Shown piece after piece: positions 1 through 64,000 of a DNA stretch of 64,000 nucleotides. How positions within the stretch are numbered: the first letter of the stretch is position 1; every line of letters begins with the position of its first letter. Made by a program: the position numbers and the translations under genes. The notes beneath the pieces were generated by a model. It saw nothing but the letters and a program-made list of their open reading frames with translations, was not told where the DNA came from and made no database searches. Location of the stretch: the NCBI GenBank assembly GCA_050250375.1, contig JBFWOS010000003.1, forward strand, positions 559,286 to 623,285. Direction: 5' to 3'. This DNA is from Candidatus Omnitrophota bacterium (lineage in GTDB: Bacteria; Omnitrophota; Gorgyraeia; Zapsychrales; Zapsychraceae).

Positions 1-223
1 TGCCAACGAAAAAATAAAAAAACAGACTAAAGTTATTTAGAATTTAACTTCTGGTGATTGGGGAATTGGTAAGATTTTTTGGCTCTTATTGAGTTGAAAA
101 GAGTATACCTCAATTCCAAAAGAATGTCAAAATTAATTTTGAGCGTGAAAAATTGGGCGTTTTCTCCTCTGAATTTTCAGTAATACGGACAATATACTTT
201 CATTTGCATTAACAAAAAGAGCG

Positions 224-232
224 TGATATACT
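224..232 (+). promoter_or_regulatory. Candidate extended -10 promoter element (TGaTATACT) about 50 nt upstream of tRNA-Pro
   Basis: tgatatact at 224-232 fits the TGnTATAAT-like extended -10 pattern. The same TATACT hexamer with a TG extension recurs upstream of other genes in the window. No clear -35. Confidence 0.3.
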
Positions 233-281
233 ACACAAATTCTTGAACCGTAGAATTTCCATTTCAAGTCAATTTTGAGTT

Positions 282-358
282 CGGGGAGTGGCGCAGCTGG
301 CTAGCGTACGTGCTTTGGGAGCATGGGGTCCAGGGTTCGAATCCCTGCTCCCCGACCA
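282..358 (+). tRNA. tRNA-Pro (anticodon TGG), 77 nt including encoded CCA
   Basis: Hand-folded cloverleaf. Acceptor stem CGGGGAG/CTCCCCG. D-stem GCGC/GCGT. Anticodon stem CGTGC/GCATG with loop TTTGGGA (U33, anticodon UGG, G37). T-stem CAGGG/CCCTG with TTCGAAT loop. Discriminator A and 3' CCA are encoded. Confidence 0.85.
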
Positions 359-366
359 TTCTTGAA

Positions 367-411
367 GGGTCAGGCCTTTCTTAAAATAAAGAAAGATCTG
401 GCCCTTTTTTT
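367..411 (+). terminator. Rho-independent terminator-like hairpin plus T-run downstream of tRNA-Pro
   Basis: Imperfect stem GGGUCAG(367-373)/CUGGCCC(398-404) with inner pairing CCTTTCTT/AAGAAAG, followed by TTTTTTT at 405-411. Confidence 0.5.
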
Positions 412-439
412 ATTCCTTTTTGTCGAATAAACTTATATA

Positions 440-3400
440 ATGGTCGCAATGAAAAAGAAGATAACGTTCATCTTATTGGCACTCATGATGTTAGGCACTG
501 TTGCCTTCTTTTATGTCAACCATGTCCTGCTGCCCGGCCAGGTGAAAAGAACCATTGAAAAAAAGATCTCGGAATATACCCAACGGCTTGTGAGTATTGA
601 AAAGATCTCTTTTAAAATCACCAAAGGCATCAGCCTTGAAAATATCCTTATTAAAGAAACAGACGGGCAGAGGACATTCCTGCAGATTGATGAAATTTAT
701 TTTAATATCCTCCTCATCCCTTTTTTAAAGGACAAAACTGTCATCCTTCCAGCGTTAACGGTTAAAAAACCGGCCATACAGGTCATCCACTACGCGGATG
801 GATCATTTAACCTTTCGGATATAGCCACCAAGAAAGAAGCGAAAGCAGCGGATAAAAATTACAAAGTTTTTGTCACCAAGATTAAAGTATCGGATGGCAA
901 AGTGGACTATTTGAAGAAATCGCCGGACCAGGATTTTTCGGAAAGTTTCCGAAACTTAAATCTGGACCTGGCTATTTCGGCCAACAAACAGTTGTCTTAT
1001 CAAATCCGTACATACCTGCCGCTGGAACAATCCGATGTGTCGGCAAAAGGCCAATATTGGCTGGGAAGTCATAAAGTTGCGGCTCAATTGTCCTTAACGA
1101 ATGTCAACATTCTAAAATATTTGCGTCAATTTTATCCGCCGGAACAAATCCGCCTGAATGCCGGCCAGTTATCAAATGCCGAAGTCAATGTTCAATATAA
1201 TCAGGGGAAATTAAATTTCACCGGGGATGCTTATTTGACCAATGCCGACATTCAACTGAACCCTGATGACAAGTTATCCGGAAACATCCGTTTGCTGAAT
1301 GCCTCGGTCCTCATTGACCGTCCTCATATAACCGCTAAGGGGGAATTACGTATTCCGTTGACGAAGGTTGAGTTCGGCCTGGAAAATTCATATGAAGGGG
1401 ATATCCGGGCTATCGTGCAATCCATGACCTACACATTAAACGATCATCATTTTCGTCTGGACGGCAACATAAAAGCCGACAATTCGGAAATCATTTTAAA
1501 AAACAATAATAAATTCAGCGGTAACCTGACTTCACGTGATATGACTTTGAGTTACGAAGATCAAAAATTATCCATTGCAGGGGATTTTGACAGCACAAAT
1601 ACACATTTATATTTCTCGGAGAAACAACAGTATGACGGCCATGTGACCGCCAGAAATTTTTCGCTGGATCAGGCCAATGACCGGTTAACTGTAAAAAGCC
1701 TGCTCAAAAGCGAAAACAGCTATATCATCTTCGGTGAAAATAAGCTGTTGAACAGCAAGATATCGACGGACGATTTTTACCTGGAGCAATCCGGCGGGGT
1801 CTTAACGATGAAAAGTAATTTAAAGTTTGATGAGGCTGTTATTGCTTTCCAGCACGGCTACAAATTTCAGGGGGCTCCGGAATTAGACATTCAATATTCT
1901 CACTCATTTAATAATAACGGAAAACCGGAATTAAAAGGATTGCTCACGTTCAACAGCGGATTAATCACCGGCCTTCCCTACATAGAGACGGCCAGTAACA
2001 TTAACGGGGAACTGAAGATTTCCGACAACAGGATTTACACAAAATCAACCACCTTCAACGCAGAAAATACGAACCTAACCATTGCCGGACAAATCAGCGA
2101 TCTAACAAATATGGATCTTGATCTTCTCCTGTCCACCGAGAACATTGAACTCAAACGGGTCATGAAATTTTTTCCTGATTTTATCCGGAAACATAAAATT
2201 GAACTGGCCGGCTTATCGGCTGTCCAGATCTCCTTTCAGGGAAAATCAGCCGGCGTAAACAACGCGGAAATCAGCGCCGACGCGCAGCTCAAAGATTCAA
2301 CATTAATGGCCAGGAAACTGCCATCTCCTTTCAGGAACATAAACGGGTCCATCCATTACTCCAAAGACCGGTTCAAATGGTCCGATCTGAGCGGGGTCTA
2401 CCAGGACTTTCCTTTCAAAATTGACGGTGAACTTGTTAATTTTTCCAAACCGGTTATCCATACGTCTCTGCTCAGCACAAACCTGAACGCGCGTTCAAAA
2501 ATACAATTATATAATAACACTATCCGTTTTCCTGAATTGGACGCAAAATACTTCCATTCTGAATTTTCCGGATCAGCTGATATTTATCTATTTGAAAATT
2601 CAGCGCCGGACTTTCAGGTGACCGGCCGGGCGGTGGTGGCCGCAAACGATCTGCCGAATTTCTTTCCCGCACACAAAGACAAACTTGTTCCTTTAGAGAT
2701 GGATGGCACCATTGACACAAATGTATTCTTTAAAGGAAAACTGGATCAATGGGAAGACTGGAGCCTTTCCCTCGATGGAAAGACTCCGGCTTTAACCGTC
2801 CGCAAACATCCGTTAACCGGCGTAAAAATCACCTACCTGCAGCGTGATAAAAATATCAGCAAGTTAAATCTGGTTTCGGATCTGTACCAGGGCAAATTGA
2901 ATGTTGTTTCTTCCGTAAATCTCGAAAACAAACAACTCCCTTTTAAATTAACCGTTGATCTGTTCGGCATGGATCTCGCTGAATTGGCCCAGAAACAAAA
3001 ACTGAAATACGATAAGCTGGCCGGAAAAGGCACATTAAATCTAGAGGCGGACGGCAACTGGCTTGATCAGATGACCTGGAAAGGCAAAGGGAAATTTGAC
3101 GTTAAGGACGGATACCTCTGGCAGTTGAATATTATCCAGGGTCTTTCAAATGTCCTCCTAATCAAAGAATTTACCCATACGGTTTACACCACCAGCCGGG
3201 CTGATTTTAAAATCAAAGACAGGAAAATTTACTCAGAGAATCTGTACCTTGAGAGTTCTACCATGAAACTGAATTCAAAAGGCTGGGTTGATTTTGACCA
3301 GAAATTGGACATTGAGGTCTACCCGACATTAAGTGAGATAGCGATGATCCAGTCCGAATCCATCAAAAAAATAACCTCCGCTCTTCTTGCGCAGAATATC

Positions 3401-3538
3401 AGTTATATCAAAGTCACCGGGACCATCAAAGACCCTAAAATTGATGCGAAGACTTCACCCATTGATATCCTGAAAAATACGACCGGCGTGATCAAAGAAG
3501 GCATCGGGGGGATTGTGGACGGAATCTTAAGGCCTTAA
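440..3538 (+). CDS. AsmA/TamB-family outer-membrane biogenesis protein (1032 aa)
   Basis: N-terminal membrane anchor (ITFILLALMMLGTVAFFYV) followed by the typical AsmA N-terminal region. The long remainder is predicted beta-rich and repetitive with no catalytic motifs. It is the only long ORF in this span. Confidence 0.55.
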   Translation: MVAMKKKITFILLALMMLGTVAFFYVNHVLLPGQVKRTIEKKISEYTQRLVSIEKISFKITKGISLENILIKETDGQRTFLQIDEIYFNILLIPFLKDKTVILPALTVKKPAIQVIHYADGSFNLSDIATKKEAKAADKNYKVFVTKIKVSDGKVDYLKKSPDQDFSESFRNLNLDLAISANKQLSYQIRTYLPLEQSDVSAKGQYWLGSHKVAAQLSLTNVNILKYLRQFYPPEQIRLNAGQLSNAEVNVQYNQGKLNFTGDAYLTNADIQLNPDDKLSGNIRLLNASVLIDRPHITAKGELRIPLTKVEFGLENSYEGDIRAIVQSMTYTLNDHHFRLDGNIKADNSEIILKNNNKFSGNLTSRDMTLSYEDQKLSIAGDFDSTNTHLYFSEKQQYDGHVTARNFSLDQANDRLTVKSLLKSENSYIIFGENKLLNSKISTDDFYLEQSGGVLTMKSNLKFDEAVIAFQHGYKFQGAPELDIQYSHSFNNNGKPELKGLLTFNSGLITGLPYIETASNINGELKISDNRIYTKSTTFNAENTNLTIAGQISDLTNMDLDLLLSTENIELKRVMKFFPDFIRKHKIELAGLSAVQISFQGKSAGVNNAEISADAQLKDSTLMARKLPSPFRNINGSIHYSKDRFKWSDLSGVYQDFPFKIDGELVNFSKPVIHTSLLSTNLNARSKIQLYNNTIRFPELDAKYFHSEFSGSADIYLFENSAPDFQVTGRAVVAANDLPNFFPAHKDKLVPLEMDGTIDTNVFFKGKLDQWEDWSLSLDGKTPALTVRKHPLTGVKITYLQRDKNISKLNLVSDLYQGKLNVVSSVNLENKQLPFKLTVDLFGMDLAELAQKQKLKYDKLAGKGTLNLEADGNWLDQMTWKGKGKFDVKDGYLWQLNIIQGLSNVLLIKEFTHTVYTTSRADFKIKDRKIYSENLYLESSTMKLNSKGWVDFDQKLDIEVYPTLSEIAMIQSESIKKITSALLAQNISYIKVTGTIKDPKIDAKTSPIDILKNTTGVIKEGIGGIVDGILRP

Positions 3539-4134
3539 CGGTTTATATATTCTTTAAGTGTCTGCCGCAGAGCCTGCAGGGCATACGCCCGGTGGCTCAT
3601 CTTGGATTTGATGGAAGGATCGAGTTCACCGAATGTCTTGTCATATTTCGGGATCAAAAAATAAGGATCGTAACCGAAGCCATTGGTCCCGCGCGCATGG
3701 GCCGTGATCATCCCGGGACACTCCCCCTCGACAATATCAATCGTTTCTTCATCATCAACCAAGGCGATACAGCACCGGTAGCGGGCCGCCCTTTTCTCCG
3801 GCGGGACACCGTTCAGCGCTTCCATCAGCTTTCGGTTATTGTCGCCATCAGTGGCATTTTCTCCGGAAAACCTGGCCGAATAAATCCCCGGGGCATTGTT
3901 CAACGCCTCCACCTCCAGGCCGGAATCTTCCCCCATGGTTAACTGATTCGTATAGGCGGCGATCGTGACCGCCTTCTTCAGGGCATTTTCCCTGAACGTC
4001 GCACCGTCCTCGATAATTTCCGGAGCACCGGGATAGTCGGCCAACGATGTAATGATCACATTAATTCCCGTCAGTAATTCTTTGATCTCCCTGAGTTTTC
4101 CTTTATTTTTGGTTGCGACAACAAGTTCTTTCAT
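3535..4134 (-). CDS. rdgB: Non-canonical purine NTP pyrophosphatase RdgB/HAM1 (dITP/XTP pyrophosphatase)
   Basis: 199 aa. N-terminus ATKNKGKLREIKELL and ...FGYDPYFLIP... motifs are typical of the Ham1/RdgB family. Stop overlaps the rph start by 1 nt. Confidence 0.85.
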   Translation of the reverse strand: MKELVVATKNKGKLREIKELLTGINVIITSLADYPGAPEIIEDGATFRENALKKAVTIAAYTNQLTMGEDSGLEVEALNNAPGIYSARFSGENATDGDNNRKLMEALNGVPPEKRAARYRCCIALVDDEETIDIVEGECPGMITAHARGTNGFGYDPYFLIPKYDKTFGELDPSIKSKMSHRAYALQALRQTLKEYINR

Positions 4135-4862
4135 CAGATTTTCCCGATTGTTTTTTTCTGGATCATAATTAAATCTTCAATCCCTTTTTTCGCCAGGGCA
4201 AGCAGTTGCCCCAATTGTTCCTGGCTGAACGGGCTGCCTTCCGCCGTTCCCTGGACCTCAACAAATGCCCCGGCCCCGACCATGACCACATTCATGTCCA
4301 TCTGGGCCTTGGAGTCTTCCTGATAATTCAAATCAAGGATCAGCTTGTCATCAAAAATACCGACGCTGACAGCAGCCACTGAATCTTTTAACGGAATCTT
4401 TTCAATCAACCCGTCTTTTTTCATCTTCTTTAAGGCCAACGCAAGCGCGACATATCCGCCGGTAATTGCCGCCGTTCGTGTCCCGCCGTCCGCCTGGATA
4501 ACATCGCAGTCCACCATAACCGTACGTTCCCCCAGTTGTTTCATGTCCACCACCGCCCGCAGGCTGCGTCCGATTAAACGCTGGATTTCCAAGGTCCGGC
4601 CGGCCGTCAAAGACTTGTCCCGGCGGATCCGGGTATTGGTCGAACGCGGCAGCATCCCGTACTCAGCGGTCACCCAGCCCGACCCCGCGCCTTTTAAAAA
4701 CGGCGGAACTGTTTCCTCGACACTGGCTGTGCAGATCACCTTGGTCTGCCCGAATTCAATCAGACACGATCCTTCGGCATGACAGGTATAATCTTTGGTC
4801 ACTTTGATTTCTCTTAACTGATTATTTTTTCTTCCGTCAGCACGTGCCATGGTTGCTCCCAT
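4134..4862 (-). CDS. rph: Ribonuclease PH
   Basis: 242 aa. Near-colinear with E. coli RNase PH by eye: [75 protein letters not shown]. Confidence 0.9.
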
Positions 4863-4871
4863 TTTTTTCCG

Positions 4872-5276
4872 TTACTTTTTCTTTGATTTATATTCCGTTT
4901 CTACGGTTGTGCCGATCCCTCCGCGGGGGTTCATCACCACTTTGATCTTAAGCCAGCGCGGCTGGCAGGCCTTGATGAAATCATCCTGCAATTTATTAAC
5001 CAGATGTTCATGAAAAATCCCGACATCACGGTAAGCGACCAGATATAACTTAAACGATTTTAATTCGATGCAGGTCCGGCCGGGACTATAAGAAATGTGT
5101 ATCGTCGCAAAATCCGGAAGCCCTGTCTTGGGACAGATGCAGGTGAATTCAGGAATCTCGAGATCAACTTTATATTCACGGTCATGATATTTGTTTTCCC
5201 AAACTTCTATTTCAGGCATTTTCAGCGACCGGATATTTTCCTGCAGGTCTTCGTATGAGCTTTTCTTGCTTGGCAT
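4872..5276 (-). CDS. queF: NADPH-dependent 7-cyano-7-deazaguanine (preQ0) reductase QueF, small YkvM type
   Basis: 134 aa. Conserved Cys region EFTCICPKTGLPDFATIHISY and E..Y.D motif of the unimodular QueF/GTP-cyclohydrolase-I-like fold. Confidence 0.8.
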   Translation of the reverse strand: MPSKKSSYEDLQENIRSLKMPEIEVWENKYHDREYKVDLEIPEFTCICPKTGLPDFATIHISYSPGRTCIELKSFKLYLVAYRDVGIFHEHLVNKLQDDFIKACQPRWLKIKVVMNPRGGIGTTVETEYKSKKK

Positions 5277-5296
5277 ATGCTATATTCTCCCTAGTA

Positions 5297-6007
5297 TTAT
5301 CTGACTTTCATGATTTTGTGGATCTGCGGTAATATCCTGACATTGCTTAATTGCCGGGAACAAATCGTTTCATATTTCTGACAGAGATTCATAACCCCGT
5401 TACCGAGATCAAACGTATTCGGCTGCAGAATAAATAACATATCCGGATCCACTTCGTAGACCATGTCAACCGACTGCTTGATATCCGCTTCATCCGTCTG
5501 AAGACTGACGACCGTTTTCACAAACACCTCTTTTTTCCGCGCGATCGTTAAAAATTTCCGGTGTTCCTCCCAATACGGACGGCATTGTGTAGAACTGGGA
5601 AGTTTTAAATCCATTGAAACGACATCCAGACGGTCAATCACTTCGCTGAGCTCATCCGGCAAGACACCATTTGTTTCCAGATGGGCCGGCATGTTCGCTT
5701 CGTTCAACATCGGCAATAATTCCTTAATAAATTTATATTGCAACAGCGGCTCTCCCCCGGTTAATGAAACCGAATGGCTGCCCGGCCAATATTTTTGTAT
5801 TTCCGCGAACACCTCTCCAAGGGACATTTCTTTATAGTGTCTTGTTGTATCTCCGATGGAATGCGGAGTGTCGCACCAGACACAATGCATGTTGCATTCA
5901 AAGAACCGGACAAAGACCTGTTTAACCCCTGCGTATTTGCCTTCGCCCTGGATGGATTGAAAAAATTCAATTAGTCTGGCATTCATGTCATGTCCCAATA
6001 TTTTCAA
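5297..6007 (-). CDS. queE: 7-carboxy-7-deazaguanine synthase QueE (radical SAM)
   Basis: CxxxCxxC radical-SAM cluster (CNMHCVWCDT) and QSIQGEG N-terminal motif. The track start at 6007 is a TTG overlapping the queC stop; the first ATG (MNARLIEFF...) is at 5986. Confidence 0.85.
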   Translation of the reverse strand: MKILGHDMNARLIEFFQSIQGEGKYAGVKQVFVRFFECNMHCVWCDTPHSIGDTTRHYKEMSLGEVFAEIQKYWPGSHSVSLTGGEPLLQYKFIKELLPMLNEANMPAHLETNGVLPDELSEVIDRLDVVSMDLKLPSSTQCRPYWEEHRKFLTIARKKEVFVKTVVSLQTDEADIKQSVDMVYEVDPDMLFILQPNTFDLGNGVMNLCQKYETICSRQLSNVRILPQIHKIMKVR

Positions 6008-6663
6008 ATGGCCGGATCTTTATATCCGGCATCTTCAAACCCCTTGGCCCTGAGGACGCAACTGTCACAGGTCCCGCATGGTTTTTTCAGTCCTTTGTAA
6101 CAGGACCAGGTATGCTGGTACGGGACCTTAAGAGCCATCCCTTTTCGAATGATGCCGGCTTTGGTGAGCCTTATTAACGGGGCATAAATCCTGATCGAGT
6201 GCCCCTGCACCCCGGACTTCATGCCTTTTTGCGCGGCAGACTGATAGGCCTTCATAAAATCCGGACGGCAGTCGGGGTACCCTGAATAATCAATCGCATT
6301 GGCCCCGATAAAAACGGCTTCTGCTTTGATCGCCTCGGCATACGACATCGCGAAACTTAAAAAAATGATATTCCTGGCAGGTACATAGGTCGAAGGTATT
6401 TCCTTCGGGTTGATTTTCTTTCTGGACGGGAGTTTAATCGTTTTATCCAGTAATGAGGAACCCAGCCAGGGAAGACTGATGCGGACCACCTGGTATTCAC
6501 ACCGGATGGAACGGGCAATCTTCTTGGCATGGTCGATTTCCCGTTTGTGACGCTGGCCGTAATCAATGATCAAACCATAAGGCCGGAAATTCTTTTCCTT
6601 TGCCATATATAAAATCGTCGCTGAATCAAGGCCTCCGGATAATAAGACAATTGCTTTTTTCAT
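6004..6663 (-). CDS. queC: 7-cyano-7-deazaguanine synthase QueC
   Basis: PP-loop SGGLDS motif (KKAIVLLSGGLDSAT) and C-terminal Zn-binding cysteines (CGTCDSC). The likely true start is the ATG at 6663 (MKKAIVLL...), which forms an ATGA start/stop overlap with queD. The track ORF extends to 6702. Confidence 0.85.
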   Translation of the reverse strand: MKKAIVLLSGGLDSATILYMAKEKNFRPYGLIIDYGQRHKREIDHAKKIARSIRCEYQVVRISLPWLGSSLLDKTIKLPSRKKINPKEIPSTYVPARNIIFLSFAMSYAEAIKAEAVFIGANAIDYSGYPDCRPDFMKAYQSAAQKGMKSGVQGHSIRIYAPLIRLTKAGIIRKGMALKVPYQHTWSCYKGLKKPCGTCDSCVLRAKGFEDAGYKDPAI

Positions 6664-7025
6664 GACTCGTAATAAGATGCGCTCGCCATGTCTGATTCCC
6701 ATACCTGCACTTTAAATACTTTCAAAGAAGCCGCATCCGGACTGTAATTTTGATAAATATATTTTGCAATATTTTCTGCCGTCGGATTAATCGTCTTGAA
6801 ATATTCCAGATCATTAAGGCATTTATGATCTAAAACTTCAAGAAATTGTTTAAACTGCTTTTTTAATACGGCAAAATCCTCGACCATTCCCAATTCGTTC
6901 AAACGGTCAGATTTCATGAACACTTCCACTTTCCAGGTATGCCCGTGCATGTCCTTGCATTTCCCCGGATATCCCCTGAGAAAATGGGCTGAAGCAATGT
7001 CGCCTTTTAATGATAATTCGAACAT
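6660..7025 (-). CDS. queD: 6-carboxy-5,6,7,8-tetrahydropterin synthase QueD (6-pyruvoyl-tetrahydropterin synthase family)
   Basis: 121 aa. Zn-binding CxxxHGH motif (CKDMHGHTWKVEV) and size typical of QueD. Completes a queD-queC-queE-queF operon. Confidence 0.85.
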   Translation of the reverse strand: MFELSLKGDIASAHFLRGYPGKCKDMHGHTWKVEVFMKSDRLNELGMVEDFAVLKKQFKQFLEVLDHKCLNDLEYFKTINPTAENIAKYIYQNYSPDAASLKVFKVQVWESDMASASYYES

Positions 7026-7036
7026 AGTGTTACCTC

Positions 7037-7825
7037 TTAAATCTTGGTCGCCTTGATCTCTTTTCCCAGAAAATTTCTGGCGATCTTGCCGAATTGCTGC
7101 GGTTTATCGGAGACAATAAATTTATATTTGGGCGTCCCTTTTGTTTTAATCATGTTTCTTTCCGTTAATATCAACTTAACCCTTTCCGCGATTTCTTGGG
7201 CCGAATCGACCAGCAACACACCCTTCCCCACTGTATCCTGAATGACTTTTCTTAAAAGCGGATAGTGGGTACACCCTAAAATAAGTGTGTCCACCTTTGC
7301 CTTATTCAAACTGTTGAGATACGTCCGGGCAATGAGTTTCGTTGCCTCCTCATTGAACCATCCCTCCTCGACTAACGGAACAAACAGGGCGCAAGACTGG
7401 GAAACAACCTTCGCCTTGCGGTTAAATTTAAGGATATTCTTGGTGTATTGCCCGCTTTTGATGGTCGCCGATGTGGCAATGACCCCGATACGGTTATTCC
7501 TGGTCAGCCGGGCGGCTTTTTCAGCCCCGGGCCTGATCACACCGAGAATCGGAATCTCATAATTTCTTTTTAGGACCGGAATCGCATAACTCGATGAAGA
7601 GTTGCAGGCCACAACCACCATCTTGACATTCTTTTTGATCAGAATATCGGTATTCTCTTTGGAAAATGTAATGATTGATTCTTTTGATTTCGTTCCATAG
7701 GGTACCCGGGCCGTATCACCGAAGTAGACAATATTTTCGCAGGGCAGATGTTTCATCAACTCTTTAACGACGGTTAATCCACCCAACCCCGAATCAAACA
7801 CACCGATTGCAGAATTTCTGTCCAT
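7037..7825 (-). CDS. murI: Glutamate racemase MurI
   Basis: 262 aa. Motifs IGVFDSGLGGLTV, VVACNSSS and ILGCTHYPLL match glutamate racemase active-site regions. Confidence 0.85.
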   Translation of the reverse strand: MDRNSAIGVFDSGLGGLTVVKELMKHLPCENIVYFGDTARVPYGTKSKESIITFSKENTDILIKKNVKMVVVACNSSSSYAIPVLKRNYEIPILGVIRPGAEKAARLTRNNRIGVIATSATIKSGQYTKNILKFNRKAKVVSQSCALFVPLVEEGWFNEEATKLIARTYLNSLNKAKVDTLILGCTHYPLLRKVIQDTVGKGVLLVDSAQEIAERVKLILTERNMIKTKGTPKYKFIVSDKPQQFGKIARNFLGKEIKATKI

Positions 7826-7833
7826 GGAGCGGT

Positions 7834-8964
7834 TTACTTTCCTCTGGAATAATCCAATAAACTGTTGGCAATGCTTTTTGCGATCTTATCCCTGTAACTA
7901 TCGGATTTCAGAAGCCGTTCTTCCTTGGCATTCGAGACGAAGCCAACCTCAACCAGAACAGCCGGAATAAATGTGTTGCGTAACACATAAAACCCCGCCG
8001 TCTTGGTGCCGCGGTTGTTCGCCCTGAGTGTCCTTGATAAATTTTCCCCCATACTCCTGGCCAGCTTCAATGATTCACTCTGTTTATATTCATACATCAG
8101 GTCTTCAACAATAGACTCAATATTTTTATCTTTCGGGTTAGTCGCTAAGTGAGAAAGGAAAATCTTTTTATTAATCCTGCGATTTTCATCTTCTTTCTCA
8201 GCCTGGGTCAAATTCCGCAAAGCGAACACTTCAATCCCGCTGACGCTTCTTTTTGGGGATGAATTGGCGTGAATACTGATAAACGCGTCCGCTTTGGTCT
8301 TACTGGCAATTTCCGTGCGATCCTGGAGCGTGATAAAATTGTCATCATCGCGCGTCATATAAACCTTGATGCCCTGCCTTTCCAGAATCCGCTTGACCCG
8401 TTTCGAAATATCCAGGACGATATCTTTTTCCCTGGATTTATTTTGCCCCATGGCACCGGGGTCCTTCCCGCCATGACCCGCATCGATAATGACCTCCCTG
8501 ATTTTTTCTATCCTGTAGGAACCGGGCGTAACCGGCTTTCGTTTGTAATCAGTATCCGGCCTATCGGATCTGGCAATATCCTTGGGAGTGACCACGCCCG
8601 TGTTCAGAAGCACCAGTACTTTCTCGTGAAAATCTTTGGGGATGACAATCGCACCTTTTTTCAAACGGAGCGGCTTTCTTAAAACGATTTGTTTTTCCCC
8701 CAGCAAGACAAGGTCGCTGTCAATAAGTGCTGTCGCCGTCATGTCCCCTTTTCTCAAAGTGACAATCTGGGTGACCTGGTCCCAATCCCAAACAATATCA
8801 TAACGCCGGCAAGCGTCTTTGAGATAAACGTCATTCTTGGTATATTTGACATCGGGCTGCTGTCCGGGAGGAACTGTCGCGCATCCGGCGAACAAAATAC
8901 TTAACCCGGCGAACAACATTAATCGCATCTGACGTGGCATAATTTCTGACTTCCTATTTTTCAC
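7834..8964 (-). CDS. N-acetylmuramoyl-L-alanine amidase (Amidase_3, AmiC-like), lipoprotein
   Basis: 376 aa. Lipobox-type signal (LSILFAGC). Amidase_3 signature IIDAGHGGKDPGA...ISIHAN...E in the C-terminal half. Confidence 0.8.
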   Translation of the reverse strand: MKNRKSEIMPRQMRLMLFAGLSILFAGCATVPPGQQPDVKYTKNDVYLKDACRRYDIVWDWDQVTQIVTLRKGDMTATALIDSDLVLLGEKQIVLRKPLRLKKGAIVIPKDFHEKVLVLLNTGVVTPKDIARSDRPDTDYKRKPVTPGSYRIEKIREVIIDAGHGGKDPGAMGQNKSREKDIVLDISKRVKRILERQGIKVYMTRDDDNFITLQDRTEIASKTKADAFISIHANSSPKRSVSGIEVFALRNLTQAEKEDENRRINKKIFLSHLATNPKDKNIESIVEDLMYEYKQSESLKLARSMGENLSRTLRANNRGTKTAGFYVLRNTFIPAVLVEVGFVSNAKEERLLKSDSYRDKIAKSIANSLLDYSRGK

Positions 8965-10426
8965 TTATTGTTTTTGCAGTCACGAACACAATAATTTCTG
9001 TTTTGCGTATACTCCGTTTCTGATTTCTGAACGCAAATCCCAGGAAAGGGATTTCTTCAAAAGGAACATCACGAATCAACGGAATGTCGCTGATCAGAGG
9101 AATCCGACGTTCGGAGTTTACGGTAACGTTCTTAAATAACCCGCCGATTACGATCGTCGCCCCGTCTTTGACGAGAATGTTCATTGTTTTTTCCGCCAAT
9201 GAAAAAACCACCGGCTTAATATGGACCTCAATCTTGTCTTTACCGTACGCCAGCGGTTTTAAATAAAACCGCAGATCTTCTTCCTGGTCTTTGGTTTCAA
9301 GGTTTGATTTTTGCTCAGACATGTCGACGGCGTCCAAACCATTGACAGATATTATAACAGCTTCTTCTTTGGATGCTGTATCTTTCATGTCATCCAAAAC
9401 GGATATATCACCCACCGTCTCCAGGGCCGCCAGCAACACCTTGTAATCTTCGCTGCTGATTGTCCCGAGGCTGATCATTCCGTTCTTACCTTCAATGGAA
9501 TTTTTCATCCCCAGAAAATCAAGGCTTTTATAATCAGAAACAATGGCTTCCCAATCCACTCCCCGGGTGTGTTCATCATTCAGAATGATTTGCAGAATTC
9601 TCGTCTCAAATTTTACTTTTTTATCAGCCTGGTCATATTCTTCAATCTTCTGTTTGATTTCATTCAGTTTGGTGCGCGTATCGGTGATGGTTATGGTCTT
9701 TCTTTCCTGATTAACCGAGATTGCCCCCTTGCTTTCCGATAAAAGATTCTGAACAGCATCCGCCACTTCTCCCGGATCTTTATATTTAAGCGCAATCGTT
9801 AGGTTGTCAATCGGAACGTCCATTTTTTTAATATAGACATCCATGGCGGCCAATTGTTTAGGAAGATCGATCAGGACAAATGTCTGTGTCTGATCGTTAA
9901 ATATGATGCGGCCTGATTCGCTTTTCATTTCATGGAGCACTTCAATGATCTCATCCGCATCCGCGTGCAAAAGCGGGATCATTTTTGTTTGGACTTTTTG
10001 GGTAAACGGATAACCATACCGCTCCTCAAATCCTTTGGCCGTCAAAACGCGGATGATCCCGTTTTCTTCACTGTACGCCAAACCGTTCGTATCCAGGATG
10101 ATCCTCAAGGCATCATGGGCATAGACATCTTTCAAAAAGATCGTGACTTTGCCCTGGATATCCGGGCCGGTGATGACATTCAGTCTCCCTTTTTGAGCCA
10201 ATGTTTCCAGGACTTCATAGATATCTTCATTCTTGGCTTCAAGGATATCAATCTTTATATCTTCTAACTCCGTCCGGTTTTCGAATTCGGTCAAGGCATT
10301 ATTCACCGTGTTGTTCGTGGCCTCCACCTGCGCAGAAGCGTCACTCATATTTATACCTAATAGGCAGACAAAAAACACCGTCTGAATAAAATACCGCTTA
10401 TGATGATTTATTTTCTTCATGTTCAA
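8954..10426 (-). CDS. Secretin-family outer-membrane channel (T4P PilQ / T2SS GspD-like)
   Basis: 490 aa with signal peptide. N-terminal STN/N0-like region (NVITGPDIQGKVTIFLKDV..ALRIIL). C-terminal secretin domain (IPLISDIPLIRDVPF...TEIIVFVTAKTI). Confidence 0.65.
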   Translation of the reverse strand: MNMKKINHHKRYFIQTVFFVCLLGINMSDASAQVEATNNTVNNALTEFENRTELEDIKIDILEAKNEDIYEVLETLAQKGRLNVITGPDIQGKVTIFLKDVYAHDALRIILDTNGLAYSEENGIIRVLTAKGFEERYGYPFTQKVQTKMIPLLHADADEIIEVLHEMKSESGRIIFNDQTQTFVLIDLPKQLAAMDVYIKKMDVPIDNLTIALKYKDPGEVADAVQNLLSESKGAISVNQERKTITITDTRTKLNEIKQKIEEYDQADKKVKFETRILQIILNDEHTRGVDWEAIVSDYKSLDFLGMKNSIEGKNGMISLGTISSEDYKVLLAALETVGDISVLDDMKDTASKEEAVIISVNGLDAVDMSEQKSNLETKDQEEDLRFYLKPLAYGKDKIEVHIKPVVFSLAEKTMNILVKDGATIVIGGLFKNVTVNSERRIPLISDIPLIRDVPFEEIPFLGFAFRNQKRSIRKTEIIVFVTAKTISEK

Positions 10427-10640
10427 ATTTTTCCTGGATCTGTTTTAACGTTAGCTGCTGTTTTTGCAATCGTCTGATTTTTTTTAGCTGTGCACAGGTT
10501 GCATCATTAAAATACCGGATATTTGTTTCTTTGGACCGGCCGATTTCTTTCAACAGCCCCATACGCAAGTAATATTTGAGGGTATGGGTCGGGCATCCGC
10601 TGAGTTTGGATAAATCCTTGAGTAAATAGATTGTTTGCAT
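10398..10640 (-). CDS. Small MerR-family helix-turn-helix regulator
   Basis: 80 aa. N-terminal HTH resembling MerR/excisionase family (LLKDLSKLSGCPTHTLKYYLRMGLL). Lies directly upstream of the secretin gene on the same strand. Confidence 0.5.
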   Translation of the reverse strand: MQTIYLLKDLSKLSGCPTHTLKYYLRMGLLKEIGRSKETNIRYFNDATCAQLKKIRRLQKQQLTLKQIQEKFEHEENKSS

Positions 10641-10841
10641 AGAACAATGGGCTAGAATTTAATGAAAATCGTATCTGATCTTACGCCTTTATTACCCTAA
10701 ATGCTTCCAGTTATTATATTTAAATAAAGCTGAACTATCCGAGTGGGCAGTTGAGACTTATTCTTATATATTTAGTCCACCCTGTCAAGGTTTTTGTCCT
10801 GCGGCCCCTCAAGTATATTTTTTCTGGACGCTTAAAATATT

Positions 10842-10850
10842 ATCTGTTAT
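10842..10850 (+). promoter_or_regulatory. Candidate extended -10 element (TGtTATAAA) upstream of the 10893 gene
   Basis: tgttataaa sits 43 nt upstream of the ATG. A GAGG Shine-Dalgarno lies 8 nt before the ATG. Confidence 0.3.
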
Positions 10851-10892
10851 AAATGAATTAGTTTTATATAACCCGGTCAACCAGAGGTCTCC

Positions 10893-11282
10893 ATGTTAAT
10901 TGTCTTGTGGTTAATTCTTAGAATCCTGTTTTTTGCCGCTGCGGCCTTCCTTATATATTATTATTTCAAAAACCTGAATCATGACGGAGCTTTTGATACA
11001 TTCAAAAATGGAATAAAAACCGCCTTCAAGGACTGCGGGTTTAATGTCAAAACCAAAGACAGCGGTTATTCGATTGAACTATACAAATGGACCATCAATG
11101 AAAATGATGAGGTCTGTGAAGAAGCGCTGGACCGCGCGACCTGGCCGGCCATGGATATTGCCGACTGGATGAAAGAGGGCCTGCCCCGCTCAGCCGATGG
11201 GACTTCATTATGCGGACGCAATTGCCGGTGCAAACTGAACCGGTATAAGGTCAGACGATCACGGCAACCAAAATCCTTTTAA
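10893..11282 (+). CDS. Hypothetical small membrane protein
   Basis: 129 aa. N-terminal transmembrane helix (LIVLWLILRILFFAAAAFLIYYYF) and a Cys-rich tail (CGRNCRC). 9-nt gap to the downstream response regulator suggests an operon. Confidence 0.45.
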   Translation: MLIVLWLILRILFFAAAAFLIYYYFKNLNHDGAFDTFKNGIKTAFKDCGFNVKTKDSGYSIELYKWTINENDEVCEEALDRATWPAMDIADWMKEGLPRSADGTSLCGRNCRCKLNRYKVRRSRQPKSF

Positions 11283-11290
11283 CATTCCCT

Positions 11291-11701
11291 ATGCTGAATA
11301 TCCTCATAGCTGAAGATGATCCGGCTGATGCCCAGAAATTGGTTCAGGGCCTGTCCGGTGTGGCCGACTGTCATGTGACCAAAGACGGGACGGAAACAAT
11401 CGAACTTTATAAATCTTCCATCAAAGATAATTTACGGTTTGATTTTATTTTGCTGGATGTCCAGCTCCCCCGCATAAACGGTTTTGATATCTTAAAGACG
11501 ATCCGTAAGCTGGAAGAATCCCGTCAAGAAATCCCATCCAGAGAAACAAAGGTGATCATGATCACGACTTACAAAGACTCCCTGATGGAAAATTACAATA
11601 TGGGGTGGGATGATTTTATGTCAAAACCCGTCGATATCGCTATCCTAAAAACCCGCTTGAAAGAATTAAATCTGACCCGCAAAAAATCCGAACTTTCCTG
11701 A
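11291..11701 (+). CDS. Single-domain response regulator (CheY-like receiver)
   Basis: 136 aa. Receiver-domain landmarks: acidic pocket EDDPAD, phospho-acceptor Asp in ILLDVQLP, and T...K region. No output domain. Confidence 0.75.
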   Translation: MLNILIAEDDPADAQKLVQGLSGVADCHVTKDGTETIELYKSSIKDNLRFDFILLDVQLPRINGFDILKTIRKLEESRQEIPSRETKVIMITTYKDSLMENYNMGWDDFMSKPVDIAILKTRLKELNLTRKKSELS

Positions 11702-13059
11702 GGGGGTTCAATCAATTCCTGAAGATGTTCGATCCGGTCCTTCTGCATATCAATAATTTTCTGGTCCTGGCTCGTTTCGACAATCTTTTGACGGATGGCC
11801 AGGGCCTCATGATACTCTCCCAAAAGCTCAAGCACCTCCGCTTTGGTATCCAGATAAGCATCCGTATCCGGAGATAACTCAAGCGCGCGGTCAATGAGCC
11901 GCAAGGCCTCGTCGACTTTAATATTCTCCTGGGAATAAAGCCAGGCCAGGTCGTTATACGCCGCCGAAAAATCGGGTTTTTGGACGATACTTTTGAGCAA
12001 TAATTCTTCTTTCTGGGTGGTATCCAGAAAAGTATACTTTGCCTGGTATTCAAAATAGTAGGGATTATTCAGCGTTAAGATGACTACAGGAACAATCGTA
12101 ACCCCTATGTTATAAATATAATGCAGAACCAGCCCTGCTTGAGTTGTCCCGCTCCACGCCCGTAACAAAGTCAGGGTGAACGCCAATAAGGTAACCATCA
12201 GGATCGCTAACCAGTCCCCCCAATATTGCCCGATATGAAGCAGGGCAAATGATCCAGCGATGACATAGATAGCAAAGCGTTGCCCTTTCACTTTCTTAAA
12301 AATATGAAAAGAATAGCCCCGAAAGACGATTTCCTCAAATAACGGCGCGACAAACCAGGCCCAGGCGATAAAGATGATCAAAATCAACGGTGACCCGGCT
12401 GTTGAAATAACTTCGGCCATCGGGGTCGACGGATTGTTCTCTCCCCGGTTGATCACAATCAGCGATGAAAAGCCGACAAAAAATATCCCCAGGATGACCG
12501 GAACGAGAACGCTTTTGATTTTAGAAACGTCTTTCCGAAAACCGACATTTAACCAAAAACCTTCCGGTGAAAAATTGATGGCCGACCGGTAAATAAAGAC
12601 CAGTGATAAAATGGATAAAAAAATAATCGAGATCATCATCCGGCTGATCTCAGATAAATCCAGTGAAGCATATTTGAGCATGCCTTCGAAAATGATTTCA
12701 AATAACATAGAGCTGTAGAGGCTTAAGATTACAACCTTGAACCATTCAAACAGTGTGTACGCCTTCGTAACACTGTCCTGGCCGATTAAGAAATCCAGGG
12801 GCTGATCGCGGTCCGTGTATAAAAATACACTCCGTTTGGATAAATAAACCGGGACCAGACCGGCCAGAAAGAAATAGACCAGCAAATTAAAGGGCTTATT
12901 AAAAAAACCGGCCAGCAAAATTGCCCCGCAAAAAGAGACGACAGCAACGGCCATCGGTAACCGGAATACATTATAAAAATGTTCCGGGTTATAACGCCTC
13001 AAGAGTTGTGCGTCCCAAAAGATAATTACAAATAATAAGATACTGGAAAACACATCCAT
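11593..13059 (-). CDS. CPBP-family (CAAX protease-like) intramembrane metalloprotease fused to C-terminal TPR repeats
   Basis: Polytopic membrane protein with CPBP motifs EEIVFRGY and FALLHIGQY. The C-terminus has TPR-like repeats (AYNDLAWLYSQENIKVDEALRLIDRALELSPD). The preferred start is the ATG at 13059, with a GAGGAGG Shine-Dalgarno 12 nt upstream and 2 nt after the upstream gene's stop. The track ORF starts at 13131. Confidence 0.65.
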   Translation of the reverse strand: MDVFSSILLFVIIFWDAQLLRRYNPEHFYNVFRLPMAVAVVSFCGAILLAGFFNKPFNLLVYFFLAGLVPVYLSKRSVFLYTDRDQPLDFLIGQDSVTKAYTLFEWFKVVILSLYSSMLFEIIFEGMLKYASLDLSEISRMMISIIFLSILSLVFIYRSAINFSPEGFWLNVGFRKDVSKIKSVLVPVILGIFFVGFSSLIVINRGENNPSTPMAEVISTAGSPLILIIFIAWAWFVAPLFEEIVFRGYSFHIFKKVKGQRFAIYVIAGSFALLHIGQYWGDWLAILMVTLLAFTLTLLRAWSGTTQAGLVLHYIYNIGVTIVPVVILTLNNPYYFEYQAKYTFLDTTQKEELLLKSIVQKPDFSAAYNDLAWLYSQENIKVDEALRLIDRALELSPDTDAYLDTKAEVLELLGEYHEALAIRQKIVETSQDQKIIDMQKDRIEHLQELIEPPQESSDFLRVRFNSFKRVFRIAISTGFDIKSSHPIL

Positions 13060-13061
13060 CG

Positions 13062-14042
13062 CTAAGCCGCCCTCCTCAATTTGGCGATAAAAAAACCATT
13101 CATAAAATCGTCGGGGAGGATCCTGAGGCAATTAGAAACTTCCGGAGAAAAGGTCAACTCTCCCCAGCGCTCCACCGCCGGATATGTATCTACGCGTGTG
13201 AATTCAGCGGTCGATATTCTTTCGGCAAAAAAACGCCCCTTCTCTTTTCTCAGAAACCAGTCAACCACCTGTTCATTTTCTTCCGGGGCAAACGTACAGG
13301 TCGAGTAGACTAATAAACCTCCGGGTTTCAGCCAGCGCGCGGCGTTGAGCAAAATCCCTTTTTGTTTTTTCCGCATTTCCCTGATCTTGCGCAGACTCCA
13401 GTAAGCAAAAGATTTTTTGTCCGACGGATCAAAACGGCCTTCAGAACTGCACGGGGCGTCCACCAGAATTTTATCAAACGCCAGGCCCTGCGCCCTGTAT
13501 TTTCGCGCATCCATCAGTACCGTCTTAATATTTCCCGCCCCCTGCAACTGGATCACTGATTTAAGTTTAAACATCCGCTGCCTGACTCCTTCAATCGCCA
13601 GAATTTCTCCCGTGTTATTCATCATCTGGGAGATCTGGGTCGTTTTACTTCCCGGAGCGGCGCACGCATCGAGAATAATCTCTCCGGGCCGCGGGTTCAG
13701 GACTACCGGGACCAGCAGACTGGACAAGCCTTGACGATAAACCGCGCCTTCTTCCTCCAGATTTCTTAACTCGTTTAAATTGTCACCATTTTTGATGATA
13801 AAGGCATTTACGAACCACGGAACCTCTTCAATACTCAACCCCGATTGTGTAATCCTTGCGAGGATGACTTCTCTAGATTGACCGGTATTGACCCGGAACG
13901 TAATAAACTTTTCTGTCCCGAACGACCGAATGACTTTTTCATACAGACCGGCAGGAATGATCTGCTTTAATCGATCAATAAAATCTGACGGGAGCAATTT
14001 TTCTGTTTCGGTCGTTATTATTTCTTCCATTCTATTTTCCAA
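13062..14042 (-). CDS. RsmB/RsmF (NOL1/NOP2/Sun) family rRNA cytosine-C5 methyltransferase
   Basis: 326 aa. SAM-binding DACAAPGSKT and catalytic DAPCSSEG / TCT motifs are characteristic of the Sun/RsmB/RsmF family. Confidence 0.8.
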   Translation of the reverse strand: MENRMEEIITTETEKLLPSDFIDRLKQIIPAGLYEKVIRSFGTEKFITFRVNTGQSREVILARITQSGLSIEEVPWFVNAFIIKNGDNLNELRNLEEEGAVYRQGLSSLLVPVVLNPRPGEIILDACAAPGSKTTQISQMMNNTGEILAIEGVRQRMFKLKSVIQLQGAGNIKTVLMDARKYRAQGLAFDKILVDAPCSSEGRFDPSDKKSFAYWSLRKIREMRKKQKGILLNAARWLKPGGLLVYSTCTFAPEENEQVVDWFLRKEKGRFFAERISTAEFTRVDTYPAVERWGELTFSPEVSNCLRILPDDFMNGFFIAKLRRAA

Positions 14043-14180
14043 TCATTACTTTTACATAAGCCCGATGGTTAAGCCATAAAAAGACAAAATCTGCGTCTAT
14101 TCATAAGACCGTATTATAAATCCTTAACCAGGATTTCGTAACAGAAATATTACCATTGCTTTTGATAGATTGTTTTATAA

Positions 14181-14192
14181 CGTGCATATGCA
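14181..14192. promoter_or_regulatory. Perfect 12-bp palindrome GTGCATATGCAC in the intergenic region upstream of the rsmB/F-like gene
   Basis: Shares the GCATATGC core with a 14-bp palindrome upstream of mutS. Function unknown. Confidence 0.2.
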
Positions 14193-14213
14193 CATTAAAA
14201 ATTAAAAAATTTT

Positions 14214-14678
14214 TTAGATTTCCTGAATGGTCGCCACGGCTTCATTTAATTCTTTGCACATAAGCTCCATCCGTTCCTTTCCCAATTTCTGGGAGACTTT
14301 TTGCTGGAATTCCCTAAAAATATTAAAAGATTGATCACAAAGATCATTGCCTTTATCCGTAAGCAGGATCAGCCGGGAACGTTTGTCATCTCCGACCTTT
14401 ATTTTGATAAGCCCATCCCGTTCAAGCGGTTTCAGATTTCTGGTAATGGTGGTCCGGTCGGTGGCCATGGCCTGCGATAGTTGCGATACACTCATGGATC
14501 CAATCATCCGTAAAGACGTGAGGATGGAAATCTGGCTGGCTGTTAAACCGATACCCCTGAACATGTGGTCATAAATTTGGGTAATGGCCCGCGCCGCTTT
14601 CCTGAGGTTAAAACAGATGCAGGGACTTTCATTGGCAAATTGGTTGATTTTGACTTCTTTATCCGGTACCGGCCCCAT
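14214..14678 (-). CDS. MarR-family transcriptional regulator
   Basis: 154 aa. Winged-helix region (LTASQISILTSLRMIGSMSVSQLSQAMATDRTTITRNLKPLERDGLI) typical of MarR. Confidence 0.7.
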   Translation of the reverse strand: MGPVPDKEVKINQFANESPCICFNLRKAARAITQIYDHMFRGIGLTASQISILTSLRMIGSMSVSQLSQAMATDRTTITRNLKPLERDGLIKIKVGDDKRSRLILLTDKGNDLCDQSFNIFREFQQKVSQKLGKERMELMCKELNEAVATIQEI

Positions 14679-14783
14679 AAGGTGGCATCCTCCTCGATAA
14701 ATTGGAGTATATACACCTTAAATATCTTTGTCAATATGAAAAGTGAGGCCCCATCTCACACCCGCAGAGCCGAAGAGAAGGAG

Positions 14784-15224
14784 TTAAAACGGATCGTAGC
14801 CCATTTTCTGGCATACGCCGCCGCAAGGAAAGCAGGAAATGCGTCCATCACTGATCAGGATGATCTCATACTGGAAGCTCCCGTTCACCACTTTATGCAT
14901 GTGAGCTAAGGAATTCACGATATTGGCCCCGCAAATAATATTTTGCTGTTGGGGATAAATGATGAAATTTTGAAGGGTGGGGATAGTGATATCCAGCTGG
15001 GAAATGTTGGTCGCAAAAACACCATGGTCCAGTTGATATTCTTTTTCAGCCACCCAGATGGCCCGAAGGATTTGTTCGGCCTCCTGGTTTTCTCCGCGCC
15101 TGAGCTGCAGCGAATAATTAGGAACAAGCAACGATAACAAAACGCTTAAAATGATCACGACAGCGATGATCTCGTAAATACTAAATCCTTTGGTGTTCTC
15201 AAATTTATGAGTGGATAAATTCAT
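14784..15224 (-). CDS. Type IV pilin/pseudopilin-like protein with prepilin-type N-terminal cleavage/methylation signal
   Basis: Leader MNLSTHKFENTKG followed by FSIYEIIAVVIILSVLLSLLV. This gives Gly at -1, Phe at +1 and Glu at +5, the class III signal. The preferred start is the ATG at 15224, with a GAGGA Shine-Dalgarno 7 nt upstream. The track start is the TTG at 15239. Confidence 0.75.
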   Translation of the reverse strand: MNLSTHKFENTKGFSIYEIIAVVIILSVLLSLLVPNYSLQLRRGENQEAEQILRAIWVAEKEYQLDHGVFATNISQLDITIPTLQNFIIYPQQQNIICGANIVNSLAHMHKVVNGSFQYEIILISDGRISCFPCGGVCQKMGYDPF

Positions 15225-15252
15225 ATTGCGATTCCTCAAATTAATTATGAGT

Positions 15253-15264
15253 ATAACACACTCC
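15253..15264 (-). promoter_or_regulatory. Candidate extended -10 promoter (GTGTGTTATACT on the minus strand) for the prepilin-like gene
   Basis: The same 12-mer recurs upstream of the next minus-strand gene at 16659-16670. It lies about 29 nt upstream of the ATG at 15224. Confidence 0.4.
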
Positions 15265-15377
15265 CGAACGGGAGAAATATAATAGATAGAAAATTTGTGG
15301 GGAAACGATTAAAGGGTTCCCCAACGCCCGATAACCGGCGGACGCCGGGGAAAAAATTTCTTTATAAAATGCGGGGT

Positions 15378-16493
15378 TTATTCCGGACTGTCTTTTTTCC
15401 GAAGGGTATTAACCTCATGCACAACCTGATTGAGCAGCTGCTCCCGTTCTTCCAGAAGGCTGGAAATATGCCGGCGGGATACCTCCAGTTCCTCTTCCAG
15501 ACACGCCAATAAAATATCCTGTTCTTTTAGCCGGGAGGCCTTCACGATTAACTGGTCCTGGGTTTCATCCAGTTTATTCTCCAGAAACTTCATATAACTG
15601 TTTTCTTCACTAATATAAAAAGCCTGCCCGTCTCCCTTCCTCATAACCTGGGCGTAAACGTCATTGAGATGTTCCGTTACGTCGATCTGGCCGACCAGAT
15701 CTTTTTGAGTCTGGCCCAAATCAATCGCTGTATGGATCAGGTCATCTTTGACCGATTGGAGTTCTATCTCCCGCACGTCCAGATAATCGTCCAGAACCTG
15801 AATCAGTTTGTCCTGATAAGCAAACTGGTCATCATAATCGGCCTGCTCACCGTGTTCCGCCAGCCATAGATGAAAATCCTGTTCGTTCCTGGAACTAAGG
15901 TCAACGGCGGTCTGAAGGTCATGATATCCGCCCTGATCAAACGGACCGTAAATATGACCGGAATCAGGTTGTCCTCCGGGTCCAGACGATAAAGACGTCC
16001 TTTGTGTCCGTACCGGAAACTCATCGGCCCTTGCCTCTTCATCCATCGGTTCAACGATAATACGTTCCCGATAACCATAGTCATATAAATAACTGGCCTG
16101 GTCATGATCCTTCTCATACTGAATCCGCTCCAGACGAAACAGCATCCGGTTAAGTTCGGCATCAAGCCGGGCGACTTCCTGCTGATAGTCACCCAGGGCC
16201 TGGCTCGCCTGGTCAACGATCAGTTGTTTTTTTCTTGGAGAATCGGAAAAAGAATCTGCCGAAGCGCCTAACTGGTAAAGATAATAATGCGCATCTTCAT
16301 TATCCTGTTCAAGCAGAAGCGCCTTTCTGAACTGGCGAATAGCGCCCTCTTCATTCCCCTTATCCAGTTCTTTTACGCCTGATTGGACCAGGTATTGCGC
16401 CGCTCTGTTCTCGGCTTGAGCCGAACTATTGGCGGCGAAATACATCACAAAGAACACAAGCAGGCATCTGAAAATATTAGAATGAGATTTCAT
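15378..16493 (-). CDS. Hypothetical secreted protein with TPR-like and coiled-coil regions
   Basis: 371 aa. Signal peptide MKSHSNIFRCLLVFFVMYFAANSSAQA. One TPR-like unit (EGAIRQFRKALLLEQDNEDAHYYLYQLG). Acidic and coiled-coil-rich remainder. AGGAG Shine-Dalgarno 8 nt upstream of the ATG. Confidence 0.5.
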   Translation of the reverse strand: MKSHSNIFRCLLVFFVMYFAANSSAQAENRAAQYLVQSGVKELDKGNEEGAIRQFRKALLLEQDNEDAHYYLYQLGASADSFSDSPRKKQLIVDQASQALGDYQQEVARLDAELNRMLFRLERIQYEKDHDQASYLYDYGYRERIIVEPMDEEARADEFPVRTQRTSLSSGPGGQPDSGHIYGPFDQGGYHDLQTAVDLSSRNEQDFHLWLAEHGEQADYDDQFAYQDKLIQVLDDYLDVREIELQSVKDDLIHTAIDLGQTQKDLVGQIDVTEHLNDVYAQVMRKGDGQAFYISEENSYMKFLENKLDETQDQLIVKASRLKEQDILLACLEEELEVSRRHISSLLEEREQLLNQVVHEVNTLRKKDSPE

Positions 16494-16658
16494 GCTGTGA
16501 CTCCTTGTTCATAACAAAAACTGCCTGATCAGAAACATTGACTTTTTCGATGGCTGAAGAAAAATAATGATAAAAAATTAAGACCGAAAAATGATCCATC
16601 CACATTTTTATACCTCCTTGCGACCGGGTGTTTCTATGCTCCCATCGCATTGCTTTGA

Positions 16659-16670
16659 AAGTATAACACA
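16659..16670 (-). promoter_or_regulatory. Second copy of the GTGTGTTATACT extended -10-like element, about 166 nt upstream of the 15378..16493 gene
   Basis: Exact 12-mer match to 15253-15264 in the same orientation relative to a minus-strand gene. Confidence 0.35.
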
Positions 16671-16817
16671 CGGCCTTTGGGTGGCAAGATTGGCCGGACC
16701 ACTTTTTTTCGACGAGGAATTGTCAGGATAGTTTTCCACACCCCGTTGTTTCCCGGGCTGTCATAACTCGTTTATTTGAGCTTTCTTTGATCCCATTTTA
16801 AATCGTTCTTTATATTT

Positions 16818-16831
16818 TGAGCATATGCTCA
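16818..16831. promoter_or_regulatory. Perfect 14-bp palindrome TGAGCATATGCTCA about 100 nt upstream of mutS
   Basis: Candidate operator. Shares the GCATATGC core with the palindrome at 14181-14192. Confidence 0.2.
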
Positions 16832-16929
16832 TATGGAAAAATATTTTGAATCGCTGTCATTTTTCCTTTAAATGCTCCTCCGGGCCAGACTATTGCACGC
16901 GCAACTGATTTATGATATAAAACCATTCT

Positions 16930-19536
16930 ATGAATCAATCATCCCCGACCCTTGAACAGACGGCCAGCGGTTCAGCCTCAGAAACACCGATGCTGAAACA
17001 ATACCACGCGCTAAAATCCAAACATCAACACTGCATTTTATTTTTCCGGCTCGGTGATTTCTACGAAATGTTTTATGATGATGCCAAGACCGCGTCCAAG
17101 GTCCTTGATCTTGTCCTCACATCCCGCGGAAAATCCCCGTCGCAGAAAGTCCCGATGTGCGGAATCCCGCACCACGCGGCCCAAAACTATATCGCCCGGC
17201 TTATTAAGGAAGGATACAAAGTCGCTATCTGCGACCAAATGGAAGATCCGGCCCTGGCCAAAGGTATCGTTAAGCGTGATGTAACACGGATCATCACCAA
17301 GGGAACTTACCTGGATGAAAATGATAACCAAACCCGGTATATCCTGGCGCTCAGCCTTGACCATAAAACTGCGGGCATTTCTTTTATTGATCCGGCCAGC
17401 GGAACCATTCAGACAAATCAATTCCCGAACGACCGAAAAATTCTAACCGAGATCATCGCCAATCTTCCGGTATTTGAATGTGTTTTCCCTGAATCATTGA
17501 CTGATCACATCCAACCCTGGTTTGAACAGCCGGTTTTAAAATCTAAAAATATCGTCTTAAGTCCTTTTGATGACTGGTGTTTTAACCCGGATATGACCCG
17601 AAAATCCCTGCTCGATCATTTCCACGTGCACAATCTCGTCGGTTTCGGGATCGAAGAACGGTTGTCGTCTGTATCCAGCTGCGGGGCTTTATTGGAATAC
17701 CTCAAACAGATGAACAAACAACCCGTCCGGCATATCGACAAAATAACATTATATACAAATGAAGACTTTGTTTTCATTTCGCCGGCCGCTCACCGCGGTC
17801 TGGAGTTTGACAACCTGATCAGGACCATTGATTTCACGCAGACCGCTTTGGGCAAACGTAAATTCAAGGACTGGTATTATCATCCGCTCAAATCAAAAGA
17901 ACAGATTGAAGAACGCCAGCAGGCCGTGGCCTTATTGCTGAAGAACCAAACCGTCCGGCACGAATTGGACCCATTGTTAAACAAGATCCCGGACCTTGAA
18001 AAAAATATATCCCGGCTCAGCTGCGGATACACCCACCCGCGGGACCTGATGGCCATCCGCAACACACTGGCCTTATTGCCGCAGCTAAAGACAATCGTCG
18101 AACCGCTGTCCCGGGAAAACATTTATTTCCGCATGGATGATATTAAGGAATTAAGGGAACTTCTCGTCAACGCCGTCAAAGAACAAATCCCGTTGACCAA
18201 TTATGAAGGGCAGGTTTTTAACAAAGGTTATCACTCGGAACTGGATGAATTGCGCGGCCTGCAGGAAAACGGACGTGCCTGGCTTAAAAAATACCAGGAA
18301 ACGGAAATCCGGCGCTCGGGCATTAATTCCCTCAAAATCGGGTTTAATAAAGTCTTTGGTTATTATCTCGAGGTCACCAAGACCAATGTTAAAAATGTCC
18401 CTCAGGATTTTATCCGCAAGCAGACGCTGGCCAACGCCGAGCGTTATATCACCCCGGAATTAAAAGAGTATGAAGAAAAGATCCTGACGGCTCAGGATAA
18501 AATCGCCAGAATCGAACAGACGCTGATTACAGAGTTGCAGCAAAAAATCCTGGAACAGTCCCTGGCCCTGCATCAATTTTGCCAAAGCATCGCGCACATT
18601 GACTGTATTTTTTCCATGGCGCTGCTGGCCGAATCACCGAATTATATTCTCCCGGAGATTTCACACGATGCGGTGATCCGGATCACCGACGGCCGGCATC
18701 CGGTAGTTGAAAATACGACGGCTGAAACTTTTATCGCCAATGACACTCTGCTCGACAGCGATGACAATCAGCTGATTATCCTGACCGGGCCGAACATGGC
18801 AGGAAAATCCACATATATCCGCCAGACCGCACTCTTGGTGATTATGGCCCAGGCCGGCAGTTATATCCCGGCGCGGAATGCCCATATCGGAATCGTTGAC
18901 AAAATCTTTACCCGGATCGGCGCCCACGATGATATCAGCAAAGGCCAATCCACGTTTATGGTGGAAATGAACGAAACTGCCGACATCCTCAACAACATGA
19001 CGGACAAAAGCCTTGTCATCCTGGATGAGATCGGCCGCGGGACATCAACCTATGACGGGCTCTCGCTTGCCTGGGCGCTGGCCGAACACCTGCGGACCAC
19101 CAGCACCCGGACATTATTCGCCACGCATTTTCATGAACTGACCGCGCTCGCCGACGAATACTCTTGTGTAAAAAACTATAATGTCGCTGTCAAAGAATGG
19201 AAAGACGAAATCATCTTCCTGCACAAAATCGTCCCCGGCAGCAGTGATGACAGTTACGGGATATATGTCGCCAAGCTGGCCGGTATCCCGGAAAAAATCA
19301 TCACTCACGCCCGTCAGATTCTAACCCAGCTCGAATTGAATAAAGACCTGAAAGAAGATCTGAAAAGAAATTTCCGGCAAGAAAACCAGCTGAACCTGTT
19401 CTCCTCCGTCAAGGATCCCGCGATGGAAGACATCAAAACCACGCTTCAGCAAATTGATATCAACCGTTTGACCCCGGTCGAGGCGCTGAACCGCCTGGCT
19501 GAACTCAAACAAAAATTGGAAGAACGTCATGAATAA
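16930..19536 (+). CDS. mutS: DNA mismatch repair protein MutS
   Basis: 868 aa. N-terminal mismatch-binding region (PMLKQYHALK..FFRLGDFYEMFYDDA) aligns with E. coli MutS. Walker A GPNMAGKSTYIRQ. C-terminal HTH. The start may instead be the internal Met at 16990. Confidence 0.9.
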   Translation: MNQSSPTLEQTASGSASETPMLKQYHALKSKHQHCILFFRLGDFYEMFYDDAKTASKVLDLVLTSRGKSPSQKVPMCGIPHHAAQNYIARLIKEGYKVAICDQMEDPALAKGIVKRDVTRIITKGTYLDENDNQTRYILALSLDHKTAGISFIDPASGTIQTNQFPNDRKILTEIIANLPVFECVFPESLTDHIQPWFEQPVLKSKNIVLSPFDDWCFNPDMTRKSLLDHFHVHNLVGFGIEERLSSVSSCGALLEYLKQMNKQPVRHIDKITLYTNEDFVFISPAAHRGLEFDNLIRTIDFTQTALGKRKFKDWYYHPLKSKEQIEERQQAVALLLKNQTVRHELDPLLNKIPDLEKNISRLSCGYTHPRDLMAIRNTLALLPQLKTIVEPLSRENIYFRMDDIKELRELLVNAVKEQIPLTNYEGQVFNKGYHSELDELRGLQENGRAWLKKYQETEIRRSGINSLKIGFNKVFGYYLEVTKTNVKNVPQDFIRKQTLANAERYITPELKEYEEKILTAQDKIARIEQTLITELQQKILEQSLALHQFCQSIAHIDCIFSMALLAESPNYILPEISHDAVIRITDGRHPVVENTTAETFIANDTLLDSDDNQLIILTGPNMAGKSTYIRQTALLVIMAQAGSYIPARNAHIGIVDKIFTRIGAHDDISKGQSTFMVEMNETADILNNMTDKSLVILDEIGRGTSTYDGLSLAWALAEHLRTTSTRTLFATHFHELTALADEYSCVKNYNVAVKEWKDEIIFLHKIVPGSSDDSYGIYVAKLAGIPEKIITHARQILTQLELNKDLKEDLKRNFRQENQLNLFSSVKDPAMEDIKTTLQQIDINRLTPVEALNRLAELKQKLEERHE

Positions 19537-21310
19537 AGTCCGCGTACTGCCGGAAGAAATTATTGCCAAGATCGCCGCCGGGGAAGTGATTGACCGGCCC
19601 GCGTCCGTGATCAAGGAACTGATGGAAAATTCCATCGACTCAGGGGCGGACAGAATCGAACTGCAGGTCAAAGATGCCGGAAAATCCGCCATATTTATCA
19701 AGGATAACGGCTGCGGTATCAGCCATGAAGATCTGGAAACGATCTTTCACCGGCACGCGACCAGCAAAATCAAGACGCTCGATGACCTGTTTAATATCCA
19801 TTCTCTTGGTTTCCGCGGTGAGGCCTTGTACAGCATCGCGGCTGTCTCAGATATTATCCTGCAGAGCAAGACTGCCGACCAGCCGGAAGGCTGGCAGATC
19901 CACACGCGCGGCGGACAGAAACAAGCCCTCAAGCCCTGTGCCTTTAACGACCACGGCACGCATATTGAAATCAAAGAATTGTTCTTTAATACACCGGCCC
20001 GGAAGAAATTCCTGAAGACCGATGCAGGTGAGTTTCATCAAATCCTGGGCACGTTTATCCCATACACGCTTCTGCATCCGCAGATCCGTTTTAAACTGAC
20101 CCATCAGAACCGTGACGTCATCGATCTGGCGGCGATCAGCGACCTGAAGAGCCGTGTCGCCCATGTCCTGAACCTGAAAGAAGAACATCTGCTGGATTTG
20201 ACCGAAACATTTCCTGAACAAAATCTTGAGATGCGACTGATCCTGGGTGATATCAATATCAAACGATCCCGGCGTGACCTGCAATATGTCTTTGTGAACG
20301 GCCGGCCGGTGTTTAACAAAAATATCGCATATCATCTCAACCAGATCTACCGGCTCATCCTTCCTCCGGAGTCTTCGCCGTTTTTTATTCTCTATCTGAC
20401 ATTACCGGCGGCGGATATCGATGTGAATATCCACCCGACCAAACGGGAAGTGAAGATCAAAAATGAAAGGGAAATTTGTTCGCTCCTGCGCAAAATCGGC
20501 GAACAGGCTCTCATGTCGTCTTCCGGGATGAAACAGGTTTCCTTTCCGGCCAGACTGGCGACACCGGTTGAACAATCATTCCGGTTCACTGGCGGGCAGC
20601 CGGATGAAGGTTCAGGGCCACAGCCGCTATTTGAACCAAACACCGCAAATCCGTATGAAGCCGCAAATAAGGACTACGCTTACCCGCGGGCAAATGAACC
20701 GCGGGATTTCTATATCCCGTCCGGACGTTCATTAACAGAGGAAAATATCCAGAGCAAGCTTGAGGACGCGCGTTATATCGGGGCTTTCATGCTTAAATTC
20801 TTATTGTTTGAGTCGGGAAGAAACCTGCTGGTGGTGGATCAGCACGCGGCCGCAGAACGGATCACCTACGAAAAACTCATCCGCCATATGGAAAAAGGCG
20901 ATGTCGAAATACAGCCTCTGTTGAGTCCGGTCCTGGTGAGCGTCACTCCCCAGGAACTGGTTGTTTATGAAGAAATACAAGAGGAATTTAAAAAAGTAGG
21001 CCTGGAAAGTTCCCTTTTTGATCCGCAAACTATTGCCGTTCATACCCAGCCTTTGCTTTTAAGGGACGTAGAACAAACCGTGCGTTACCTTTTGGCCGGC
21101 GACAAGATCACCAACCGTGACCACGACCAAATCGCCCGCCGGGCCTGCCGCTCATCCATTATGTCCGGTGACAAACTCAAACCCGACCAGGCCGAATTCC
21201 TGCGTGAAGAACTCCTGCAATGCCTTGATCCATTTACCTGTCCGCATGGACGACCGACCGTCATTGAATTGACTGAATCATTTTTTGATCAGCAATTCTT
21301 AAGAACATAA
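19529..21310 (+). CDS. mutL: DNA mismatch repair protein MutL
   Basis: 593 aa. GHKL ATPase N-terminus (IAAGEVIDRPASVIKELMENSIDSGA, IKDNGCGI). 8-nt overlap with the mutS end. Confidence 0.9.
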   Translation: MNKVRVLPEEIIAKIAAGEVIDRPASVIKELMENSIDSGADRIELQVKDAGKSAIFIKDNGCGISHEDLETIFHRHATSKIKTLDDLFNIHSLGFRGEALYSIAAVSDIILQSKTADQPEGWQIHTRGGQKQALKPCAFNDHGTHIEIKELFFNTPARKKFLKTDAGEFHQILGTFIPYTLLHPQIRFKLTHQNRDVIDLAAISDLKSRVAHVLNLKEEHLLDLTETFPEQNLEMRLILGDINIKRSRRDLQYVFVNGRPVFNKNIAYHLNQIYRLILPPESSPFFILYLTLPAADIDVNIHPTKREVKIKNEREICSLLRKIGEQALMSSSGMKQVSFPARLATPVEQSFRFTGGQPDEGSGPQPLFEPNTANPYEAANKDYAYPRANEPRDFYIPSGRSLTEENIQSKLEDARYIGAFMLKFLLFESGRNLLVVDQHAAAERITYEKLIRHMEKGDVEIQPLLSPVLVSVTPQELVVYEEIQEEFKKVGLESSLFDPQTIAVHTQPLLLRDVEQTVRYLLAGDKITNRDHDQIARRACRSSIMSGDKLKPDQAEFLREELLQCLDPFTCPHGRPTVIELTESFFDQQFLRT

Positions 21311-21361
21311 ATGCTGCATTGATTAACGGGTGTCATCTCAAAATTCCAAGAATTTTCCATT

Positions 21362-24300
21362 CTAACGCCAGACGATTCTCAACTCACCGGCCGGAAAATT
21401 AAAAACAAGGACAGGTTCTCCGTTTTCATCAATAACAATCTCACTCTGCCCCAGGTGAATCCAGTCGAAAAACAAATTAGGGATGCGCATGAATCTGCGG
21501 TCATTTTCATCGAGATAACTTTCCTGATAAATCCGTTCTTCTTCCACCCAAACACCCGCTGGAATAAACCAGGCCGGCACTGGAGTGACCGGCTGCGGAA
21601 TAATAAAATGGTCCAACACCCGCAATTGTTCCATCAAAAGTTCTTCGTGACCGATAATGTTTAACGGAATGTTAATAGATTTCTCGATCGGGATGATTTT
21701 AAAATCGATATAAAGACGGCCCGGAACTTCTTCAACCGGTTCCGGCGGCAAATACTGGGCCAGGAATCTCAGACGTTCAAGGACAAATGGATAATCCGGC
21801 AGGCCGGTCAGAGGAACGTCAACAAATTTTTCGATCGGCGGCATCGTTTTATCAATCTTGACCACATCCGGATATCTTCTCAATGGTTCGGGTGGTAAAT
21901 ACTGTGCTAGCATCCGCATCCGATCTCTAATAAAATCGTAATCCGGTAATCCAATGAGCGGAATATCAACGGATTTTTCAATCAGTTCGACTTCTGCATC
22001 TATCTTAACCGGCAAAAGCATGGCATCCTCTTTACTTAAGACAACCCGATAAATTTCGTCCCCCAAGTGATCGGCCTTAAATTTTTTCCATTCCTGACGC
22101 TGGTCACGTCTAAACCGTTCCCGGATCTGCTGTATGTAACGGACATCCTGCTCTTTGATCTTTTGGGTATAGAACTCCCTCCACGCCGCGGTATTTTTAG
22201 ATGACGTATCATAAAGTTCAGGCAGACCCCGGGTCAAATACAATTCACGAGCCAGTTGCGCCTGTTCATCCTGTCCGTTTGTTCCATCTCCTAGATTTGA
22301 AGACGCTATAAAGACGGCACTGCGTCCAACCTGTTTTTTCGTCAAATCGCCGGGTTTACGTTCAAGATCGCTCAATGGAACATCCACTGATTTTTCAATC
22401 ACGTCCATGCTCTTGTCAATCCTGATGACATCCGGATATCTTCCAACGGGCTCCGGCGGTAAATACTGCGCCAACATTCTCATACGCTCCCGGATAAATT
22501 CATAATCCGGCAACGCGGTCAGCGGGATGTCAACCGATTTCTCAATAGGATCCATGCTCTTGTCAATCTTGACAACATCCGGGAATCTTCTCAATGGTTC
22601 CGGTGGGAAGAACTGTGCGAAAGCCTGCATTCGTTCTCTGATAAAATCATCAACCGGCAATCCGGTCAACGGGATATCAACAGTTTGTTCGATCCGTCCT
22701 ATCTCTTGATCAGCTCCGGTCTGATCAAACACAATCGCGTAGGCCGCATCCTCTATATGATCTTCTTTGAATTTCTGCCATTCGGGGCGAAGATCCCTCT
22801 TAAAACGTTCCCGTATTTGCCGGATAAACTGCATATCTCCTGACTTAATTTTTTCACTGTAATAATCCCGCCAGACCGCCATCTGCTTCGGCGTGGTTTT
22901 ATACATCTCGGGAAGCCCCCGCGTTAAATATAACTCACGAGCCAATTGTGCCTGACCCTCCGTTCCTTCGGAGTTGTCTCCCATCATGGACGAAGCCAAA
23001 AAGACCGCACTGCGCACGACCGGCCTCATCAATAAAGCACCCGGCTTACGTTCAATGTCACTTAAAAGAACATCGACTGACTTTTCGATCGGTTCAAGTA
23101 TTTTGTCGATCCTTATGACATCCGGATATCTTCCAACGGGCTCCGGCGGTAAATACTGCGCCAACATTCTCATACGCTCCCGGATAAATTCATAATCCGG
23201 CAACGCGGTCAGCGGGATGTCGAGCGACTTCTCGATCGGTTTCATGGTCTTGTCAATCCTAATCACATCCGGATATCTTCCCATGGGCTCCGGCGGTAAA
23301 TACTGAGCCAGCATTCTCATACGCTCCCGGACAAACTCATAATCCGGCAGTCCCGTCAACGGGATGTCGATGGATTTCTCAATCTTGACCAGATCTGTGT
23401 TGATCGACCCGGGATTAAATACAATTTCAAAAAATTTTTCGTTTAAATAGTCTTCTTTAAATTTCTGCCATTCCGGACGCAAATCCCGTTTAAAACGTTC
23501 ACGGATCTGCCGGATTATCTGGACGTCCCCGGCTTTAATCTTTTCGACATAATAATCCCGCCAGACCGCTGTCAGTTTCGGTGTACTTTCATATAACTCA
23601 GGAACACCCGTCGTCAAATACAGTTCGCGGGCCAACTGCGCCAGGTTTGATTGGCCAATGGTCTTGTCGCCGGCGCTGGATGAAGCAAAAAAGACCGCGC
23701 TGCGTACAACTGGCCTCTGCGCTAAATCTCCGGGCTTGCGTTCGATATCGCTTAATAAAACGTCAACGGATTTTTCGATCCGCTCCAGGCTCTTGTCAAC
23801 TTGAACCAGGTCCGGATATCGGCTGACTGGTTCCGGCGGCAAATATTGGGCCAGCATCCTCATACGCTCCAGGATAAATTCATAATCCGGCAGGGCTGTC
23901 AGCGGGATGTCGAGCGACTTCTCGATCGGTTTCATGGTCTTGTCAATCCTAATCACATCCGGATATCTTCCCATGGGCTCTGGCGGTAAATACTGAGCCA
24001 GCATTCTCATACGCTCCTGGACAAACTCATAATCCGGCAGGGCTGTCAGCGGGACGTCGATGAATTTTTCAATCCTGACTGTATCTTGAATGGCCTTCTC
24101 TTTATCAAAGACAGCCGCGTAACGCTCATCGTTCAAGCGGTCCTCTCCAAATTTCTTCCATTCAGGACGCGTGTCCCTTTTCAACCGTTCCCGCAATTGC
24201 CGGATAAACTCACGATCACCCGTCTTGACTCTTTCATCATAAAACTCACGCCACACTGCCTTTTGTTCCGGCATACTATCAAACATCTCCGGAATTCCCG

Positions 24301-27300
24301 AGGTTAAATAAAGTTCACTCGCCAAAATGGCCGGATGATCCGGCCCTTCGGACTTGTCCCCGACAATCGCTGATGTCAGAAGCAACGATCCGTGCGTGAC
24401 CGGCCTCCTCGAAGAATCACCCGGTTTGCGTTCAATGTCACTTAACGGGACTTGAATTGTCTTTTCAATCGGATATAAATTAATCTTGATGTACGGACGC
24501 TGCGGAACTTGTTGAACAGGTCCCGGAGGAAAATACCGGGCAAGCATCTTCATCCGCTTAACCACAAATTCGTAATCCGGCAACGCCGTCAACGGGATTC
24601 TAACAGGCGGTTTCACCGTTTCCATAACCCTTTCAATCCTGACGGGTGACGGCACCCTCGTAACCGGTTCGGGAGGCAGATATTGCGCCAGCAATCTTAA
24701 CCGGTCGAGGACAAACGCATTATCCGGAATGGCCGTCAGCGGGATCTCGATGTAATCTCTCGGCCGGATTACGACCGGGTCAATCCGCGGCATGGCTGGG
24801 ACGGAAAGGAATAATGGATCCGGGAGTTTCGTCGGTTTGTAATCTAAGGTGATCAGGGCAAACATCAAAGGAGGATGTATGATCGGTAGAATGCGGAACG
24901 GTTCAGAATTTATAATATTTACCCTGAATCGCAGAGGATCGCGCAGATACAAAATATTCGGAATTACTTTAAACATCTTTTGTCCATTCGAAACTATAAC
25001 GCCAAACGGTCCCCATTTTCTAGAAAATAAAGGTTCTGCGACTTGGCTGTATAACGGTGTTCCTCTCCATATAGATATATCATTGTCACCTGTTTTTTGC
25101 CCTAAACTTTCGGGTTTTCCGAACCTCGGATAAAGAATTTCCTTCCATAACTTCAACTTGACCGGTTCGTTTGCATCCGCGGTTCTCAGGAAAAACTCCG
25201 TTGATTTTCCGGCAGGCAATGTGACCTGTAAGTACCCGCCTAAGTCCAGTCCGCAGCCTTCCGGGTTCACACAAAAATCCCGGAGGTAATAAATAATCGG
25301 CCACCGCGGGAAGAACGGTTCACGGTCATCAAAGTATTCTTCGTAAAAGACCTGGTAACGCAAATCCCATCGTCGGTCTGCGCCGAATTTTTCAAACGCC
25401 AGACGGCGTTCATCAACCCTCCTCGTACTGATCCCGGCGATAAGCGTGTTATCCGTTTTGGCCAACATCGAAGAATCATCAGACGTACTTGCTTCTTTCA
25501 AGTCCTCAAAGACAACCCCATAATCCTTGTTCTCTTTCCGGTCTTCTTTAAACTGCTGCCATTCCGGACGCTGGTCTCGGATAAACCGTTCCCTGAGTTG
25601 CCGAATATATTCCTGGTCCTTGTTTTTTACCTTGCGGTCATAAAACTCCCGCCACGCCGCAATTTGATCAGGGCTGGTTTCATATTTTTCCGGGACACCT
25701 TTGGTCAGATCCAGTTCCTTCGCCAACAAGGCCTGGTCTCCTTCACCCTCGGCTCTGTCGCCTGTATTGGTTGAAGCAAAAAAGACAGCGCTTTGTTGAT
25801 TTTCTCCTTTGTAAATTCTTTCTGATTCAATAACCGCGTGAATGACAACCTTCTGGTAGTCACTCATCGCTTTTTTACTCAGGAGAATGTTATTTATATT
25901 CGCCCATAACGATTTAACAAGTTTATTCATGTATTCGACTAATAAATCCAGCAACGATTCAATAAACTCTGCCCCCTTGAAAAGGATATTCAAAGCACTT
26001 TCCTGATGATGACTTTGCTTCAAATCCGGTATCGTCAAAGGAACATCAATGGATTTTCCAATGATAAATTTATCTTCAGCCATCATCAGCGGACCGATAA
26101 TATCATCGACCGTTAACTCAGGAAGAGTCAGTCCCGTAAGCAAGAAATGTTCCGTCTGAACCGGTTGCAAATTAACATAAACGGAGTCGGCTAACCGTCG
26201 GGTAGCAGGCATCTTGAATGACTGCAGCTTGATACCGGCTAATTCAAAGACGATTTTATATTCCGGATGGTTGACCCGGTCAGACCTGAAGTGCTGCCAC
26301 TCTGGTCTAAGATCCGTTTCGAAACGCCGGGCAATCTGCCGTACATATTCGGCATCATTTGATTTTACTTTTTGATCGTAAAAATTCCTCCAAGCCGCTA
26401 TTTGTTCTTCACTGCTTTCAAACAATTCCGGTACACCTTTGGTCAGATCCAATTCTTTAGCCAACTGGGCCTTATCATCATTACCGGACGTACTGTCTCC
26501 TGTATTGGTCGATGCGAAGAAAACGGCGCTTTGGCGGACTGGACGTTCTTTCCGTTCCCGTATTTCTTCCACGGCTCTTGTGACAATTTCCTGACGGTGA
26601 ATCATCGCTTCTTTATTCAAAAGGACGTCTTTGATCTTGGCCCACATAGAATCAAAAAGTTCATTCAGATAATCAACCAGAATATCCAGCAATGATTCGA
26701 ACTGGGTCAACGCCTCAAAGGAAATATAAACTGCAAACTTCTGGGAATGAGTATCATCCAGATCTGGTATAACCAACGGGATGTCGATGCTCTTTCCAAT
26801 CATCAGTGTTTCCGGGATAACAAACTGACGATCCAGAAGTTCATCAACAGATAATCGAGGAATGCTTAACGGTTCATTCCATGGTGTTTCCACCCAAATC
26901 TGATCAACACTATCCGATATCGGTTGAACGACATATACATCGACAACAAATGATGAACGGAAAGTTGCTGAACCCGTTTCGATTCCAGGTCCGGATATTA
27001 TACGTCCGAACACGGATTTGTATTCCGGTTGGTTCATACGGTCTTTTCTGAACGATTGCCACTCTTCACGCTGGTCAGTTTCAAATCGTCGGGCGATTTG
27101 TTCAATGTACTTCAGATCGCCGGATTTAACCTTTTGATCATAGAAGTTTCTCCATGGGGCGCTCTTTTCAGGTGTCGATTCATAAATTTCCGGAACTCCC
27201 CTGGTCAGGTCGAGTTCCTTGGCCAATAAGGCCTTATCATCCGCCCCGGCAACACTGTCGCCGGTATTGGTCGATGCAAAGAATACCGCGCTGTATGTTT

Positions 27301-30300
27301 CCAGGGCATTCTGATTTTCCTGAATGAATTCGAGAGATTTGTCTCTTGATACGACCGGAAGCGCGACCAGTTTTGGATAGGTGTTTTCAACCAAGCCCGG
27401 ATCAGCCGTTTCTCTAATTTTCAGGTACAAGGCGTCAAACAATCTGGTCAAATATTCAATCAATAAATCCAATAACGATGTGTCTTTCGTCCAATGCTCG
27501 GCAAGGACATATTCGGCGGCCCTTTGCGAATGAGTTTGGTCCATATCAGGAATGACCAGCGGTACATCAATGGATTTACCAATAGTCAGCGTTTCTTTGA
27601 CAACATCCAGCCCGCCTAGTATTTCTTCAACGCTGATGACCGGCAAGGCTAATGAAACATACGCGGCTTCGCTTCCGTTGTTTCCGGATTCAATCGCATA
27701 GGCTGATGAAACCAGACGTTCAGCCGTTTTGATTTTTCTTGTTTCCGGTTGTTCTGACATTAATCCGAAGACAACGGCCCAGGCTGGATTATCTTGACGG
27801 TCTTGTTTGAATGCCTGCCATTCCGGCCGCTGATCCAGTTCAAAACGCTGGGCGATCTGCTGGACGTACCGCATGTCTTTTTCGGCCACTTTCTTGTCAT
27901 AGAAGGTTCTCCAGGCGGCATCGGTGTCAGTCAGTTCAGGAACACCGCGGGTCAAGACAAGCTGTTTGGCCAAAAGCGCCTGGTCATCTTGACCGGCACT
28001 GCTGTCGCCGGTATTGGTGGCCGCGTAAAAGACAGCACCGACCGGGTTGGCGTTTACAATAGTGTCTTGTTTTACAGTTTGTTCTACCTGAACATCCACA
28101 ACAGCCAGGTCATGAACGGCCGGCAAAGTTACACCGGTTAACACAGTCTCTATCGCACCGCTTATTTCCGCGCTTCTCTTGCCTTCTTCTATTTTCTGAT
28201 CGGATACGATCCAAAGCTCACCGAATAACCTTCTTAAATAATTGATCAGAATATCCAGCAGTGAATTATCTTCAAATAATTTACCGATGTTGATCGTAAC
28301 GATTATTTCTTCTTCCTGGGCTGCATCAACAACCGGCAACATGAACGGCACCGCCAAGGCCTTTTGAATGAGGGTTATGCTCGGTGATTTGTCTTCCGGC
28401 GGCAGAATCATGGCTTTGGCGGAATCAGCCAGAATATTGAGGATGATCTGCCGGATATCCCGTTCAGCCAGCATTGATTCGTCCTCGCCTTCCGCTTTCT
28501 CAGCCGTCAGGTTATGCCCGAAAGCTTTCGCCTGCGACGGATCAATTAAGTGCGCGATCAATTCATGCGGAAGTCCGGTCATGACTTCTTCGCTGTTGTC
28601 AACCGGAACAAAATCCAACCCTTCAAGACTGATGCCCAGGGCAGTTAAACTTTCAAATTGTTCCCGGGTACCAACGGCCAGATGGGCGCCGGATTTGATC
28701 ACCGGACCGACCAGTTCATGTTGGAAAATTTTATCTTGATCGAATAAACTGAACCGGGTCGCGACCAGCTTGACTTCACCGAGCCTCAAGTTGTCTTGTT
28801 CCACATCCACGAACCCTGCCCCGAACGGATGGAACAGACCTTGATGGACAATCCCGCCATCGGAGAACTGCGCGTGGAACGGATCGGCGCTGGCTTCAAC
28901 CTGCTTATCATGGTATTCGGCCTTTTCATTGATCATACCGAGAACCTTGAGCATCTTGCGCTGGATAACGATGTTCTGCGCGTCTGTCCTTCTGAATTTC
29001 TGGATTTCTTTGGACGGACCGCCGACCAGGTGAAGACCGATCAACTCGTGAAGCATGGCTTCGGCGCGTCTTTCATCGGTATATTTTTCACCGGACATCT
29101 CTTCCGGATTTCGTCCGATATCTAACAAGAATCCGTCGTTCAGATCGGACGCGCGGGTGATAATGACATTGTTGTGGTCTTCATCCGCGAACCCGGCCGG
29201 GAAGGCGTTCTTCATCAGGTGTTCGAAAATAATCCTTTGGGTGGCGCTCATCCCCTTGAACACATCCAGATCACCGATGCCTCTGAAGTCAAGATCAAAC
29301 CCGTTTTCAATCAGGACATCATTAATGTCTGCGATGATAACGGCCGCGTCGGATTTAGATCCATCTAGAGTTTTTACGGCTTGACGAATTTTTTCTACAC
29401 GTCCGATAAAGGCTTTTTCTTTGGCGCTTAATGTCTGCGGTTTCGGACTGCTGTTAGCGGCAAATACCCGTTGGAACATCCTTTGATCTTTTCTTCCGCT
29501 GAAGTCGTCCCCAAAATGCGCCGCGATCCTGGTGATAATCTGATCATAAACCTGCCGGTCAAATAATTGACGTTGTTCATCCTTGAATTGATCCAGCATG
29601 CCTATTGTTTCCTGGGCGCCCAATTCAACCAGCGCCAGCACATCGATGGAAGGATTGTTCGGGTCAAGCGCCCGGGCCATCATGTCTCTTAAGTCTTCCA
29701 TCAATGCCCGGAAAGCTCCGGTCATTTGTTCCGGTTTAATCAGGACTTCATCCAATCTCTTCACGATGATTTGCGCAGAACGATGATAGGATGAATATTG
29801 CGGGTCAGCCGGATTGATTTCACTGATCTTCAAAGCCGCGCCTAATAATTTCTGCATGTACAGGTTCCATTTTTGGAAATATCCGACAAACTTGTTGTCG
29901 TTGGCCCGTTTGTCGTCCAGTTCCAGCGCCCGGTCAAATCCCTGTTTGGTCACCCGTCTTGTTATGACTGTCGGTTTTTTCTTGTTTCCATTTTCTACTT
30001 GATCACGGATTATTTCCTGTTTCGTGAAGTAAACGGATTTATGGGCCTTTTCTGTGCCTTTAAGATCGACCTCGACAATTTCCGGGGTGCCGTTTTCTTT
30101 AATTTCGTAAACAGCCCGGCTGATTCTAAGTTTGCTGGTAAACGGCTGTTTGACATCCAGTTCAAACTGACGTTTCGCGTCGGCCCGGATGACACGGTTG
30201 TCATGGATCGCAAGGTCGTGGCCGATCAGGCTGAAACGGTGCATCAAATCTTTATATTCTTTTTCGGTATTGTCGAAGTACGGAACTTCCAAACCTTTTT

Positions 30301-33300
30301 CGTAACGTTTTCCTTCGATGGTTACCGTTTGAGCCAGAACTTGTTTTTCCAAAATGAGTTCGCCGGATGATTCTACTGTCTTGATCATCAATACAGGAAT
30401 GTAGACACGTTTGCTCTTTCCGCCTTCGGTATATTTGTAAACAAACCGCTGTTCATACTCGACCCGTCCGTTCTCAACAGCGATGATCTTGCGTTTGTAT
30501 TGGTCACTACCTTCATTCCGTTCAACAAAGGTGACTGCGTTCGACTGTTCATCTTGCTGAGCTCCGGTCATAAAGGCCGTATCTGTAACGATCATGTTGG
30601 TTTCATAAATCAATTTTTGTCCGTAACTCAGCTCTCCGCCGAAATTCAATTCAAGTGGTTTATCTTGATGATCCGCGGTGATGCTCATGGCGCTGGCGGC
30701 AACAACAACGGTCTGACCGTCAGCGTTTGTTTCAAAGGCCGTAGCCTGGTATGTTTCAAAACCGGTTCCGGCATCGATGGAAACATTGATTGCCGTCGTT
30801 CCGGTCCTGTTGAGGGCAATTATGATCCTGCGTTCGGTGTTTTCCGTGATCAGCTGATTGATTTTTTGGTTGACTTCCGACTGGGTGATGCGGCCGGCCT
30901 GGCTCTTGGCCGCAGAGACCATACTGTGGATTTGTGACCGGACTTCCAGAGTATCAAGGATTGTTTCAGCCAGGAACCGCTGACGGCTTACATCGCCTTC
31001 CGCGACAGCATGTTTAATATCGCGGCGCATCGTCAGGTTAACGTTCGGATCGTTCTCAACAATAATGATCAATTTGGCCCGATTAATATCCAGACGTTGT
31101 ATGCCGGAACCTTCTCTCAAATTTGAACGTGAGGTGAACTGGATAGCTTCCGCTGTTGCAGTTGATCCGATAAATACCGTGTTGGCTTTAGTCGGTGCTT
31201 CGCCCCGGATCTTAGCCAGGATGTTGGAACCGCCGGAGAGACCTAACTGAACGACGATGACTTCCAGGTTAGGATCTCTTTGGGCTTGCTCAACCAATCG
31301 TTTGGCCGCGGCTTCCTGCACCGGATCCGGCTGACCTTTCAATACGGCATCTTCTCCGACAATAACGATTAATTTCTCCCTGCCGAATGAGACTTTCTCG
31401 CCGTCCATCAGTTCAACGTCCCTGACCCTAAAGACATTGTCCGTCCCTTCAACCGGACTGGCGGTTCGGAGTAAACGTTCCCGTAATTTTCCAAATCCCA
31501 GTGCGTTCCAGATGGAAACGAGGATGACCCGGGCGCTGAGCGTGTTCAATTCAGGATCCGTTATCGTTTTCAACAAGACGTCAACCACCGGTTCGCCCGG
31601 CCGGTCATAGCTGGCCCTGGTCAAATCAAAGTTTAATTCCAGAACATCCGGCAGCCCGGATTCTTTACCGGCCCTGAATATCCTGGCGCCCTGCATTTCC
31701 GCAGACAGGCGCATAGATTCTGCGGTCGCCGTCATACCGATCGCACCGGCCACCAGACGATGGACATCCGCCGCCTTGACAGCGTGTTCAACCTTAGACA
31801 ACGCAGCCGTCATGTAATTATCCAGTTTCAGCCGTTCGATGGTGACGATGGCCCGGGCCAGATGGGCGTCTCCCGGGATAGTTCCCGGTTGAGCGAATTT
31901 GTTGACCGTCAACATATAAATACCCAGGTCACTGTCGGCATCCCGTCCGTAGACCGGGTTATCACGGGCATACATCGCCTCGACAAACGCATTCACTTGT
32001 TCCGTGATCTCTTTGCGGGTTTCCGGAAGCACTTCAATATTCTCTTCCCTTAATTTATTAATTTCACGCTGATATTCTTTGAAGAACCTGGCCAGCGGAG
32101 ATAACTGTTCACCCTCAAGCAGGTATTCGGAACGAAGGACCGGGCGTCCGTGCTGATCGACATCAAAGATCAATTCTTTCTGACCGTTGACTTCGCTTAA
32201 CATACGGTCGAGTATTTCATATTTGATCATATCCTGACGGGCCATCATTTCCAGTTCAAGCAGTCTCTGTTTCGCTTCGGCATTACCGGCCTGCGCCTGT
32301 TCTCTTAATTCCTGCAGTCTTCGTTGTCCCTTGATCAAATCAGCGGACCGTTCAAACGCGTCGCTTTCGTCGTTGATTTCAAAGACACGTTTGCCGGTTT
32401 CGCTGTTCAATAATTTGAGAGACACCAATTCTTTTGAATCTTTGAAGTCTCCGACGTTGATCCCTTCTTCAAGGTTAAATTTCCCTTCTTGTTTGACTCT
32501 TCGGATTCCGCCTTTTTCAACGATTTCACGCAGCAACGGATGGTTCATGAAATCACCAACCTTGGCTTCCGGTACGTTAAACAGGATGATCACTCTGCCG
32601 TTTGTTTTTCTGTACAACCAGCGGGCAATGGCTGCAGCCAGGTCAGATTTACCAATACCGGTATCGGCGGAAACGATATTAAATTCGCCTTTCTTGTCCA
32701 TAAACGCGCGGGCTGTTTCTATAAAGACCTTGGCCGCGTGGATCTGTTTGAGACGGCCTTCGGATAAGTCGTAACGGGTATTGTCACCTTTGCTGATAAT
32801 ATAGGCTTCCATATCGCGTTTGACTTCAGCCAGGAATTCGTATAATTCCAGGACTTCATTTTCAAACCGGCTTCGGTTTTGTTTGGCCGATAATTCTGCC
32901 GCCCGTTCTCCATCTTTAAACAGACGCTCGACTTCTTTTGATACTTCGATATAATGCAGGTTGATCTTTTCTGTTGATTTTGTCTCGGATGGTGTCTTTC
33001 TGACGGACGGTTCACTGGATCCCTGTTTATTATTTCGGCGGACAGATGGATCGACACGGTCCAAAATACGGCCCAGCCGGGATGATGACCGTTTAGCGGA
33101 CAGAGCCGAACGATCCTGATTATCTGAACCTCTTTGAACATCTTTCCGCCCGGAACGGACCACCCGTCTGAACACTCTCAATATCCATTCATACCACGGA
33201 TCTTCCGGCGGCTCCGGAGGACCGTTAGCCGGACCAGACAACAACGAGTCTTTAGCGTTAGCTTTTTTATTATCTGAACGGGAATTGGATGATGACCCGC

Positions 33301-36300
33301 CCTTGCCGCCAAACCCGAACAGGCCACCCATAGCCATCGCCATCATTGTGTGTGCATCACCGCTAGAATCTGTTCCACTGACTAACGCATATCCGAGAAC
33401 GACTGCCAGGATGATAAACGGCCCGAAGTGATCTCTGAAGACCACCCGTCCGATAAGATGGAACAACCGTTCAACTAGATAACCGACATACGCGGCCATG
33501 GCCGTCAAGAACCCGATCTTGTAAATGATTCTCCAGTCTGAGGTCACGTTGAAGTATTCAAAAATATCATCCCATGCCCCGTCAAAAATGATCTCTTTGA
33601 TTTCCGGAGAAACAGCTGCCCCAACAACCGCCGCCGTCAAAATAACGACAAACCAGACAAACCACCGCACCCACTGTTTGTAATCGCTGGCCGGGTTTCG
33701 GAAGATATTCTTCGGTCCTTCCACAAAGACCAGTGAATCATGGATCTTCTTGATGCGGATCGCGCGTTTGATCTTGCTGTATACGACCTTGACCGCGGCC
33801 AGACCGAGAAGACCAAGGACAACGGTTAATATGGAGACAGCACCTCTACCCTTAGTTCCCGATTCCCCAATCGTAACTTTAGTTTCTTTATAAGAACGGG
33901 TGCTGTCTCCAAGATCCTGAGGATCAAGTTGTGCAAGAACAGGGGCAATGCCATTAACTTCAGTCTCCGATTCCCCAATCGTAACTTTAGCTTCTCTTAA
34001 AGAACGGTCATTGCCCCTGTTGTTTATAGATTGGACAGCGTCATCACTTTCAGTCTCCGATTCCCCAATCGTAACTTCAGTTTCTGTTAATGAACGATGA
34101 ACGCTGTCCTCGATTGCTGTTTGGCCGCGGGCTTCATTCGTGGTCAGGATAACCAGCGCGAGAACGCCCAGGATAAACGGCATTAAATATCTCACGGCAC
34201 GCATGATGCGGTTTGCTGCCGGGACCGGTTTCGATTCCTTAATCATGATACCGGCGTCAACCAGAGATCGGGCGTGTTCAATCATGCCGCCGTTTCGTCT
34301 GGCGATAAAGTATTGTTTGATGTGTTCCAGCCCGCGTCCGGCGATATCATCAACGATGGCCGACATAAATCCGCTCCGGTTTCGGCTGCTGATGAAGTTG
34401 ACGACGCGTCTGGCGTTGACGAATGTCTCTTTATCCAGAAGGATCGCCGCGATACCCAGGGCGGCGGTTCCTTCAACCTTCATGCCGAAATGCTGCAGAA
34501 GGGCCATGGTGTAAATAGAATCCACATCCGCGACCCGGTAGGCGCCGTCGGCATATTCACGGAAGCGGTCAATCGCCGCCGGTTCAGGTGTGGCTGCGTT
34601 GCCGTCGGCCGGCATGTTGTTGGCGGCCGGGATTTGTTCCCTGATCGGAACGGCCGCGCCCTGCTGGATCGTGCGGAAACTCATGTCGACACGCGGTGTG
34701 GTGAACCCGTAGACATGCGCTTGCGGAATTCTGTTCTTGATTTGGAGTCCGGTTCCGGCAATCCATCCGGTTGATCCCATGGCCATGGTCACAACTAATT
34801 CACCTTCTTTTAGTTGTTCAATATTGATGGCCGGATCAGCGATGTAGCTTTGAACAACTTCTTCTCCGCCGGCGGCATAACCTGTACCAACCCATTCTTC
34901 AGCTGCTTTATCAAAATGACGGATCTGCATTTTGTGCCGCGGATCTTCATCCACCAGTTTCCAGACGACCTGTTCGGCTTCTTCATAACTTCCGTAATCG
35001 GCGTACAACCGTCCGCCGGCGTTTTTAATATTATTCTTTTTGTGTTCCAGGATATCGGTATCTGAATAAACGACTCCCTGCATGGTCTCAACCATTTCAA
35101 TAAATTGCGCCTGCGTTAAACCGCCCAGCGGCTCTCCGGTAAAGATGCCCGGATAATCCCGCTGCAATTCCAGGAACAGACGGACGAAATAAGCGTATCC
35201 GTTTTGCTGTAATTTTTCTTTGACCGCACGCACCGCGGTGACGGTGGCCAGGCCGTGGTTACCGGTAGAAACAGCAATGACTTCATACGGGATCTGTCCT
35301 TTGAGGACACGGACAAAGACTTCAACCGGCGCGCGGTTCTTGAATGATCCGGTACGGTATTGCCCCTGACCTTCGGCTTCGAAACCGTAAGATTCGTCTT
35401 TGAAGTCGATTCGGATCTCGCGGCCTTCTTCCCGTTCCAGAATGTCATTGACGAACCGGTTGATGCCTTCGATGGTTGTCAACGGCGTGGCTGACGGAAC
35501 AAGACCGAATTCACGCTGCAGCCGCAAGGCCGCGTGGACCTTTTCATCCGTAATGCCGCCGGCTTCTCTTCTGGCTTTAGCTTCGCGATGCGATAACGGC
35601 GTCAGAATAACCCGGTCAATACCGACCGGCAATCCTGTTGGGGTTGTTTGCGCGCGATGGATGCGACCTGACTTCTTCAATAACGCTTTAACGGAGAATA
35701 AAATTCTCTGGGCAGCAGCACGAACTCCAGTTCCCGATTCCCCAATCGTAACTTTAGCTTCATCTGTTAATGAACGGCTGCTGCCCATATCTGTTGTGTC
35801 GCGGTACGCGACAATAATCGGTGTTTCAAAATGTTGTAACGAAATTGTCTGCGGATAGCCTTGAATGGTTTCTCGCACTTCTACGGTGAACCCGAGGCTT
35901 CTTAGATGACTGATGAAATAATCTTGATATTCCGGTTTGTTTTCATCCTGATGAAGTCTGACAAACACGAGACTCTTAGACAATGGTCTGAAGTAACGAT
36001 CCAGATTCTCGACCAGGTCTTTGTTCGCGCTGCGGTTCGGCGCATTGATGCTCACAATATCAAATTGACGTCTGAACCGTTTATGTTCTGCGGCATCACT
36101 GATGCTGATATTTCTGTTTTCTGCGCGGCCTTTGCGGTCATGCTGACGTTTGTTTTGAATCAGATAAGAATGGTCAATGCCGGCGACTCGGGCGAATAAG
36201 CCTGTTTCTTTATTTTCCGCCACAATCCGGTCGGCGAATTCATTACGGGTACGGCCGGATCCCAGGTCAATCAACGATACCGGTTTTTGCGAACCAAAAT

Positions 36301-39300
36301 AATCCCGGATGATCGTATAGAATTCAGTTTCAGAGGCAGCGCGGTTGACTTCCGTTTCCGATTCCCCAATCGTAACTTTAGTTTTGTCTGTCGAAGATCG
36401 CGCGCTGCCTCTGATATCTTTCCATATGCGGATGAAAATCCATGTAAATGCGACGGCCGCCCCAATAATGATCAGGGCTAAGAACCTGGCCAGGAATGTT
36501 TCCACCGGACCGTCGTAAGACGAACCATACGCCGGAGCGGCCAGGCCTGCCGCTGCTGCAACCAACCCGGTTTTAACGAGAGTATTGGAGGCCATGCGTG
36601 TCACACCAGTTTCCGATTCCCCAATCGTAACTTTAGTTTCATCTGTTAATGAACGTACATGGCCTCCAAAATGAATTCGGGTGAAATGAACAGGGACGGC
36701 GTAATAACCTTCGGTTTCCGATTCCCCAATCGTAACTTTAGCTTCATTTGTTAAAGAAGTTACGCCGTCCCTATATTGGTCAAAGTGATTTAAGACAGTT
36801 CCCTGCGAATTGATCGGGGCAGCACGTGTCACATCAGTTTCCGATTCCCCAATCGTAACTTTATTCTTCTTCGCAAAAGAAACGGACACCGTTTCTTTTG
36901 CTTCGAAGGAATATTCCTGCCCTGCTCCGCCGTAGCGAAGACTGTTTAAGACAGGCTTCGCAGAGGCGAGCGAAGCAAAAATATTGGATTGATCCGCGCC
37001 GCGAAGCAGAATAGTTTCATCTGTTAATGAACGTGTGCCGTCCCGATATTGGTTGACCGCGGCCATGGTGCCGATGCTGATGACCGCGACCAGAGTTATA
37101 AATGCTGTCCGGCTGAAAACAGCGCGCTTGATCCATTGTTTGAATTGATAAAGCCGAGGATATGATTTTTTCTGATAAATGTTGATGTAAAGATCGATAT
37201 AGACTTCTTCGAACCTCTCCAGGCTGTCTTTAACGCTGTAGTGTTCCAGTCCGTATTCTTTTAACAATTCCAAAGTGATCGCCCGGGCGGATTCGGCCTG
37301 ATGGCCTTTCTGTTCATCTTCGTTGAATAGTTGTTTAAACAGTTCGAATGCCTTGGCCTGGTCTTCCATCGTGAAGATCTGACGGACAATCTTGCGCAAC
37401 AGGTTGTCGGCGGCTTCCTTGACGACCGGCTGGTTCTTTCGGGACATGTCGCGCTCGTACAGGTGGGTCAGCACATCGACGGATTTCTGATCGATCTGGC
37501 TGAGCCGGGCGAAGACTACTTCCCCGACAACGTTCGTCAACCCTTCGGCATCTTTTAATACCAGACGAACCACTTCATCTCTGATTTCATCATCGTAAGC
37601 CTTGAATTTGCGTTCAGATTCGTCTCTTCTTTGGTCAACCGCGATAATCGTTCCCAACAGCAGGATGATCCAGGCTGTATTGCGGTTATACGTTGTCAAC
37701 CCGCGCTGAATACTCAACAAATGTTCAAATGAATCTTCGATCAAATCTCTGGTGTCTCGATGTTCAATGTAATCCACATACAGCCACGGGATCAGTGAAC
37801 CGCCGGACATGGCCGCTTCTTTGTTATCCAGTGTCTGCAGAATTTCCCTGACGTCGGATCCTCGAATGACATAACTTTGATTTCTGGACACAAACCGTTC
37901 GATGGAATCTCTTGTTCTTAACAGGTAGACAAACACCGCTAACGAACCGTGCAGGGCGATTTCATCTTCCGGATGAAGGATGATTTCATCGATCTGCAGG
38001 ATGTTTTCCATGACCGTGCGGTCAAGCTGCTGCTCGAGGACATCCATAGCTTCCTGATATTCAGCTGTTTTTCCGATATAAAGCAGATGAATGATCAGGC
38101 CGCCGAGCGATTTCGCAAGGACTTGATGAAGCTGTTCGCTGTTTTGTTTGTAGGCACCGGCGATTCGGAACAGGTTATAGATCAATGTTCCATAGAATGG
38201 TTCTTCAGGAACCAGCATAACGCGCCAAATATCACGGTTTCCGGTGACCGGGTCCCTGGTGTCCAGAACACCCTCACGTAAGAACCGGGCGACGTCATCT
38301 TTAGTTGTATTCGGACTTTGCAGCAACAGCCGGTGGAACGGCGCGACTTCGAGGTTATGCTGCATAATAAATTCTTTGGTTTCATGAACACGGGCCAATA
38401 ATTCCGTTCCGCTGTCGTCGGTCATTTGCTTAAACATTTCAACCAGCTGTTCATCGGTATAAGCCAGATATTCAGCCGAAACAGGTCCGACAATCTGTTT
38501 AAACACGTCAATGAATGAATCCTTGTTTTCAGACTGTTGCGGATCGAGCCCAAGCAGGTTGAATAATTCTAAGCGTTCCTTCGAACTATAGGTGGCCACG
38601 TGGCTTCTGAATTCGAACAGCAATGATTCTCGGGCCTTTTGTTCATCCAGATAATCCTGGATCATCAGCGACCAGATACCGAATCGTACGGCCAGATAAA
38701 GCGTAACCTTCCAGCCGTCTTTTAACCGGACAGGGAAAGCGCCCTGACTTAGAGTATCCGATTCCCCAATCGTAACTTTAGTTTCTTCAAAAGAACGGGC
38801 GCTTTCCCTACCAGATTTATTCTCGAGTAATTTGTTTATGTTAATCACAATCATTGACTCACGGACATCAACGATATACTGACTTTGCGGTTCATTGACC
38901 AGTTTGACAAAATTATTTCTGCGGTTCGTGTTACCGAATAATTCATAGAACCGGGCGTACAGGAAGGCGTATGTATTGAGCGTATCCCGGGTGAATCTTA
39001 AAATCTTGGCTGATTCGATTCTGGATAGTTTTAAATGACCGATGTTTCCGGAATCAATGCCTGAATAACGCAGGCGGACCTGCTGGACGTCAAAATCATC
39101 GGCCAAATGATGAGTTTCAATCTTTGCCAGAAGCTCAGCGGCTTGTTTCTCAAATAAGCTGTCTTCTGTATGTGAACGGATCTCGGCGATAAATCGGGCC
39201 CGTATACCGTAATCCAGTTTCAGGACCTGCGTGGCCAGGGCTCTTGGCGTAATCAGCCAGCGGCGGATGCCTTTCAGGTCGCGTAGTGTTGATAACAGAT

Positions 39301-42300
39301 GAACAACCTCTACGTCAATCGCGTTATAGTTCCGTATATCGGTATATCGTGCAAAGAATTTGGTGATTCGTACAGCGGTATAAATCAATGCTGCGGCAGA
39401 AAGGACACCTGCCAGAACAGCTAACCAGAACCATGCGGTCGTTCCGGAAGCACCCATCAGGAACGGCGTTACGGCCAGGATGACGACAGCGCGCAAAATA
39501 CGGTCACGTCGTAAAGTTTTCGCCGCCGGAGGCGCGCGGGTTTCTTTCGTTGAGACCGTTTGGTTATGTTTCTTTCTGAGACTGAGGACCTGTTTGATCA
39601 ACACAACCGGAATGGTGACAATCACGGCTAACGCCGCCACGGCCAGCCACGGGCTGTGCTCAAATCCCGGTGTAGCGGACAACCCAAGAATCACGGCCAG
39701 GATGACGCTAAACGGTGATGTCATCAGTTTGGTTGACTCCGGCGCCTGCCAATCCCGGCTGGTGATCTTATCTTTGCGACGGATGGACATCAGTTTTTGT
39801 TCAAGGACATCCTGCAATTCTTTGCTTAAAGGTTTATCATCCTTAAGGAGAAGCAAGGTATCGTAAGAAACCTGTCCGATATCCGCATCCCCGATAACCT
39901 CTCCTGTCCCGGCGTGGACGTTGATGCCCAGTTGAGTAAGAACAGAACTCAATACATACAACCAACCAGAGAAGTTAACGGCGGAGATTTCAAGCAGTGT
40001 CCCTTCTTTGCCCTTGTATGTGGCCCCGGATAATTCGATCTTTGTCAGGATGTCCGTTTGCGGGACATTAAATGAGAGTTCAATATTCGCCTGACGTTCT
40101 TTAGTTTGTGTGGCGGTTTCACCCTCGGTGGCTGTTTCTCGTTTTTCTTGCAGGATATCTTCCGGCCGTACTTCTTCATTAATCATGCGTTCGATATCGC
40201 GTTTCATATCGGCCAATAAATCTTCCCAGGCCGTGCTGATGCCGGTGCGGTGTTCAACAAAGAAGTGGTCGATGACCAGACCGGAAGGTCCAAGTCCGAC
40301 TTTGTAGTTACGGCGGGCGAATCCATACGCCAGCAGCACGACAGAAATCTTGTTTAAAATACCCGGCCGGTCTTCATCCATCGGGTCAAACCGGATGAGG
40401 ATCTCTTCCGTCTTGCCTCTGACCGGCGAAGCACTGGACGGATTACTGACTGAAATGTTGATGCGGTCGTCGTGAGAACGGTCTTGCATGACCAAACGTC
40501 TGTCCTCTTCTACTTGTCTGGCCTGTGAGGCGCTCAGCGTTTGCACAACGTAATTCCTGTCACCGATGCGTTTCAGGTCAACATCGAAGACCGGATAGTA
40601 ATCTTTCAGACGCTGCGCGATACCCTGAGGCTGCAGAACGCTCATCTCGATCATGGTAAAGACCGTCAGCAGGGCCAGGCGGATCGGATCGTTTCCTATG
40701 ACTTCCTTGAAGAATTCGGCCATATCCGCCGGATTATCACCCTTACGGATGCGGGCGATCAATGCTTTTTGGTTTTCGATCAACCAGACGATCAGCCGTG
40801 TTTCGCGGCTGAACGGCAGCATGCCCATTCTGGCCAAAACGAAATACAATCGTCCGGAGTGGAACATTCCGTCAATACCGGCCACGATGTGGACCGGAAG
40901 GAACCGGCTCAGGCCGTTGATAATCCATTCCGGTGTGTGACCGTTGGTGTGCATCAACAGGGCCAGGCGCAAAGCCCGTCTCAGGTTATGACGGGTCAGA
41001 TAATCAATGCTTGGTTCCAGTTTGGCCTGCATGTCCGCAAAGACGGCCTGATCCATATCGTGGACCATTCTCGGTTCATGGAACATCAGCGCCTCACCGC
41101 GGACAAACGTTGCGACCGTGTAATGGTCTAACGTCAGATGATGCGGCGGATCAAGGTGACGGCGGTACATCAGTTCTCCGAAACCAAAAACAATCTTGGA
41201 CAGGATATTGTTGTTGGCCTTGTCCGCAAAATATCTTAATCTCCAGACGCCGGCGGTCAACGGCGCGTTGACTTTCATGTATTGGTGGACGAATCTGAAC
41301 CGCAGCAGCATCCATGTCCACCATCCGGCGGTTTCCATTTCGCGTTCGATTCGGTCGAAGATCCCGCCTCTTAACGCGGTCGGATAATTAACGGCAACGT
41401 TGGTCAATAAGTCGAACAATCGCGGCAGATAACTGCGGCGTTTCGGCTGTTGATAATCAATCGCCAGCGCGCGTTGGTTGTCGCGGTGCTGGAATCCGTC
41501 TTCCAGCATGAGATATGTTCCGGTTCTTCTGACAACCACAATGTCGTCCGGAAGGCTGGTGTCGATGGTTTCCGGTACGACCCTCAATTCATCGGCGCCT
41601 GACAGGATGAGCCTCAACCGTCTGAACGCGAACGTAAACAAGCGGTCTTGCGCCCTTCTTAAATCTTTCAGGAATTCCGGAATGATCTCTGCCGGTGTCC
41701 CGGTATAGCCCAGTTGGGCGGCGATCAGGGCGTATTGGTCAACCCTGACCCTGGTGCGGTTGGATTTGATGTTCATTTGCCCGACGACCGCGCGGACTTT
41801 CAGCAGCAGGATGTACGCGCGCCGGGCTTTTTCCAACAGGTCGCGGTCAAACACACCTTTATTCAACAGATAATTCCAAACCGCTGCATCCGGGATGAAT
41901 TCTTCAGAAGCCAAAGCATTGGTATCGGTGTGTTCGGCGATGAAGCCCGCCAATCCGATTGAATAGATTGTCTGCAGGTCTCTTAATGAACCGTTGCCTT
42001 CCTTCAGGTTAGGCTCTTTGGTATTCAAGCCTTCGCGGAAACCGTTCTTTTGGTATCGGATCTGCCATTCCAGACGTTTAAGCTTGGCAAAAACCAGCGG
42101 ATCAACATTGTAAGCCTGTTTCAGTCCGGCGAAGACTTCCATTCTCCAGCCGTTCCAGATTGAACGATCTCCGGCCACATAACGGGTCTCAAGGATAGAA
42201 CTCGCGATCTGGACCTGGGCGAGGTTTTCCGATTCCCAGCGGATGGTTGAAGCGTTCGGAACAAATTCAACCTGTTCATTGAATACTTCCGTAACCACCA

Positions 42301-45300
42301 TGCGGACGAACCGAAGTAATTTCAACTGGCGTTCAAATTCGGCCAATACGGCTTGTTTGTCCGCATCGGATTCATCGACAAACCGTTTGATCGCTTTAAA
42401 TTGATAATCAAAGTCATAAATGGCTTCGACCTTTTCCCGTTCCCCGGCCGGAACGAACTGCATGACTTTATCATGATTTTCTTCATACCCTTTCACTTCG
42501 ATTCTCAAGTCGAGGTCTGAACCCGGGACATATTCACGGCGGGCATAACTTCCGTGGGCCATGAAGGTCACATCCCCGTCATCGCCGAATCGTTCAACCG
42601 TATAACGGTTCAATTGAATGACGATATGGTCCAGCCGGCGGGTGGTCAGGTCAGTCTTAACCTGGATCGGCAGCCGCGCGTGGTCAACCCAGATATAGTT
42701 AAATTCATATTCCCATTGTTTCTTTAAAATCTGTGCTGTTTGTTTGATCGCCTCATTGTCATCGCCGATTGCACTTAAACGAATATCGAGCGTGGTTTTG
42801 ATTCTTTCCAACCGTTCGTTCAAACGCTCTTCCAATTCTTTGACCTGCGCGGCAACTTCTTCTTCGGTGAGATTAGACTGTTCGGATTCTTCGTCTTTCT
42901 TTTTACGGAACATGAACGGCCATAACATGGCGAGTACATACGGATTGTTGGTGGTGGAAGACATGACCGTTGACGGATCCGCGCCCATCAGATAAATGGT
43001 GACGATGGCCGCTAAGACAAACGCCATGATGATAAAACTGATAAAGCCGTTTTGTTTCAGCATTTTTGCCAACTTTTTAATGCGTGAATTTTGTTTTTTG
43101 TTGCTGCCTGCAAAGAAGTATTCATCCGTATCGATCTTTGCCTTGAGGTCGTTGTGTTCCTGTTTGGCCAGGTGGGCGATCACTAAACGGTAAATGATGA
43201 ACGACTGGATCAGATCATTCTTATCAAAGAAGTTTGTATTCAGAACGATTGTGTTTCGGTCAAAGTCGATGGCGAATAAATGTCCGTTTGAATAGATCGA
43301 TGAATCCGTCAAAATAAAGGTGATTTCGCGAGGCAGATCAAATTCCGGCGGTCCGCGCGTCATCAGATCCCCGATGACATCGTTGATTTTCGCCAGGAGG
43401 ATCTCTTCGCGTTGGCTGGCCGGTTCTGATGATGTTTTTTCGTAACGGTTTTCAACCAGCCTGACTTTAAATTCGACGCTCAGGTCTGCGACCACTTGAT
43501 CCATGGTTACGTCATCGGTTTTATGACCTTCTTCACCCTTAACGCCTCTCAGCCATTGTTTGACAAAGTCGAAGAACGATGTGAATACAATCACATTATG
43601 GTTGGCCTTTTCAATAATCTTGAATTCGAATCCAAACTTGTCCGCAAAGGCTTTATTTGTTTCAACAGGCGTGACCATGTCTTGCTGGCCGACAGTGACC
43701 AGGACTTTAATACCGTTTTGCCCGATATTTTCCGCCAAGGCAATTGATTCATCCGCGTCAATTTCCAGATGGCGGTATAACCACAATGTCTCAAATCGCT
43801 GACGGAAGCTGCGTTCAGCCACGTTGGCGTGTTCGATCAGTTTATTGTATAGGTATGAATTAACTCTTAGGAATTGGACCACTTTTCTGAATCCGAGTTC
43901 CCTGAAGAAGGCCTGCATACGGACCAGGGCTTTATTCGGCAGGATGTGAAGCATCATGACCCCCCATAAAATCGGACGGAACATGGAAATTTGTCTGTAC
44001 GGCAGTGACGCGAACACAACACTGTTGATATGGCTGATCGCATCGGAAAGAATGTTCTTGAACCGGAATGACTGCAGCGTGTAGCGGTTGGTCAAAAGCG
44101 CCAGCAGGATCCGTCCGCCGAACGAATGGGCCACGATATCCATTTTATGTGTCCTGACTGAACCGGTTGTTTCATAAACATTTAAATTCACTTGTTTAAG
44201 CAGGGATTTGATCTGCCGTTTCAGCCAGGAAGATTCCTCTTCTTCAACGATTTCAAATCCGTTTTGGGCAAAATGGTTGATGACCCAGGCCAGGAATACT
44301 GTTGACCGGGCGACAATGTGGTCAATCTCAAGAATATTTCTCAGGACAACTTTTTCCTGGATGGTTAATTCCTGACCGCCGATGCTTCCGGTTTCCAGCA
44401 GTCCGCGGATAATCTTGTCGGATCTCCAGTGCTGGATAATGACGATAGTGCGCTGCGGATACAGCCTCTTCAATTCTTCCATGTTAAACGTGAGCGTATC
44501 AACGACACCATGAAGGAACAGGATCGGGCTGCCGCCGGCCTTATGGACCTGGAAGGCGTACGGCACATCGATGGTGTTGTCTGAATATGAATTGTATTGT
44601 TCTTCCTGGGTTGGCACATCTTCCACATAAGTATCCGTATGATGCCGTCCGTTACCATTGCGTCTCAGTCGGGATAAGCGTGAACCGTTACCTTTATAAG
44701 CCTCGATGACTTTTGTCAGGGCTGCCCTGGCGCCGGCCGGTCCGTGTTCCGGCAAGACAATAACGTCTTGCGGCATGCCGGCGTAAATCTTCGGTCCGAC
44801 CATAACGCGGGTGGCTTTCGGCAGGGCCGCGAACATCGGATGATCCAGTTCGCTGTCTCCGATAACCAGAATGTCTTCTTCATTAATTCGAAGATGATCC
44901 AGCAGATCGCGTACCGCGCGTCCTTTATCGGCCCGGGATACGTGCAGAGCGACGGATGACACCAGAACGTTCAGGCTGCTGAACCTTTCGTCAGCGGCCA
45001 GACGGCGACGGATGCTATCGGCCAAATGTGTGCGGAATTCAACTGTTGTATTTTCCAGCCACAACTTCAGATCAAGGGTCTGTCCTTCGAACATGACACG
45101 GTCCAGAGGCATATCATCCGGCAGAGTTCTGAGCCGCTGTCTGGCCAGATTATATTCGTAGCCGATAATGCCCATAACTTCTTCGATTTCATCATCGGTA
45201 GAAGCCAGGATATCCAGATAAATCGGAATATCGTAATCGATCTGGCCTTGACGGTTGAACCGGTAACCAATTCCGCCGTTGGCGGTATACATATATTGCA

Positions 45301-48300
45301 GGGCCATGGCTTCGGTCGTCAATCGGTCGCTGAACCTGGCTTTGGCGCGGGTGATTGTTTTGCCGGTTACCGCGGCCACCTGAACGCCAAATTGACGAAG
45401 CTGTTCGACGATTTGCACCGATTCATTGTCAAACGCGGTCTGATCATCTTCCGCGTTTCCGTGAAGCAGGGAATCATCCAGGTCGGTAATGACCAGCTTG
45501 AATTTCTTCTTCAGGCGGCGGTCGATTTCGTCGGAAGCGGCCTTCGCTTTTTGGTACTTGGATAATTCAGCGCTGTAAAGCTGTCGCAACGTTTGTTCAA
45601 TGGCTTGTGCGTAATCCACGGATACCAGATAACGTAAGGTCGCCACGGAACGGATGATCTTGCCGTCAATGTTGGCCATAACGTTCACTTCGTATTCATC
45701 TGCGACATCAACCAGTCCGCCGATATCGATCAACACAACTTTATCATCAATGATGCCGTGATTAACGAATGAAGGATCCTGGTTAATATAACCGTATCTC
45801 CTCAGCTCTTCCTGCAGGGTGATCCATTTTTGGACAAATGTGTCGATTTCGTCAAACCGTTTTTCCTTGGCCAGCAACTGTAATTTTCGGGCAAGCGTCA
45901 TTTCAACTTGTTGTTCCGCGGTCGAAACAGTGACCTTCCACGGCCAGCCGCGGACCCGAATGGTCTGCTGTCTGAACTCGTATTCAGCCGGGATAATACC
46001 TGTATCAGCCAGATTATTTTCTATGGTCCGTTCCCGTTCAAAAATCTTGTAGGCGTCTTTTTCTTCCCGGTCGATCACTTTGGCCAGGCGTGGGATTAAT
46101 CTCAGGACTCTTGTTGGGGTGACGATCAGGATCATAAACGCGACCGCCCGAATGATTCTTCTCGCCACTTGTCTGACCTTCATGGATAACGAATCCGGAC
46201 TGAATGTGTTAGCATCCACAATAATCCTGTCGTCTGACAAGAGCATTCCCCTTAATCGGAAAATGACCCATTCGGTTAAGCGGATGGCGAGCTGTTCATT
46301 GAATGACCGGAATCGTTTGATGACATACGTGCCGTTGCCGTAAACCACTTTTTCCCAGCCGGCGCCGATTCGTTTCAACGGTTTTTTCTTGAGTTCTTCA
46401 ACATCTTCTTCCGGCAAGAAGATCAGCCCTGAGGCGGCTAATGTAAGTTCTCCTGAACCATTGTTTAACAATTGGTCGGCCAGCCCGGCCAGACCCAGGA
46501 TGATCATGGCCTTCGGCGTTCCGCGCAACTTGGCGATCAGGCTTACGATAAATAAATATATTCTTAAGTACGCCGGTGGTGCCCGTAATTGAACGACTGC
46601 GTCTCTTTCGCGGACATACTGAACTTCGTTCGCCGGCCCGTAGAGCATGAAGATTGCATCCATGCCGGTGTACCTTCCGTTTTCAATCACGCCGACATTC
46701 CACTTGACGGCCCCGTTGTGTTCATGGAATCCCTGGGCTGAGGCAGGACTATAGGTGGCCAGGTATTGTATGCCTTCCCGTTCGGTTTGGTCGCGTTGAG
46801 CGAGGACTAACCCTTTGGCCAGTCCTTTGACCGGTTTTCCGTTGATCAAATAATAATCTTTTCTTTCTTTCGAGACTGTCCTGGCATCCGGCGCCCCGAG
46901 GGCAAAATTGAACCGCGCGTTAGCCGGCACATCAACGCTTCCACTCAAGGTGAACTTATTGGTCAGGCGATTGACGGATTTGAACATGCCGGAACGGATT
47001 TTCTTTGTCTGGATATGTTTGATCATGCGCGGTGATAAATATTTATCCACACTCCAGATCAACGCGCCGATAAAGTTTCGTTTTGTTTCCTTATCGATAA
47101 TTTGGGCAACAACGATGCCCTTGTTGTTATTTCTGATTGCGCTGCGTAATTGTTTCATCGTGACGGTTTCTTGCGGGGTAGTCATCCACGCGTCGTTGTG
47201 AACCTGGGTTAACTCCGCAGCTTCCGCGGTATAAGCCCAGCGATAAATCACATAGGCATCTTCACGTTCGTCAATATTGAAGAAAATCAATTCTTTGGCC
47301 GGGATGCGTCTGGCATCGCCGAATTTTTGTTCGACAAACCGCTCTAACGCAACCGGGATCACATTTCGGCGGACATAAAGCATCGGCATTTCAGTTCCGG
47401 TCTTGAGATGTTCGACCCGGGCTCTGTTGTATTGCTGGATGACTTTATCCCATGATCCCTTAATAACCTTACGGTCGACAAACATTTTCGCCAGCAGTCC
47501 GGCCAGCGCACCGCCGATAAGCGTTATGAACAATTCAATGCCGTCAAAACTGTCTCTGGCCGTTTCGGTGACACCGGATATTTCTTGAGCTTGAGCTTCG
47601 CCACCCATAAATCCGAAGGCTGTCAATGCCGCCGCGGATATACCCACGATGAACAACAGAGTGGACAACGTGGTAAACCCGCCTTCTCCCCGGTCTTTCT
47701 TCGGCCCGTCGCGCGGTTGCTGCGGTTCATGCTGATCGGTGGCCGGGGCTTCGGCGTCTTTCCTGACCGCGTTGCCCTGATCGGTCACGCTTCCTGGATT
47801 GAGTTCTTCCTGGAGCCGGATGTACAAATGCAGATATTCATTGATACTGCGGGTCCAGTCGTTATTGATTGACATTCCGTTTTCAATTAACGTTCTCCAG
47901 ATAGACGGTGCAAACTTATATGTTCCCCAGGCGCGTTCGATCGCATGGTGTAATTGATTTTTATTTTCCCCTCGGGCGATCTCATTGCCTTCTCTGTCGA
48001 GCATCCTTGACAGCCCCTTGAACACAAACCCGTTTGGTTTTGATCCGCCTTCAAACACGGTATCCGCCAGGCCGCCGGTCAGACGGACGATCGGGATCAC
48101 TCCATAACGCAAGGCGAGCATTTGAGTCAGGCCGCTCGGTTCATAATCAGACGGAACAAGCAGGACATCGGCGGCTGAATAAATATGCTGGGCGATCTCG
48201 TCCACAAATCCCTGCAGATAAACGATGGATATATTAATATTTTTCTTGCGGGCGTCTTCGGCCAGCTGGGCAAACCGTTGTTCCAATTTTGAATCGCCTG

Positions 48301-51300
48301 AACCGCCGACGATAATATCGATATCCAGCGCTTTCATCCGGCCGGCGTACATATCATCCACCATATCGGCCAGGATATCGAGCTGCTTTTGTTCAACAAG
48401 GCGGGACACGACGCCCACCAGCAGACGATCGCTGCCAGGAGTCAGGTACCCGTGTTTGGTTACTTTATCTTTCGTGACTTCCTTCACGTCACGGCCTTCC
48501 GCGAGCATTTCCTGAAGATGCTGTTTGTTTTGTGCGCGGGCTTCAAGGACGGCATCAATACCCTGCTCGATGGAATAATTCTTGAAGAACACTTTGTTGG
48601 TTGACGGATCATTCAATCTGAAGTGAATACCGTTTAATATACCCTTGAACCGTTCGCCTAATGTCTTGAGCAATGTCAACCCGCTGAATAATGTGTCGAT
48701 GACTTCTTTCAGATAACCGCGGCTGACCGTATTCACGGCATTACCCAGGGCGCTGATCTTAGTGAATGTTTGCGGGACAATACCCATCATATTGATCCGG
48801 CTTCTGTGGACGACAAGCTCCCTGACGGCCGGAAACTCTTCTAATCCGAGTTCAGGATACAAGGCCTGCGGATAAGATCCCTGGTAACCGATGTTGTGGA
48901 TCGTAAACAGATTTCCGGTGCGTTCAAAATGTTCTTTATGGATCGTACGCATGTAGAGCGACACCAGGGCTGTATGGTGATCATGGGTGTGGACAATCGC
49001 CGGTTTCAACCCGATATGTTTCATTAACTCCAAAGAGCCCCGGGATAACAGGATTGATTCATAGAAGCCGGTGCGTTCGGTCTTATAGGCTGAATCAAAG
49101 AATTCCGTCGAGTCGGCATCCAGCATGTAGACCGTGATGCCTTCAACGGTCAATTTCTTAGCCGTCAGGACGACATTTTCGTTTTCCTTGAATGGTACTT
49201 CAAAGGCGAAACCTTCGACGTCTTCGGCCCCGGCATAAGCCGGATTTACGGCCAGTTGTTTGAAGTAAGGAATGATGACCACCAGATCGTGTCCGATTTC
49301 GGCCAGGGCTTTAGGCAGTTCGTACATAACATCTCCCTGTCCGCCCTTCTTGACCAGCGGCCCGAATTCCATGGCGACCAGAGCAACTGTGCCTTTGAAG
49401 TTTTGTTGAATGGTCACACGGCCGTTTCCGTAACTGACGTCTGCCCATTCGCGTGAACCGTCTTCGTTTTCAAGGACAAACGTGTATTCGAAATTACGTT
49501 CGACGATTACCTTAACGGTGTAGTGGGCGCGGGACTCGGTGTTTTCAATAAAGGTCACCGGATGGGTATAATCTTTCCATTCTCCGTCCATATTGGAATG
49601 AAGGATAACACGGCGGGTTCCCGTTTCATCTCTGCGGTTAGCGGCAACTTCCAGTGTAACTTCTTGCCCCACTTCAACCGTCCTGAAGGCATTCACAATC
49701 TGACCTCCGGTGGTTGACCTTAAGGCCGCGATGAATTCACGTGTCCCGCGGTACATGACAACACCCAGCGGCGGAACAGTAATTTCGATGGAGTCGGCAC
49801 GGCCGTTTGAGGCGACCGGCTGTGTATTGTGTTTGTCTCTGTCAACGACATCGCTGCCGCCGTACTTGACTGAATCACTGTTAAAGACCGGTTCCCAAAG
49901 GCCGGCAAACGGCACACCTACGCGGTAATCCTGATAAACAACCGGTGTAAAGTTGGCGACAACCAGAACGACTTCATTCGGGTTTTCACTCCTGCGGATA
50001 AAGCTGAGAACCCCGCGTTCCGCGTCGTCAAAGTTGATGGCTTCGAACCCTTCCCGGCTAAAATCAAAACGGTGCAGGTTGCGGTCGTTCTTGTAAAGCC
50101 GGTTGAGGTCGCGGACCAGGGTTTGAATGCCCTGGTGCAGCGGATACTCAAGCAGATGCCATTCGAGGTCACGGTCCGGATTCCATTCCGCGGTCTGGGC
50201 CAAATCAGCGCCCATAAACAATAACTTCTTGCCAGGTGTGGCGAACATCAGCGCGTACAACAGTCTCAAGTTGGCAAAACGCTGCCATTCATCGCCCGGC
50301 ATCTTGCCGATCAGCGAACCTTTACCATGGACGACTTCGTCATGGGCCAGGGCCAGCATGAACCGTTCCGTAAATGCGTACATGCTGTAGAACGTGATGT
50401 CGTTATGGTGGAATCGTCGGTGGATCGGTTGACGGCTGAAATACTTGAGCGTATCATTCATCCAGCCCATGGCCCACTTAATGTCAAATCCAAGGGCCTT
50501 ATCACCGGACTCTATCGGCGCGGTTACACCCGGCCAATCAGTTGATTCTTCGGCGATGGTTATGATTTCCGGATATACCTGATGAGCGGTGGTGTTGAGT
50601 TGACGGATGAATCGTACCGCCTCAAGGTTTTCATTTCCGCCGTAAATGTTCGGAATCCATTGTCCTGGTTGCCGGCCGTAATTCAGATACAGCATGGATG
50701 ATACGGCATCCACGCGGATACCATCGATGTGATATTCACGCATCCAGTACATGGCGTTGCTCAACAGGAAGCTGATCACTTCGTGACGGCCGTAATTAAA
50801 GATCAACGTACCCCAATCCGGATGGTCGCTTTGGATCGGCAATTCATGAGAATAGAGTTCTGTACCGTCGAAGCGGACCAGTCCGTGCAGGTCGCGCGGG
50901 AAGTGGGCCGGGACCCAGTCGAAGAAGACACCGAAGCCGGCCTGATGCAGCTGATCGATCAAATACTTCAGATCTTCCGGCGTCCCGTATCGTGATGTCG
51001 GCGAGAAGTAATTGCTGACTTGGTAACCCCAGGACGGATAATAACTGTGCTCATAAGGAGGCAAGAACTGGACGTGGGTAAATTCCGTTTCTTGTAAATG
51101 CTTGATCAGTTCAGGAGCGAGTTCGCGATAGGTTAACGGGGCCCTTTCGCCTTCTTCTGTCGTCTTGTTCCTGAACGACCCTAAATGGAGTTCAAAAACG
51201 CTGATCGGAGCTGAACTGGCGTTTGACTGAGCCCTTCGTTCCATCCACTTGCGGTCATGCCATCGGTATTTACCTGTATCCGAGACGATGGATGATGTCC

Positions 51301-54300
51301 GGTCCGCATTGTCGCCGGTCGGGAATTCGCTTGCGAAGGCATACGGATCGGCCTTGATCCTGACCACTTTGTCCCGCCCGATAATGCGGAATTTGTAAAG
51401 GGCGCCTTCGGTGACCCGCGGCACATATATCGACCAGACGCCGGTTGATGGATCAAATCTCATGCGGCCGCCTCTGTGCTTCCAGCCGTTGAAATCACCG
51501 ATGACAGAAACGGAGCGCGCATTCGGCGCCCAGACGGCGAAGTAGGTCCCGTAGACGGTATGTTCCGTCTTGACCAGGTGAGCGCCGAGCTTATCATAAA
51601 TCTGGCTATGCGCGCCTTGCTGAACGAATAACAGTTTATCGAGGTCTCCGAACTGCAGGCCTTGCATAATCTTTAGAACGCGGGCTGATTCTTCATCCAG
51701 CTGAATGTGACCTTGTTCGACGGCCGCAGATATTTCGCTGACGGCTTCCGGACGGCTGGCGTACGTCAGAAGGCTGTCCTGAATATAATTATTCAGATAA
51801 TGTTCTTCACGGGCGCTGTTTTGTTCATGCGTCAGATCAAATTCAGCCAGGGCGCCGACTTCATGGATCAAACTGGCCGCCATCTGATTGACGGTCAGGT
51901 ATCCGAGTTCTTCATATTCCGCCGCGTTGGACAGGACGATGTATTCCTCACCGTCATAAACGTAAACAGCAGCGAGGATTCCCGTCACCGGACCGGCGCG
52001 AAGGAGTCCGGCACGGGCCATGGTTCTCAGGCGCTGGGCCATGGCTTTATAACCGTTTGCGCGCAGGTATCGATGGGCGGCGATTACGGCCGGATGATTG
52101 ATGGCCACCATTTCCAGCCGTTTGATATCTTTATCTCGTGATTGTTCAGTGGCGGTTTTAAGGAATGCGAACGCCTCTGGTGTCAACGCTTCAGCCGTTA
52201 CTCTCCATGTCCAGTTGTTTTCAACCGTACCGGGTTTATTCATCCGGGCTTCTTCATCCAGGCCGAGAATATCTTGTAACGGAACGATGGCGAGACGTGA
52301 TTTTGAATCGACAGCCATCTGGACAAAACGTTCATGAATATCTTCTTCTATATTTTCTTCCGCGAGATGTTCCGTTATTTCACGTTTCTGTTCAGCAGTA
52401 GCTTCGCGGGTATACCAGCCTACGGTGGTATTATTATCATGAGTACCGGTGTAGACCACAGAATTTTCAACGTGATTGTCCGGATGGTAACGATGATCTC
52501 CTTCAAACCCGAACTGAAGAACGTTCATGCCTGACAATTCAAATTGTTTAAGCAGGACCGTCACGTCCTCTGTAATAATCCCCAGGTCTTCAGCGATGAA
52601 CGGCAGCGATGGGAATTGTTCGCTCAGATGGCTGAAAAAGTCGGCGCCCGGCCCAGGCACCCATTCGCCAGCCAGGGCGTTTTCGGCCTTGGCCGGGATG
52701 GACCAGTAGCCGGCAAATCCGCGGAAATGATCCAGGCGGACCAGGTCGAAATAATTCAACTGCTGCTGCAGACGCATGGTCCACCAGTCGTAGTTATTTT
52801 CCTTGAGCGCATCCCAAAGGTAAACCGGGTTGCCCCAAACCTGGCCAGTGGCACTGAAGGCATCTGCCGGCGCGCCGGCGACATGAAGCGGCTGGTTGTC
52901 TTTGCCCAGATCGAAATATTCTCGGTGGGCCCAGACATCGGCGCTGTCATGGCTGACATAGATCGGCGCGTCTCCGATAAACCGGACGCCTTTCTCAGCG
53001 GCGTACGCTTTCAAGGCCCGGAATTGTTTGTAGAGCATAAACTGCACAAACATAATCTCTTCAACAGCGGCCTTATGTTGTTCCCGGTAATTGGCCAGGA
53101 TCGTTTCGTTTCTGTCTCTTAATGAATCGGTCCATTCATACCAGGCTTGCCCGTTGTTATTTTCTTTCAGGACCATGAACAACGCGTAATCTTGTAACCA
53201 ATAATTATTGTTGAACATAAAGAGTTCAAATTCACTGTTGCCGTTCTTGGCCTTGAAGCGTTCATAGGCCAGTTTGAGCAGGCCTCCCTTGAAGGCAGCA
53301 ACGGTGTTGTAATCGACCTTGGTTTCATCCGTTGTTTCAAAGGCGGCCGCTTCTTCGGCGGTCAGCAATCCTTCGGCGACCAATTTCTCGATGCTGATCA
53401 TCAGAGGATTCAAGGCGAAGGCTGAATCGCTCAGGTACGGTGAATTTAATGTTGAAACCGCGGTCGGCGTCAACGGCAGCATCTGCCAGTAACGCTGCTT
53501 GGCTCCGGCGAGAAGATCGACAAACGCGTAAGCAGCCGGTCCGAAATCACCGATGCCGTGGCGTGAAGGCAATGAGGTTACGGACAGCAGGACCCCGCTT
53601 TCTCTCGGCTGGATGATCCGTTCGACTTCGAAACGGACTGATTGTTGATCCGGCATTTCTTCTCCCGACACCGGCCGCGCAGGATCTTTGGCGGCGACGG
53701 TTTCGAATGTTCTGACCAGATATTCGAACGGACGAAGCGTGATTGTTTCTTGAGCGGTAAACGCGCTTTGCTGGCCGTTCTCAACATTGGTCCACACGCC
53801 CTGGGCATTACTTTGGCCAGAATTCCACTCTTCCGCCCAGAGGTGAAGGGTGAATTGACGGGTTTCACCGGAATAGTTGGCGATGACCAGCGCCTGTTCC
53901 TGGGCGAGGCTGCGTTGATAGGCGATCACGCCCTTCGGCAAGTCTCCGGTATGAACCGCATTTGTGTCACCTTTGCGCCATAACGCTGATTTCGTTTTAT
54001 TTAACCAGGTATCATAAAATTCCTTCTGTTCTTGATCATACGGCTCGGCTTCATGGTTTTGGGTAACATAGGTTGCGTTCGGTTTTTCGTTTGAACGGCC
54101 GCGGCGCTGGCCGGCGTTGATCATCACCATACCCGGCATGGTCATCATCAGGACAGCGGCTGCTCTTTGTTGTTCACGGTTCAATATCCTGGCGACGCGC
54201 TCGGACGGATCATCATGGTTTTCCAAGAAATGGACGGTGCGCGTTAAATATTCATTTGATGTGCGTTGCCGGTTGGTCAGGTAATCTCTTAATTCTTCAA

Positions 54301-57300
54301 CCGGGAAACGCTGTTCGACCAGGATGTCGAACACATGTTTGTCGTAGGTAAAATGAATGCCCAATCGCTGCAATGCCCCTTCGTGCTGGGCATAACCTTC
54401 GCCGATCAGGATGGCGTTGTTGTATGCACCTAAGAATTCATGCAGGAATCCAGGGATAAATTCTTCTGTTAGGATCTCATTTCCGCCTAACGGTTGTAAA
54501 TCACGGTTGATATGTTCTTTTAACAGCAGATGCGCCATATCGATTCTGGCACCGCCGCCGTTGGTGATATCCAGGATGTATTGCATTTTCGCGGCCATCT
54601 GGGCTCTTAATGCCGGGTTCGACCAGTCTAACTGGGCGGTATCGATCCATGAACCGGAGAACCCTTCTTGTCCGTGCAGAATGGCTTTCGGCCCATTTGC
54701 TGTTTGGACCATAAAGTAACGATTCGTGTATTTCTTGACATCTTCGCGGTTCTTCAAATATTCACTCAGGGTCGTGACCGGTTCATTCAATTGAGCCGCG
54801 TCGCGTGAAATGAACCATTCCGGATGGGCGATGGTCCATGGTGAATCGGCGGCCATGTGGTTCGGAACAAAGTCGACGACCACTTTCAGGCCGGCGGCGT
54901 TGGCGCGTTTGACAAATTTGCGGAACGATCTCTCCGTACCAAATTCTTCGTCGATCGTGTAATCTTTAATGCTGTACGCTGACCCGACCCGTTTTGGATC
55001 CCACATCTTGTTGAAGTCTGTTGTAAATTGTCCTCTCTTCCAGATACCCATCATCCAGATCACATTAAATCCGTCGGCTCTCATCGTTCTGAGGGTTTTA
55101 TTGTCAATTTCATCGAACCGGCGGCCTTTTTCGCGGGTATGCCATAAGAATAAATGGGCGCCTTGTGTTCTGATTTCTTCATCGAGATCAGACCCTGGTT
55201 GCGTAGCGGCCGGGAATTCCCCGCTAACCTTTCGTTCAGCCAGTTCAAAAATTCTGCGGTTATAGTCTGCGTGGACTTTGGCCGCCGCGATAATCGCCTC
55301 TTCCTTGGCCAGCCAGGCGATTTGCGCATAATCCATATCCGGCAATTGCCGTCTCAATGTTTCCATCGCCCGTTGCAGTGTCTGCGCATAAACCTTATCG
55401 ATATCAACAGCCAGCTGGAATAAGATCATTTGTTGTTCGACAGATGGTACAACCCACTTTCTCAGGCTCGGCACATAAACCCGTTTGTGTTTGGCCACAA
55501 ACAAGTTTGGCGGTGTGCGTTTGAAATGAACGGTGCGTTCCGCTTCTTCATCGATCGGGGCGACATTGATCGCGTGGAATTTAACGGCGGTGTAATCGGC
55601 ATTGACCAATCCCGCGCTGTAGATGACAGATGGTGGTGCGTTGATCTGGTTGAGTTTACCGGATGCGGTCTGATCAACGATCACGTAGAGATTATGTTGA
55701 CGCTGCAATCCTGAGGCCGGCACCTTCGGCGTCACATCACCTTCAAGCGCGGCGGCCATAATACCAGCCTTCTTCTCGCCGTTGGCCATGAAGAATGTGT
55801 TGCGGGCTTCAAAGATATCGGCCAAGCCCATGGTATAGGCGTATGGAACCCGTCGGATGTCTGCGTAGTCACTGATGTTGGAATCAATCGTGCTTTGGGT
55901 CAAGCGGATTTGTCTTATTCTTGAGCTGAATTTATTATCGGCTGAAGGTTCATTGAAGGCCAAATGTCCGTTAGCACCGATGCCTAACATCACGATGTCC
56001 GCTCCGCCCATCTGTCTCAACGTTTGCGTATATCGTCTCAGATAAACCGGAAGAATGAAGGCTGTGTAGACCGGGCTTAAGATGTATTTGGTCACAATAT
56101 ACGGGATAGATTTATATTGGTACGGATCATATTTCACATAATCTGCGACCAGATGGATATTTTCTTGCGGGATCGCGACTCTGGAGAACAGGTTCTCGTT
56201 CAAGAAATAAGCGAATGACGCTTGGTGATCCCTGGTGAGACCTCTGTATTCATCCAGATGGAACGCGTTGATGCGTGACCATTCAATTCCTTCTATCCTG
56301 GCCAGTTCGTGCAGGAATTGTTTCATCGTGTTGCCGGTGGCAAAGATAATATTGATCGTTTCTTTAACCTTTAATAATTCTTTTATCTTGGCCGCGACTT
56401 GTCCGGCGGCGCCAGGGGCGAATTGGTCAGGAGCGTACACACTTACGTTATTCGTCTTCGCGGTTTGTTCTCCGGCCATTTGTTCTTTATCCGCATGGCG
56501 AACGGCTTTGAATGCGGCTTTGGCCAGCCAGACAAACGGACCGACGAAACCGATGAAGACCAGATACCATTTATTTCTTCTTAATTGGGCATCTTTAATG
56601 AAGAACCCTTTCTTGTTCACGGCCGATGAGTAGAAGATGTTGAAGAATTGAGTAGAAATACCGTCCAAAGCCACTGCAACCGCAGATAACGCTGGATGTT
56701 GAATCATTAAGCCGCGCAGGATCGAATAGAAGCGGGTCATCCAGAACGCTTCAAATTGTTTTTCGTGGGCCTTAAGCGCTTCTTCTCTTAATTGTTCAAC
56801 ATTGCCACGGATCAGTTCAACCAGCTTGCTATAACCAAACGATCTTAAGCGAACCATCGCCCCAATGCCGACAATCTTCAGGGCAGAGATGAAGGCTGTT
56901 TCTAAATCAGCTGGCTGGTCACCAAACAGACCCGGCATCACTTGGCCGGCCGCCCAGACAATGATAGTAATAGCCAAAGTACCAAGTGCGACGAAACGGG
57001 TTGTCATAAAGAAATTCCTGATTTTGAATGTCTTGAAGAAATTGACCGTGCGGGCTTCCACCATACTTCCAACGACATAGGTCAGGCCGAGGAAGGCGCT
57101 GATCGACAAGATCAGATATCCGAGCATCACACCTTTTGGCGCGATCACGGTGAAGTAGGCCAAACTCAAGAGGCCCATCGCGAGGCCTAACGGGAAGGCG
57201 AGCACGACTTGTTTCTTGATGATGCCGTGGCCACTGATCCACTGTCCGGTGAGGTCGGTGGCGGCCATAAAGATACCGAAGACGATGATATTGGCCACCG

Positions 57301-60300
57301 GAACGGCCACCACGCTGGTCAACAACGCGAACAGATATCCGTAGGTCAACAAGGCCAGGCCGGAGATCGCCGCCACGCTGATCAACGCCTTCACCAGGAC
57401 GCCGTTTCTCGGACGGGAAACTGGCCGTTCGTTCGTTGTTTTACGGACCGGCTCATCCGGCATCATGGCCAGCGGGGCCAATCCGTTCTCAATGACACCG
57501 GCGCGGCCGATGAACAGCGGTTCGATGAACCTGAATGAATCGGCCGGAACGATTTTGTTAACAGCCAGATGCTCCAGGAACAGCGCGGCGTTGAATACAT
57601 GCATGGTCGGTTCGCCGCTTAGATTGGATACTTGGTCGGCCGGGATCGCTTCGCGCATCTTCTCGATTTCCTGATCGGTATCGATAAATATGCGATGGCG
57701 CCGTCCGCGGGCGATCTCATAGGTGATCCAGGCCGGATCAGCCACGGCGCTGTAAACCTTAGGCTGTTTCAGGCCGTTCAATTCTTCTTTCTTAAGGATC
57801 AGGTAAGCGATATCAAATGAATAACGTAATAATTTTTGTTTGTCTTCGTTGCTAAAGCTTGACTTCAACACGTTTTGTTCGACCCTCTTGTTCAACCGTT
57901 TTAATTCTTTACGGTTAAGATCTCTGTCTTCCTTGATGAAGCTCAAAATTTGAGCCGGAACAACCCAGGCAAATCCGACTTCCGGAACAAAATTCCATTT
58001 AAACGCGGTCTTGACCGGAAGTTTGTAGGCAAAATGGTAGAACAACAGGATCGGTGAACGGATCAACCCGACCACAAACGATGAAACAAGATATGAAATA
58101 ACTGCGGCTGCCGCTGTAAAGAAGATGTTTCCGCCGGATAAGCTGAAATAGACGTAAGCCGTTGATGTTGAAACGCCCAGGATCTTGACCGTTTCGGTCA
58201 CGACTTTTGAGGCCAACAATGTATAGAACATGGCCCAGTAGCCGTTGATTTGTTTTTGGGTCAGACGGCCGCTCGCCAGGGCGCGGTGTGAAGCGAATAT
58301 CAGCAGTTTACGCAGGCTGTTGACTTTTACGGTCACGGACTTCTGGGCTGCCCGGCTGCCGGCGCGGGCCATCAGGAACATACCCCATACGGCCAGGAAC
58401 AGGACGAATTCAGCGATCCCCTGTCCGAATTTGTTTAAGGTGGAGGCAACGCCGCGAACTTCAGTTTCCGATTCCCCAATCGTTTTAACTTTAGTTTCAT
58501 GTGTTAATGAACGGGCGCTGCCTCCAACAGGTTGTATTTCTGAAATTATTTCTTGAGAGTCTACAGGGGTGATGCCGACAACTTCGGTTTCCGATTCCCC
58601 AATCGTTTTAACTTTAGTTTCATTTGTTAATGAACGGGCATCACCCCTGTTAGATTTTGTGGAGACAGCACCTTCAACTTTTGCTCCCGATTCCCCAATC
58701 GTAACTTTAGTTTCTGTTAATGAACGGGTGCTGTCTCCAATATGTTGTGTTCCTGTTTGAACTTCTGGTGAAATTACAGGGGTGATGCCGGCATCTTCAG
58801 TTTTCGATTCCCCAATCGTTTTAACTTTAGTTTCATTTGTTAATGAACGGGCATCACCCCTGTTAGATTTTGCGGAGACAGCACCCTGGTCTTCAGTTTC
58901 CGATTCCCCAATCGTAACTTTAGTTTCTGTGAACGAACGACGGGCGCTGTCTCCGACATGAGCTGCATCTCCTTGGAGATACATATCGGTCAATATTCTT
59001 AATTGGTCTGATGTTAATTGCGGATAGTTTGGTTCAATGTCGGCCTGAGGATTGACGCTGAGTCTTTCGGCCGTGAGAGCTTTTTGTCTGTCCTGGGCGG
59101 CGATTTGTGCGTTGATTTGTTCTGACACATCGCGGCCTTCTTCTTCCAGGCGGATCATATCGACGAAGAATGGAATCATGATGACTGGGTCATAGGCTTC
59201 CCAGCTGCCGTTGTTTTCACCGGTACGGCTGTATCTGAATCCGACATGGATATGGTCTTCAATCGGCCGGCCGTTTAAGCGGTCTGCGGCATTACCGGTG
59301 ACGCCTGAATGACCAACGACTTGGCCGAGTTCGACCTGTTCTTGCTGTTTGACATCGGATTTTGTTAAATGACTGAACTCGACGCGGATCCAGATACCGG
59401 CGACTTTGCGGTCAACAAAGACGACCAGCCCGTCTCTGCTTGTCTCGACTTTAAGGATTTGACCTTCCCAAGGCGTTCTGACCGGGGTATTGCGCGGCGT
59501 CAAGAAATCAACCCCACGATGATAATCGCTGTTTAATCTGAACGCGCCGAAATAATTGTACGGACGGATCAACCGTTTGATGACATCTTCAGGTTTTTCC
59601 ACCGCTTGAACGTCGGTTGCATCCATATTCGCCTGCTCAACGGTGTTAACTTGACCGACGGCCCGAAGGGAAAGAACGAGCAGAACGATAAACAACACGG
59701 CCGCGAGTATCACAGAGACCAGGCGTCTTGTCGGTGTTCCGGCTTTTCGGGCTGTTTGTTCCGCGGCGAACAGTTCAGTGACGGTGCGGTCAATCGGACG
59801 GTTATAGTCAAGCGCGCCAAGATTGATCACGATAAACAGTGTTTGATATTTTTTACCCTGATGTTCTTCGTCAATCGTAATGAATCGGTAAGCGTCCCGG
59901 CCTTCTTTGGCTAAAAGATCAAGCACTCTGGTCTGGAATTCCATGCCGCGGGAAGACACATTTCGATTAATGACGGTGTCGATCCCTTTGTTAAACAACC
60001 ACTGCAGCGTTATGCGGTAGGCTTCAACGGAATATTGTTCACGGATCAATTTTGATGAGCTGGTGGAAACGACGGCCGGTTTGCTCTTGCCCCTGAAGAA
60101 CACCCCGATATTCAAGTCGCCGGTTGTCTGGTTTTCACGATCACGTAAATCAAGCAGGATATGTGTCTCTTCCCGTGAGGTGCCGCGGACGTTGAGTCGG
60201 GCGATCTTGCCATCGAGGACGGTTCCGGCGAACATTTCTTCATAAACGGTGTCGGATTTTTGCTGATCGGTCAGGTCTAGATCGACCAATACGACCAGGC

Positions 60301-63300
60301 CGGTCAGTTCGTTCAGATAATTTTCAGAAACTTCAATACCGAACGTTCTGAATGCGTTTAATAATTCTGTCAGTTCTTTTTGGTTGGCGGCTGAAGTGAA
60401 ATAAGAAATACTTGTATTGTTCCGGACCGTCTCCTCATCCTTACCGAATTGTTGATGGCCAAACTCATGACGGAAGACATCCGCCAGCAATGTAATAAAT
60501 TCTTCAGTTGATTTTTTGCCGGCTGTGAATGGCGGCGCGCGTGCGAGGAAGGCGCGGTTGACCATCACGATACCGGCTGTTTCACTATATTCAGCCAGCC
60601 GCTGGGCCAGATCGGTAATTTCTACATGAGCAGCCTGAGCCAGCTTTCCGATCTTTCTTAAGGCTTCAGCCACGTACAATTGTTGATCGATTTCATCCGC
60701 AGTCCGGCCGGACGGGGTATGGCCGCGTAATTCAGCCGGATAATTATGAGATGGACGGTTTGTCATCGGATGGGTCAATATCCATTCCGCCATCAGCCGG
60801 CGGTATAAGGCGGCCGGGTTATCCGCCGCCTTCCTGCGGATTTCCGCGGCGGTCAGCCTGACCGCGTTCAAGACCCCGCGCTGATCGATCAGGCCCCGGA
60901 CATGTTCCAGGTTTTGCGCTGCCGGCAAGCCGAGGATATTCCATCCTTGCAAGAAGTTGCTGACAATCCCGCGGTGCCCGTACGGCGTCGCTTTCAGGTG
61001 GAATTGTTTGGCCGCGTAAGTCACGTCCAGCGAAAGAATTTCCTGTGTTTCCAGTTCGCCCAACCGGGCCATCTGGGCGGCCATATGTTCGATGGTGACG
61101 TACAGCCATTGGGCTTCCTTCGATAACGGGCCGTTGGTCAATTGATGGGACAACTGCCGGACCAGGCCGTTGAGCAGCTTGAAATTCATGGACGGCCATA
61201 TGACCGTACCATGATAGTTGTCTTCAAAGACTTCGTACAGGTCGGCTTCTTTCAGACCGTTACGGTTTTCCGCCGCCAGCGGAGCTTTGACCACACGTTC
61301 CGCAGCCGATACCGGTATGACGTTGGCCAAGACCGGCCCAAAGGTGGTGGCGTTGCCGCCCAAAGCCACCGGGGTCAAGATCACCCTCAGTCCCTGGCGG
61401 ATCTGCTCGAGCGTGTACCCTTCGGCGGTGGTCGTGCCGAAAGTCAGTTCGTCCGTATCCGGCAGGGTGATCTTTTGTCCACTGCGGTCCAAAGCGATAG
61501 CGACATATTCCAGCGTTTCATCGGCCAAAGCCTGATCCAGGAACCGTGACACGCCGGCCAGGAACCGTTCGACGCTGTTATTTTCGACGCGGATATTGGA
61601 ACCAATAATCTTTTGCGCGTCGGTGATCAGGGCTTTTACATACGACAGGTCGCCCATGCTTTGTTCGATTTCCCAGGCCATCCAGGCAAGAATATTCGTT
61701 TTCAATTGTTCTTTGGTACGGGTCACCTTAAACGGCTGGTCGGCCCCGTTCCAGACACCGATCAGCGTATCAAAGTCCACACCGACAAACACTTCAAACA
61801 CGCCGGCTTCCTGAAGACGGCGGATCGCCTTCAGGGCCATCGGCATTAACAGGATATTGATCAGGGCCGCATAGGCGCCGAACCCGAGAGAATTATCCGC
61901 GTCTCTCCATGTCATGCGCGGATCGTTGTCCCTGGCGCCGACCATCGTGCGGTATGTCAACGGCTGGGTGATGCCGCCGGCGATGGCATAAACATGACGG
62001 GAAACGTCTCTGAGAATTTCGCCGACCGTTCTGATTTCTTTTTGATGTCTTAGGAAGACCGGTTCGTTGTGGTCGAGAAGTTTATATCGCAACAACGTTT
62101 CGGCCAGGCTCAACAGCAGCAGTTCCGTATCCACCCGGTTGGCTTTAAACCGTTTCTCCGCGTGCGTCTTGCTGGCGAAACGGATATCGGTTTCGTGGGT
62201 CAACTGCCCTTCCCGGACCAGACCCAGCAGATGGATGAATTGCGAGCGCAGGACTTCCGGACGGACATAGCCGATCAATTCCCGCAGGATGATGACAGTA
62301 TCGCCGCCGAACGGCGTCAGATAATACGGTGAACCGGCCAGAATGGCGGCGTTCTTGGTGATCAGGTATTGACCGGTGTACAGTTGCATCATGAAGCGGT
62401 CATATCGGGCCGTACCGCGTAATTGTTCGGCGGCCTTAAGCACATCAGCAGTATAAAGTTCTTCCAGCGTGTAATGTTCCAGCGGCGTGTGGTTGCTGGC
62501 GATGTCCACCGTGAAGCGCACGGCCCGGCCGTCCGCTGGCCGGCTGATCACCAGACCGTTATTTTCGTTAACGGTGACGGTGGTGCCGGCGTTGAAGGCG
62601 ACCGTCAGGACATAATAGTGGGAGTCACCGTTGCCGTTGTCTTTGGCCGGCTGCAGGGCTCGCAGGACCACCCCTTGAGGCTGACGGATGATCTGCCATC
62701 CGCCGACCTTGATATCATGGCCGTTGCCGACATTTTCCTGAATATCGCGGTTGGCTTCCGGGTCATCCCCGGTGCGGCGGTTATAATTTCTGATTGAACG
62801 GCCGCTGCCGAACAGCATGTTGTCCAGAACCAGATCGCCTTGTGTTTCGACGGTCATGGTGTATCTCACCCCGCTGAATCCTTGCTGGCCGGCGCCGAAC
62901 GGTTGCCCCGGCTCGACGCTCATATAACGGATCGCCGGCACAGACGCTTTACCGTTGATCACCTGACTCATCTCGAAGGTAACCTTGGTGTTTCCGGTTG
63001 CCCGGGAAATATCGATGGCAGTGGTGTCGGCCAGATTGGTCCGCACCAGGTGGCTGAACAGGTTGCGGCCGGTGTCACGGGCCACCACATTCAGAATACC
63101 GCCCTGTTCTTTGACGACGACGGTATCTTGTTCATGATCGATGATGATACCGGCAACAGCTTTCGCGGACGCCAGACGGTTCAACGCCTGCATGTACTCC
63201 GTCTGAACGGTTACGCCGAATTTTCGATAAGCCTTCAGCAACTCGGCCAGTTCCCGACGGTTGACGGTTGATTGGAAGTACAGGATGCTGGTGTTCGCCT

Positions 63301-63976: not shown

Positions 63977-64000
63977 GGCTTCCCCTTCCTGGACGATTCT

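Follow-up and report, generated by a model that had tools for sequence, protein, structure and literature searches.

A divergent GlnD-lineage module with a retained nucleotidyltransferase site and a degenerate HD domain in a giant Omnitrophota protein

Why does a giant protein that includes carbohydrate-metabolism enzymes also carry a region resembling the nitrogen sensor GlnD, and which of the GlnD functions could that region still perform? The question is raised by a single open frame in the window, that is, the whole stretch of 64,000 nucleotides of Candidatus Omnitrophota DNA that was analysed. The frame is open up to base 64000, and the N-terminus of the protein may consequently be cut off.

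21362..63976, minus strand: giant host ORF, single open frame of at least 14,204 aa, with M23 peptidase, 6PGL/GlcN-6-P isomerase, alpha-amylase, GH77, CBM48/GlgB, GT5+GT1, HAD, alpha/beta hydrolase, GlnD-like module and PALP domains

The host protein is reminiscent of the archaeovorin-type giants of Omnitrophota, which are very long and combine many transmembrane helices with GT5 glycogen-synthase-like, GT1 and central carbohydrate-metabolism domains (bioRxiv 10.1101/2023.11.21.568195). The ORF has the length, the transmembrane helices and the GT5 and GT1 domains. These giants usually have a divergent SecA_DEAD domain, whereas Pfam gave no such domain in the 14,204 aa covered by the window; the N-terminal part of the protein may lie outside it. 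The main text of the preprint describing them never mentions GlnD, uridylyltransferase, nucleotidyltransferase or ACT domain (bioRxiv 10.1101/2023.11.21.568195). According to Pfam, the alpha-glucan block occupies aa ~2969–5350 and consists of alpha-amylase, GH77 (E 1e-169), CBM48/GlgB and a GT5+GT1 glycogen synthase, which bears out the earlier placement of the GlnD-like region downstream of alpha-glucan enzymes.

The first-pass annotation had located this region at 39850–42900. The module is indeed found there, but that interval also covers a charged linker on the N-terminal side and misses the last ~22 residues of the second ACT domain. The true extent is aa 7084–8083, corresponding to positions 39728–42727 of the window and 1,000 residues, in the order nucleotidyltransferase (NTase), GlnD-type helical domain, HD-fold domain, ACT, ACT.

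42158..42727, minus strand: N-terminal helices and nucleotidyltransferase core, aa 7084–7273
42506..42556, minus strand: catalytic motif HGSYARREYVPGSDLDL, aa 7141–7157, with G7142-X11-D7154-X-D7156
41603..42157, minus strand: GlnD/GlnE-type helical domain following the NTase, aa 7274–7458, with the conserved motif KEPNLKEGNGSLRD at aa 7320–7333
41459..41587, minus strand: beta-hairpin insert, aa 7464–7506, from the AlphaFold secondary structure
40478..41428, minus strand: HD-fold domain with degenerate catalytic residues, aa 7517–7833
40178..40462, minus strand: ACT1, aa 7839–7933, with GlnD-like 'DRPGILNK' (aa 7869–7876) and 'IDHFFVE'
39782..40042, minus strand: ACT2, aa 7979–8065, NFSGWLYVLSSVLTQLGINVH
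39728..39781, minus strand: C-terminal tail after ACT2, aa 8066–8083, motif RDWQAPES

Pfam matched NTP_transf_2 at aa ~7127–7191 (E 6.5e-5, 23.7 bits, cut-off 21) and PF08335, GlnD_UR_UTase, at aa 7315–7445 (E 1e-11, 45.5 bits, cut-off 21). All nine NCBIfam models matching the module were GlnD equivalogs, and their highest-scoring segments lay mostly in the helical domain and where the NTase region ends. The scores were at most 71 bits, far below every one of the equivalog cut-offs (519–1567 bits); for TIGR01693, 71.3 bits were obtained against a cut-off of 519.4. Profile–profile alignment of the module family with 35 canonical GlnDs by hhalign gave a probability of 100% and an E-value of 8e-70. 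The alignment is collinear across 808 columns (query 11–922 with GlnD 18–875 of 892), including both ACT domains and reaching the GlnD C-terminus, with an identity of ~17–20% to canonical GlnDs. AlphaFold produced a confident model of the module (pLDDT 88.4, pTM 0.87) comprising two ACT units. As judged from these sequence comparisons, aa 7084–8083 is a divergent member of the GlnD lineage, retaining the nucleotide-transferring site and two ACT domains and having lost the HD catalytic residues; it is homologous to GlnD beyond a mere NTase motif, and it is not a canonical GlnD.

The initial call of a GlnD-like NTase with tandem ACT domains in the GlnD order is upheld by the GlnD_UR_UTase match, the hhalign alignment and the modelled ACT pair. 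The HMM check suggested with it gave a mixed outcome: NTP_transf_2 and GlnD_UR_UTase exceeded their cut-offs, but ACT remained below its own and HD gave no match. The likeness to GlnD (TIGR01693; EC 2.7.7.59) lies in the five-part order NTase, PF08335 helical, HD-fold, ACT, ACT and in the signature residues kept. Unlike GlnD, the module forms part of a much longer protein (at least 14,204 aa), in which it lies between transmembrane hairpins; its NTase contains 50 inserted residues, and it ends in a conserved W-W-Q-x-P-E tail.

The first-pass annotation had itself named an unrelated NTase of the DUF294/CBS type as the result that would overturn its reading. Such a polymerase-beta-like enzyme, of the DUF294 or generic NTP_transf_2 kind and with a coincidental GlnD order, is very improbable. 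Weak DUF294 and Polbeta matches do occur in the window, and two relatives pass the DUF294 cut-off (L001, 28 bits; P0013, 29 bits) because of the shared NTase superfamily, but the full-length collinearity with GlnD (E 8e-70) spans the HD-fold and both ACT domains, which DUF294 proteins do not have, and GlnD_UR_UTase stands well above its cut-off. DUF294 NTases typically carry cNMP-binding and CBS domains. No Pfam match to CBS or cNMP domains was obtained, DUF294 scored 16.5–20 bits in the window against a cut-off of 21, and membership of this family was rejected.

The NTase has the polymerase-beta-type signature of GlnD, G-X11-D-X-D within the motif GGYGR.EL.P.SD.D. Residues were compared at positions where 40 canonical GlnDs show no or almost no variation. 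All 18 residues checked in the NTase (G7142, S7143, Y7144, R7146, P7151, S7153, D7154, D7156, R7265, G7269) and helical domain (R7307, E7321, P7322, K7325, G7329, R7332, D7333, R7395) were kept, including G-X11-D-X-D, and most are also present in family members only 23–33% identical. This pattern would be expected of a working active site, not of a relic. A helical insertion of ~50 aa (aa ~7165–7215) interrupts the NTase core and is absent from the closest relative. D113 of the GlnD 'LWD' motif is replaced by Asn in the module and varies among relatives; the alignment is uncertain there because of the insertion. In the AlphaFold model, a small beta-hairpin insert (strands at model residues 381–423) separates the helical and HD-like domains.

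The structural check proposed in the first-pass annotation found a confident fold with two ACT units, but the best matches among solved structures were the two halves of GlnE and DrrA, not GlnD. These matches would suit a GlnE-like adenylyltransferase acting on glutamine synthetase or another metabolic enzyme instead of PII, as would two short NTase-plus-helical relatives, one directly downstream of a glutamine synthetase gene (P0007) and the other adjoining ornithine carbamoyltransferase (P0010), and the finding that actinobacterial GlnD adenylylates and does not uridylylate (PMC4285133). This reading is nonetheless quite unlikely. The PDB libraries searched gave no full-length GlnD, and the top rank of GlnE probably reflects what has been solved. 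The GlnE models of NCBIfam and Pfam did not match the module (in NCBIfam, none against nine for GlnD). GlnE consists of two tandem NTase-plus-helical halves without HD or ACT, whereas the module has a single NTase, the only copy in the giant protein, followed by HD-fold and ACT domains foreign to GlnE. Each gene-neighbour case comes from one contig and concerns a short paralogue rather than the full module. The Legionella DrrA/SidM AMPylation domain differs in its setting, as DrrA carries GEF and PI4P-binding domains.

In GlnD, the uridylyltransferase activity belongs to the N-terminal domain and the uridylyl-removing activity to the HD domain, with regulation by glutamine (PMC4285133). The HD-fold domain of the module has the fold and position of its GlnD counterpart, between the helical and ACT domains, but not the H...HD...D metal ligands of the catalytic domain that removes uridylyl groups. 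Neither this domain nor its loss of catalytic residues had been remarked on in the first-pass annotation. It reads 'DPPHHLTLDHY' (aa 7609–7619) in place of 'D.YH.YTVDEH', and 'LLMHTNGH' (aa 7673–7680) in place of 'LLHDIGKG'. At seven positions where the 40 canonical GlnDs vary hardly or not at all, the module has another residue, among them that of the HD-dyad Asp (H469 to Y, D517 to T, K520 to N, H526 to G, H557 to Q, D571 to N, D598 to E); the same positions are mostly replaced in the rare relatives. Pfam HD models did not match the module even at E 10. With these catalytic residues replaced, uridylyl-removing activity is not expected.

That the module is a working, bifunctional GlnD acting on PII would agree with the domain order, the full-length collinearity and the exclusively GlnD matches in NCBIfam, PII being the only known substrate of GlnD (PMC4285133). 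It is distinctly unlikely, given the score of 71 bits against equivalog cut-offs of 519–1567, the replacement of the HD-dyad Asp and six further HD residues with Pfam HD unmatched, and the mainly proteobacterial and actinobacterial distribution of glnD (PMC4285133). Moreover, Pfam found no PII gene or PII-like domain within the 64-kb window (giant ORF and 21 kb of neighbouring genes), tblastn of the window with an approximate E. coli GlnB sequence gave no PII match, and no PII gene or domain was present at the available loci of the module relatives.

Both C-terminal ACT domains of GlnD have counterparts in the AlphaFold model, as two beta-alpha-beta-beta-alpha units at aa 7839–7933 and 7979–8065. 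The Pfam ACT model on its own reached E 0.0024 and 18 bits with ACT2, under the cut-off of 27. ACT2 is aligned by hhalign to the second ACT domain of GlnD up to the GlnD C-terminus, and a phmmer match (P0062) pairs query 880–972 with GlnD 763–852 in this region. In ACT2, the Asp of 'DRxGLL' is replaced by Asn8001 and the Phe of 'D.F' by Leu8041, two residues invariant in the 40 canonical GlnDs; ligand binding may therefore rest on ACT1 alone, or differ. The tail after ACT2 is conserved as W(M)WQxPE in the relatives P0002, P0003, P0004, P0005 and L001.

An ACT domain fused to an alpha-glucan enzyme is known from the Chlamydomonas alpha-amylase AMA2, which responds to glutamine and the ACT of which has been compared with those of GlnD (PMC11190351). 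AMA2 has a single ACT directly on the adjacent amylase and no NTase (PMC11190351), whereas the ACT pair of the module is part of a complete GlnD-like unit, separated from the glucan enzymes by ~1,700 residues and several membrane passes. In AMA2, glutamine acts through the ACT in cis to activate the enzyme, and no covalent modification is involved (PMC11190351), a precedent for control of an alpha-glucan enzyme by an ACT domain in this way. It speaks for a pseudoenzyme reading, in which the module would have wholly lost catalysis and, by binding a ligand or serving as a scaffold, would influence its neighbours in the giant protein allosterically. One of the two ancestral catalytic domains, the HD, is clearly degenerate, and the module is permanently fused and membrane-tethered, which would suit this role. 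It remains an unlikely one, since relatives with only 23–33% identity overall keep G-X11-D-X-D together with some 16 further NTase and helical-domain residues that are invariant in GlnD.

The transmembrane helices noted earlier on either side of the module were confirmed, at aa 6978–6996 upstream and aa 8084–8127 and 8160–8202 downstream.

42911..43045, minus strand: upstream membrane hairpin, aa 6978–7022, a strong TM helix (6978–6996) and a short hydrophobic stretch (7011–7022)
42728..42901, minus strand: charged linker from hairpin to module, aa 7026–7083, probably helical from direct reading of the sequence
39596..39727, minus strand: first downstream membrane hairpin, aa 8084–8127
39371..39499, minus strand: second downstream membrane hairpin, aa 8160–8202, from hydropathy and charge count

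Hydrophobic helices are paired on both sides, with K/R-rich flanks facing the module. By flanking-charge count, the upstream hairpin is K/R-rich on both outer sides, and its helix is conserved with L001, the alignment with which begins at aa 6968. The first downstream hairpin, two helices with a 3-residue loop followed by a K/R-rich segment, is conserved with L001 and P0001. The only Pfam match of the charged linker, Yuri_gagarin, is a spurious low-complexity hit. The topology is derived from a simple Kyte-Doolittle scan and the flanking-charge count, and transmembrane predictions are considered unreliable for such proteins (bioRxiv 10.1101/2023.11.21.568195). Should the single strong helix at 6978–6996 have no hairpin partner, the module would lie outside the cytoplasm and have no NTP substrates.

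Relatives of the module turned up in only about 10 of 1.84 billion clusters and are thus very rare. The closest one found, from an Omnitrophota MAG, is 49–55% identical, and the identity (55% over the module) is concentrated on the retained motifs. It keeps the module and flanking helices, but the stretch from its 6PGL domain to the module contains no alpha-glucan block, and a specific link to glycogen enzymes is therefore not supported. Other relatives stand alone or are associated with pantoate/PEP-utilising, polyphosphate (VTC), metallophosphoesterase or RelA-like domains. The distribution of the module is that of a portable cassette, which occurs both on its own and within several long proteins with many enzymes, and not that of an accessory specific to alpha-glucan enzymes. 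The earlier suggestion that it regulates the alpha-glucan array was drawn from the fusion, and loses ground with these relatives that lack the block or have other enzymes. A PII-independent GlnD descendant acting in cis, in which an amino acid sensed by the ACT pair would cause UMPylation or AMPylation of the giant protein or of docked proteins and thereby switch the enzyme array according to nutrient status, is a tentative and rather unlikely proposal.

The best reading, to which a probability of about 0.6 is assigned, is that the module would be a "writer-only" protein nucleotidylyltransferase, tethered to the membrane and controlled by an amino acid. It would lie at the cytoplasmic surface, held by helical hairpins at either end. 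A small metabolite, most probably an amino acid and in the GlnD precedent glutamine, would bind to the ACT pair, and the HD-fold domain, itself catalytically dead, would serve as the structural relay by which the pair turns the NTase on or off. Using UTP or ATP, the NTase would then attach UMP or AMP to a side-chain hydroxyl of a target protein, in the manner of GlnD, GlnE and DrrA. Candidate targets are a PII protein with its gene outside the window, some other protein, or the giant protein at a site of its own. Because the HD site appears dead, the module would be a writer only, and taking the group off again would fall to a different enzyme or to protein turnover.

At 1,000 aa, the module is compact, with a confident in silico fold and clear catalytic residues, so that the hypothesis is testable in vitro without the whole giant protein. 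Should the NTase prove inactive, the module would illustrate cleanly how a regulator with two enzyme activities decays into a scaffold that binds a ligand. If action in cis were true, no earlier regulator working by nucleotidylylation would have been part of its own target, and a regulatory logic would have been put forward for the first time for the giant proteins of Omnitrophota. A rare clade in which the writer site and the sensors persist and the eraser is lost, set between membrane hairpins in giant multi-enzyme proteins, would widen the known roles of the GlnD family, and would give a first handle on the regulation of the poorly understood giant proteins of Omnitrophota.

The module occupies residues 7084–8083 (window 39728–42727 (-)) of a giant protein encoded in a single frame (window 21362–63976 (-), at least 14,204 residues) that fills two thirds of the window. 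The frame is still open where the window stops, so the actual N-terminus may be missing from it. Residues are numbered so that residue n starts at window base 63976-3(n-1). The domains found by a tiled Pfam search are as follows.

aa ~1485–1583 (-), M23 peptidase
aa ~2516–2761 (-), 6-phosphogluconolactonase (6PGL)/GlcN-6-P isomerase domain
aa ~2969–3398 (-), alpha-amylase
aa 3465–3931 (-), GH77 4-alpha-glucanotransferase (E 1e-169)
aa ~4118–4743 (-), CBM48 and GlgB-type branching enzyme
aa ~4864–5350 (-), GT5 and GT1 glycogen synthase
aa ~6344–6394 (-), HAD phosphatase
aa ~6612–6796 (-), alpha/beta hydrolase
aa ~7128–7191 (-), NTP_transf_2
aa 7315–7445 (-), GlnD_UR_UTase
aa ~9634–9861 (-), window ~34390–35080, PALP domain, far downstream of the module

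The module thus lies downstream of the alpha-glucan enzymes in the same polypeptide (aa 7084–8083 against ~2969–5350), as the first-pass annotation had it. These enzymes form a nearly complete glycogen toolkit (aa ~2969–5350, window ~47900–55070 (-)), preceded by the 6PGL/GlcN-6-P isomerase domain. The PALP domain is PLP-dependent and threonine synthase/dehydratase-like. The C-terminal quarter (aa ~11960–14050, window ~21400–28100 (-)) has no meaningful Pfam match; it aligns with many different segments of the protein of the closest relative, at 27–57% identity, and is therefore read as a divergent tandem-repeat region. No second copy of the module was found within the giant protein. The surrounding genes form an ordinary bacterial set (MutS, MutL, QueC/D/E/F, RNase PH, amidase, secretin), including a compact queuosine precursor cluster at window 4872–7025 (-) with QueF, a radical-SAM QueE-like gene, QueC and PTPS/QueD.

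Searches with single models back the GlnD likeness of the module only partially. GlnD_UR_UTase was matched with E 1e-11, NTP_transf_2 barely over the Pfam cut-off (6.5e-5) and ACT under it (0.0024), and HD gave no Pfam match. All nine NCBIfam matches were GlnD equivalogs. A word-indexed search for homologues of the module returned nothing; run with the family profile, it recovered only six canonical GlnDs. Against PDB sequences, phmmer gave a chance RelB match only. The profile of the 46-sequence alignment used for modelling matched a CCA/poly(A) polymerase body, GlnE and the RelA ACT, but these matches mostly reflect canonical GlnD and say little on the module itself.

The profile-profile comparison was far more telling. 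The alignment of the module family matched that of 35 canonical GlnDs with a probability of 100% and E 8e-70 over 808 aligned columns (family positions 11–922, GlnD positions 18–875 of 892), running from the NTase across the helical domain and HD region and through both ACT domains up to the GlnD C-terminus. Such full-length collinearity indicates that the GlnD domain order, with the tandem ACT domains already noted from the sequence, is real and far beyond chance. By homology the module is a member of the GlnD lineage. On the same collinearity a DUF294 or generic NTase identity was rejected; an NTase unrelated to GlnD is barely credible.

An AlphaFold2 model of residues 7084–8085, built on the 46-sequence alignment (the row of the closest relative left out), is confident, with a mean pLDDT of 88.4 and a pTM of 0.87. 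It comprises the following parts.

aa 7084–7273 (-), N-terminal helices and NTase core
aa 7274–7458 (-), helical domain
aa 7464–7506 (-), small beta insert
aa 7517–7833 (-), all-helical domain at the HD-fold position
aa 7839–7933 and 7979–8065 (-), two beta-alpha-beta-beta-alpha units

A helical insertion of 50 residues in the NTase (aa ~7165–7215, window ~42330–42485 (-)), directly behind the D-x-D strand, is modelled with confidence; the closest relative lacks it. The top three Foldseek matches were the two GlnE halves and DrrA. This ranking might be read as pointing to a GlnE-like enzyme with glutamine synthetase or some other enzyme as its target. As neither PDB library yielded a full-length GlnD, the ranking points to a protein-nucleotidylylating NTase fold rather than to GlnE over GlnD, and the GlnE-like reading is considered quite unlikely.

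Residues were checked at alignment positions invariant or nearly invariant in 40 canonical GlnDs. Retained in the NTase and helical domains are G7142, S7143, Y7144, R7146, P7151, S7153, D7154, D7156, R7265, G7269, R7307, E7321, P7322, K7325, G7329, R7332, D7333 and R7395, most of them even in relatives at 23–33% identity. G7142 with D7154 and D7156 has the G-X11-D-X-D spacing, a motif typical of GlnE/DrrA-type enzymes. There are two exceptions: G73 of GlnD is Ala throughout the module clade, and D113 of the ‘LWD’ motif is replaced by Asn, where the 50-residue insertion makes the alignment uncertain. With the NTase site conserved, it is unlikely that the module is a fully inactive scaffold or sensor.

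The HD domain has diverged at nearly all positions checked, H7612 and H7676 being the sole survivors. H469 is replaced by Y7619, the Asp of the HD dyad by T7677 (E, A or P in relatives), K520 by N, H526 by G, H557 by Q7736, D571 by N7748 and D598 by E7777. In GlnD, the N-terminal domain carries the uridylyltransferase activity and the HD domain the uridylyl-removing activity (PMC4285133). The pattern of kept and replaced residues therefore suggests a clade that retains the ‘writer’ but no longer the ‘eraser’. ACT1 retains a DRPGIL...D.F.V pattern like that of GlnD; ACT2 has Asn8001 in place of the Asp and Leu8041 in place of the Phe. Directly after ACT2 (aa 8066–8083, window 39728–39781 (-)), a W(M)WQxPE tail motif, ‘RDWQAPES’ in the window, is conserved throughout the clade, as seen in the closest relative and in P0002 to P0005; canonical GlnD has nothing equivalent.

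To be a canonical, bifunctional GlnD with PII as substrate, the module would require a working HD domain, and the catalytic residues of that domain are replaced here; in addition, the module reaches at most 71 bits against equivalog cut-offs of 519–1567. This identity, very unlikely, was rejected on these two grounds, which set the module apart from GlnD proper. No PII was found within the 64-kb window (Pfam on the sizeable neighbouring ORFs and the whole giant ORF; tblastn with E. coli GlnB), nor was a PII gene found in the loci of relatives examined.

The module is instead proposed, with a probability of about 60%, to be a membrane-tethered, ligand-gated, writer-only protein nucleotidylyltransferase. 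The ACT pair would bind an amino acid, for which glutamine is the precedent, and the signal would be relayed through the HD-fold domain, now purely structural. The NTase would then move UMP or AMP onto a hydroxyl-bearing side chain of some protein, in the way that GlnD, GlnE and DrrA do, and the nucleotide group would be removed by something else, or never.

The transmembrane helices said to flank the module were recovered on both sides by Kyte-Doolittle analysis. Upstream, a strong helix (6978–6996) is followed by a short hydrophobic stretch (7011–7022) and RKKK. Downstream are the helix pairs 8084–8102/8109–8127 and 8160–8178/8184–8202, in both of which the connecting loop is very short and the outer flanks are rich in K/R. 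A similar-looking pair follows the glycogen synthase (5440–5500), and some 20 hydrophobic segments, mostly paired, lie between the enzyme blocks of the giant protein, a pattern that suggests a chain of enzymes in the cytoplasm, anchored to the membrane by hairpins. By the positive-inside rule, and with this crude method, the pairs may be hairpins dipping into the membrane and returning; transmembrane predictions for such proteins differ between programs (bioRxiv 10.1101/2023.11.21.568195). All NTP- and sugar-nucleotide-dependent domains, the module included, would then stay cytoplasmic.

An exhaustive phmmer search with the module (E ≤ 1e-3) yielded only 68 proteins among 1.84 billion cluster representatives. 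Five are strong full-module relatives (P0001 to P0005), P0005 being a 976-residue stand-alone protein; P0009, P0012 and P0013 are more distant long proteins, and six proteins of ~350–380 residues match the NTase and helical region only. The others are canonical GlnDs of 800–950 residues, some of which (P0065, P0062) match the query ACT1 or ACT2 at the corresponding GlnD position. The closest relative is encoded in a Candidatus Omnitrophota MAG (JAGQKV010000022.1), in a 20.7-kb locus that is one open frame throughout. It keeps the module and flanking helices (window aa 6968–8171) at 49–55% identity, and its 6PGL domain and TM cluster run almost directly into the module. The whole glycogen-enzyme block is missing at this position, and the HAD, hydrolase and PALP blocks are also absent at the corresponding places. 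Other long hosts carry different domains.

P0003, ketopantoate hydroxymethyltransferase, PEP-utilising and PRK domains
P0009, Rce1-like and VTC polyphosphate polymerase domains
P0012, sugar transferase, with a weak RelA/SpoT synthetase-like region and ACT_4 upstream (residues 542–677 and 1002–1051)
P0013, calcineurin-like phosphoesterase just after the module/ACT pair (residues 1649–1773)

P0012 and P0013 suggest that the long module-bearing proteins embed several nucleotide-signalling modules, and the phosphoesterase of P0013 could be a substitute ‘eraser’.

The gene of P0005 sits among housekeeping genes. A 66-residue ORF without Pfam match lies ~170 bp upstream of it in all four contigs examined (L002:7552–7752, L003:2495–2695, L004:701–901, L005:2601–2801). 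P0002 (1,421 residues, one N-terminal TM helix) directly follows an amino-acid biosynthesis cluster of Hom, ThrC, a phosphomutase-like protein, Ask and CimA (L006:1347–7702); together with the PALP domain of the giant protein, this makes a link to aspartate-family amino-acid metabolism possible. Among the short paralogues (loci L010:200–2920, L014:102–2272, L009, L011–L013 and L015), P0007 adjoins glutamine synthetase and P0010 ornithine carbamoyltransferase, and the neighbours of P0006, P0008 and P0014 are CoaD-like, pyridine-nucleotide disulfide oxidoreductase and/or peroxiredoxin genes. P0005 and P0008 turn up in the same samples. At most, amino-acid and nitrogen metabolism is a common theme of these neighbourhoods.

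The varied hosts and stand-alone forms indicate a portable cassette rather than an alpha-glucan accessory. The first-pass annotation had taken the module to suggest that the enzyme array is regulated by nutrient status. Its observation of a GlnD-like NTase and ACT module in a giant protein is confirmed and its interpretation partly supported, but regulation of the alpha-glucan array by the module is made less likely, since the closest relative has the module without the glucan block and other hosts carry different enzymes. Specific coupling to the alpha-glucan enzymes was rejected on the hosts without that block. Control of an alpha-glucan enzyme by glutamine through an ACT domain is known from Chlamydomonas AMA2 (PMC11190351), a functional precedent but one without an NTase.

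Giant Omnitrophota proteins of the ‘Archaeovorin’ class are described as having many TM helices together with GT5/GT1 and sugar-metabolism domains (bioRxiv 10.1101/2023.11.21.568195), and the host resembles them in these features. The main texts of that preprint and of a 2026 Omnitrophota genome survey do not mention GlnD, uridylyltransferase, nucleotidyltransferase or ACT domain. A literature search gave no paper joining Omnitrophota with uridylyltransferase, and nothing relevant under ‘GlnD-like’. The module differs from GlnD in being embedded in a larger protein and, probably, membrane-tethered. It represents a rare HD-dead clade of GlnD that is built into giant membrane proteins, and its function and target are putative. 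Such a clade is surprising for nitrogen-signalling specialists, and it is open to direct testing.

Follow-up and report, generated by a model that had tools for sequence, protein, structure and literature searches.

A probable glycogen-metabolism module in a giant multi-enzyme protein of an Omnitrophota-related bacterium

The minus strand of the window (the whole 64,000-nucleotide stretch of DNA that was analysed) encodes a giant protein. Its ORF runs open off the window edge, with no stop in its final 24 nt, and the N-terminus lies outside the window. This 42.6-kb ORF is predicted to specify one polypeptide of more than 14,000 residues in an Omnitrophota-related bacterium. The span 44700-55230 corresponds to aa 2916-6426. 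A hydropathy scan marks ~19 TM-like hydrophobic segments, clustered, along the ORF, and GT1, nucleotidyltransferase and peptidase M23 domains occur on it besides GT5 and HAD. The features are as follows, with residues numbered on the giant ORF.

21362..63976, minus strand: giant ORF of at least 14,204 aa (single stop only)
55694..56431, minus strand: NagB/6-phosphogluconolactonase-like sugar-phosphate isomerase, aa 2516-2761 (Pfam Glucosamine_iso, 69.9 bits)
53717..55129, minus strand: GH13 alpha-amylase-family catalytic domain and C-domain, aa 2950-3420 (Pfam Alpha-amylase, 119.7 bits)
54812..54874, minus strand: region I and the motif DFVPNHMAADSPWTIAHPEWF, aa 3035-3055 (located by sequence)
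52172..53656, minus strand: GH77 4-alpha-glucanotransferase (MalQ), aa 3441-3935 (Pfam Glyco_hydro_77, 562.8 bits)
49742..51634, minus strand: GlgB 1,4-alpha-glucan branching enzyme, aa 4115-4745 (NF003811, 901.9 bits, cut-off 741)
49391..49726, minus strand: linker of ~110 aa, beta-rich, putatively CBM-like in sequence, aa 4751-4862
47807..49387, minus strand: GT5 glycogen/starch synthase (GlgA-type), aa 4864-5390 (Pfam Glyco_transf_5, 134.6 bits, and Glycos_transf_1)
47477..47671, minus strand: pair of TM-like helices, both hydrophobic, at aa 5436-5458 and aa 5482-5500 (hydropathy scan)
46577..47479, minus strand: ~300-aa domain without a family match, aa 5500-5800
45545..46420, minus strand: minimal protein-kinase-like domain resembling RIO, from a family without annotation, aa 5853-6144
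44687..45502, minus strand: HAD-IIB (Cof/SPP-type) phosphatase, aa 6159-6430 (Pfam Hydrolase_3, 45.7 bits, cut-off 20.9)

The domains share a single reading frame, and their catalytic motifs are intact. The order is NagB/Pgl-like, GH13, GH77 MalQ, GlgB and GT5 GlgA-type, then a probable two-helix membrane hairpin, the ~300-aa domain, the RIO-like kinase domain and the HAD-IIB phosphatase. A preliminary description had placed its domains in the same polypeptide, and the uninterrupted minus-strand ORF bears this out; all sequence features that it named were located where it had put them. The MutS adjoining the giant gene shares 59% identity with a Candidatus Omnitrophota MAG and at most 44% with all other genomes. 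Since even this nearest Omnitrophota MutS reaches just 59%, the lineage is a distant one.

It is very improbable that the 42.6-kb ORF arose as an artefact of assembly or sequence, or that it is a series of genes only seeming to be fused. Its nearest relative, P0142, stops after 2,522 aa with its domains ordered differently, the Omnitrophota MAG with the nearest MutS has a mutL with no giant gene next to it, and scans with the kinase-HAD stretch as query gave no locus coding for a relative. However, 14,204 stop-free codons at ~50% GC are not attainable by chance, one frame holds all domains, and P0142 itself runs open at the 5' end of its contig. Such giant ORFs are also documented in complete long-read Omnitrophota genomes (10.64898/2026.06.07.730766).

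Several domains belong to glycogen enzymes. MalQ exceeds the cut-off of NF011080 (630.6 bits, cut-off 477). GlgB, whose presence in the same protein had been proposed earlier and holds, also passes TIGR01515 (808 bits, cut-off 464) and has a CBM48, GH13 and Alpha-amylase_C architecture (Pfam CBM_48 and Alpha-amylase_C matched). The GlgA domain carries the motifs KKGGQGDV and EPSGLTQ and would be nucleotide-sugar dependent by family assignment. In combination, MalQ, GlgB and GlgA indicate glycogen metabolism by the classical GlgA/GlgB route. GlgA is clear in Pfam, but its score falls just short of its NCBIfam cut-off (TIGR02095, 308.6 bits, cut-off 328.45) and the KxGGL motif reads KKGGQ, both of which count against reading the region as a glycogen module. 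Neither the protein nor the window yielded a domain of GlgC (ADP-glucose pyrophosphorylase), phosphorylase or phosphoglucomutase; the pathway is therefore incomplete here, which is further evidence against that reading. NCBIfam models match the NagB-like domain below their own cut-offs. The linker has no Pfam match, and its one weak PDB match is 8jn0, a fragment of an alpha-amylase (E 0.3).

The GH13 domain has an intact catalytic triad (D3146, E3193, D3255) and intact conserved sequence regions. Directly after region I sits DFVPNHMAADSPWTIAHPEWF, which is not a chance occurrence because it is a conserved family signature: NHx..D..W/L...HPE[YFW]F is present in ~33 of the 45 closest homologues checked. 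The nearest homologues, at 33-36% identity, form an uncharacterised clade of proteins of ~470 aa and ~820 aa. The best PDB matches are 4gkl and 3dhu, in the sequence search as well as with the family profile (168 and 136 bits, top-ranked). Both are GH13_48 maltogenic amylases, from Thermotoga neapolitana (AmyB) and Lactobacillus plantarum, respectively (PMC11239784). They match across the whole catalytic domain, share the NH...D...HPEWF stretch after region I and, like the window's copy, have a CSR-VII ending in GQ. The hallmark Cys before the nucleophile (RCD) is present in the closest homologues of the domain, whereas Ile replaces it in the window's copy (ARIDMAH). Domain B spans ~80 residues versus ~30-40, and the domain is embedded in a giant protein in contrast to the stand-alone enzymes of ~420 aa. 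The identity of just 33-36%, the Ile and the long domain B were likewise counted against the glycogen-module reading. From its sequence, the domain is amylase-type, related to GH13_48 maltogenic amylases and predicted to be catalytically intact.

With region I to HPEWF alone as query, the matches are Thermotoga maritima maltodextrin glycosyltransferase (1gju, 20.4 bits, E 0.004) and GlgE (18.5 bits, E ~0.015), both maltosyl-transferring enzymes. The domain could accordingly be a glucan- or maltosyltransferase acting on unphosphorylated maltooligosaccharides, like the T. maritima maltosyltransferase, which would remodel the glucan jointly with MalQ and GlgB. Its surroundings of transferases (MalQ, GlgB, GlgA) and a closest clade without characterised members are consistent with this. 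We consider it unlikely, as 4gkl AmyB is by far the nearest relative of solved structure, and both it and 3dhu have been described as maltogenic amylases (PMC11239784).

The preliminary description went further and suggested that a GlgE-type maltosyltransferase and a maltokinase, together with GlgB, might form a TreS-Mak-GlgE-GlgB (maltose-1-phosphate) route fused into one protein. The resemblance to GlgE (GH13_3; PDB 3ZSS, 5VSJ, 4U33) is genuine: HPEWF follows region I, an H-x-x-(N/D)-P loop and a GF..(S/T)Y(T/N) stretch after region III are present, and the family profile gives GlgE 87 bits, more than TreS and oligo-1,6-glucosidases. A kinase fold and GlgB also occur on the same protein. The GlgE alignment is confined to beta1-beta3, the first third of the barrel, and scores far below GH13_48; HPEWF is common to GH13_48, the Thermotoga maltosyltransferase and GlgE and is therefore not diagnostic of GlgE. 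Clustering of the GH13 domain with amylases, named in the preliminary description as counter-evidence, is what the 4GKL and 3DHU scores indicate. The Pfam search of the giant protein found no GlgE N/S domain. The residues that bind the phosphate of maltose-1-phosphate in GlgE (N352, K355, Y357 and N395; PMC4526890) are all replaced, by E3104, G/S, W3110 and M3147; none of the four positions is basic and that of N352 is acidic. TreS is absent (TIGR02456, 48 bits, cut-off 678), there is no Mak partner, and the GT5 GlgA synthase already provides the classical elongation activity. The fused route is largely refuted already, and we regard it as hardly credible.

Between GlgA and the kinase-like domain, the two TM-like helices probably form a membrane hairpin. 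The ~300-aa domain that follows has no sequence match in Pfam, NCBIfam or the PDB, and its single-sequence AF2 model is unusable (pLDDT 35.9).

The kinase-like domain was expected 2.8 kb downstream of HPEWF; it lies ~2,820 residues (~8.5 kb) away, at the aa ~5850-6110 also given for it. A protein-kinase-like fold, whose absence had been named as grounds against the earlier proposal, is present. The domain has a Gly-loop (GAGWEKVVYG, aa 5871-5880), a beta3 Lys (VIKRF, K5887), catalytic-loop residues D6067 and N6072 and a metal-binding D6084, with NHGIIDDKVVLIDIGG spanning aa 6072-6087. These motifs are not due to chance because they occupy conserved positions when 12 sequences of the family are aligned. 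A sub-threshold profile match brings alphaE, the catalytic loop and DxG into register with the kinase TTK.

In structure the domain is closest to kinases of the RIO/AceK type and not to MTRK, APH or Mak. As in Rio1, Rio2, RIOK3, Bud32/PRPK and AceK, the C-lobe is truncated to ~60 residues after DxG, a disordered insertion separates beta3 from the alphaC-equivalent helix, and the G-loop, Lys, D....N and DxG residues are canonical. Unlike them, the domain has a three-helix insertion of ~100 aa that includes a strongly hydrophobic helix. The earlier assignment to a maltokinase/APH-like kinase thus survives as regards the fold and fails as regards identity. No APH or Mak model matches the domain, and mycobacterial Mak/Pep2 shares only the broad fold superfamily; the domain lacks the N-terminal cap subdomain, the HGD and DFE motifs and the Gly-free P-loop of Mak (PMC4306142), as well as the large helical C-lobe bearing the maltose pocket.

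None of the 12 family members matches the Pfam models RIO1, Pkinase, APH or Kdo at the sequence level. Members are stand-alone proteins of ~300 aa or modules in proteins of 0.7-6.4 thousand aa, and their genomic context gave no functional clue. The family, unannotated in databases, is the only moderately new element of the region. The catalytic-loop Asp occurs in 7 of the 12, which was also counted against the glycogen-module reading, and the beta3 Lys in 10. Both gaps would fit a pseudokinase or a nucleotide-binding scaffold/ATPase, which is largely what RIO and Bud32 are, in place of a sugar or protein phosphotransferase; this seems improbable given that the window's copy has all canonical residues and the metal-binding Asp is invariant across the family.

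The HAD domain contains all four motifs (DLDDS, TGK, KG and GDSELD, aa 6165-6378) and, at 34.6 bits, exceeds the Pfam S6PP cut-off; TIGR01484 gives 41.2 versus 41.8 bits. It had been described as an OtsB-like HAD-IIB phosphatase: the HAD-IIB domain is intact, and it does not resemble OtsB specifically (PF02358, 12.6 bits versus 27).

Taken together, aa 2916-6426 probably constitute a classical glycogen-metabolism module within a giant membrane-tethered multi-enzyme protein. The module would serve classical glycogen (alpha-1,4/1,6-glucan) metabolism. We infer that the glycogen enzymes may work jointly on one glucan kept near the membrane, and that the kinase/phosphatase pair may regulate them or process a sugar phosphate; the analysis found no pointer to maltose as a substrate of this pair.

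Giant multi-enzyme proteins with starch-synthase domains have already been described in Omnitrophota ('Archaeovorin'-type or 'multi-enzyme metabolic cluster'; West-Roberts et al. 2023, 10.1101/2023.11.21.568195; 10.64898/2026.06.07.730766). According to these surveys, TM-anchored giants of Omnitrophota commonly have sugar-metabolism modules and GT5 domains termed 'glycogen synthase'. The passages that a term search retrieved from them mention GT5/GT1 and phosphoglucomutase modules, and neither a contiguous GH13-MalQ-GlgB-GlgA block nor the kinase-like family. Dockerin or repeat scaffolds were not seen in the window. The giant resembles the described proteins in that its single ORF exceeds 10,000 aa, with scattered TM helices and a tiling of many unrelated enzyme domains (GT5 starch/glycogen synthase, GT1, HAD, nucleotidyltransferase, peptidase M23); its housekeeping neighbour, MutS, is nearest an Omnitrophota MAG. 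Fused relatives also occur: P0142 shares 66% identity over MalQ and GlgB and has a NagB-like domain, P0143 combines MalQ with GlgA, and P0144-P0150 combine MalQ with GlgB. An Omnitrophota protein with a hexokinase-MalQ fusion was found as well.

The region most probably encodes a classical glycogen toolkit within a giant polypeptide. The minus strand carries a single stop-free ORF of 14,204 codons that runs from 63976 down to 21362, and since there is no stop in the 24 nt between the ORF and the window edge, the protein is longer than 14,204 aa. An alternative genetic code can be ruled out as the cause of this length: translated with table 11, reassigned codons would show up as stops, and the ORF has none. 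Residue i starts at nt 63976-3(i-1), so the region 44700-55230 corresponds to aa 2916-6426.

Features of the giant ORF (residue numbers of the giant protein; nucleotide positions are those of the window).
aa 1485-1583 (-): peptidase M23
aa 2516-2761 (-): NagB/6-phosphogluconolactonase-like domain
aa 2950-3420 (-): GH13 domain
aa 3441-3935 (-): GH77 MalQ (NF011080, 630.6 bits against a cut-off of 477)
aa 4115-4745 (-): GlgB (NF003811, 901.9 bits against a cut-off of 741)
aa 4864-5390 (-): GT5/GT1 GlgA-type synthase (Pfam Glyco_transf_5, 134.6 bits against 22.7; TIGR02095, 308.6, marginally under 328.45)
aa 5436-5500 (-): TM hairpin
aa 5500-5800, 46577-47479 (-): domain of ~300 aa between the TM hairpin and the kinase-like domain, without Pfam, NCBIfam or PDB match
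aa 5853-6144 (-): kinase-like domain
aa 6159-6430 (-): HAD-IIB domain
aa 6612-6796 (-): alpha/beta hydrolase
aa 7108-7445, 41642-42655 (-): nucleotidyltransferase (Pol-beta type) and GlnD-like uridylyltransferase, after the HAD domain and the alpha/beta hydrolase
aa 9634-9861 (-): PLP-dependent enzyme

GlgB, which the preliminary description had placed in this protein, and MalQ both pass curated cut-offs. GlgA is clear by Pfam and falls just under the TIGR02095 cut-off. The adjoining GH13 amylase, MalQ, GlgB and GlgA would together provide elongation, branching, disproportionation and trimming of glycogen, all predicted to be fused within one membrane-tethered polypeptide. GlgC, phosphorylase and phosphoglucomutase were not found in the giant protein or the window, and thus the window alone does not encode the full pathway. 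A hydropathy scan identified ~19 strongly hydrophobic TM-like segments that cluster along the giant protein (aa 1415-1444, 1951-2347, 5436-5500, 6975-7000, 8108-8204, 9158-9185 and 9926-10202). The C-terminal ~4,300 residues (aa ~9860-14204; 21365-34393 (-)) have no credible Pfam domain; the sole Pfam match there, to MRPL52, covers 17 residues and is spurious.

Relatives of the module carry partial fusions. The closest is P0142, a protein on a contig of 8386 nt (L081, JGI 3300045319) that is 66% identical over MalQ and GlgB. It ends ~2,500 aa past the start of MalQ, and its ORF is open at the 5' end of the contig. The NagB-like domain follows GlgB in P0142, whereas it precedes GH13 in the window, which indicates domain shuffling between related genes. 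A second relative, P0143, joins MalQ to GlgA. MalQ and GlgB occur together in several proteins of ~1,150 aa, and an Omnitrophota protein combines a hexokinase with MalQ. The linker between GlgB and GlgA (aa 4751-4862; 49391-49726 (-)) reads like a beta-sandwich carbohydrate-binding module. Its sole PDB match is weak (8jn0, an 89-aa alpha-amylase fragment, E 0.3).

The preliminary description had instead seen hints of a TreS-Mak-GlgE-GlgB route via maltose-1-phosphate (M1P) fused into this protein. To our knowledge, this route is not known in the phylum, and the reading, if true, would make this the first fused maltose-1-phosphate pathway. All the features it listed occur where it placed them, with a single slip in the distance to the kinase-like segment; the pathway idea as a whole is not supported.

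The GH13 domain has intact catalytic regions: region I (VVVDFVPNH), region II (GARIDMAH, with D3146), region III (with E3193) and region IV (FLENHDD). The motif noticed after region I, DFVPNHMAADSPWTIAHPEWF, is found at aa 3035-3055 and ends in HPEWF (aa 3051-3055). The signature NHM.(.)DS.W...HPE[YFW]F is kept in most of the 45 closest GH13 homologues checked, which makes the motif a feature of the family. Searched alone, the motif region matches in the PDB, in order, 4gkl (AmyB of Thermotoga neapolitana), 3dhu (a Lactobacillus plantarum amylase), 1gju (maltodextrin glycosyltransferase of T. maritima), the sucrose hydrolase entries 6lga/6lgg and GlgE (E ~0.015). The resemblance to the GlgE pattern is thus genuine, but the pattern is not diagnostic of GlgE because it is common to 4gkl, 3dhu and 1gju too. 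HPEWF, shared by GH13_48 amylases and the Thermotoga maltosyltransferase, is unsuitable as a GlgE marker.

Searches with the whole domain point to amylases. Among 5.8 billion sequences, the nearest proteins are 33-36% identical members of the 'alpha-amylase family' of ~470 or ~820 aa, with a PF00128 domain only, from Elusimicrobia, Acidobacteriota, Polyangia and others. A single-sequence PDB search ranked 4gkl first (80 bits) and 3dhu next (49 bits), and GlgE was not among the best 60 matches. A profile of 25 family sequences matched 4gkl over the whole domain (168 bits), 3dhu (136 bits) and then ordinary alpha-amylases. GlgE reached 87 bits with this profile in a single stretch (profile 36-146) that extends from beta1 to just past HPEWF, and trehalose synthase appeared once among the 60 matches listed, at 66 bits. 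NCBIfam is uninformative on GlgE, as a genuine GlgE segment matches no GlgE model there.

GlgE holds the M1P phosphate via N352, K355, Y357 and N395 (Streptomyces coelicolor GlgEI numbering; PMC4526890). Segment 320-450 of S. coelicolor GlgEI from the PDB was aligned with the GH13 family; the loop alignment is somewhat uncertain, and it places E3104, G3108 (or S3107) and W3110 at the first three positions. The equivalent of N395 is M3147, directly after the nucleophile D3146, as placed by the canonical GH13 region II register (R-x-D) and not by the MAFFT alignment. None of the phosphate ligands is conserved, and the acidic residue at the N352 position argues against an anionic donor. We also looked for PF11896 (Pfam GlgE_dom_N_S), which we take to represent the N-terminal domains N and S ahead of the GlgE barrel. 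No such domain came up when aa 1-5000 were scanned against Pfam with E<=0.01, and the 190 aa ahead of the barrel have no match at all. We conclude that the domain is most probably not of the GlgE type: GH13_48 structures outscore GlgE, the phosphate ligands are replaced and no N/S domain was detected. The TreS part of the proposal is not supported either. On the GH13 domain, the TIGR02456 treS_nterm model reaches 48 bits where its cut-off is 678, and there is no other TreS-like domain in the giant protein.

The closest solved relatives of the domain, ranked first in both single-sequence and profile searches, belong to GH13_48, a recently defined subfamily of maltogenic amylases with 4gkl and 3dhu as type members (PMC11239784). 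The window copy retains the GQ ending of CSR-VII (NAGQ, aa 3287-3290, aligned with HQGQ of the family). In contrast, GH13_48 proteins have a hallmark Cys before the nucleophile where the window copy has Ile3145 (ARIDMAH), though its homologues read VRCDMA. Domain B also differs, with ~30-40 residues in GH13_48 and ~80 in the window copy, from region I (3040) to the helix after WIDTAQLDW (3118), a length nearer that quoted for GH13_38 (PMC11239784). In view of the Ile for Cys and the long domain B, yet with the GQ kept, we call the domain GH13_48-related and leave its subfamily unassigned. It belongs to an uncharacterised clade that shares with GlgE the beta3-loop architecture but lacks the GlgE phosphate site.

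For the kinase-like segment, a distance of ~2.8 kb from the GH13 motif had been given; it lies ~2,820 residues (~8.5 kb) downstream. Its motifs are as proposed, with a Gly-rich loop (GAGWEKVVYG, 5871-5880), the Lys of VIKRF (K5887) and NHGIIDDKVVLIDIGG at 6072-6087. The segment had no match in a word-indexed protein search or in PDB phmmer, and none in Pfam or NCBIfam at E<=10. An exhaustive HMMER search of 1.84 billion cluster representatives recovered 21 relatives with 25-37% identity, some of which are stand-alone proteins of ~300 aa and others modules in proteins of 0.7-6.4 thousand aa, partly giant. For 12 family members compared with the Pfam kinase models there was likewise no match, even with E up to 10. 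In an alignment of these 12 sequences, the Gly-loop G and the D of DxG are invariant, the beta3 Lys and the catalytic-loop Asn are each present in 10 and the catalytic Asp in seven. The window copy retains all five. The 'HG..D' noted earlier, which would correspond to the HGD of maltokinase, is not conserved in the family; the actual catalytic loop is D6067....N6072.

A confident AlphaFold2 model built with the family alignment (pLDDT 85.3, pTM 0.80) runs from beta1-3 through a ~100-residue helical insertion, which includes a disordered loop, to beta4-5 and alphaD/E; the catalytic loop and DxG come next, and then no more than two helices. The best 50 Foldseek matches are all kinases, including WNG1, AceK, Rio1/2, LegK7 and Bud32/PRPK, at E values of 1.5e-3 or weaker. 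A sub-threshold profile match to the kinase TTK keeps the register across alphaE, the catalytic loop and DxG. The suggestion of a maltokinase/APH-like kinase therefore holds for the protein-kinase-like fold, as seen in the model and by Foldseek, but not for maltokinase. Mycobacterial maltokinase (Mak/Pep2) is recognised by HGD and DFE motifs, a P-loop free of Gly, a structure like MTRK/APH and a cap subdomain at the N-terminus that is unique to it (PMC4306142). The window domain shares the protein-kinase-like (ELK) fold but has NQDPSFVN, LIDIGG and the Gly-rich loop in place of HGD, DFE and the Gly-free P-loop. Its core begins ~15 residues past a hydrophobic linker without a cap, and its nearest structures are not MTRK and aminoglycoside phosphotransferases. 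Mak is associated or fused with TreS (GH13_16), whereas the giant protein has no TreS. The modelled structure thus confirms a kinase fold, not a maltokinase, for a family without annotation.

All four HAD motifs are present in the domain that follows the kinase-like one: DLDDS (6165-6169), TGK (6204-6206), K6351 and GDSELD (6373-6378). Hydrolase_3 (45.7 against 20.9) and S6PP (34.6 against 20.3) score above their cut-offs and TIGR01484 just under (41.2 vs 41.8). Among phosphatases, the domain comes closest to the Cof-type, sucrose-phosphate, phosphoglycolate and mannosyl-3-phosphoglycerate enzymes. Its description as an OtsB-like HAD-IIB phosphatase is correct for HAD-IIB and not for OtsB: PF02358 scores 12.6 vs 27, T6PP_C 16.3 vs 26.7 and the bifunctional OtsA/B model 23.6 vs 634. 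The GlgE route requires no phosphatase. The kinase/HAD pair may regulate the glycogen module or act on a sugar phosphate.

The genomic settings of the kinase family offer no pointer to sugars. Fusion partners include GT4, rhomboid, MutS-V/HATPase, GNAT/methyltransferase and cytidylate kinase domains, and Pfam scans of the larger homologues found no recurrent partner. Stand-alone copies occur on contigs mostly <2 kb or beside unrelated genes, and the one long contig with such a copy has no sugar genes. Scans of genome and metagenome contigs with kinase plus HAD, or with the aa 5500-5800 domain plus kinase plus HAD, found no locus encoding a relative. The aa 5500-5800 domain itself has no PDB sequence match and no paralogue within the giant protein, and its single-sequence AlphaFold model is unusable (pLDDT 35.9). 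A 6,420-aa homologue on a 47.5 kb contig (L084, Logan SRR22388038) combines the kinase-like domain with GT4, NagB-like, Pol-beta nucleotidyltransferase and acyltransferase domains. Its gene sits between genes of 4,478 and 4,374 aa, which together make a cluster of giant genes. The Pol-beta nucleotidyltransferase and the kinase-like domain co-occur in both this homologue and the window giant protein.

The RIO-like family could comprise new carbohydrate/glycoconjugate kinases or could regulate glucan enzymes in cis, in either case as a speciality of giant multi-enzyme proteins, and form with the GH13 clade a variant membrane-tethered 'glucan factory', a reading that we consider improbable. It draws on the position beside HAD-IIB and the fused glycogen module here and, elsewhere, on GT4 fusions or giants with glycosyltransferase, NagB-like and nucleotidyltransferase domains. 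As a small protein-kinase-like family (21 of 1.84 billion cluster representatives) unmatched by Pfam and NCBIfam, it is a reasonable target for curation and biochemistry. The remaining interest of the region lies in this family, the GH13 clade and the segments aa 4751-4862 and aa 5500-5800.

Two preprints on giant Omnitrophota proteins name the GT5 'glycogen synthase' as the second commonest domain and report a 'sugar-metabolism module' in TM-anchored multi-enzyme giants (10.1101/2023.11.21.568195; 10.64898/2026.06.07.730766). Such proteins have ORFs of >10,000 aa, TM anchors and varied enzyme domains, and the window ORF shows the same length, TM clusters and tiling. The window protein is probably a new member of this class, an already known kind of object. 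It is a clear example of how Omnitrophota-related giant proteins concatenate amylase, MalQ, GlgB and GlgA in one membrane-tethered polypeptide, in agreement with the published surveys. By gene content, the window is linked to Omnitrophota through one neighbouring gene, MutS, which is 59% identical to that of a Candidatus Omnitrophota MAG and at most 44% to every other genome found. In that MAG, mutL is not flanked by a giant gene.

Apart from the giant ORF, the window carries ordinary bacterial housekeeping and envelope genes (MutS, MutL, RNase PH, RdgB/Ham1, RsmB, a secretin and an amidase). Two antisense ORFs inside the region, 45026-45565 (+) of 179 aa and 52544-53122 (+) of 192 aa, are most likely spurious. 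The GC content of the giant ORF is 0.46-0.56 and climbs toward its 5' end; that of the flanking housekeeping genes is 0.41-0.47.

Follow-up and report, generated by a model that had tools for sequence, protein, structure and literature searches.

Five usually separate enzymes of sugar and glycogen metabolism in series in a membrane-anchored giant protein of Omnitrophota

The 64,000-nucleotide stretch of DNA analysed here (the window) contains the C-terminal part of a giant gene (21362..64000, minus strand), which runs for 42.6 kb without a stop and whose 5' part lies beyond the window. The ORF scan of the window delimits a stop-free ORF of 14,204 codons at 21362..63976 (-), and the last 24 nt to the window end hold no in-frame stop either; amino acid positions below are counted from nt 63976. 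Its call on the 872-kb source contig JBFXCX010000002.1 of GCA_050181705.1 ('Candidatus Omnitrophota bacterium', a metagenome-assembled genome) has 32,445 aa, so the 14,204 codons amount to no more than its C-terminal 44%, and 18,241 aa are encoded upstream of the window. An independent Logan assembly also contains the 3' end of the gene. Genes for a GspD-like secretin and an Amidase_3 protein are located about 11 kb away from the giant gene.

The segment 47,810-56,431 (-), inside this single stop-free ORF, encodes five enzymes of sugar and glycogen metabolism, usually found as separate proteins, as a series of domains in a single reading frame, within a membrane-anchored giant protein. From first to last, the cassettes are NagB-like, GH13 amylase, GH77 MalQ, GlgB, Ig-like beta-sandwich and GlgA-like GT5. 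A preliminary description of the locus had proposed a series of fused enzymes at 47800-56400, and domain searches bear this out, with all modules contiguous in one frame and the limits agreeing within about 30 nt. No enrichment of promoter-like or terminator-like sites was found within the segment.

A Peptidase_M23 domain (aa 1485-1583, 59228..59524 (-); Pfam 42.9 bits, cut-off 28.7) closely follows a TM helix (aa 1419-1437) with a KR-rich upstream flank, and is probably periplasmic. Hydropathy scans show about 7-8 hydrophobic TM segments at aa 1951-2485 (56522..58126 (-)), a cluster that precedes the enzyme module and has 42% identity to an orthologous locus (L004) in the independent Omnitrophota genome Gw_Eff_bin_307. 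The earlier suggestion that the enzymes are membrane-tethered is reasonable, because the module has hydrophobic segments on either side. A domain of 158 aa, marked by a conserved HEFGH (HExxH) motif, occurs twice in the window part of the protein.

The first module is a NagB-like sugar-phosphate deaminase/isomerase domain (Glucosamine_iso, aa 2516-2761, 55694..56431 (-); PF01182, 77 bits). It falls under the NCBIfam nagB cut-off (141 vs 237), and comparison with PDB NagB finds the catalytic motifs LDEY and GIGANGHLAFNEP kept. It is followed by the catalytic and C-terminal domains of a GH13 alpha-amylase-family enzyme (aa ~2940-3418, 53723..55159 (-); PF00128, 84 bits), which are AmyB-like and have the alpha-amylase 4GKL as their best solved relative. 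GH13 regions I-IV are present (DFVPNH, GARIDMAH, GEGY and FLENHD), and D3146, E3193 and D3255 do not vary across 22 aligned sequences and are also conserved in L004.

The third module is a GH77 4-alpha-glucanotransferase (MalQ; aa 3457-3945, 52142..53608 (-); PF02446, 569 bits). It matches NCBIfam NF011080 over the whole model length with 636 bits (cut-off 477), and has the GH77 motifs RLDHFRGF, AEDLG and THDN, whose Asp/Glu/Asp line up with the amylomaltase structures of Thermus and Aquifex. A linker of 170 aa follows (aa 3946-4115, 51632..52141 (-)), in which no Pfam family was found. It is conserved with L004, at 46.5% identity versus 56-59% for the enzyme domains. The fourth module is a GlgB 1,4-alpha-glucan branching enzyme with CBM48, catalytic and Alpha-amylase_C domains (aa 4116-4742, 49751..51631 (-)), scoring 888 bits against NF003811 (cut-off 741, model positions 4-617 of 619) and 797 bits against TIGR01515 (cut-off 464). 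MalQ and GlgB are thus beyond their NCBIfam cut-offs over full-length models. The GlgB motifs DWVPAHF, GIRVDAV, AEEST and HDEVVHGK align to the cyanobacterial and E. coli GlgB structures, and the catalytic motifs are conserved in L004.

Between GlgB and the last enzyme lies a region that had been called CBM-like. AlphaFold2 confidently predicts it to be an Ig-like beta-sandwich of ten strands (aa 4757-4862, 49391..49708 (-); mean pLDDT 89), but no CBM family is assignable from the domain search, the AlphaFold2 model or Foldseek. Foldseek matches are to generic Ig/E-set folds only, and a match to Alpha-amylase_N is weak (E = 0.006). The beta-sandwich is invariably joined to the GlgA clade of this protein.

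The last module is a GT5 plus GT1 glycogen/starch-synthase-like domain (aa 4864-5389, 47810..49387 (-); PF08323, 139 bits, plus GT1). Its TIGR02095 score of 315 bits is just under the cut-off of 328 and covers model positions 3-476 of 477. Identity to canonical GlgA is only 28-33%, and the domain belongs to a divergent clade with KxGGQ, NDHH and EPSG motifs and an extra insertion. Its own motifs are KKGGQ (with Q for the L of K-x-GG-L), HDHH, IHN, SRLVEQK, EPSGLTQ and TGGLADTV, and it retains catalytic and acceptor-site residues (the E of EPxGL, the R/K of SRLxxQK, and HN). The top 17 Foldseek matches of its AlphaFold2 model are all starch or glycogen synthases, and by both sequence and structure its nearest matches are without exception ADP- and acarbose-bound starch/glycogen synthases. 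The divergence, KxGGQ in the place of KxGGL and the sub-threshold TIGR02095 score make its donor and acceptor uncertain. The four GH13 regions and the GlgA/GlgB signature motifs were first reported as intact; those of GH13 and GlgB are so, as are the motifs of GH77 and the NagB-like domain, and those of GlgA are kept except for the L to Q change in K-x-GG-L. Catalytic residues are retained at every position checked, suggesting that the modules are active enzymes.

Directly after GlgA, hydropathy and charge counts identify a two-helix TM hairpin (aa 5432-5459 and 5482-5496, 47489..47683 (-)). Its flanks carry 4 and 5 K/R and its loop 1 K/R and 3-4 D/E. Equivalent hairpins with KR-rich downstream flanks occur in L004 and in a related locus, L003, and three homologues share the K/R-rich downstream flank. 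The modules flanking the glycogen set are a HAD phosphatase, a GlnD-like nucleotidyltransferase and a PLP enzyme, and neighbouring modules in these giants work with nucleotides, S-adenosylmethionine (SAM) or pyridoxal phosphate (PLP). Helix parity does not settle the side on which the enzyme module lies, because the helix count from M23 to the module is ambiguous (7 or 8). GT5 synthases require ADP- or UDP-glucose, and NagB requires GlcN-6-P. This substrate logic and the conserved charge pattern of the hairpin place the enzyme module most likely on the cytoplasmic side.

Comparison with relatives suggests how the protein is built. L004 has GH13-GH77-GlgB in a fully open 23.8-kb frame and aligns with aa 2779-4747 in a single HSP that crosses the linkers, with 54% identity overall; the linkers are 32-49% identical, versus 56-59% for the domains. 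Because of this open frame and single linker-spanning alignment, the GH13-GH77-GlgB fusion is real and conserved. The orthologue is without the NagB-like domain and without aa 4748-9439, which include GlgA. L003, from a 9x long-read assembly, has the NagB-like domain, the hairpin and GlnD, is without GH13, GH77 and GlgA, and has a stop codon within its GlgB domain. A 7,285-aa open frame (L075) combines RelA_SpoT, PP2C, NUDIX, beta-sandwich-GlgA, methyltransferase and HAD, and beta-sandwich-GlgA is also found as a stand-alone 701-aa gene. The modules behave as cassettes, with giants carrying differing subsets. The best library matches to the GH77-GlgB stretch are MalQ-GlgB fusions of 1.1-1.45 kaa with 41-46% identity, and a Hydrogenovibrio locus (L007) has separate glgC, GH57, malQ, glgB, glgA and glgP genes, in that order.

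As a whole, the locus is best explained, with reasonable probability, as a set of glycogen enzymes tethered on the cytoplasmic side in a giant protein, derived from an operon and shuffled as cassettes. The GlgA-like domain would use a nucleotide-glucose donor to extend alpha-1,4 chains, GlgB would add alpha-1,6 branches, and MalQ and the AmyB-like GH13 would recycle and trim malto-oligosaccharides. The NagB-like domain may convert glucosamine-6-phosphate to fructose-6-phosphate, bringing amino-sugar hexose phosphate into the same pool. Glycogen synthesis has been inferred in many Omnitrophota genomes (PMC8542988). Operon-like gene sets may have been fused and their cassettes then shuffled among giant genes, since the malQ-glgB-glgA order is the gene order of the Hydrogenovibrio glg operon, MalQ-GlgB two-domain proteins of the same order are widespread, and cassette subsets differ among related giants. 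GlgC and GlgP were not seen in the window, as first noted: PF00483 and PF00343 were not found in the window part of the ORF or the seven neighbouring genes, which says little about these enzymes because the ORF of this 32,445-aa gene is incomplete in the window. PGM was not seen either.

Other explanations are less probable. The source is a metagenome-assembled genome and the L003 GlgB domain contains a stop, so a mis-assembly, a chimeric contig or a read-through string of pseudogenes could be suspected. This is effectively refuted: chance cannot yield 14,204 consecutive sense codons, the independent L004 genome has the same architecture in an open frame, catalytic residues are conserved in both, and the Logan assembly contains the 3' end of the gene. 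It is also unlikely that the product is a polyprotein cut at its linkers into soluble NagB, amylase, MalQ, GlgB and GlgA, with tethering and proximity having no function. West-Roberts et al. (bioRxiv 10.1101/2023.11.21.568195) proposed that giant proteins are cut by C39 or S8 peptidase domains, the window part includes the M23 peptidase and the two HEFGH domains, and every module is a complete enzyme of a stand-alone type with stand-alone homologues. However, no recognisable cleavage sites and no C39 or S8 domains are found in the window part, the linkers are conserved rather than free-drifting, and the TM hairpins between modules suggest that positioning is important.

The preliminary description also raised a capsule or GlgE-like export machinery. 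More broadly, the module could face the periplasm, the surface or prey, where it would remodel or degrade prey alpha-glucans or build an extracellular alpha-glucan, which we consider quite unlikely. DeepTMHMM/TMHMM put most metabolic domains of other giants outside the cell in both preprints on these proteins, and some of these calls are doubted by their own authors (bioRxiv 10.1101/2023.11.21.568195; 10.64898/2026.06.07.730766). The secretin and Amidase_3 genes nearby, the ambiguous helix parity and the M23 peptidase, which points to an envelope-directed activity, fit with export. In Chlamydia trachomatis, glycogen enzymes are secreted into the inclusion lumen, where UDP-glucose of the host is used (eLife 2016, PMC4829429), and Omnitrophota belong, according to the literature, to the same PVC superphylum. 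Yet the nucleotide-sugar and sugar-phosphate substrates of the GT5 and NagB-like domains are unavailable outside the cytoplasm, and the positive outer flanks and acidic loop of the hairpin recur in homologues. The HAD, GlnD-like and PLP modules, and RelA/SpoT, PP2C and NUDIX in L075, represent typically cytoplasmic chemistry, and GlgE, TreS and Pep2 domains are not found in the window part, leaving the capsule proposal without support. A further, highly improbable reading is that the GlgA-like domain glycosylates another acceptor (a protein, a lipid or a different glycopolymer) and that GH13, GH77 and GlgB serve maltodextrin catabolism only. The divergence of its clade, its TIGR02095 score and the presence of the GlgA cassette in other giants without GlgB or MalQ point this way, and glycoprotein modification is among the options of West-Roberts et al. 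(bioRxiv 10.1101/2023.11.21.568195). Against it, the nearest matches are all starch or glycogen synthases, the catalytic and acceptor-site residues are kept, and the domain comes directly after GlgB.

The earlier view of these enzymes as separate proteins in all well-studied bacteria does not hold, since some ordinary bacteria have two of them fused: Neisseria has MalQ-GlgB, and Waddliaceae and Criblamydiaceae of the PVC superphylum have GlgA-GlgB (Chem Rev 2024, PMC11046441). Like the MalQ-GlgB proteins of Neisseria and a Legionella sp. (MBN9229225.1), the window protein has GH77 N-terminal and the branching enzyme C-terminal, but those are soluble two-domain proteins of ~1.2-1.4 kaa, whereas here three further enzymes are added in a 32-kaa membrane protein. 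Waddliaceae and Criblamydiaceae, relatives of Omnitrophota, also have synthase and branching enzyme in one polypeptide, but there GlgA precedes a GlgB domain reported inactive (PMC11046441), and here GlgB precedes GlgA with catalytic residues kept in both. The classical GlgC-GlgA-GlgB plus MalQ/GlgP/GlgX operon, as in Hydrogenovibrio, shares the families and the malQ-glgB-glgA order but consists of separate genes for soluble proteins and includes GlgC and GlgP, both unseen here. In Chlamydia trachomatis, also of the PVC group and host-dependent, a GlgA/GlgB/MalQ set is deployed to exploit another cell (PMC4829429), but its enzymes are separate and leave by type III secretion, and here there is no sign of export.

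Nor is the protein an isolated oddity, as it belongs to a described class of Omnitrophota giant multi-enzyme proteins. It shares with them the phylum, a length above 30,000 aa, many interspersed TM segments, GT5 starch-synthase and GT1 with other central-metabolism enzymes, a type II secretion-like secretin gene nearby, and most of its length without a recognisable domain. Starch-synthase (GT5) and GT1 are among the commonest domains of these giants (bioRxiv 10.1101/2023.11.21.568195; bioRxiv 10.64898/2026.06.07.730766), with PF08323 in 153 of 916 long proteins (bioRxiv 10.64898/2026.06.07.730766). SecA_DEAD, HEAT, C39 and S8, in contrast, were not found in the 14,204 aa here. Two published schemes fit, the 'Archaeovorin' type and the 'multi-enzyme metabolic cluster' class. 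For the 'Archaeovorin' (West-Roberts et al. 2023, 10.1101/2023.11.21.568195) and the Pfam sugar-metabolism-module class (10.64898/2026.06.07.730766), GT5/GT1, PGM, ROK and glycolytic enzymes are mentioned; the texts of both preprints make no mention of GH77, branching enzyme, CBM48 or a serial glycogen set. Preprints of 2023 and 2026 had thus already described giant Omnitrophota proteins with abundant starch-synthase domains, two-enzyme fusions were known as well, and the locus represents an extreme new arrangement within the reported class of giant multi-enzyme proteins rather than a new category.

The minus-strand ORF at 21362-63976 encodes part of a giant Omnitrophota multi-enzyme protein in which nearly all the tools of alpha-glucan metabolism follow one another; the kind of protein is known, and the arrangement is new. 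An ORF scan of the window finds 14,204 stop-free codons (amino acids are counted here from nt 63976), and the 24 bases from the first listed start codon to the window end also hold no in-frame stop. The adjacent MutS has an exact match on GCA_050181705.1 (JBFXCX010000002.1, 872,346 bp), whose annotation gives 32,445 aa for the gene that lies downstream of mutL. The window thus holds the C-terminal 14,204 aa of the protein, and 18,241 aa (about 55 kb of the gene) lie outside it. NCBI names the source of both MutS and MutL as a 'Candidatus Omnitrophota bacterium' MAG. An alternative genetic code or read-through was considered as the cause of the long ORF and rejected, the frame having zero standard stops. 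GlgC and GlgP were described as not seen, which holds for the window, but the meaning of their absence is limited, since only the C-terminal 14,204 of the 32,445 aa are covered. The last 2,300 aa or so (about 21590-28380, aa ~11865-14130) consist of tandem units of about 230-250 aa, some copies being as much as 71% identical; these have no Pfam matches, and a homologous repeat region is present in L004, an orthologous giant frame from a second Omnitrophota MAG (Gw_Eff_bin_307).

The preliminary description placed a fused series of glycogen enzymes at 47800-56400. Scanning the ORF translation against Pfam and NCBIfam bears this out, with four alpha-glucan enzymes and a NagB-like domain contiguous in one stop-free frame at aa 2516-5389 (nt 47,810-56,431). 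The series begins with a Glucosamine_iso (NagB-like) domain at aa 2516-2761 (PF01182, 77 bits), for which no NagB equivalog cut-off is reached (TIGR00502, 140.7 vs 236.9 bits; the pgl model, 78 vs 124). It is followed by a GH13 alpha-amylase catalytic domain with its C-domain at aa ~2940-3418 (PF00128, 84 bits), which has zero NCBIfam equivalog matches. The GH77 (MalQ) domain at aa 3457-3945 matches nearly the whole of PF02446 (569 bits against a cut-off of 25, model 2-464/465) and of NF011080 (636 bits against 477, model 3-492/496). GlgB occupies aa 4116-4742, with CBM_48, catalytic and Alpha-amylase_C parts all matched, and scores 888 bits with NF003811 (cut-off 741, model 4-617/619) and 797 bits with TIGR01515 (cut-off 464). 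The predicted MalQ and GlgB domains thus score as full equivalents of the stand-alone enzymes. The series ends with a GlgA-like domain at aa 4864-5389, made up of GT5 and GT1 parts (PF08323 at 139 bits, PF00534 and PF13692). It aligns with almost all of TIGR02095 (model 3-476/477) at 315.2 bits, under the 328.45 cut-off, and every GlgA equivalog model falls far under its cut-off. Upstream of the module is a Peptidase_M23 domain (59228-59524, aa 1485-1583), and downstream in the same ORF are a HAD-IIB phosphatase, an alpha/beta hydrolase, a GlnD-like nucleotidyltransferase and a PLP-dependent (PALP) domain.

The catalytic residues expected of GH13 and GH77 enzymes are all present, and the GT5 motifs are kept with one substitution. 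In the GH77 domain, alignment to the amylomaltase structures 1tz7 and 2owc identifies RLDHFRGF, AEDLG and THDN as the nucleophile, acid/base and stabiliser motifs, and in GlgB, alignment to 5gqw assigns DWVPAHF, GIRVDAV, AEEST and HDEVVHGK to GH13 regions I-IV and the triad. The more divergent GH13 domain, whose closest solved structure is the alpha-amylase 4GKL, has regions I-IV as DFVPNH, GARIDMAH, GEGY and FLENHD, and its D3146, E3193 and D3255 lie in invariant columns of an alignment of 22 sequences (the query and 21 database homologues). The NagB-like domain keeps HLDEY and LGIGANGHLAFNEP relative to 2ri0, that is, the active-site Asp and the His/Glu of G-x-x-G-H-x-x-F-N-E-P; the motif pair in the solved-structure alignment is LDEY and GIGANGHLAFNEP. 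A similar alignment of the GlgA-like domain recovers KKGGQ, HDHH, IHN, SRLVEQK, EPSGLTQ (with the Glu kept) and TGGLADTV. The single departure is in K-x-GG-L, where the Lys and Gly-Gly are kept and Leu is replaced by Gln, a substitution common to most members of the clade to which this GlgA-like domain belongs.

Members of that clade share 39-46% identity with each other and 28-33% with canonical GlgA. The GT5 clade (47810-49708, and proteins P0017-P0023) is also marked by an N-terminal Ig-like beta-sandwich, KxGGQGDVMYELP, NDHH, EP(S/A)G and an insertion after NGFxF. The GlgA-like domain is predicted to adopt a GT-B fold formed by a GT5 N-domain and a GT1 C-domain. An AlphaFold2 model of the beta-sandwich with GlgA has a mean pLDDT of 78.6, and the top 17 Foldseek matches to that model are starch or glycogen synthases, with target-normalised TM-scores of 0.74-0.82. 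The segment between GlgB and the GlgA-like domain, at first called CBM-like, is predicted as a ten-strand beta-sandwich (aa 4757-4862, mean pLDDT 89). The domain stood up, but the CBM label is unproven and was set aside, since Pfam gives only a sub-threshold Alpha-amylase_N match and Foldseek only generic Ig-like or E-set folds. The beta-sandwich has invariant aromatic residues and is always found alongside the GlgA-like clade; a putative glucan-binding role is plausible.

The fused enzyme series is confirmed by the domain scans, the motifs and, for GH13-GH77-GlgB, an open counterpart in L004, found in a scan of species-representative genomes. There the whole 23.8-kb locus is one open frame with the order GH13, GH77, GlgB and then PALP. 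It matches aa 2779-4747 of the window protein at 54% identity in a single HSP that runs through the linkers, the enzymes being 56-59% identical and the linkers 32-49%, and all catalytic residues, those of the GH77 and GlgB motifs among them, are kept. Mis-assembly or chance read-through as the source of the fusion is effectively excluded. Internal transcription or translation units were also rejected: promoter-like and terminator-like sites within the enzyme segment are not enriched over shuffled sequences, and the domain N-termini have no Met-rich or start-like context.

Hydropathy analysis indicates about 20 hydrophobic segments within the visible 14,204 aa. These include a helix ahead of the M23 domain (aa 1419-1437, with an N-in charge bias), a cluster of seven or eight helices (aa 1951-2485) and a two-helix hairpin directly after GlgA (aa 5432-5496). 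The outer flanks of the hairpin carry four and five Lys/Arg, and its loop is acidic with a single Lys/Arg; the downstream flanks of the equivalent hairpins are also positively charged in L004 and in L003, a locus on an ENA contig (ERZ25074695 ctg340384). Under the positive-inside rule, this charge pattern places the glucan module and the following HAD and GlnD modules in the cytoplasm. Counting helices from M23 to the module was rejected as evidence, as the number is seven or eight depending on a marginal segment (aa 1850-1872). A unit of about 70-110 aa lies beside TM segments at aa 1659-1851, 9033-9210 and 9941-10048 (about 58420-59000, 36350-36880 and 33830-34150) and the start of the L003 ORF also holds several copies of it. 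ADP- or UDP-glucose is the donor for GT5 synthases and GlcN-6-P the substrate of NagB, and the domains neighbouring the glucan module use nucleotides, PLP or SAM. Together with the hairpin charges, these substrates and the chemistry of the neighbouring domains point to the cytoplasmic face. The favoured reading from the sequence is therefore a predicted glycogen synthesis and remodelling module that would be tethered to the membrane on its cytoplasmic side. Glycogen synthesis has been inferred from genomes for many Omnitrophota (PMC8542988).

The preliminary interpretation is supported in part: its fused set and catalytic motifs stand and its membrane tether is reasonable, but its suggestion of a capsule machine, like its CBM label, is not supported. 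A GlgE or capsular alpha-glucan pathway was rejected, with zero GlgE, TreS or Pep2 (or GlgM) domains in the portion of the ORF within the window and in the scanned neighbours. The M23 domain is probably periplasmic, in which case wall-active and cytoplasmic-type enzymes share one chain. A less probable reading is that the giant chain is a polyprotein cut after synthesis; in its favour, the same ORF contains, besides M23, a duplicated domain of about 158 aa with a HEFGH motif. The two copies (63173-63646 and 60296-60769; aa 111-268 and 1070-1227) are 50% identical, have no Pfam match, and both carry HEFGH, a zincin-like HExxH; the domain may be a metalloprotease bearing on self-processing. An uncut alternative, which we consider unlikely, is a membrane-spanning line from loot to storage at the contact between predator and prey, with wall-degrading modules such as M23 at work outside and the set from NagB-like to GlgA on the inner face making a membrane-attached glycogen granule. 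The NagB-like, GH13, MalQ, GlgB and GlgA domains would then channel prey-derived sugars directly into the granule. If true, the whole storage pathway would form a metabolon on one chain without carrier domains, unlike any characterised bacterial glycogen system. In a further variant, by analogy with the use of host UDP-glucose by Chlamydia, part of the chain could sit in the prey cytoplasm and exploit its nucleotide sugars.

Beyond the window, related giant proteins differ by whole modules. Missing from L004 are the NagB-like domain and the 4.7 kaa that run from GlgA to the GlnD-like region. L003, the contig that carries protein P0001, keeps the NagB-like domain (at 69% identity) together with the hairpin region that follows GlgA and the GlnD region, and its giant lacks GH13, GH77 and GlgA. 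The L003 long ORF is immediately preceded by a GlgC-like gene and by a GlgB reading frame; the latter runs in frame into the long ORF, with a single TAG (8264-8266) breaking the GlgB C-domain. This TAG is either a long-read error (the assembly is 9x) or a genuine stop or read-through site. Past it, the frame continues for 4,247 aa with repeats, NagB-like, TM and GlnD-like parts. In L075, the beta-sandwich-GlgA unit is part of a 7,285-aa open frame, with RelA/SpoT, PP2C and NUDIX upstream and a methyltransferase and HAD downstream. The same unit is also encoded as a stand-alone 701-aa gene and as one member of a run of several long genes. A search of metagenome contigs that started from an alignment of the GlgA clade confirmed three loci, which is not a prevalence estimate.

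The malQ-glgB-glgA order is that of separate genes in the glgC-GH57-malQ-glgB-glgA-glgP cluster of Hydrogenovibrio. In an exhaustive HMMER search, the best matches to the GH77-GlgB stretch are two-domain MalQ-GlgB proteins of 1.1-1.45 kaa in the same order, one of them named from Legionella sp. The whole 2,921-aa segment as query returns 13 proteins only, all of which match the NagB-like domain. The NagB-like domain recurs in proteins of 1.7-4.7 kaa (P0002-P0013) from Omnitrophota, Elusimicrobia and FCPU426, where its partners include PGM, UDP-glucose pyrophosphorylase, ROK kinase, enolase, FBPase and aldo/keto reductase. Homologues of the GH13 domain in protein collections are stand-alone (465-870 aa, 27-36% identity) and giant architectures are absent; giant proteins seem to be under-represented in such collections. 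L005, a locus on an 'uncultured Planctomycetales' MAG (CAYTIW010000010.1, 4691-17353), has an ORF exceeding 4,221 aa in which a full GlgB, sharing 51% identity with that of the window, stands first, followed by HD_4, GerE HTH and methyltransferase domains. Long proteins headed by GlgB are thus also present in MAGs without an Omnitrophota label. The picture from these sequences is one in which operon-like enzyme sets may have been fused and later swapped as cassettes between giant genes.

Omnitrophota commonly carry giant ORFs (Seymour et al. 2023, PMC10066038), and West-Roberts et al. define among them the 'Archaeovorin' giants, in which GT5 glycogen-synthase-like plus GT1 is the second commonest domain type; glycolytic enzymes are noted and a possible role in glycogen is discussed (bioRxiv 10.1101/2023.11.21.568195). 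A 2026 preprint describes a class termed 'multi-enzyme metabolic cluster', with a sugar-metabolism Pfam module of PF08323 (153/916 proteins), GT1, PGM and ROK (bioRxiv 10.64898/2026.06.07.730766). Like these giants, the window gene is from Omnitrophota, encodes at least 30,000 aa with numerous TM segments, contains GT5/GT1 and other sugar-metabolism domains, lacks dockerin and TSP3 repeats in the window ORF (no PF00404 or PF18884), and has a type II secretion-like gene nearby, a GspD-like secretin (8954-10426) about 11 kb from its 3' end. An Amidase_3 (N-acetylmuramoyl-L-alanine amidase) together with the secretin (7834-10426) and an Rce1-like CAAX protease with TPR (11593-13131) lie 8-13 kb from that end, a neighbourhood that fits the published giant-gene context; mutS and mutL directly adjoin the giant gene. 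A divergent SecA_DEAD domain, HEAT repeats and a C39 or S8 peptidase, given for 'most' Archaeovorin-type members, were not found in the window's 14,204 of 32,445 aa. GH77, branching enzyme and CBM48 are unmentioned in the texts of both preprints, and one supplement has no such accessions. Published fusions that we came across unite two enzymes each, as in MalQ-GlgB of Neisseria and GlgA-GlgB of Waddliaceae/Criblamydiaceae (Chem Rev 2024, PMC11046441), and the series in the window would be the most extensive natural alpha-glucan enzyme fusion that we found described.

Omnitrophota giants rank with the largest predicted proteins known, and what they do is essentially unexplained. The segment is unusually legible for such a protein, with five enzymes of well-understood biochemistry, and offers a tractable entry to giant-protein topology, processing and activity; the side of the membrane is testable because the substrates are strictly cytoplasmic. 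Comparison of the cassettes in the window, L004, L003, L075 and the stand-alone genes is concrete evidence that giants grow by taking in and exchanging operon-like enzyme sets.

Follow-up and report, generated by a model that had tools for sequence, protein, structure and literature searches.

A giant ORF open at the window edge

Within the window, by which we mean the whole 64,000-nucleotide stretch of DNA analysed here, we found a minus-strand ORF at 21362..63976 that encodes 14,204 aa of a giant, polytopic membrane protein. Its enzyme domains comprise a 6PGL-like domain, an alpha-amylase, GH77, a CBM48 branching-enzyme-like domain and a GT5+GT1 starch synthase, and there are also HAD, alpha/beta hydrolase, GlnD-like nucleotidyltransferase and PLP enzyme domains. 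At least 12 distinct Pfam families were recognized, GT5, GT1 and HAD among them, and about 30 hydrophobic helices are arranged in clusters along the chain. Cysteine avoidance across the whole ORF is extreme. The surrounding genes in the window encode MutS, MutL, queuosine proteins, MurI, an AmiC-type amidase and a secretin. With these neighbours, and with no match in PHROGs, we rejected the possibility that the ORF is a phage or plasmid 'polyvalent protein'. Scans of genome and metagenome collections with protein patterns and with the exact DNA of the window end found no related loci, and an exact look-up of the neighbouring MutL gave no entry.

From the start of the studied region onward, the domains are, in order, the tail of an upstream domain, a first HEFGH module, a domain resembling glycogen debranching enzyme (GDE-like), a second HEFGH module, about 180 aa, a transmembrane (TM) helix and a peptidase M23 domain. 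These domain identities are well supported. The features are as follows.

21362..64000, minus strand: giant ORF that encodes at least 14,204 aa with fused glycogen/alpha-glucan enzymes and continues without a stop to the window edge
63653..64000, minus strand: tail of the upstream domain (aa 1-108, plus the 8 codons that precede the listed start), sharing 55% identity with residues 469-584 of the fragment P0007
63134..63646, minus strand: HEFGH module 1 (aa 111-281), predicted to be a minigluzincin-like zincin domain, with the conserved NYPARL strand at aa 119-124, the invariant RAPP at aa 187-190 and H211-E212-F-G-H215 (nt 63332-63346)
63311-63313, minus strand: E222 of module 1, candidate third ligand at a conserved acidic position
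60767..63019, minus strand: GDE-like domain (aa ~320-1070, ~750 aa), distant kin of archaeal-type glycogen debranching enzyme/amylo-alpha-1,6-glucosidase
60257..60769, minus strand: HEFGH module 2 (aa 1070-1240), paralogue of module 1, with NYPAEL at aa 1078-1083 and H1170-E1171-F-G-H1174 (nt 60455-60469)
60434-60436, minus strand: E1181 of module 2, candidate third ligand at a conserved acidic position
59723..60256, minus strand: stretch of ~180 aa (aa 1241-1418) without detectable relatives, its K/R-rich end just ahead of the TM helix
59666..59722, minus strand: TM helix (aa 1419-1437), predicted N-in/C-out
59228..59524, minus strand: peptidase M23 (aa 1485-1583), with H1486, D1490, H1536, H1575 and H1577 and an insertion of ~8 residues before HxH
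58427..58963, minus strand: tandem repeat, five copies of ~22-aa G(D)SARSLTxETKV(K)TIGESETE (aa ~1672-1850), completing the predicted periplasmic loop, beyond the 59200-63976 of the earlier sequence-only reading
58361..58417, minus strand: next hydrophobic helix (aa 1854-1872), which closes the M23 loop and is the first of a cluster of ~9 helices reaching aa 2489

An earlier sequence-only reading took this region to be the N-terminus of the protein. The listed start is a TTG at 63976, and no stop codon occurs from there to the window end at 64000. Furthermore, the alignment with P0007 already covers the window's first codon, corresponding to residue 469 of that fragment. Because the reading frame stays open as far as the window edge and the homology with P0007 continues across the supposed start, the protein probably begins beyond the window, and the region is thus probably not N-terminal. 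P0007 itself has a Glucosamine_iso/6PGL-like domain further upstream of the aligned part. For aa 1-108, a sub-threshold match to Biotin_carb_N was the only signal. We also considered these residues as the end of an alpha/beta hydrolase, and a PDB search gave no support for this.

The domain bracketed by the two HEFGH modules was absent from the sequence-only description. Its family, made up of ~650-850-aa proteins, is not represented by a model in Pfam or NCBIfam, and neither the window domain nor any of 39 family members matched Pfam GDE_C. A profile built from the 39 sequences matched two stretches of PDB 7vma (E=1.4e-6). The match takes in the 'FGRD' barrel motif, which reads FGGD in the window domain. 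On this profile match, aa ~320-1070 is a distant relative of glycogen debranching enzyme.

Two HEFGH modules with a predicted zincin fold

The whole 14,204-aa ORF contains exactly two HExxH motifs, at aa 211 and aa 1170, and both read HEFGH; composition shuffles of the ORF gave a mean of 0.44. The segments that carry them, aa 111-268 and aa 1070-1227, align without gaps over 158 aa at 51% identity (E=2e-46), in agreement with the earlier suggestion of two paralogous segments of roughly 150 aa. Between the modules nucleotide identity is 57%, synonymous sites are saturated (pS 0.79) and pN is 0.32. Judged from this low identity and synonymous saturation, the duplication is old, and the retention of pN at 0.32 while synonymous sites are saturated supports purifying selection on the modules. 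The duplication does not appear to be wider than the 158-aa module, as the sequence following module 2 was no more similar to that following module 1 than shuffled controls were. No third copy of the module was found in the ORF or in the rest of the window.

We found that the module has few relatives. Comparison with Pfam, NCBIfam, PHROG and PDB sequences gave no family match, the best being a weak hit of module 2 to Reprolysin_3 (E=0.1), and word-indexed homologue searches with two-module and five-module alignments gave no match. An exhaustive search of 1.84 billion cluster representatives, through which alone the family has been sampled, yielded only three relatives, whose sources are MAGs (GCA_019912205.1, GCA_041653955.1) and Hainich groundwater; a literature search on the assembly accessions gave no match. 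In all five known modules the H, E and H are kept, as are RAPP and, at roughly +7, an acidic residue, with one spacing variant: the exact HExxH is present in four of the five, and the relative P0119 has HEYRGH. The family is known only within long multi-domain proteins. In P0010 the module comes after ACT domains, and in P0119 it precedes HD/RelA-SpoT and GT5 domains. HExxH sites in further long relatives (P0005, P0031 and others) were also considered as diverged copies of the module; pairwise profile comparison gave E values of 0.005-0.02 at low probability, which did not establish this.

To address the fold, we used an AlphaFold model of the module built from the five-sequence alignment (pLDDT 82.5, pTM 0.80). 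Its best structural matches were selecase, jannalysin, abylysin, BlaR1 and M48, with Foldseek probabilities of 0.8-1.0 for these same top hits, and further neighbours included M48/BepA, HtpX and IrrE/PprI. The modules are therefore predicted to adopt a zincin metallopeptidase fold, which is defined by a mixed sheet, a backing helix, an active-site helix and a ligand helix. HEFGH occupies model residues 111-115, inside a long helix (96-118). Seven residues past the second His, at the beginning of the next helix, the model places the residue corresponding to E222 and E1181, which is acidic in all five modules and is a candidate third zinc ligand. Of the two checks on a peptidase assignment proposed from the sequence alone, the structure prediction gave a result in its favour and the search for a downstream ligand gave this candidate residue. 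Neither a non-peptidase setting of HExxH devoid of a third ligand nor an M23 domain short of its catalytic His and Asp was found.

The closest structural comparison is with the minigluzincins (selecase MJ1213, projannalysin and proabylysin; PDB 4qhf, 4jix and 4jiu), with which the modules share only 13-18% identity and no sequence-level match. Minigluzincins are free-standing archaeal proteins of ~100 aa, whereas the HEFGH module is ~160 aa long, carries an additional strand at its N-terminus and additional helices at its C-terminus, and occurs twice inside a protein of more than 14,000 aa. Most gluzincins have Glu as the third zinc ligand; the minigluzincins reportedly use His instead, and the HEFGH module has Glu at the equivalent spot. 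In the M48/M56 families (HtpX, BepA, ZMPSTE24 and BlaR1) TM helices lie beside or within the catalytic domain. The HEFGH modules, in contrast, are soluble domains located hundreds of residues from the nearest helix.

An M23 domain predicted on the other side of the membrane

Downstream of the modules, the TM helix and M23 domain were found in the order that the sequence-only reading had given. The helix, LVSVILAAVLFIVLLVLSL, has a mean Kyte-Doolittle hydropathy of 3.23, the maximum in the ORF. Four K/R residues occur in the 15 residues preceding it, whereas an acidic stretch and a single K/R follow it. Ten helices between aa 1419 and aa 2489 would, by hydropathy and charge count, bring the chain back to the cytoplasm. 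Charge bias and helix counting, a crude method that combines simple hydropathy with the positive-inside rule, thus predict that all of the chain before the helix, the HEFGH modules included, and the glycogen enzymes after aa 2490 are in the cytoplasm, and that the M23 domain and the repeats form a periplasmic loop of ~415 aa.

The canonical M23 assignment (HxxxD...HxH) was confirmed by Pfam PF01551, which matched aa 1485-1583 at 42.9 bits, above the gathering score of 28.7, over profile positions 2-90 of 96. HRGVD at 1486-1490 aligns with HYGVD of lysostaphin and with the equivalent motif of 2hsi, 6smk and 5kqb; H1536, in EFSHL, is aligned to the His of the lysostaphin 'MHL', and HIH at 1575-1577 lies within the Pfam match. 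With all five catalytic and zinc residues in place in these alignments, the domain is catalytically complete in residues. Similarity to characterized members is weak (best PDB E=6e-9), a single-sequence AlphaFold model of the region reached a pLDDT of 37, and a word-indexed homologue search with the TM and M23 region gave no match. The domain shares its HxxxD, middle His and HxH with lysostaphin, LytM, MepM and ShyA, and the single membrane helix ahead of it resembles the MepM/ShyA type. It differs from known M23 proteins in that it is part of an internal loop within a giant polytopic chain instead of a protein of 300-450 aa, carries the insertion before HxH, and has no LysM or coiled-coil partner domains.

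The peptidases had earlier been proposed to serve either self-processing or peptidoglycan or protein remodelling. As the HEFGH modules and M23 are on opposite predicted sides of the membrane, one shared role is unlikely, and the two kinds of peptidase probably differ in function. Peptidoglycan remodelling fits only the M23 domain, and self-processing only the HEFGH modules.

Possible roles of the embedded peptidases

The explanation that we favour, with a probability of about 0.45, is that M23 is a membrane-tethered wall endopeptidase and the HEFGH modules are built-in cytoplasmic proteases acting on the giant polypeptide. M23 would cut or grip the peptide bridges of peptidoglycan beside the inner-membrane site of the giant protein, as in the MepM, ShyA and LytM type. 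Each HEFGH module would bind zinc through H-E-x-x-H and the Glu seven residues downstream, and would cut the giant polypeptide at or near the module boundaries. The candidate cleavage site is the conserved NYPAxL strand that immediately precedes each module, and cutting there would free or activate the enzyme domain that the modules bracket. We infer self-processing partly from the placement of the modules at domain junctions, next to the GDE-like domain here and in the relatives P0010 and P0119. There are only two modules in more than 14,000 aa, so processing at every junction of the whole protein is not possible. The near-absence of Cys from the ORF, a trait seen more in exported proteins, also sits uneasily with a protein that is mostly cytoplasmic. 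A more specific version seems improbable to us, in which the modules are cis-acting processing proteases of an undescribed zincin family that cut at NYPAxL and release the GDE-like domain and the upstream part as separate proteins. Viral polyprotein proteases offer an analogy only. They too lie between functional domains of one long product, and the modules, like them, would act in cis at their own borders. However, the viral enzymes are mostly chymotrypsin-like or papain-like and of an unrelated fold class, and here the gene is on a cellular chromosome, adjoining MutS and MutL, and the cleavage is putative.

The modules could instead be active proteases that work in trans, either in membrane-proximal quality control like HtpX/M48 or in regulator cleavage like ImmA/IrrE, tied to the state of the glycogen enzymes. 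BlaR1, M48/BepA, HtpX and IrrE/PprI, the structural neighbours of the module, all cleave separate substrates, and the small number of modules in the ORF would suit such a function. However, the neighbourhood of MutS, MutL and housekeeping genes offers no candidate partner or substrate, and all known members of the family are parts of long multi-domain proteins; we regard action in trans as unlikely.

Rather less probable still is that the modules are non-catalytic pseudo-peptidases, serving as structural or metal-binding connectors that dock the neighbouring enzyme domains. The HEYRGH of P0119 suggests that not every member of the family need be catalytic; the family is tiny, and we found no sequence-family link between it and any characterized peptidase. 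On the other hand, both copies in the ORF keep the H, E, H and downstream acidic residue despite the saturation of synonymous sites, and most of the known modules retain the exact HExxH.

For M23, we considered an offensive function in which the loop reaches the cell wall of prey, the giant protein being that of a predatory or episymbiotic bacterium as proposed for Omnitrophota giants. The multi-enzyme architecture, with its many helices and GT5/GT1/HAD domains, is like that of giant Omnitrophota proteins to which a role in cell-wall degradation has been ascribed. Furthermore, exported proteins are often almost free of Cys, as the whole ORF is. However, the M23 loop is short and is held between two inner-membrane helices of a diderm, as the secretin gene in the window indicates, so that it would need to cross the outer membrane. 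West-Roberts et al. reported a divergent SecA_DEAD domain in most full-length giants; here, none of the three thirds of the ORF (the part inside the window) matched SecA at E<=0.01, dockerin was likewise not found, and no C39 domain was detected. We consider this offensive function very unlikely. It is highly improbable that M23 is instead a LytM-type peptidoglycan-binding or amidase-activating domain (EnvC, NlpD or DipM-like) pinning the giant protein to the wall, because degenerate LytM domains of EnvC, NlpD and DipM have lost their zinc ligands and all are kept here, even though DipM and NlpD-like proteins are among the M23 sequence matches, the insertion precedes HxH and an AmiC-type amidase gene is in the window.

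The favoured reading, of a wall endopeptidase and built-in cytoplasmic proteases, bears on giant bacterial genes of 10,000-150,000 codons, which have been catalogued only recently. The ORF resembles the Omnitrophota giants ('Archaeovorins'; 'multi-enzyme metabolic cluster' class) in exceeding 10,000 aa and in its many TM helices and many different enzyme domains, GT5 starch synthase, GT1 and HAD among them. Cleavage of giant bacterial proteins is an open question, and C39 and S8 peptidases embedded in them have been suggested to be self-processing enzymes (10.1101/2023.11.21.568195). The preprints on Omnitrophota giants leave open whether such chains function whole or cut up, and C39 and S8 are the only peptidase domains advanced as candidates for self-processing. 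Embedded peptidases proposed to self-process are common to those giants and this ORF, which carries a minigluzincin-like zincin and M23 in place of the types named there.

The minimal zincin fold gains a very rare sequence family that is absent from Pfam, and an M23 wall peptidase appears to be presented by an internal loop within a giant protein of the inner membrane whose other domains make up a nearly complete toolkit for glycogen synthesis and breakdown. If the modules are inactive, or are ordinary trans proteases, the finding shrinks to an unusual domain arrangement. The fragment consisting of module, enzyme and module, of ~1,100 aa, provides a small, tractable test case for self-cutting of giant proteins. 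If cis-processing is true, the ORF would be a 'metabolic polyprotein' on a bacterial chromosome, matured by its own embedded metalloproteases, and would give a concrete answer to whether giant bacterial proteins work whole or in pieces.

A duplicated zincin-like module bracketing a debranching-like domain

The giant ORF is a single minus-strand frame that runs without interruption from 63976 to 21362 (14,204 codons); residue i starts at nucleotide 63976-3(i-1). We found that the HExxH motif occurs twice in the entire ORF, at aa 211 and aa 1170, both times as HEFGH. Composition shuffles give 0.44 occurrences on average, and chance is irrelevant to the pair because the motifs sit in homologous segments. 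These segments, aa 111-268 and aa 1070-1227, are 51% identical over 158 aa without gaps (E=2e-46), which bears out the duplication proposed in the sequence-only reading, and their paralogy ends at the module borders. Their nucleotide sequences are 57% identical, with saturated synonymous sites (pS 0.79) and a pN of 0.32, indicating that the duplication is old and that purifying selection was kept on both copies. A module-derived profile detected no third copy in the giant ORF or any other frame of the window.

The module has no match in Pfam, NCBIfam or PHROGs and no sequence match in the PDB, profile search included. At a relaxed threshold the sole match of the second module (aa 1070-1240) was Reprolysin_3 (E=0.1). 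An exhaustive phmmer search with aa 1-1200 revealed three other module-bearing proteins among 1.84 billion cluster representatives, and a local profile agreed.

Relatives outside the window that carry the HEFGH module
P0010: 362-aa contig fragment; HEFGH; module after ACT domains
P0054: 1,523 aa, Hainich groundwater; HEFTH; no neighbouring domains identified
P0119: 2,124-aa fragment; HEYRGH; HD/RelA-SpoT and GT5 starch-synthase domains come after the module

All five modules keep a RAPP motif, one Phe, and both His and the Glu of HExxH; P0119 has one additional residue between this Glu and the second His. The alignment also contains a Y-P-A/G-x-L island within an otherwise variable N-terminal flank, and an acidic residue about seven positions past the second His (E222 and E1181 in the giant ORF). 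The AlphaFold2 model built from this five-sequence alignment is confident (pLDDT 82.5, pTM 0.80): it opens with a short strand at its N-terminus, runs through one helix and three strands to a long helix (96-118) bearing HEFGH, and continues with a ligand-candidate helix that begins at E122 (E222 of the ORF) and two further helices. On this model, the module is a minimal gluzincin-type ('minigluzincin-like') predicted metallopeptidase domain of an undescribed sequence family. The third zinc ligand, on which a zincin assignment of each HExxH turns, is Glu in most gluzincins; here the Glu at H+7 is a candidate, with a putative ligand geometry. The minigluzincins of Lopez-Pelegrin et al. 2013 reportedly have His at the corresponding helix start. 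The HEFGH module is like them in its predicted working, but it lies outside every described sequence family and its third ligand is probably different.

The same search returned 132 matches, most of them on aa ~320-1070 (window 60767-63019, minus strand), a family of ~650-850-aa proteins with more than 120 representatives and no Pfam or NCBIfam model. Because these matches place the family between the modules, the two protease modules bracket this domain. A 39-sequence family profile matched 7vma, an archaeal-type glycogen debranching enzyme, at E=1.4e-6 through 'LAGSWRFLTYFGRDT' and a second barrel motif; the usual FGRD motif of the family is FGGD in the giant ORF. By this profile match, aa ~320-1070 appears to be distantly related to that enzyme, which is consistent with the glycogen and alpha-glucan enzymes in the rest of the ORF.

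Four long proteins with the debranching-like domain each have a single HExxH (P0005 at aa 1430, P0031 at aa 764, P0051 at aa 3273, P0008 at aa 2044) in a similar 'strand - loop - helix' setting. Profile comparison of these regions with the HEFGH module was weakly suggestive (E 0.005-0.02), and such long proteins may carry small zincin modules more widely.

Membrane helix, M23 domain and predicted topology

The transmembrane helix and the canonical M23 domain (HxxxD...HxH) that had been read from the sequence were both recovered. Residues 1419-1437 form the most hydrophobic segment of the giant ORF (mean hydropathy 3.23), and the Pfam Peptidase_M23 model matches aa 1485-1583 at 42.9 bits, above its gathering score of 28.7. 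PDB and NCBIfam matches of the region are exclusively M23 enzymes (2hsi, 6smk, lysostaphin, LytM, ShyA, MepM, DipM). H1486 and D1490 align on HxxxD, H1536 aligns with the 'MHL' histidine that is catalytic in lysostaphin, and H1575-I-H1577 is preceded by an insertion of ~8 residues. By sequence the domain is an ordinary family member, whereas its host protein is unusual.

Past the M23 domain appears a motif of ~22 aa, G(D)SARSLTxETKV(K)TIGESETE, of which the giant ORF has 10 copies, each within ~60 residues of a hydrophobic helix:

58427-58963, minus strand: five tandem motif copies (aa 1672-1850), ending just ahead of the helix at 1854

The other copies are at aa 8399, 9114, 9199, 9966 and 10032. 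Among the 132 relatives the motif was found in P0007 alone, directly past a hydrophobic stretch. The motif may serve as a cleavage site or as a tether close to the membrane.

The 15 residues ahead of helix 1419-1437 contain four K/R and one D/E, and the 15 past it one K/R and two D/E, with the further stretch acidic; this bias predicts an N-in/C-out orientation. Between aa 1419 and 2489 there are 10 hydrophobic helices whose charge biases mostly fit alternation, which would return the chain to the cytoplasm ahead of the glycogen enzymes, users of nucleotide sugars and cytoplasmic glucans. In this crude model, M23 and the five tandem motifs (aa 1438-1853) form a predicted periplasmic loop, and the HEFGH modules and debranching-like domain are predicted to be cytoplasmic. 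This topology matches the 'TM-only, cytoplasmic-face' reading of multi-enzyme giants (10.64898/2026.06.07.730766).

The largely cytoplasmic model fits awkwardly with extreme cysteine avoidance. The giant ORF has two Cys in 14,204 aa (0.014%; aa 12902 and 12908), compared with 53 in 5,873 aa (0.90%) for 14 neighbouring ORFs, and TGT/TGC occurs 438 and 490 times in its off-frames against twice in frame. Long relatives bearing the debranching-like domain are equally Cys-poor.

Extent and surroundings of the chain

The eight codons between the window end (64000) and the listed TTG start are stop-free in translation. P0007, a relative outside the window, aligns with the window translation at 55% identity from the first codon (nt 64000), including those eight codons; on P0007 the alignment opens at residue 469, past a Glucosamine_iso-like domain. 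P0007 and P0010 come from a common MAG, GCA_019912205.1. With no upstream stop within the window and with homology passing through the putative TTG/ATG start, the gene probably extends beyond 14,204 codons, and the simplest reading of the start region is that the window edge cuts the ORF. An SD-like purine run precedes the ATG at 63973, where an internal start may lie. The earlier interpretation, self-processing or remodelling by N-terminal peptidases, is partly supported: it keeps its module pair, helix and M23 domain and probably loses the N-terminal position.

Downstream of the membrane region lies the metabolic part:

~34900-56400, minus strand: nearly full glycogen/alpha-glucan toolkit in one chain (aa 2516-9861)

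It begins with 6PGL/GlcN6P-isomerase-like, alpha-amylase and GH77 4-alpha-glucanotransferase (MalQ, 563 bits) domains, followed by CBM48 with an amylase C-terminal domain (branching-enzyme-like) and a GT5+GT1 starch synthase (GlgA). After the glycogen units come HAD, alpha/beta hydrolase, GlnD-like nucleotidyltransferase and PLP-enzyme domains. TM-helix clusters separate enzyme blocks (aa 5440-5500, 6978, 8084-8202, 8953-9184, 9927-10202). The C-terminal ~2,300 aa (aa 11865-14135; window ~21400-28400, minus strand) are a diverged internal repeat array, 32-53% identical pairwise over stretches of 90-890 aa (best E=1e-103), with no Pfam match; both cysteines of the ORF lie here.

Neighbouring genes encode MutS, MutL, RsmB, a secretin, an AmiC-type amidase, MurI, QueC/E/F, RNase PH and RdgB, housekeeping functions that indicate a diderm bacterial chromosome and rule out a phage or plasmid setting. 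MurI (glutamate racemase), Amidase_3 (AmiC-type) and the secretin adjoin on one strand (window 7037-10426, minus), which shows that the organism is a diderm and has peptidoglycan machinery of its own, as background for the M23 loop. At window 440-3538 (plus strand), a 1,032-aa ORF has no Cys, and its DUF748 match covers the initial ~280 model positions alone.

Proposed processing of the giant chain

Our analyses establish what the domains are and in which order they come, that catalytic residues are conserved and that the duplication is old; the domain calls of the region are solid. We propose that the HEFGH modules would be zinc proteases whose substrate is the giant chain that contains them, with cuts at the borders of the modules. 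Action in cis is suggested by position: the known module family occurs solely within long multi-domain proteins, always at enzyme-domain junctions; in the giant ORF two copies enclose a single enzyme domain; and a conserved strand-forming island, NYPAxL, lies directly upstream of each. In minigluzincin relatives the protein's own termini occupy the cleft as regulation (proabylysin). Proteases acting in trans are an unlikely reading of the modules, and pseudo-peptidase connectors somewhat less likely still. The M23 domain would work beside the giant protein as a membrane-tethered peptidoglycan endopeptidase or, minimally, as a wall anchor. A predatory role for it is doubtful, and a non-catalytic LytM-type role is improbable, since its catalytic residues are intact.

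Giant proteins that combine many enzyme domains, GT5, GT1 and HAD among them, with many helices have been described for Omnitrophota (10.1101/2023.11.21.568195; 10.64898/2026.06.07.730766), and the giant ORF fits this descriptive class. A Pfam search detected no SecA_DEAD domain in it, and we therefore refrain from classing it among the Archaeovorins, the name for Omnitrophota giant multi-enzyme membrane proteins. The first of these studies posed cleavage of giant proteins as an open question and proposed C39 and S8 domains for autoprocessing (10.1101/2023.11.21.568195); the words 'cleav' and 'polyprotein' are absent from the text of the second (10.64898/2026.06.07.730766), and neither mentions M23, HExxH, metallopeptidase or cysteine. 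What is new here is a zincin sequence family, embedded in duplicate within a giant metabolic membrane protein. Processing itself is a proposal drawn from position, and the region offers a clean test case for whether giant proteins are cleaved.
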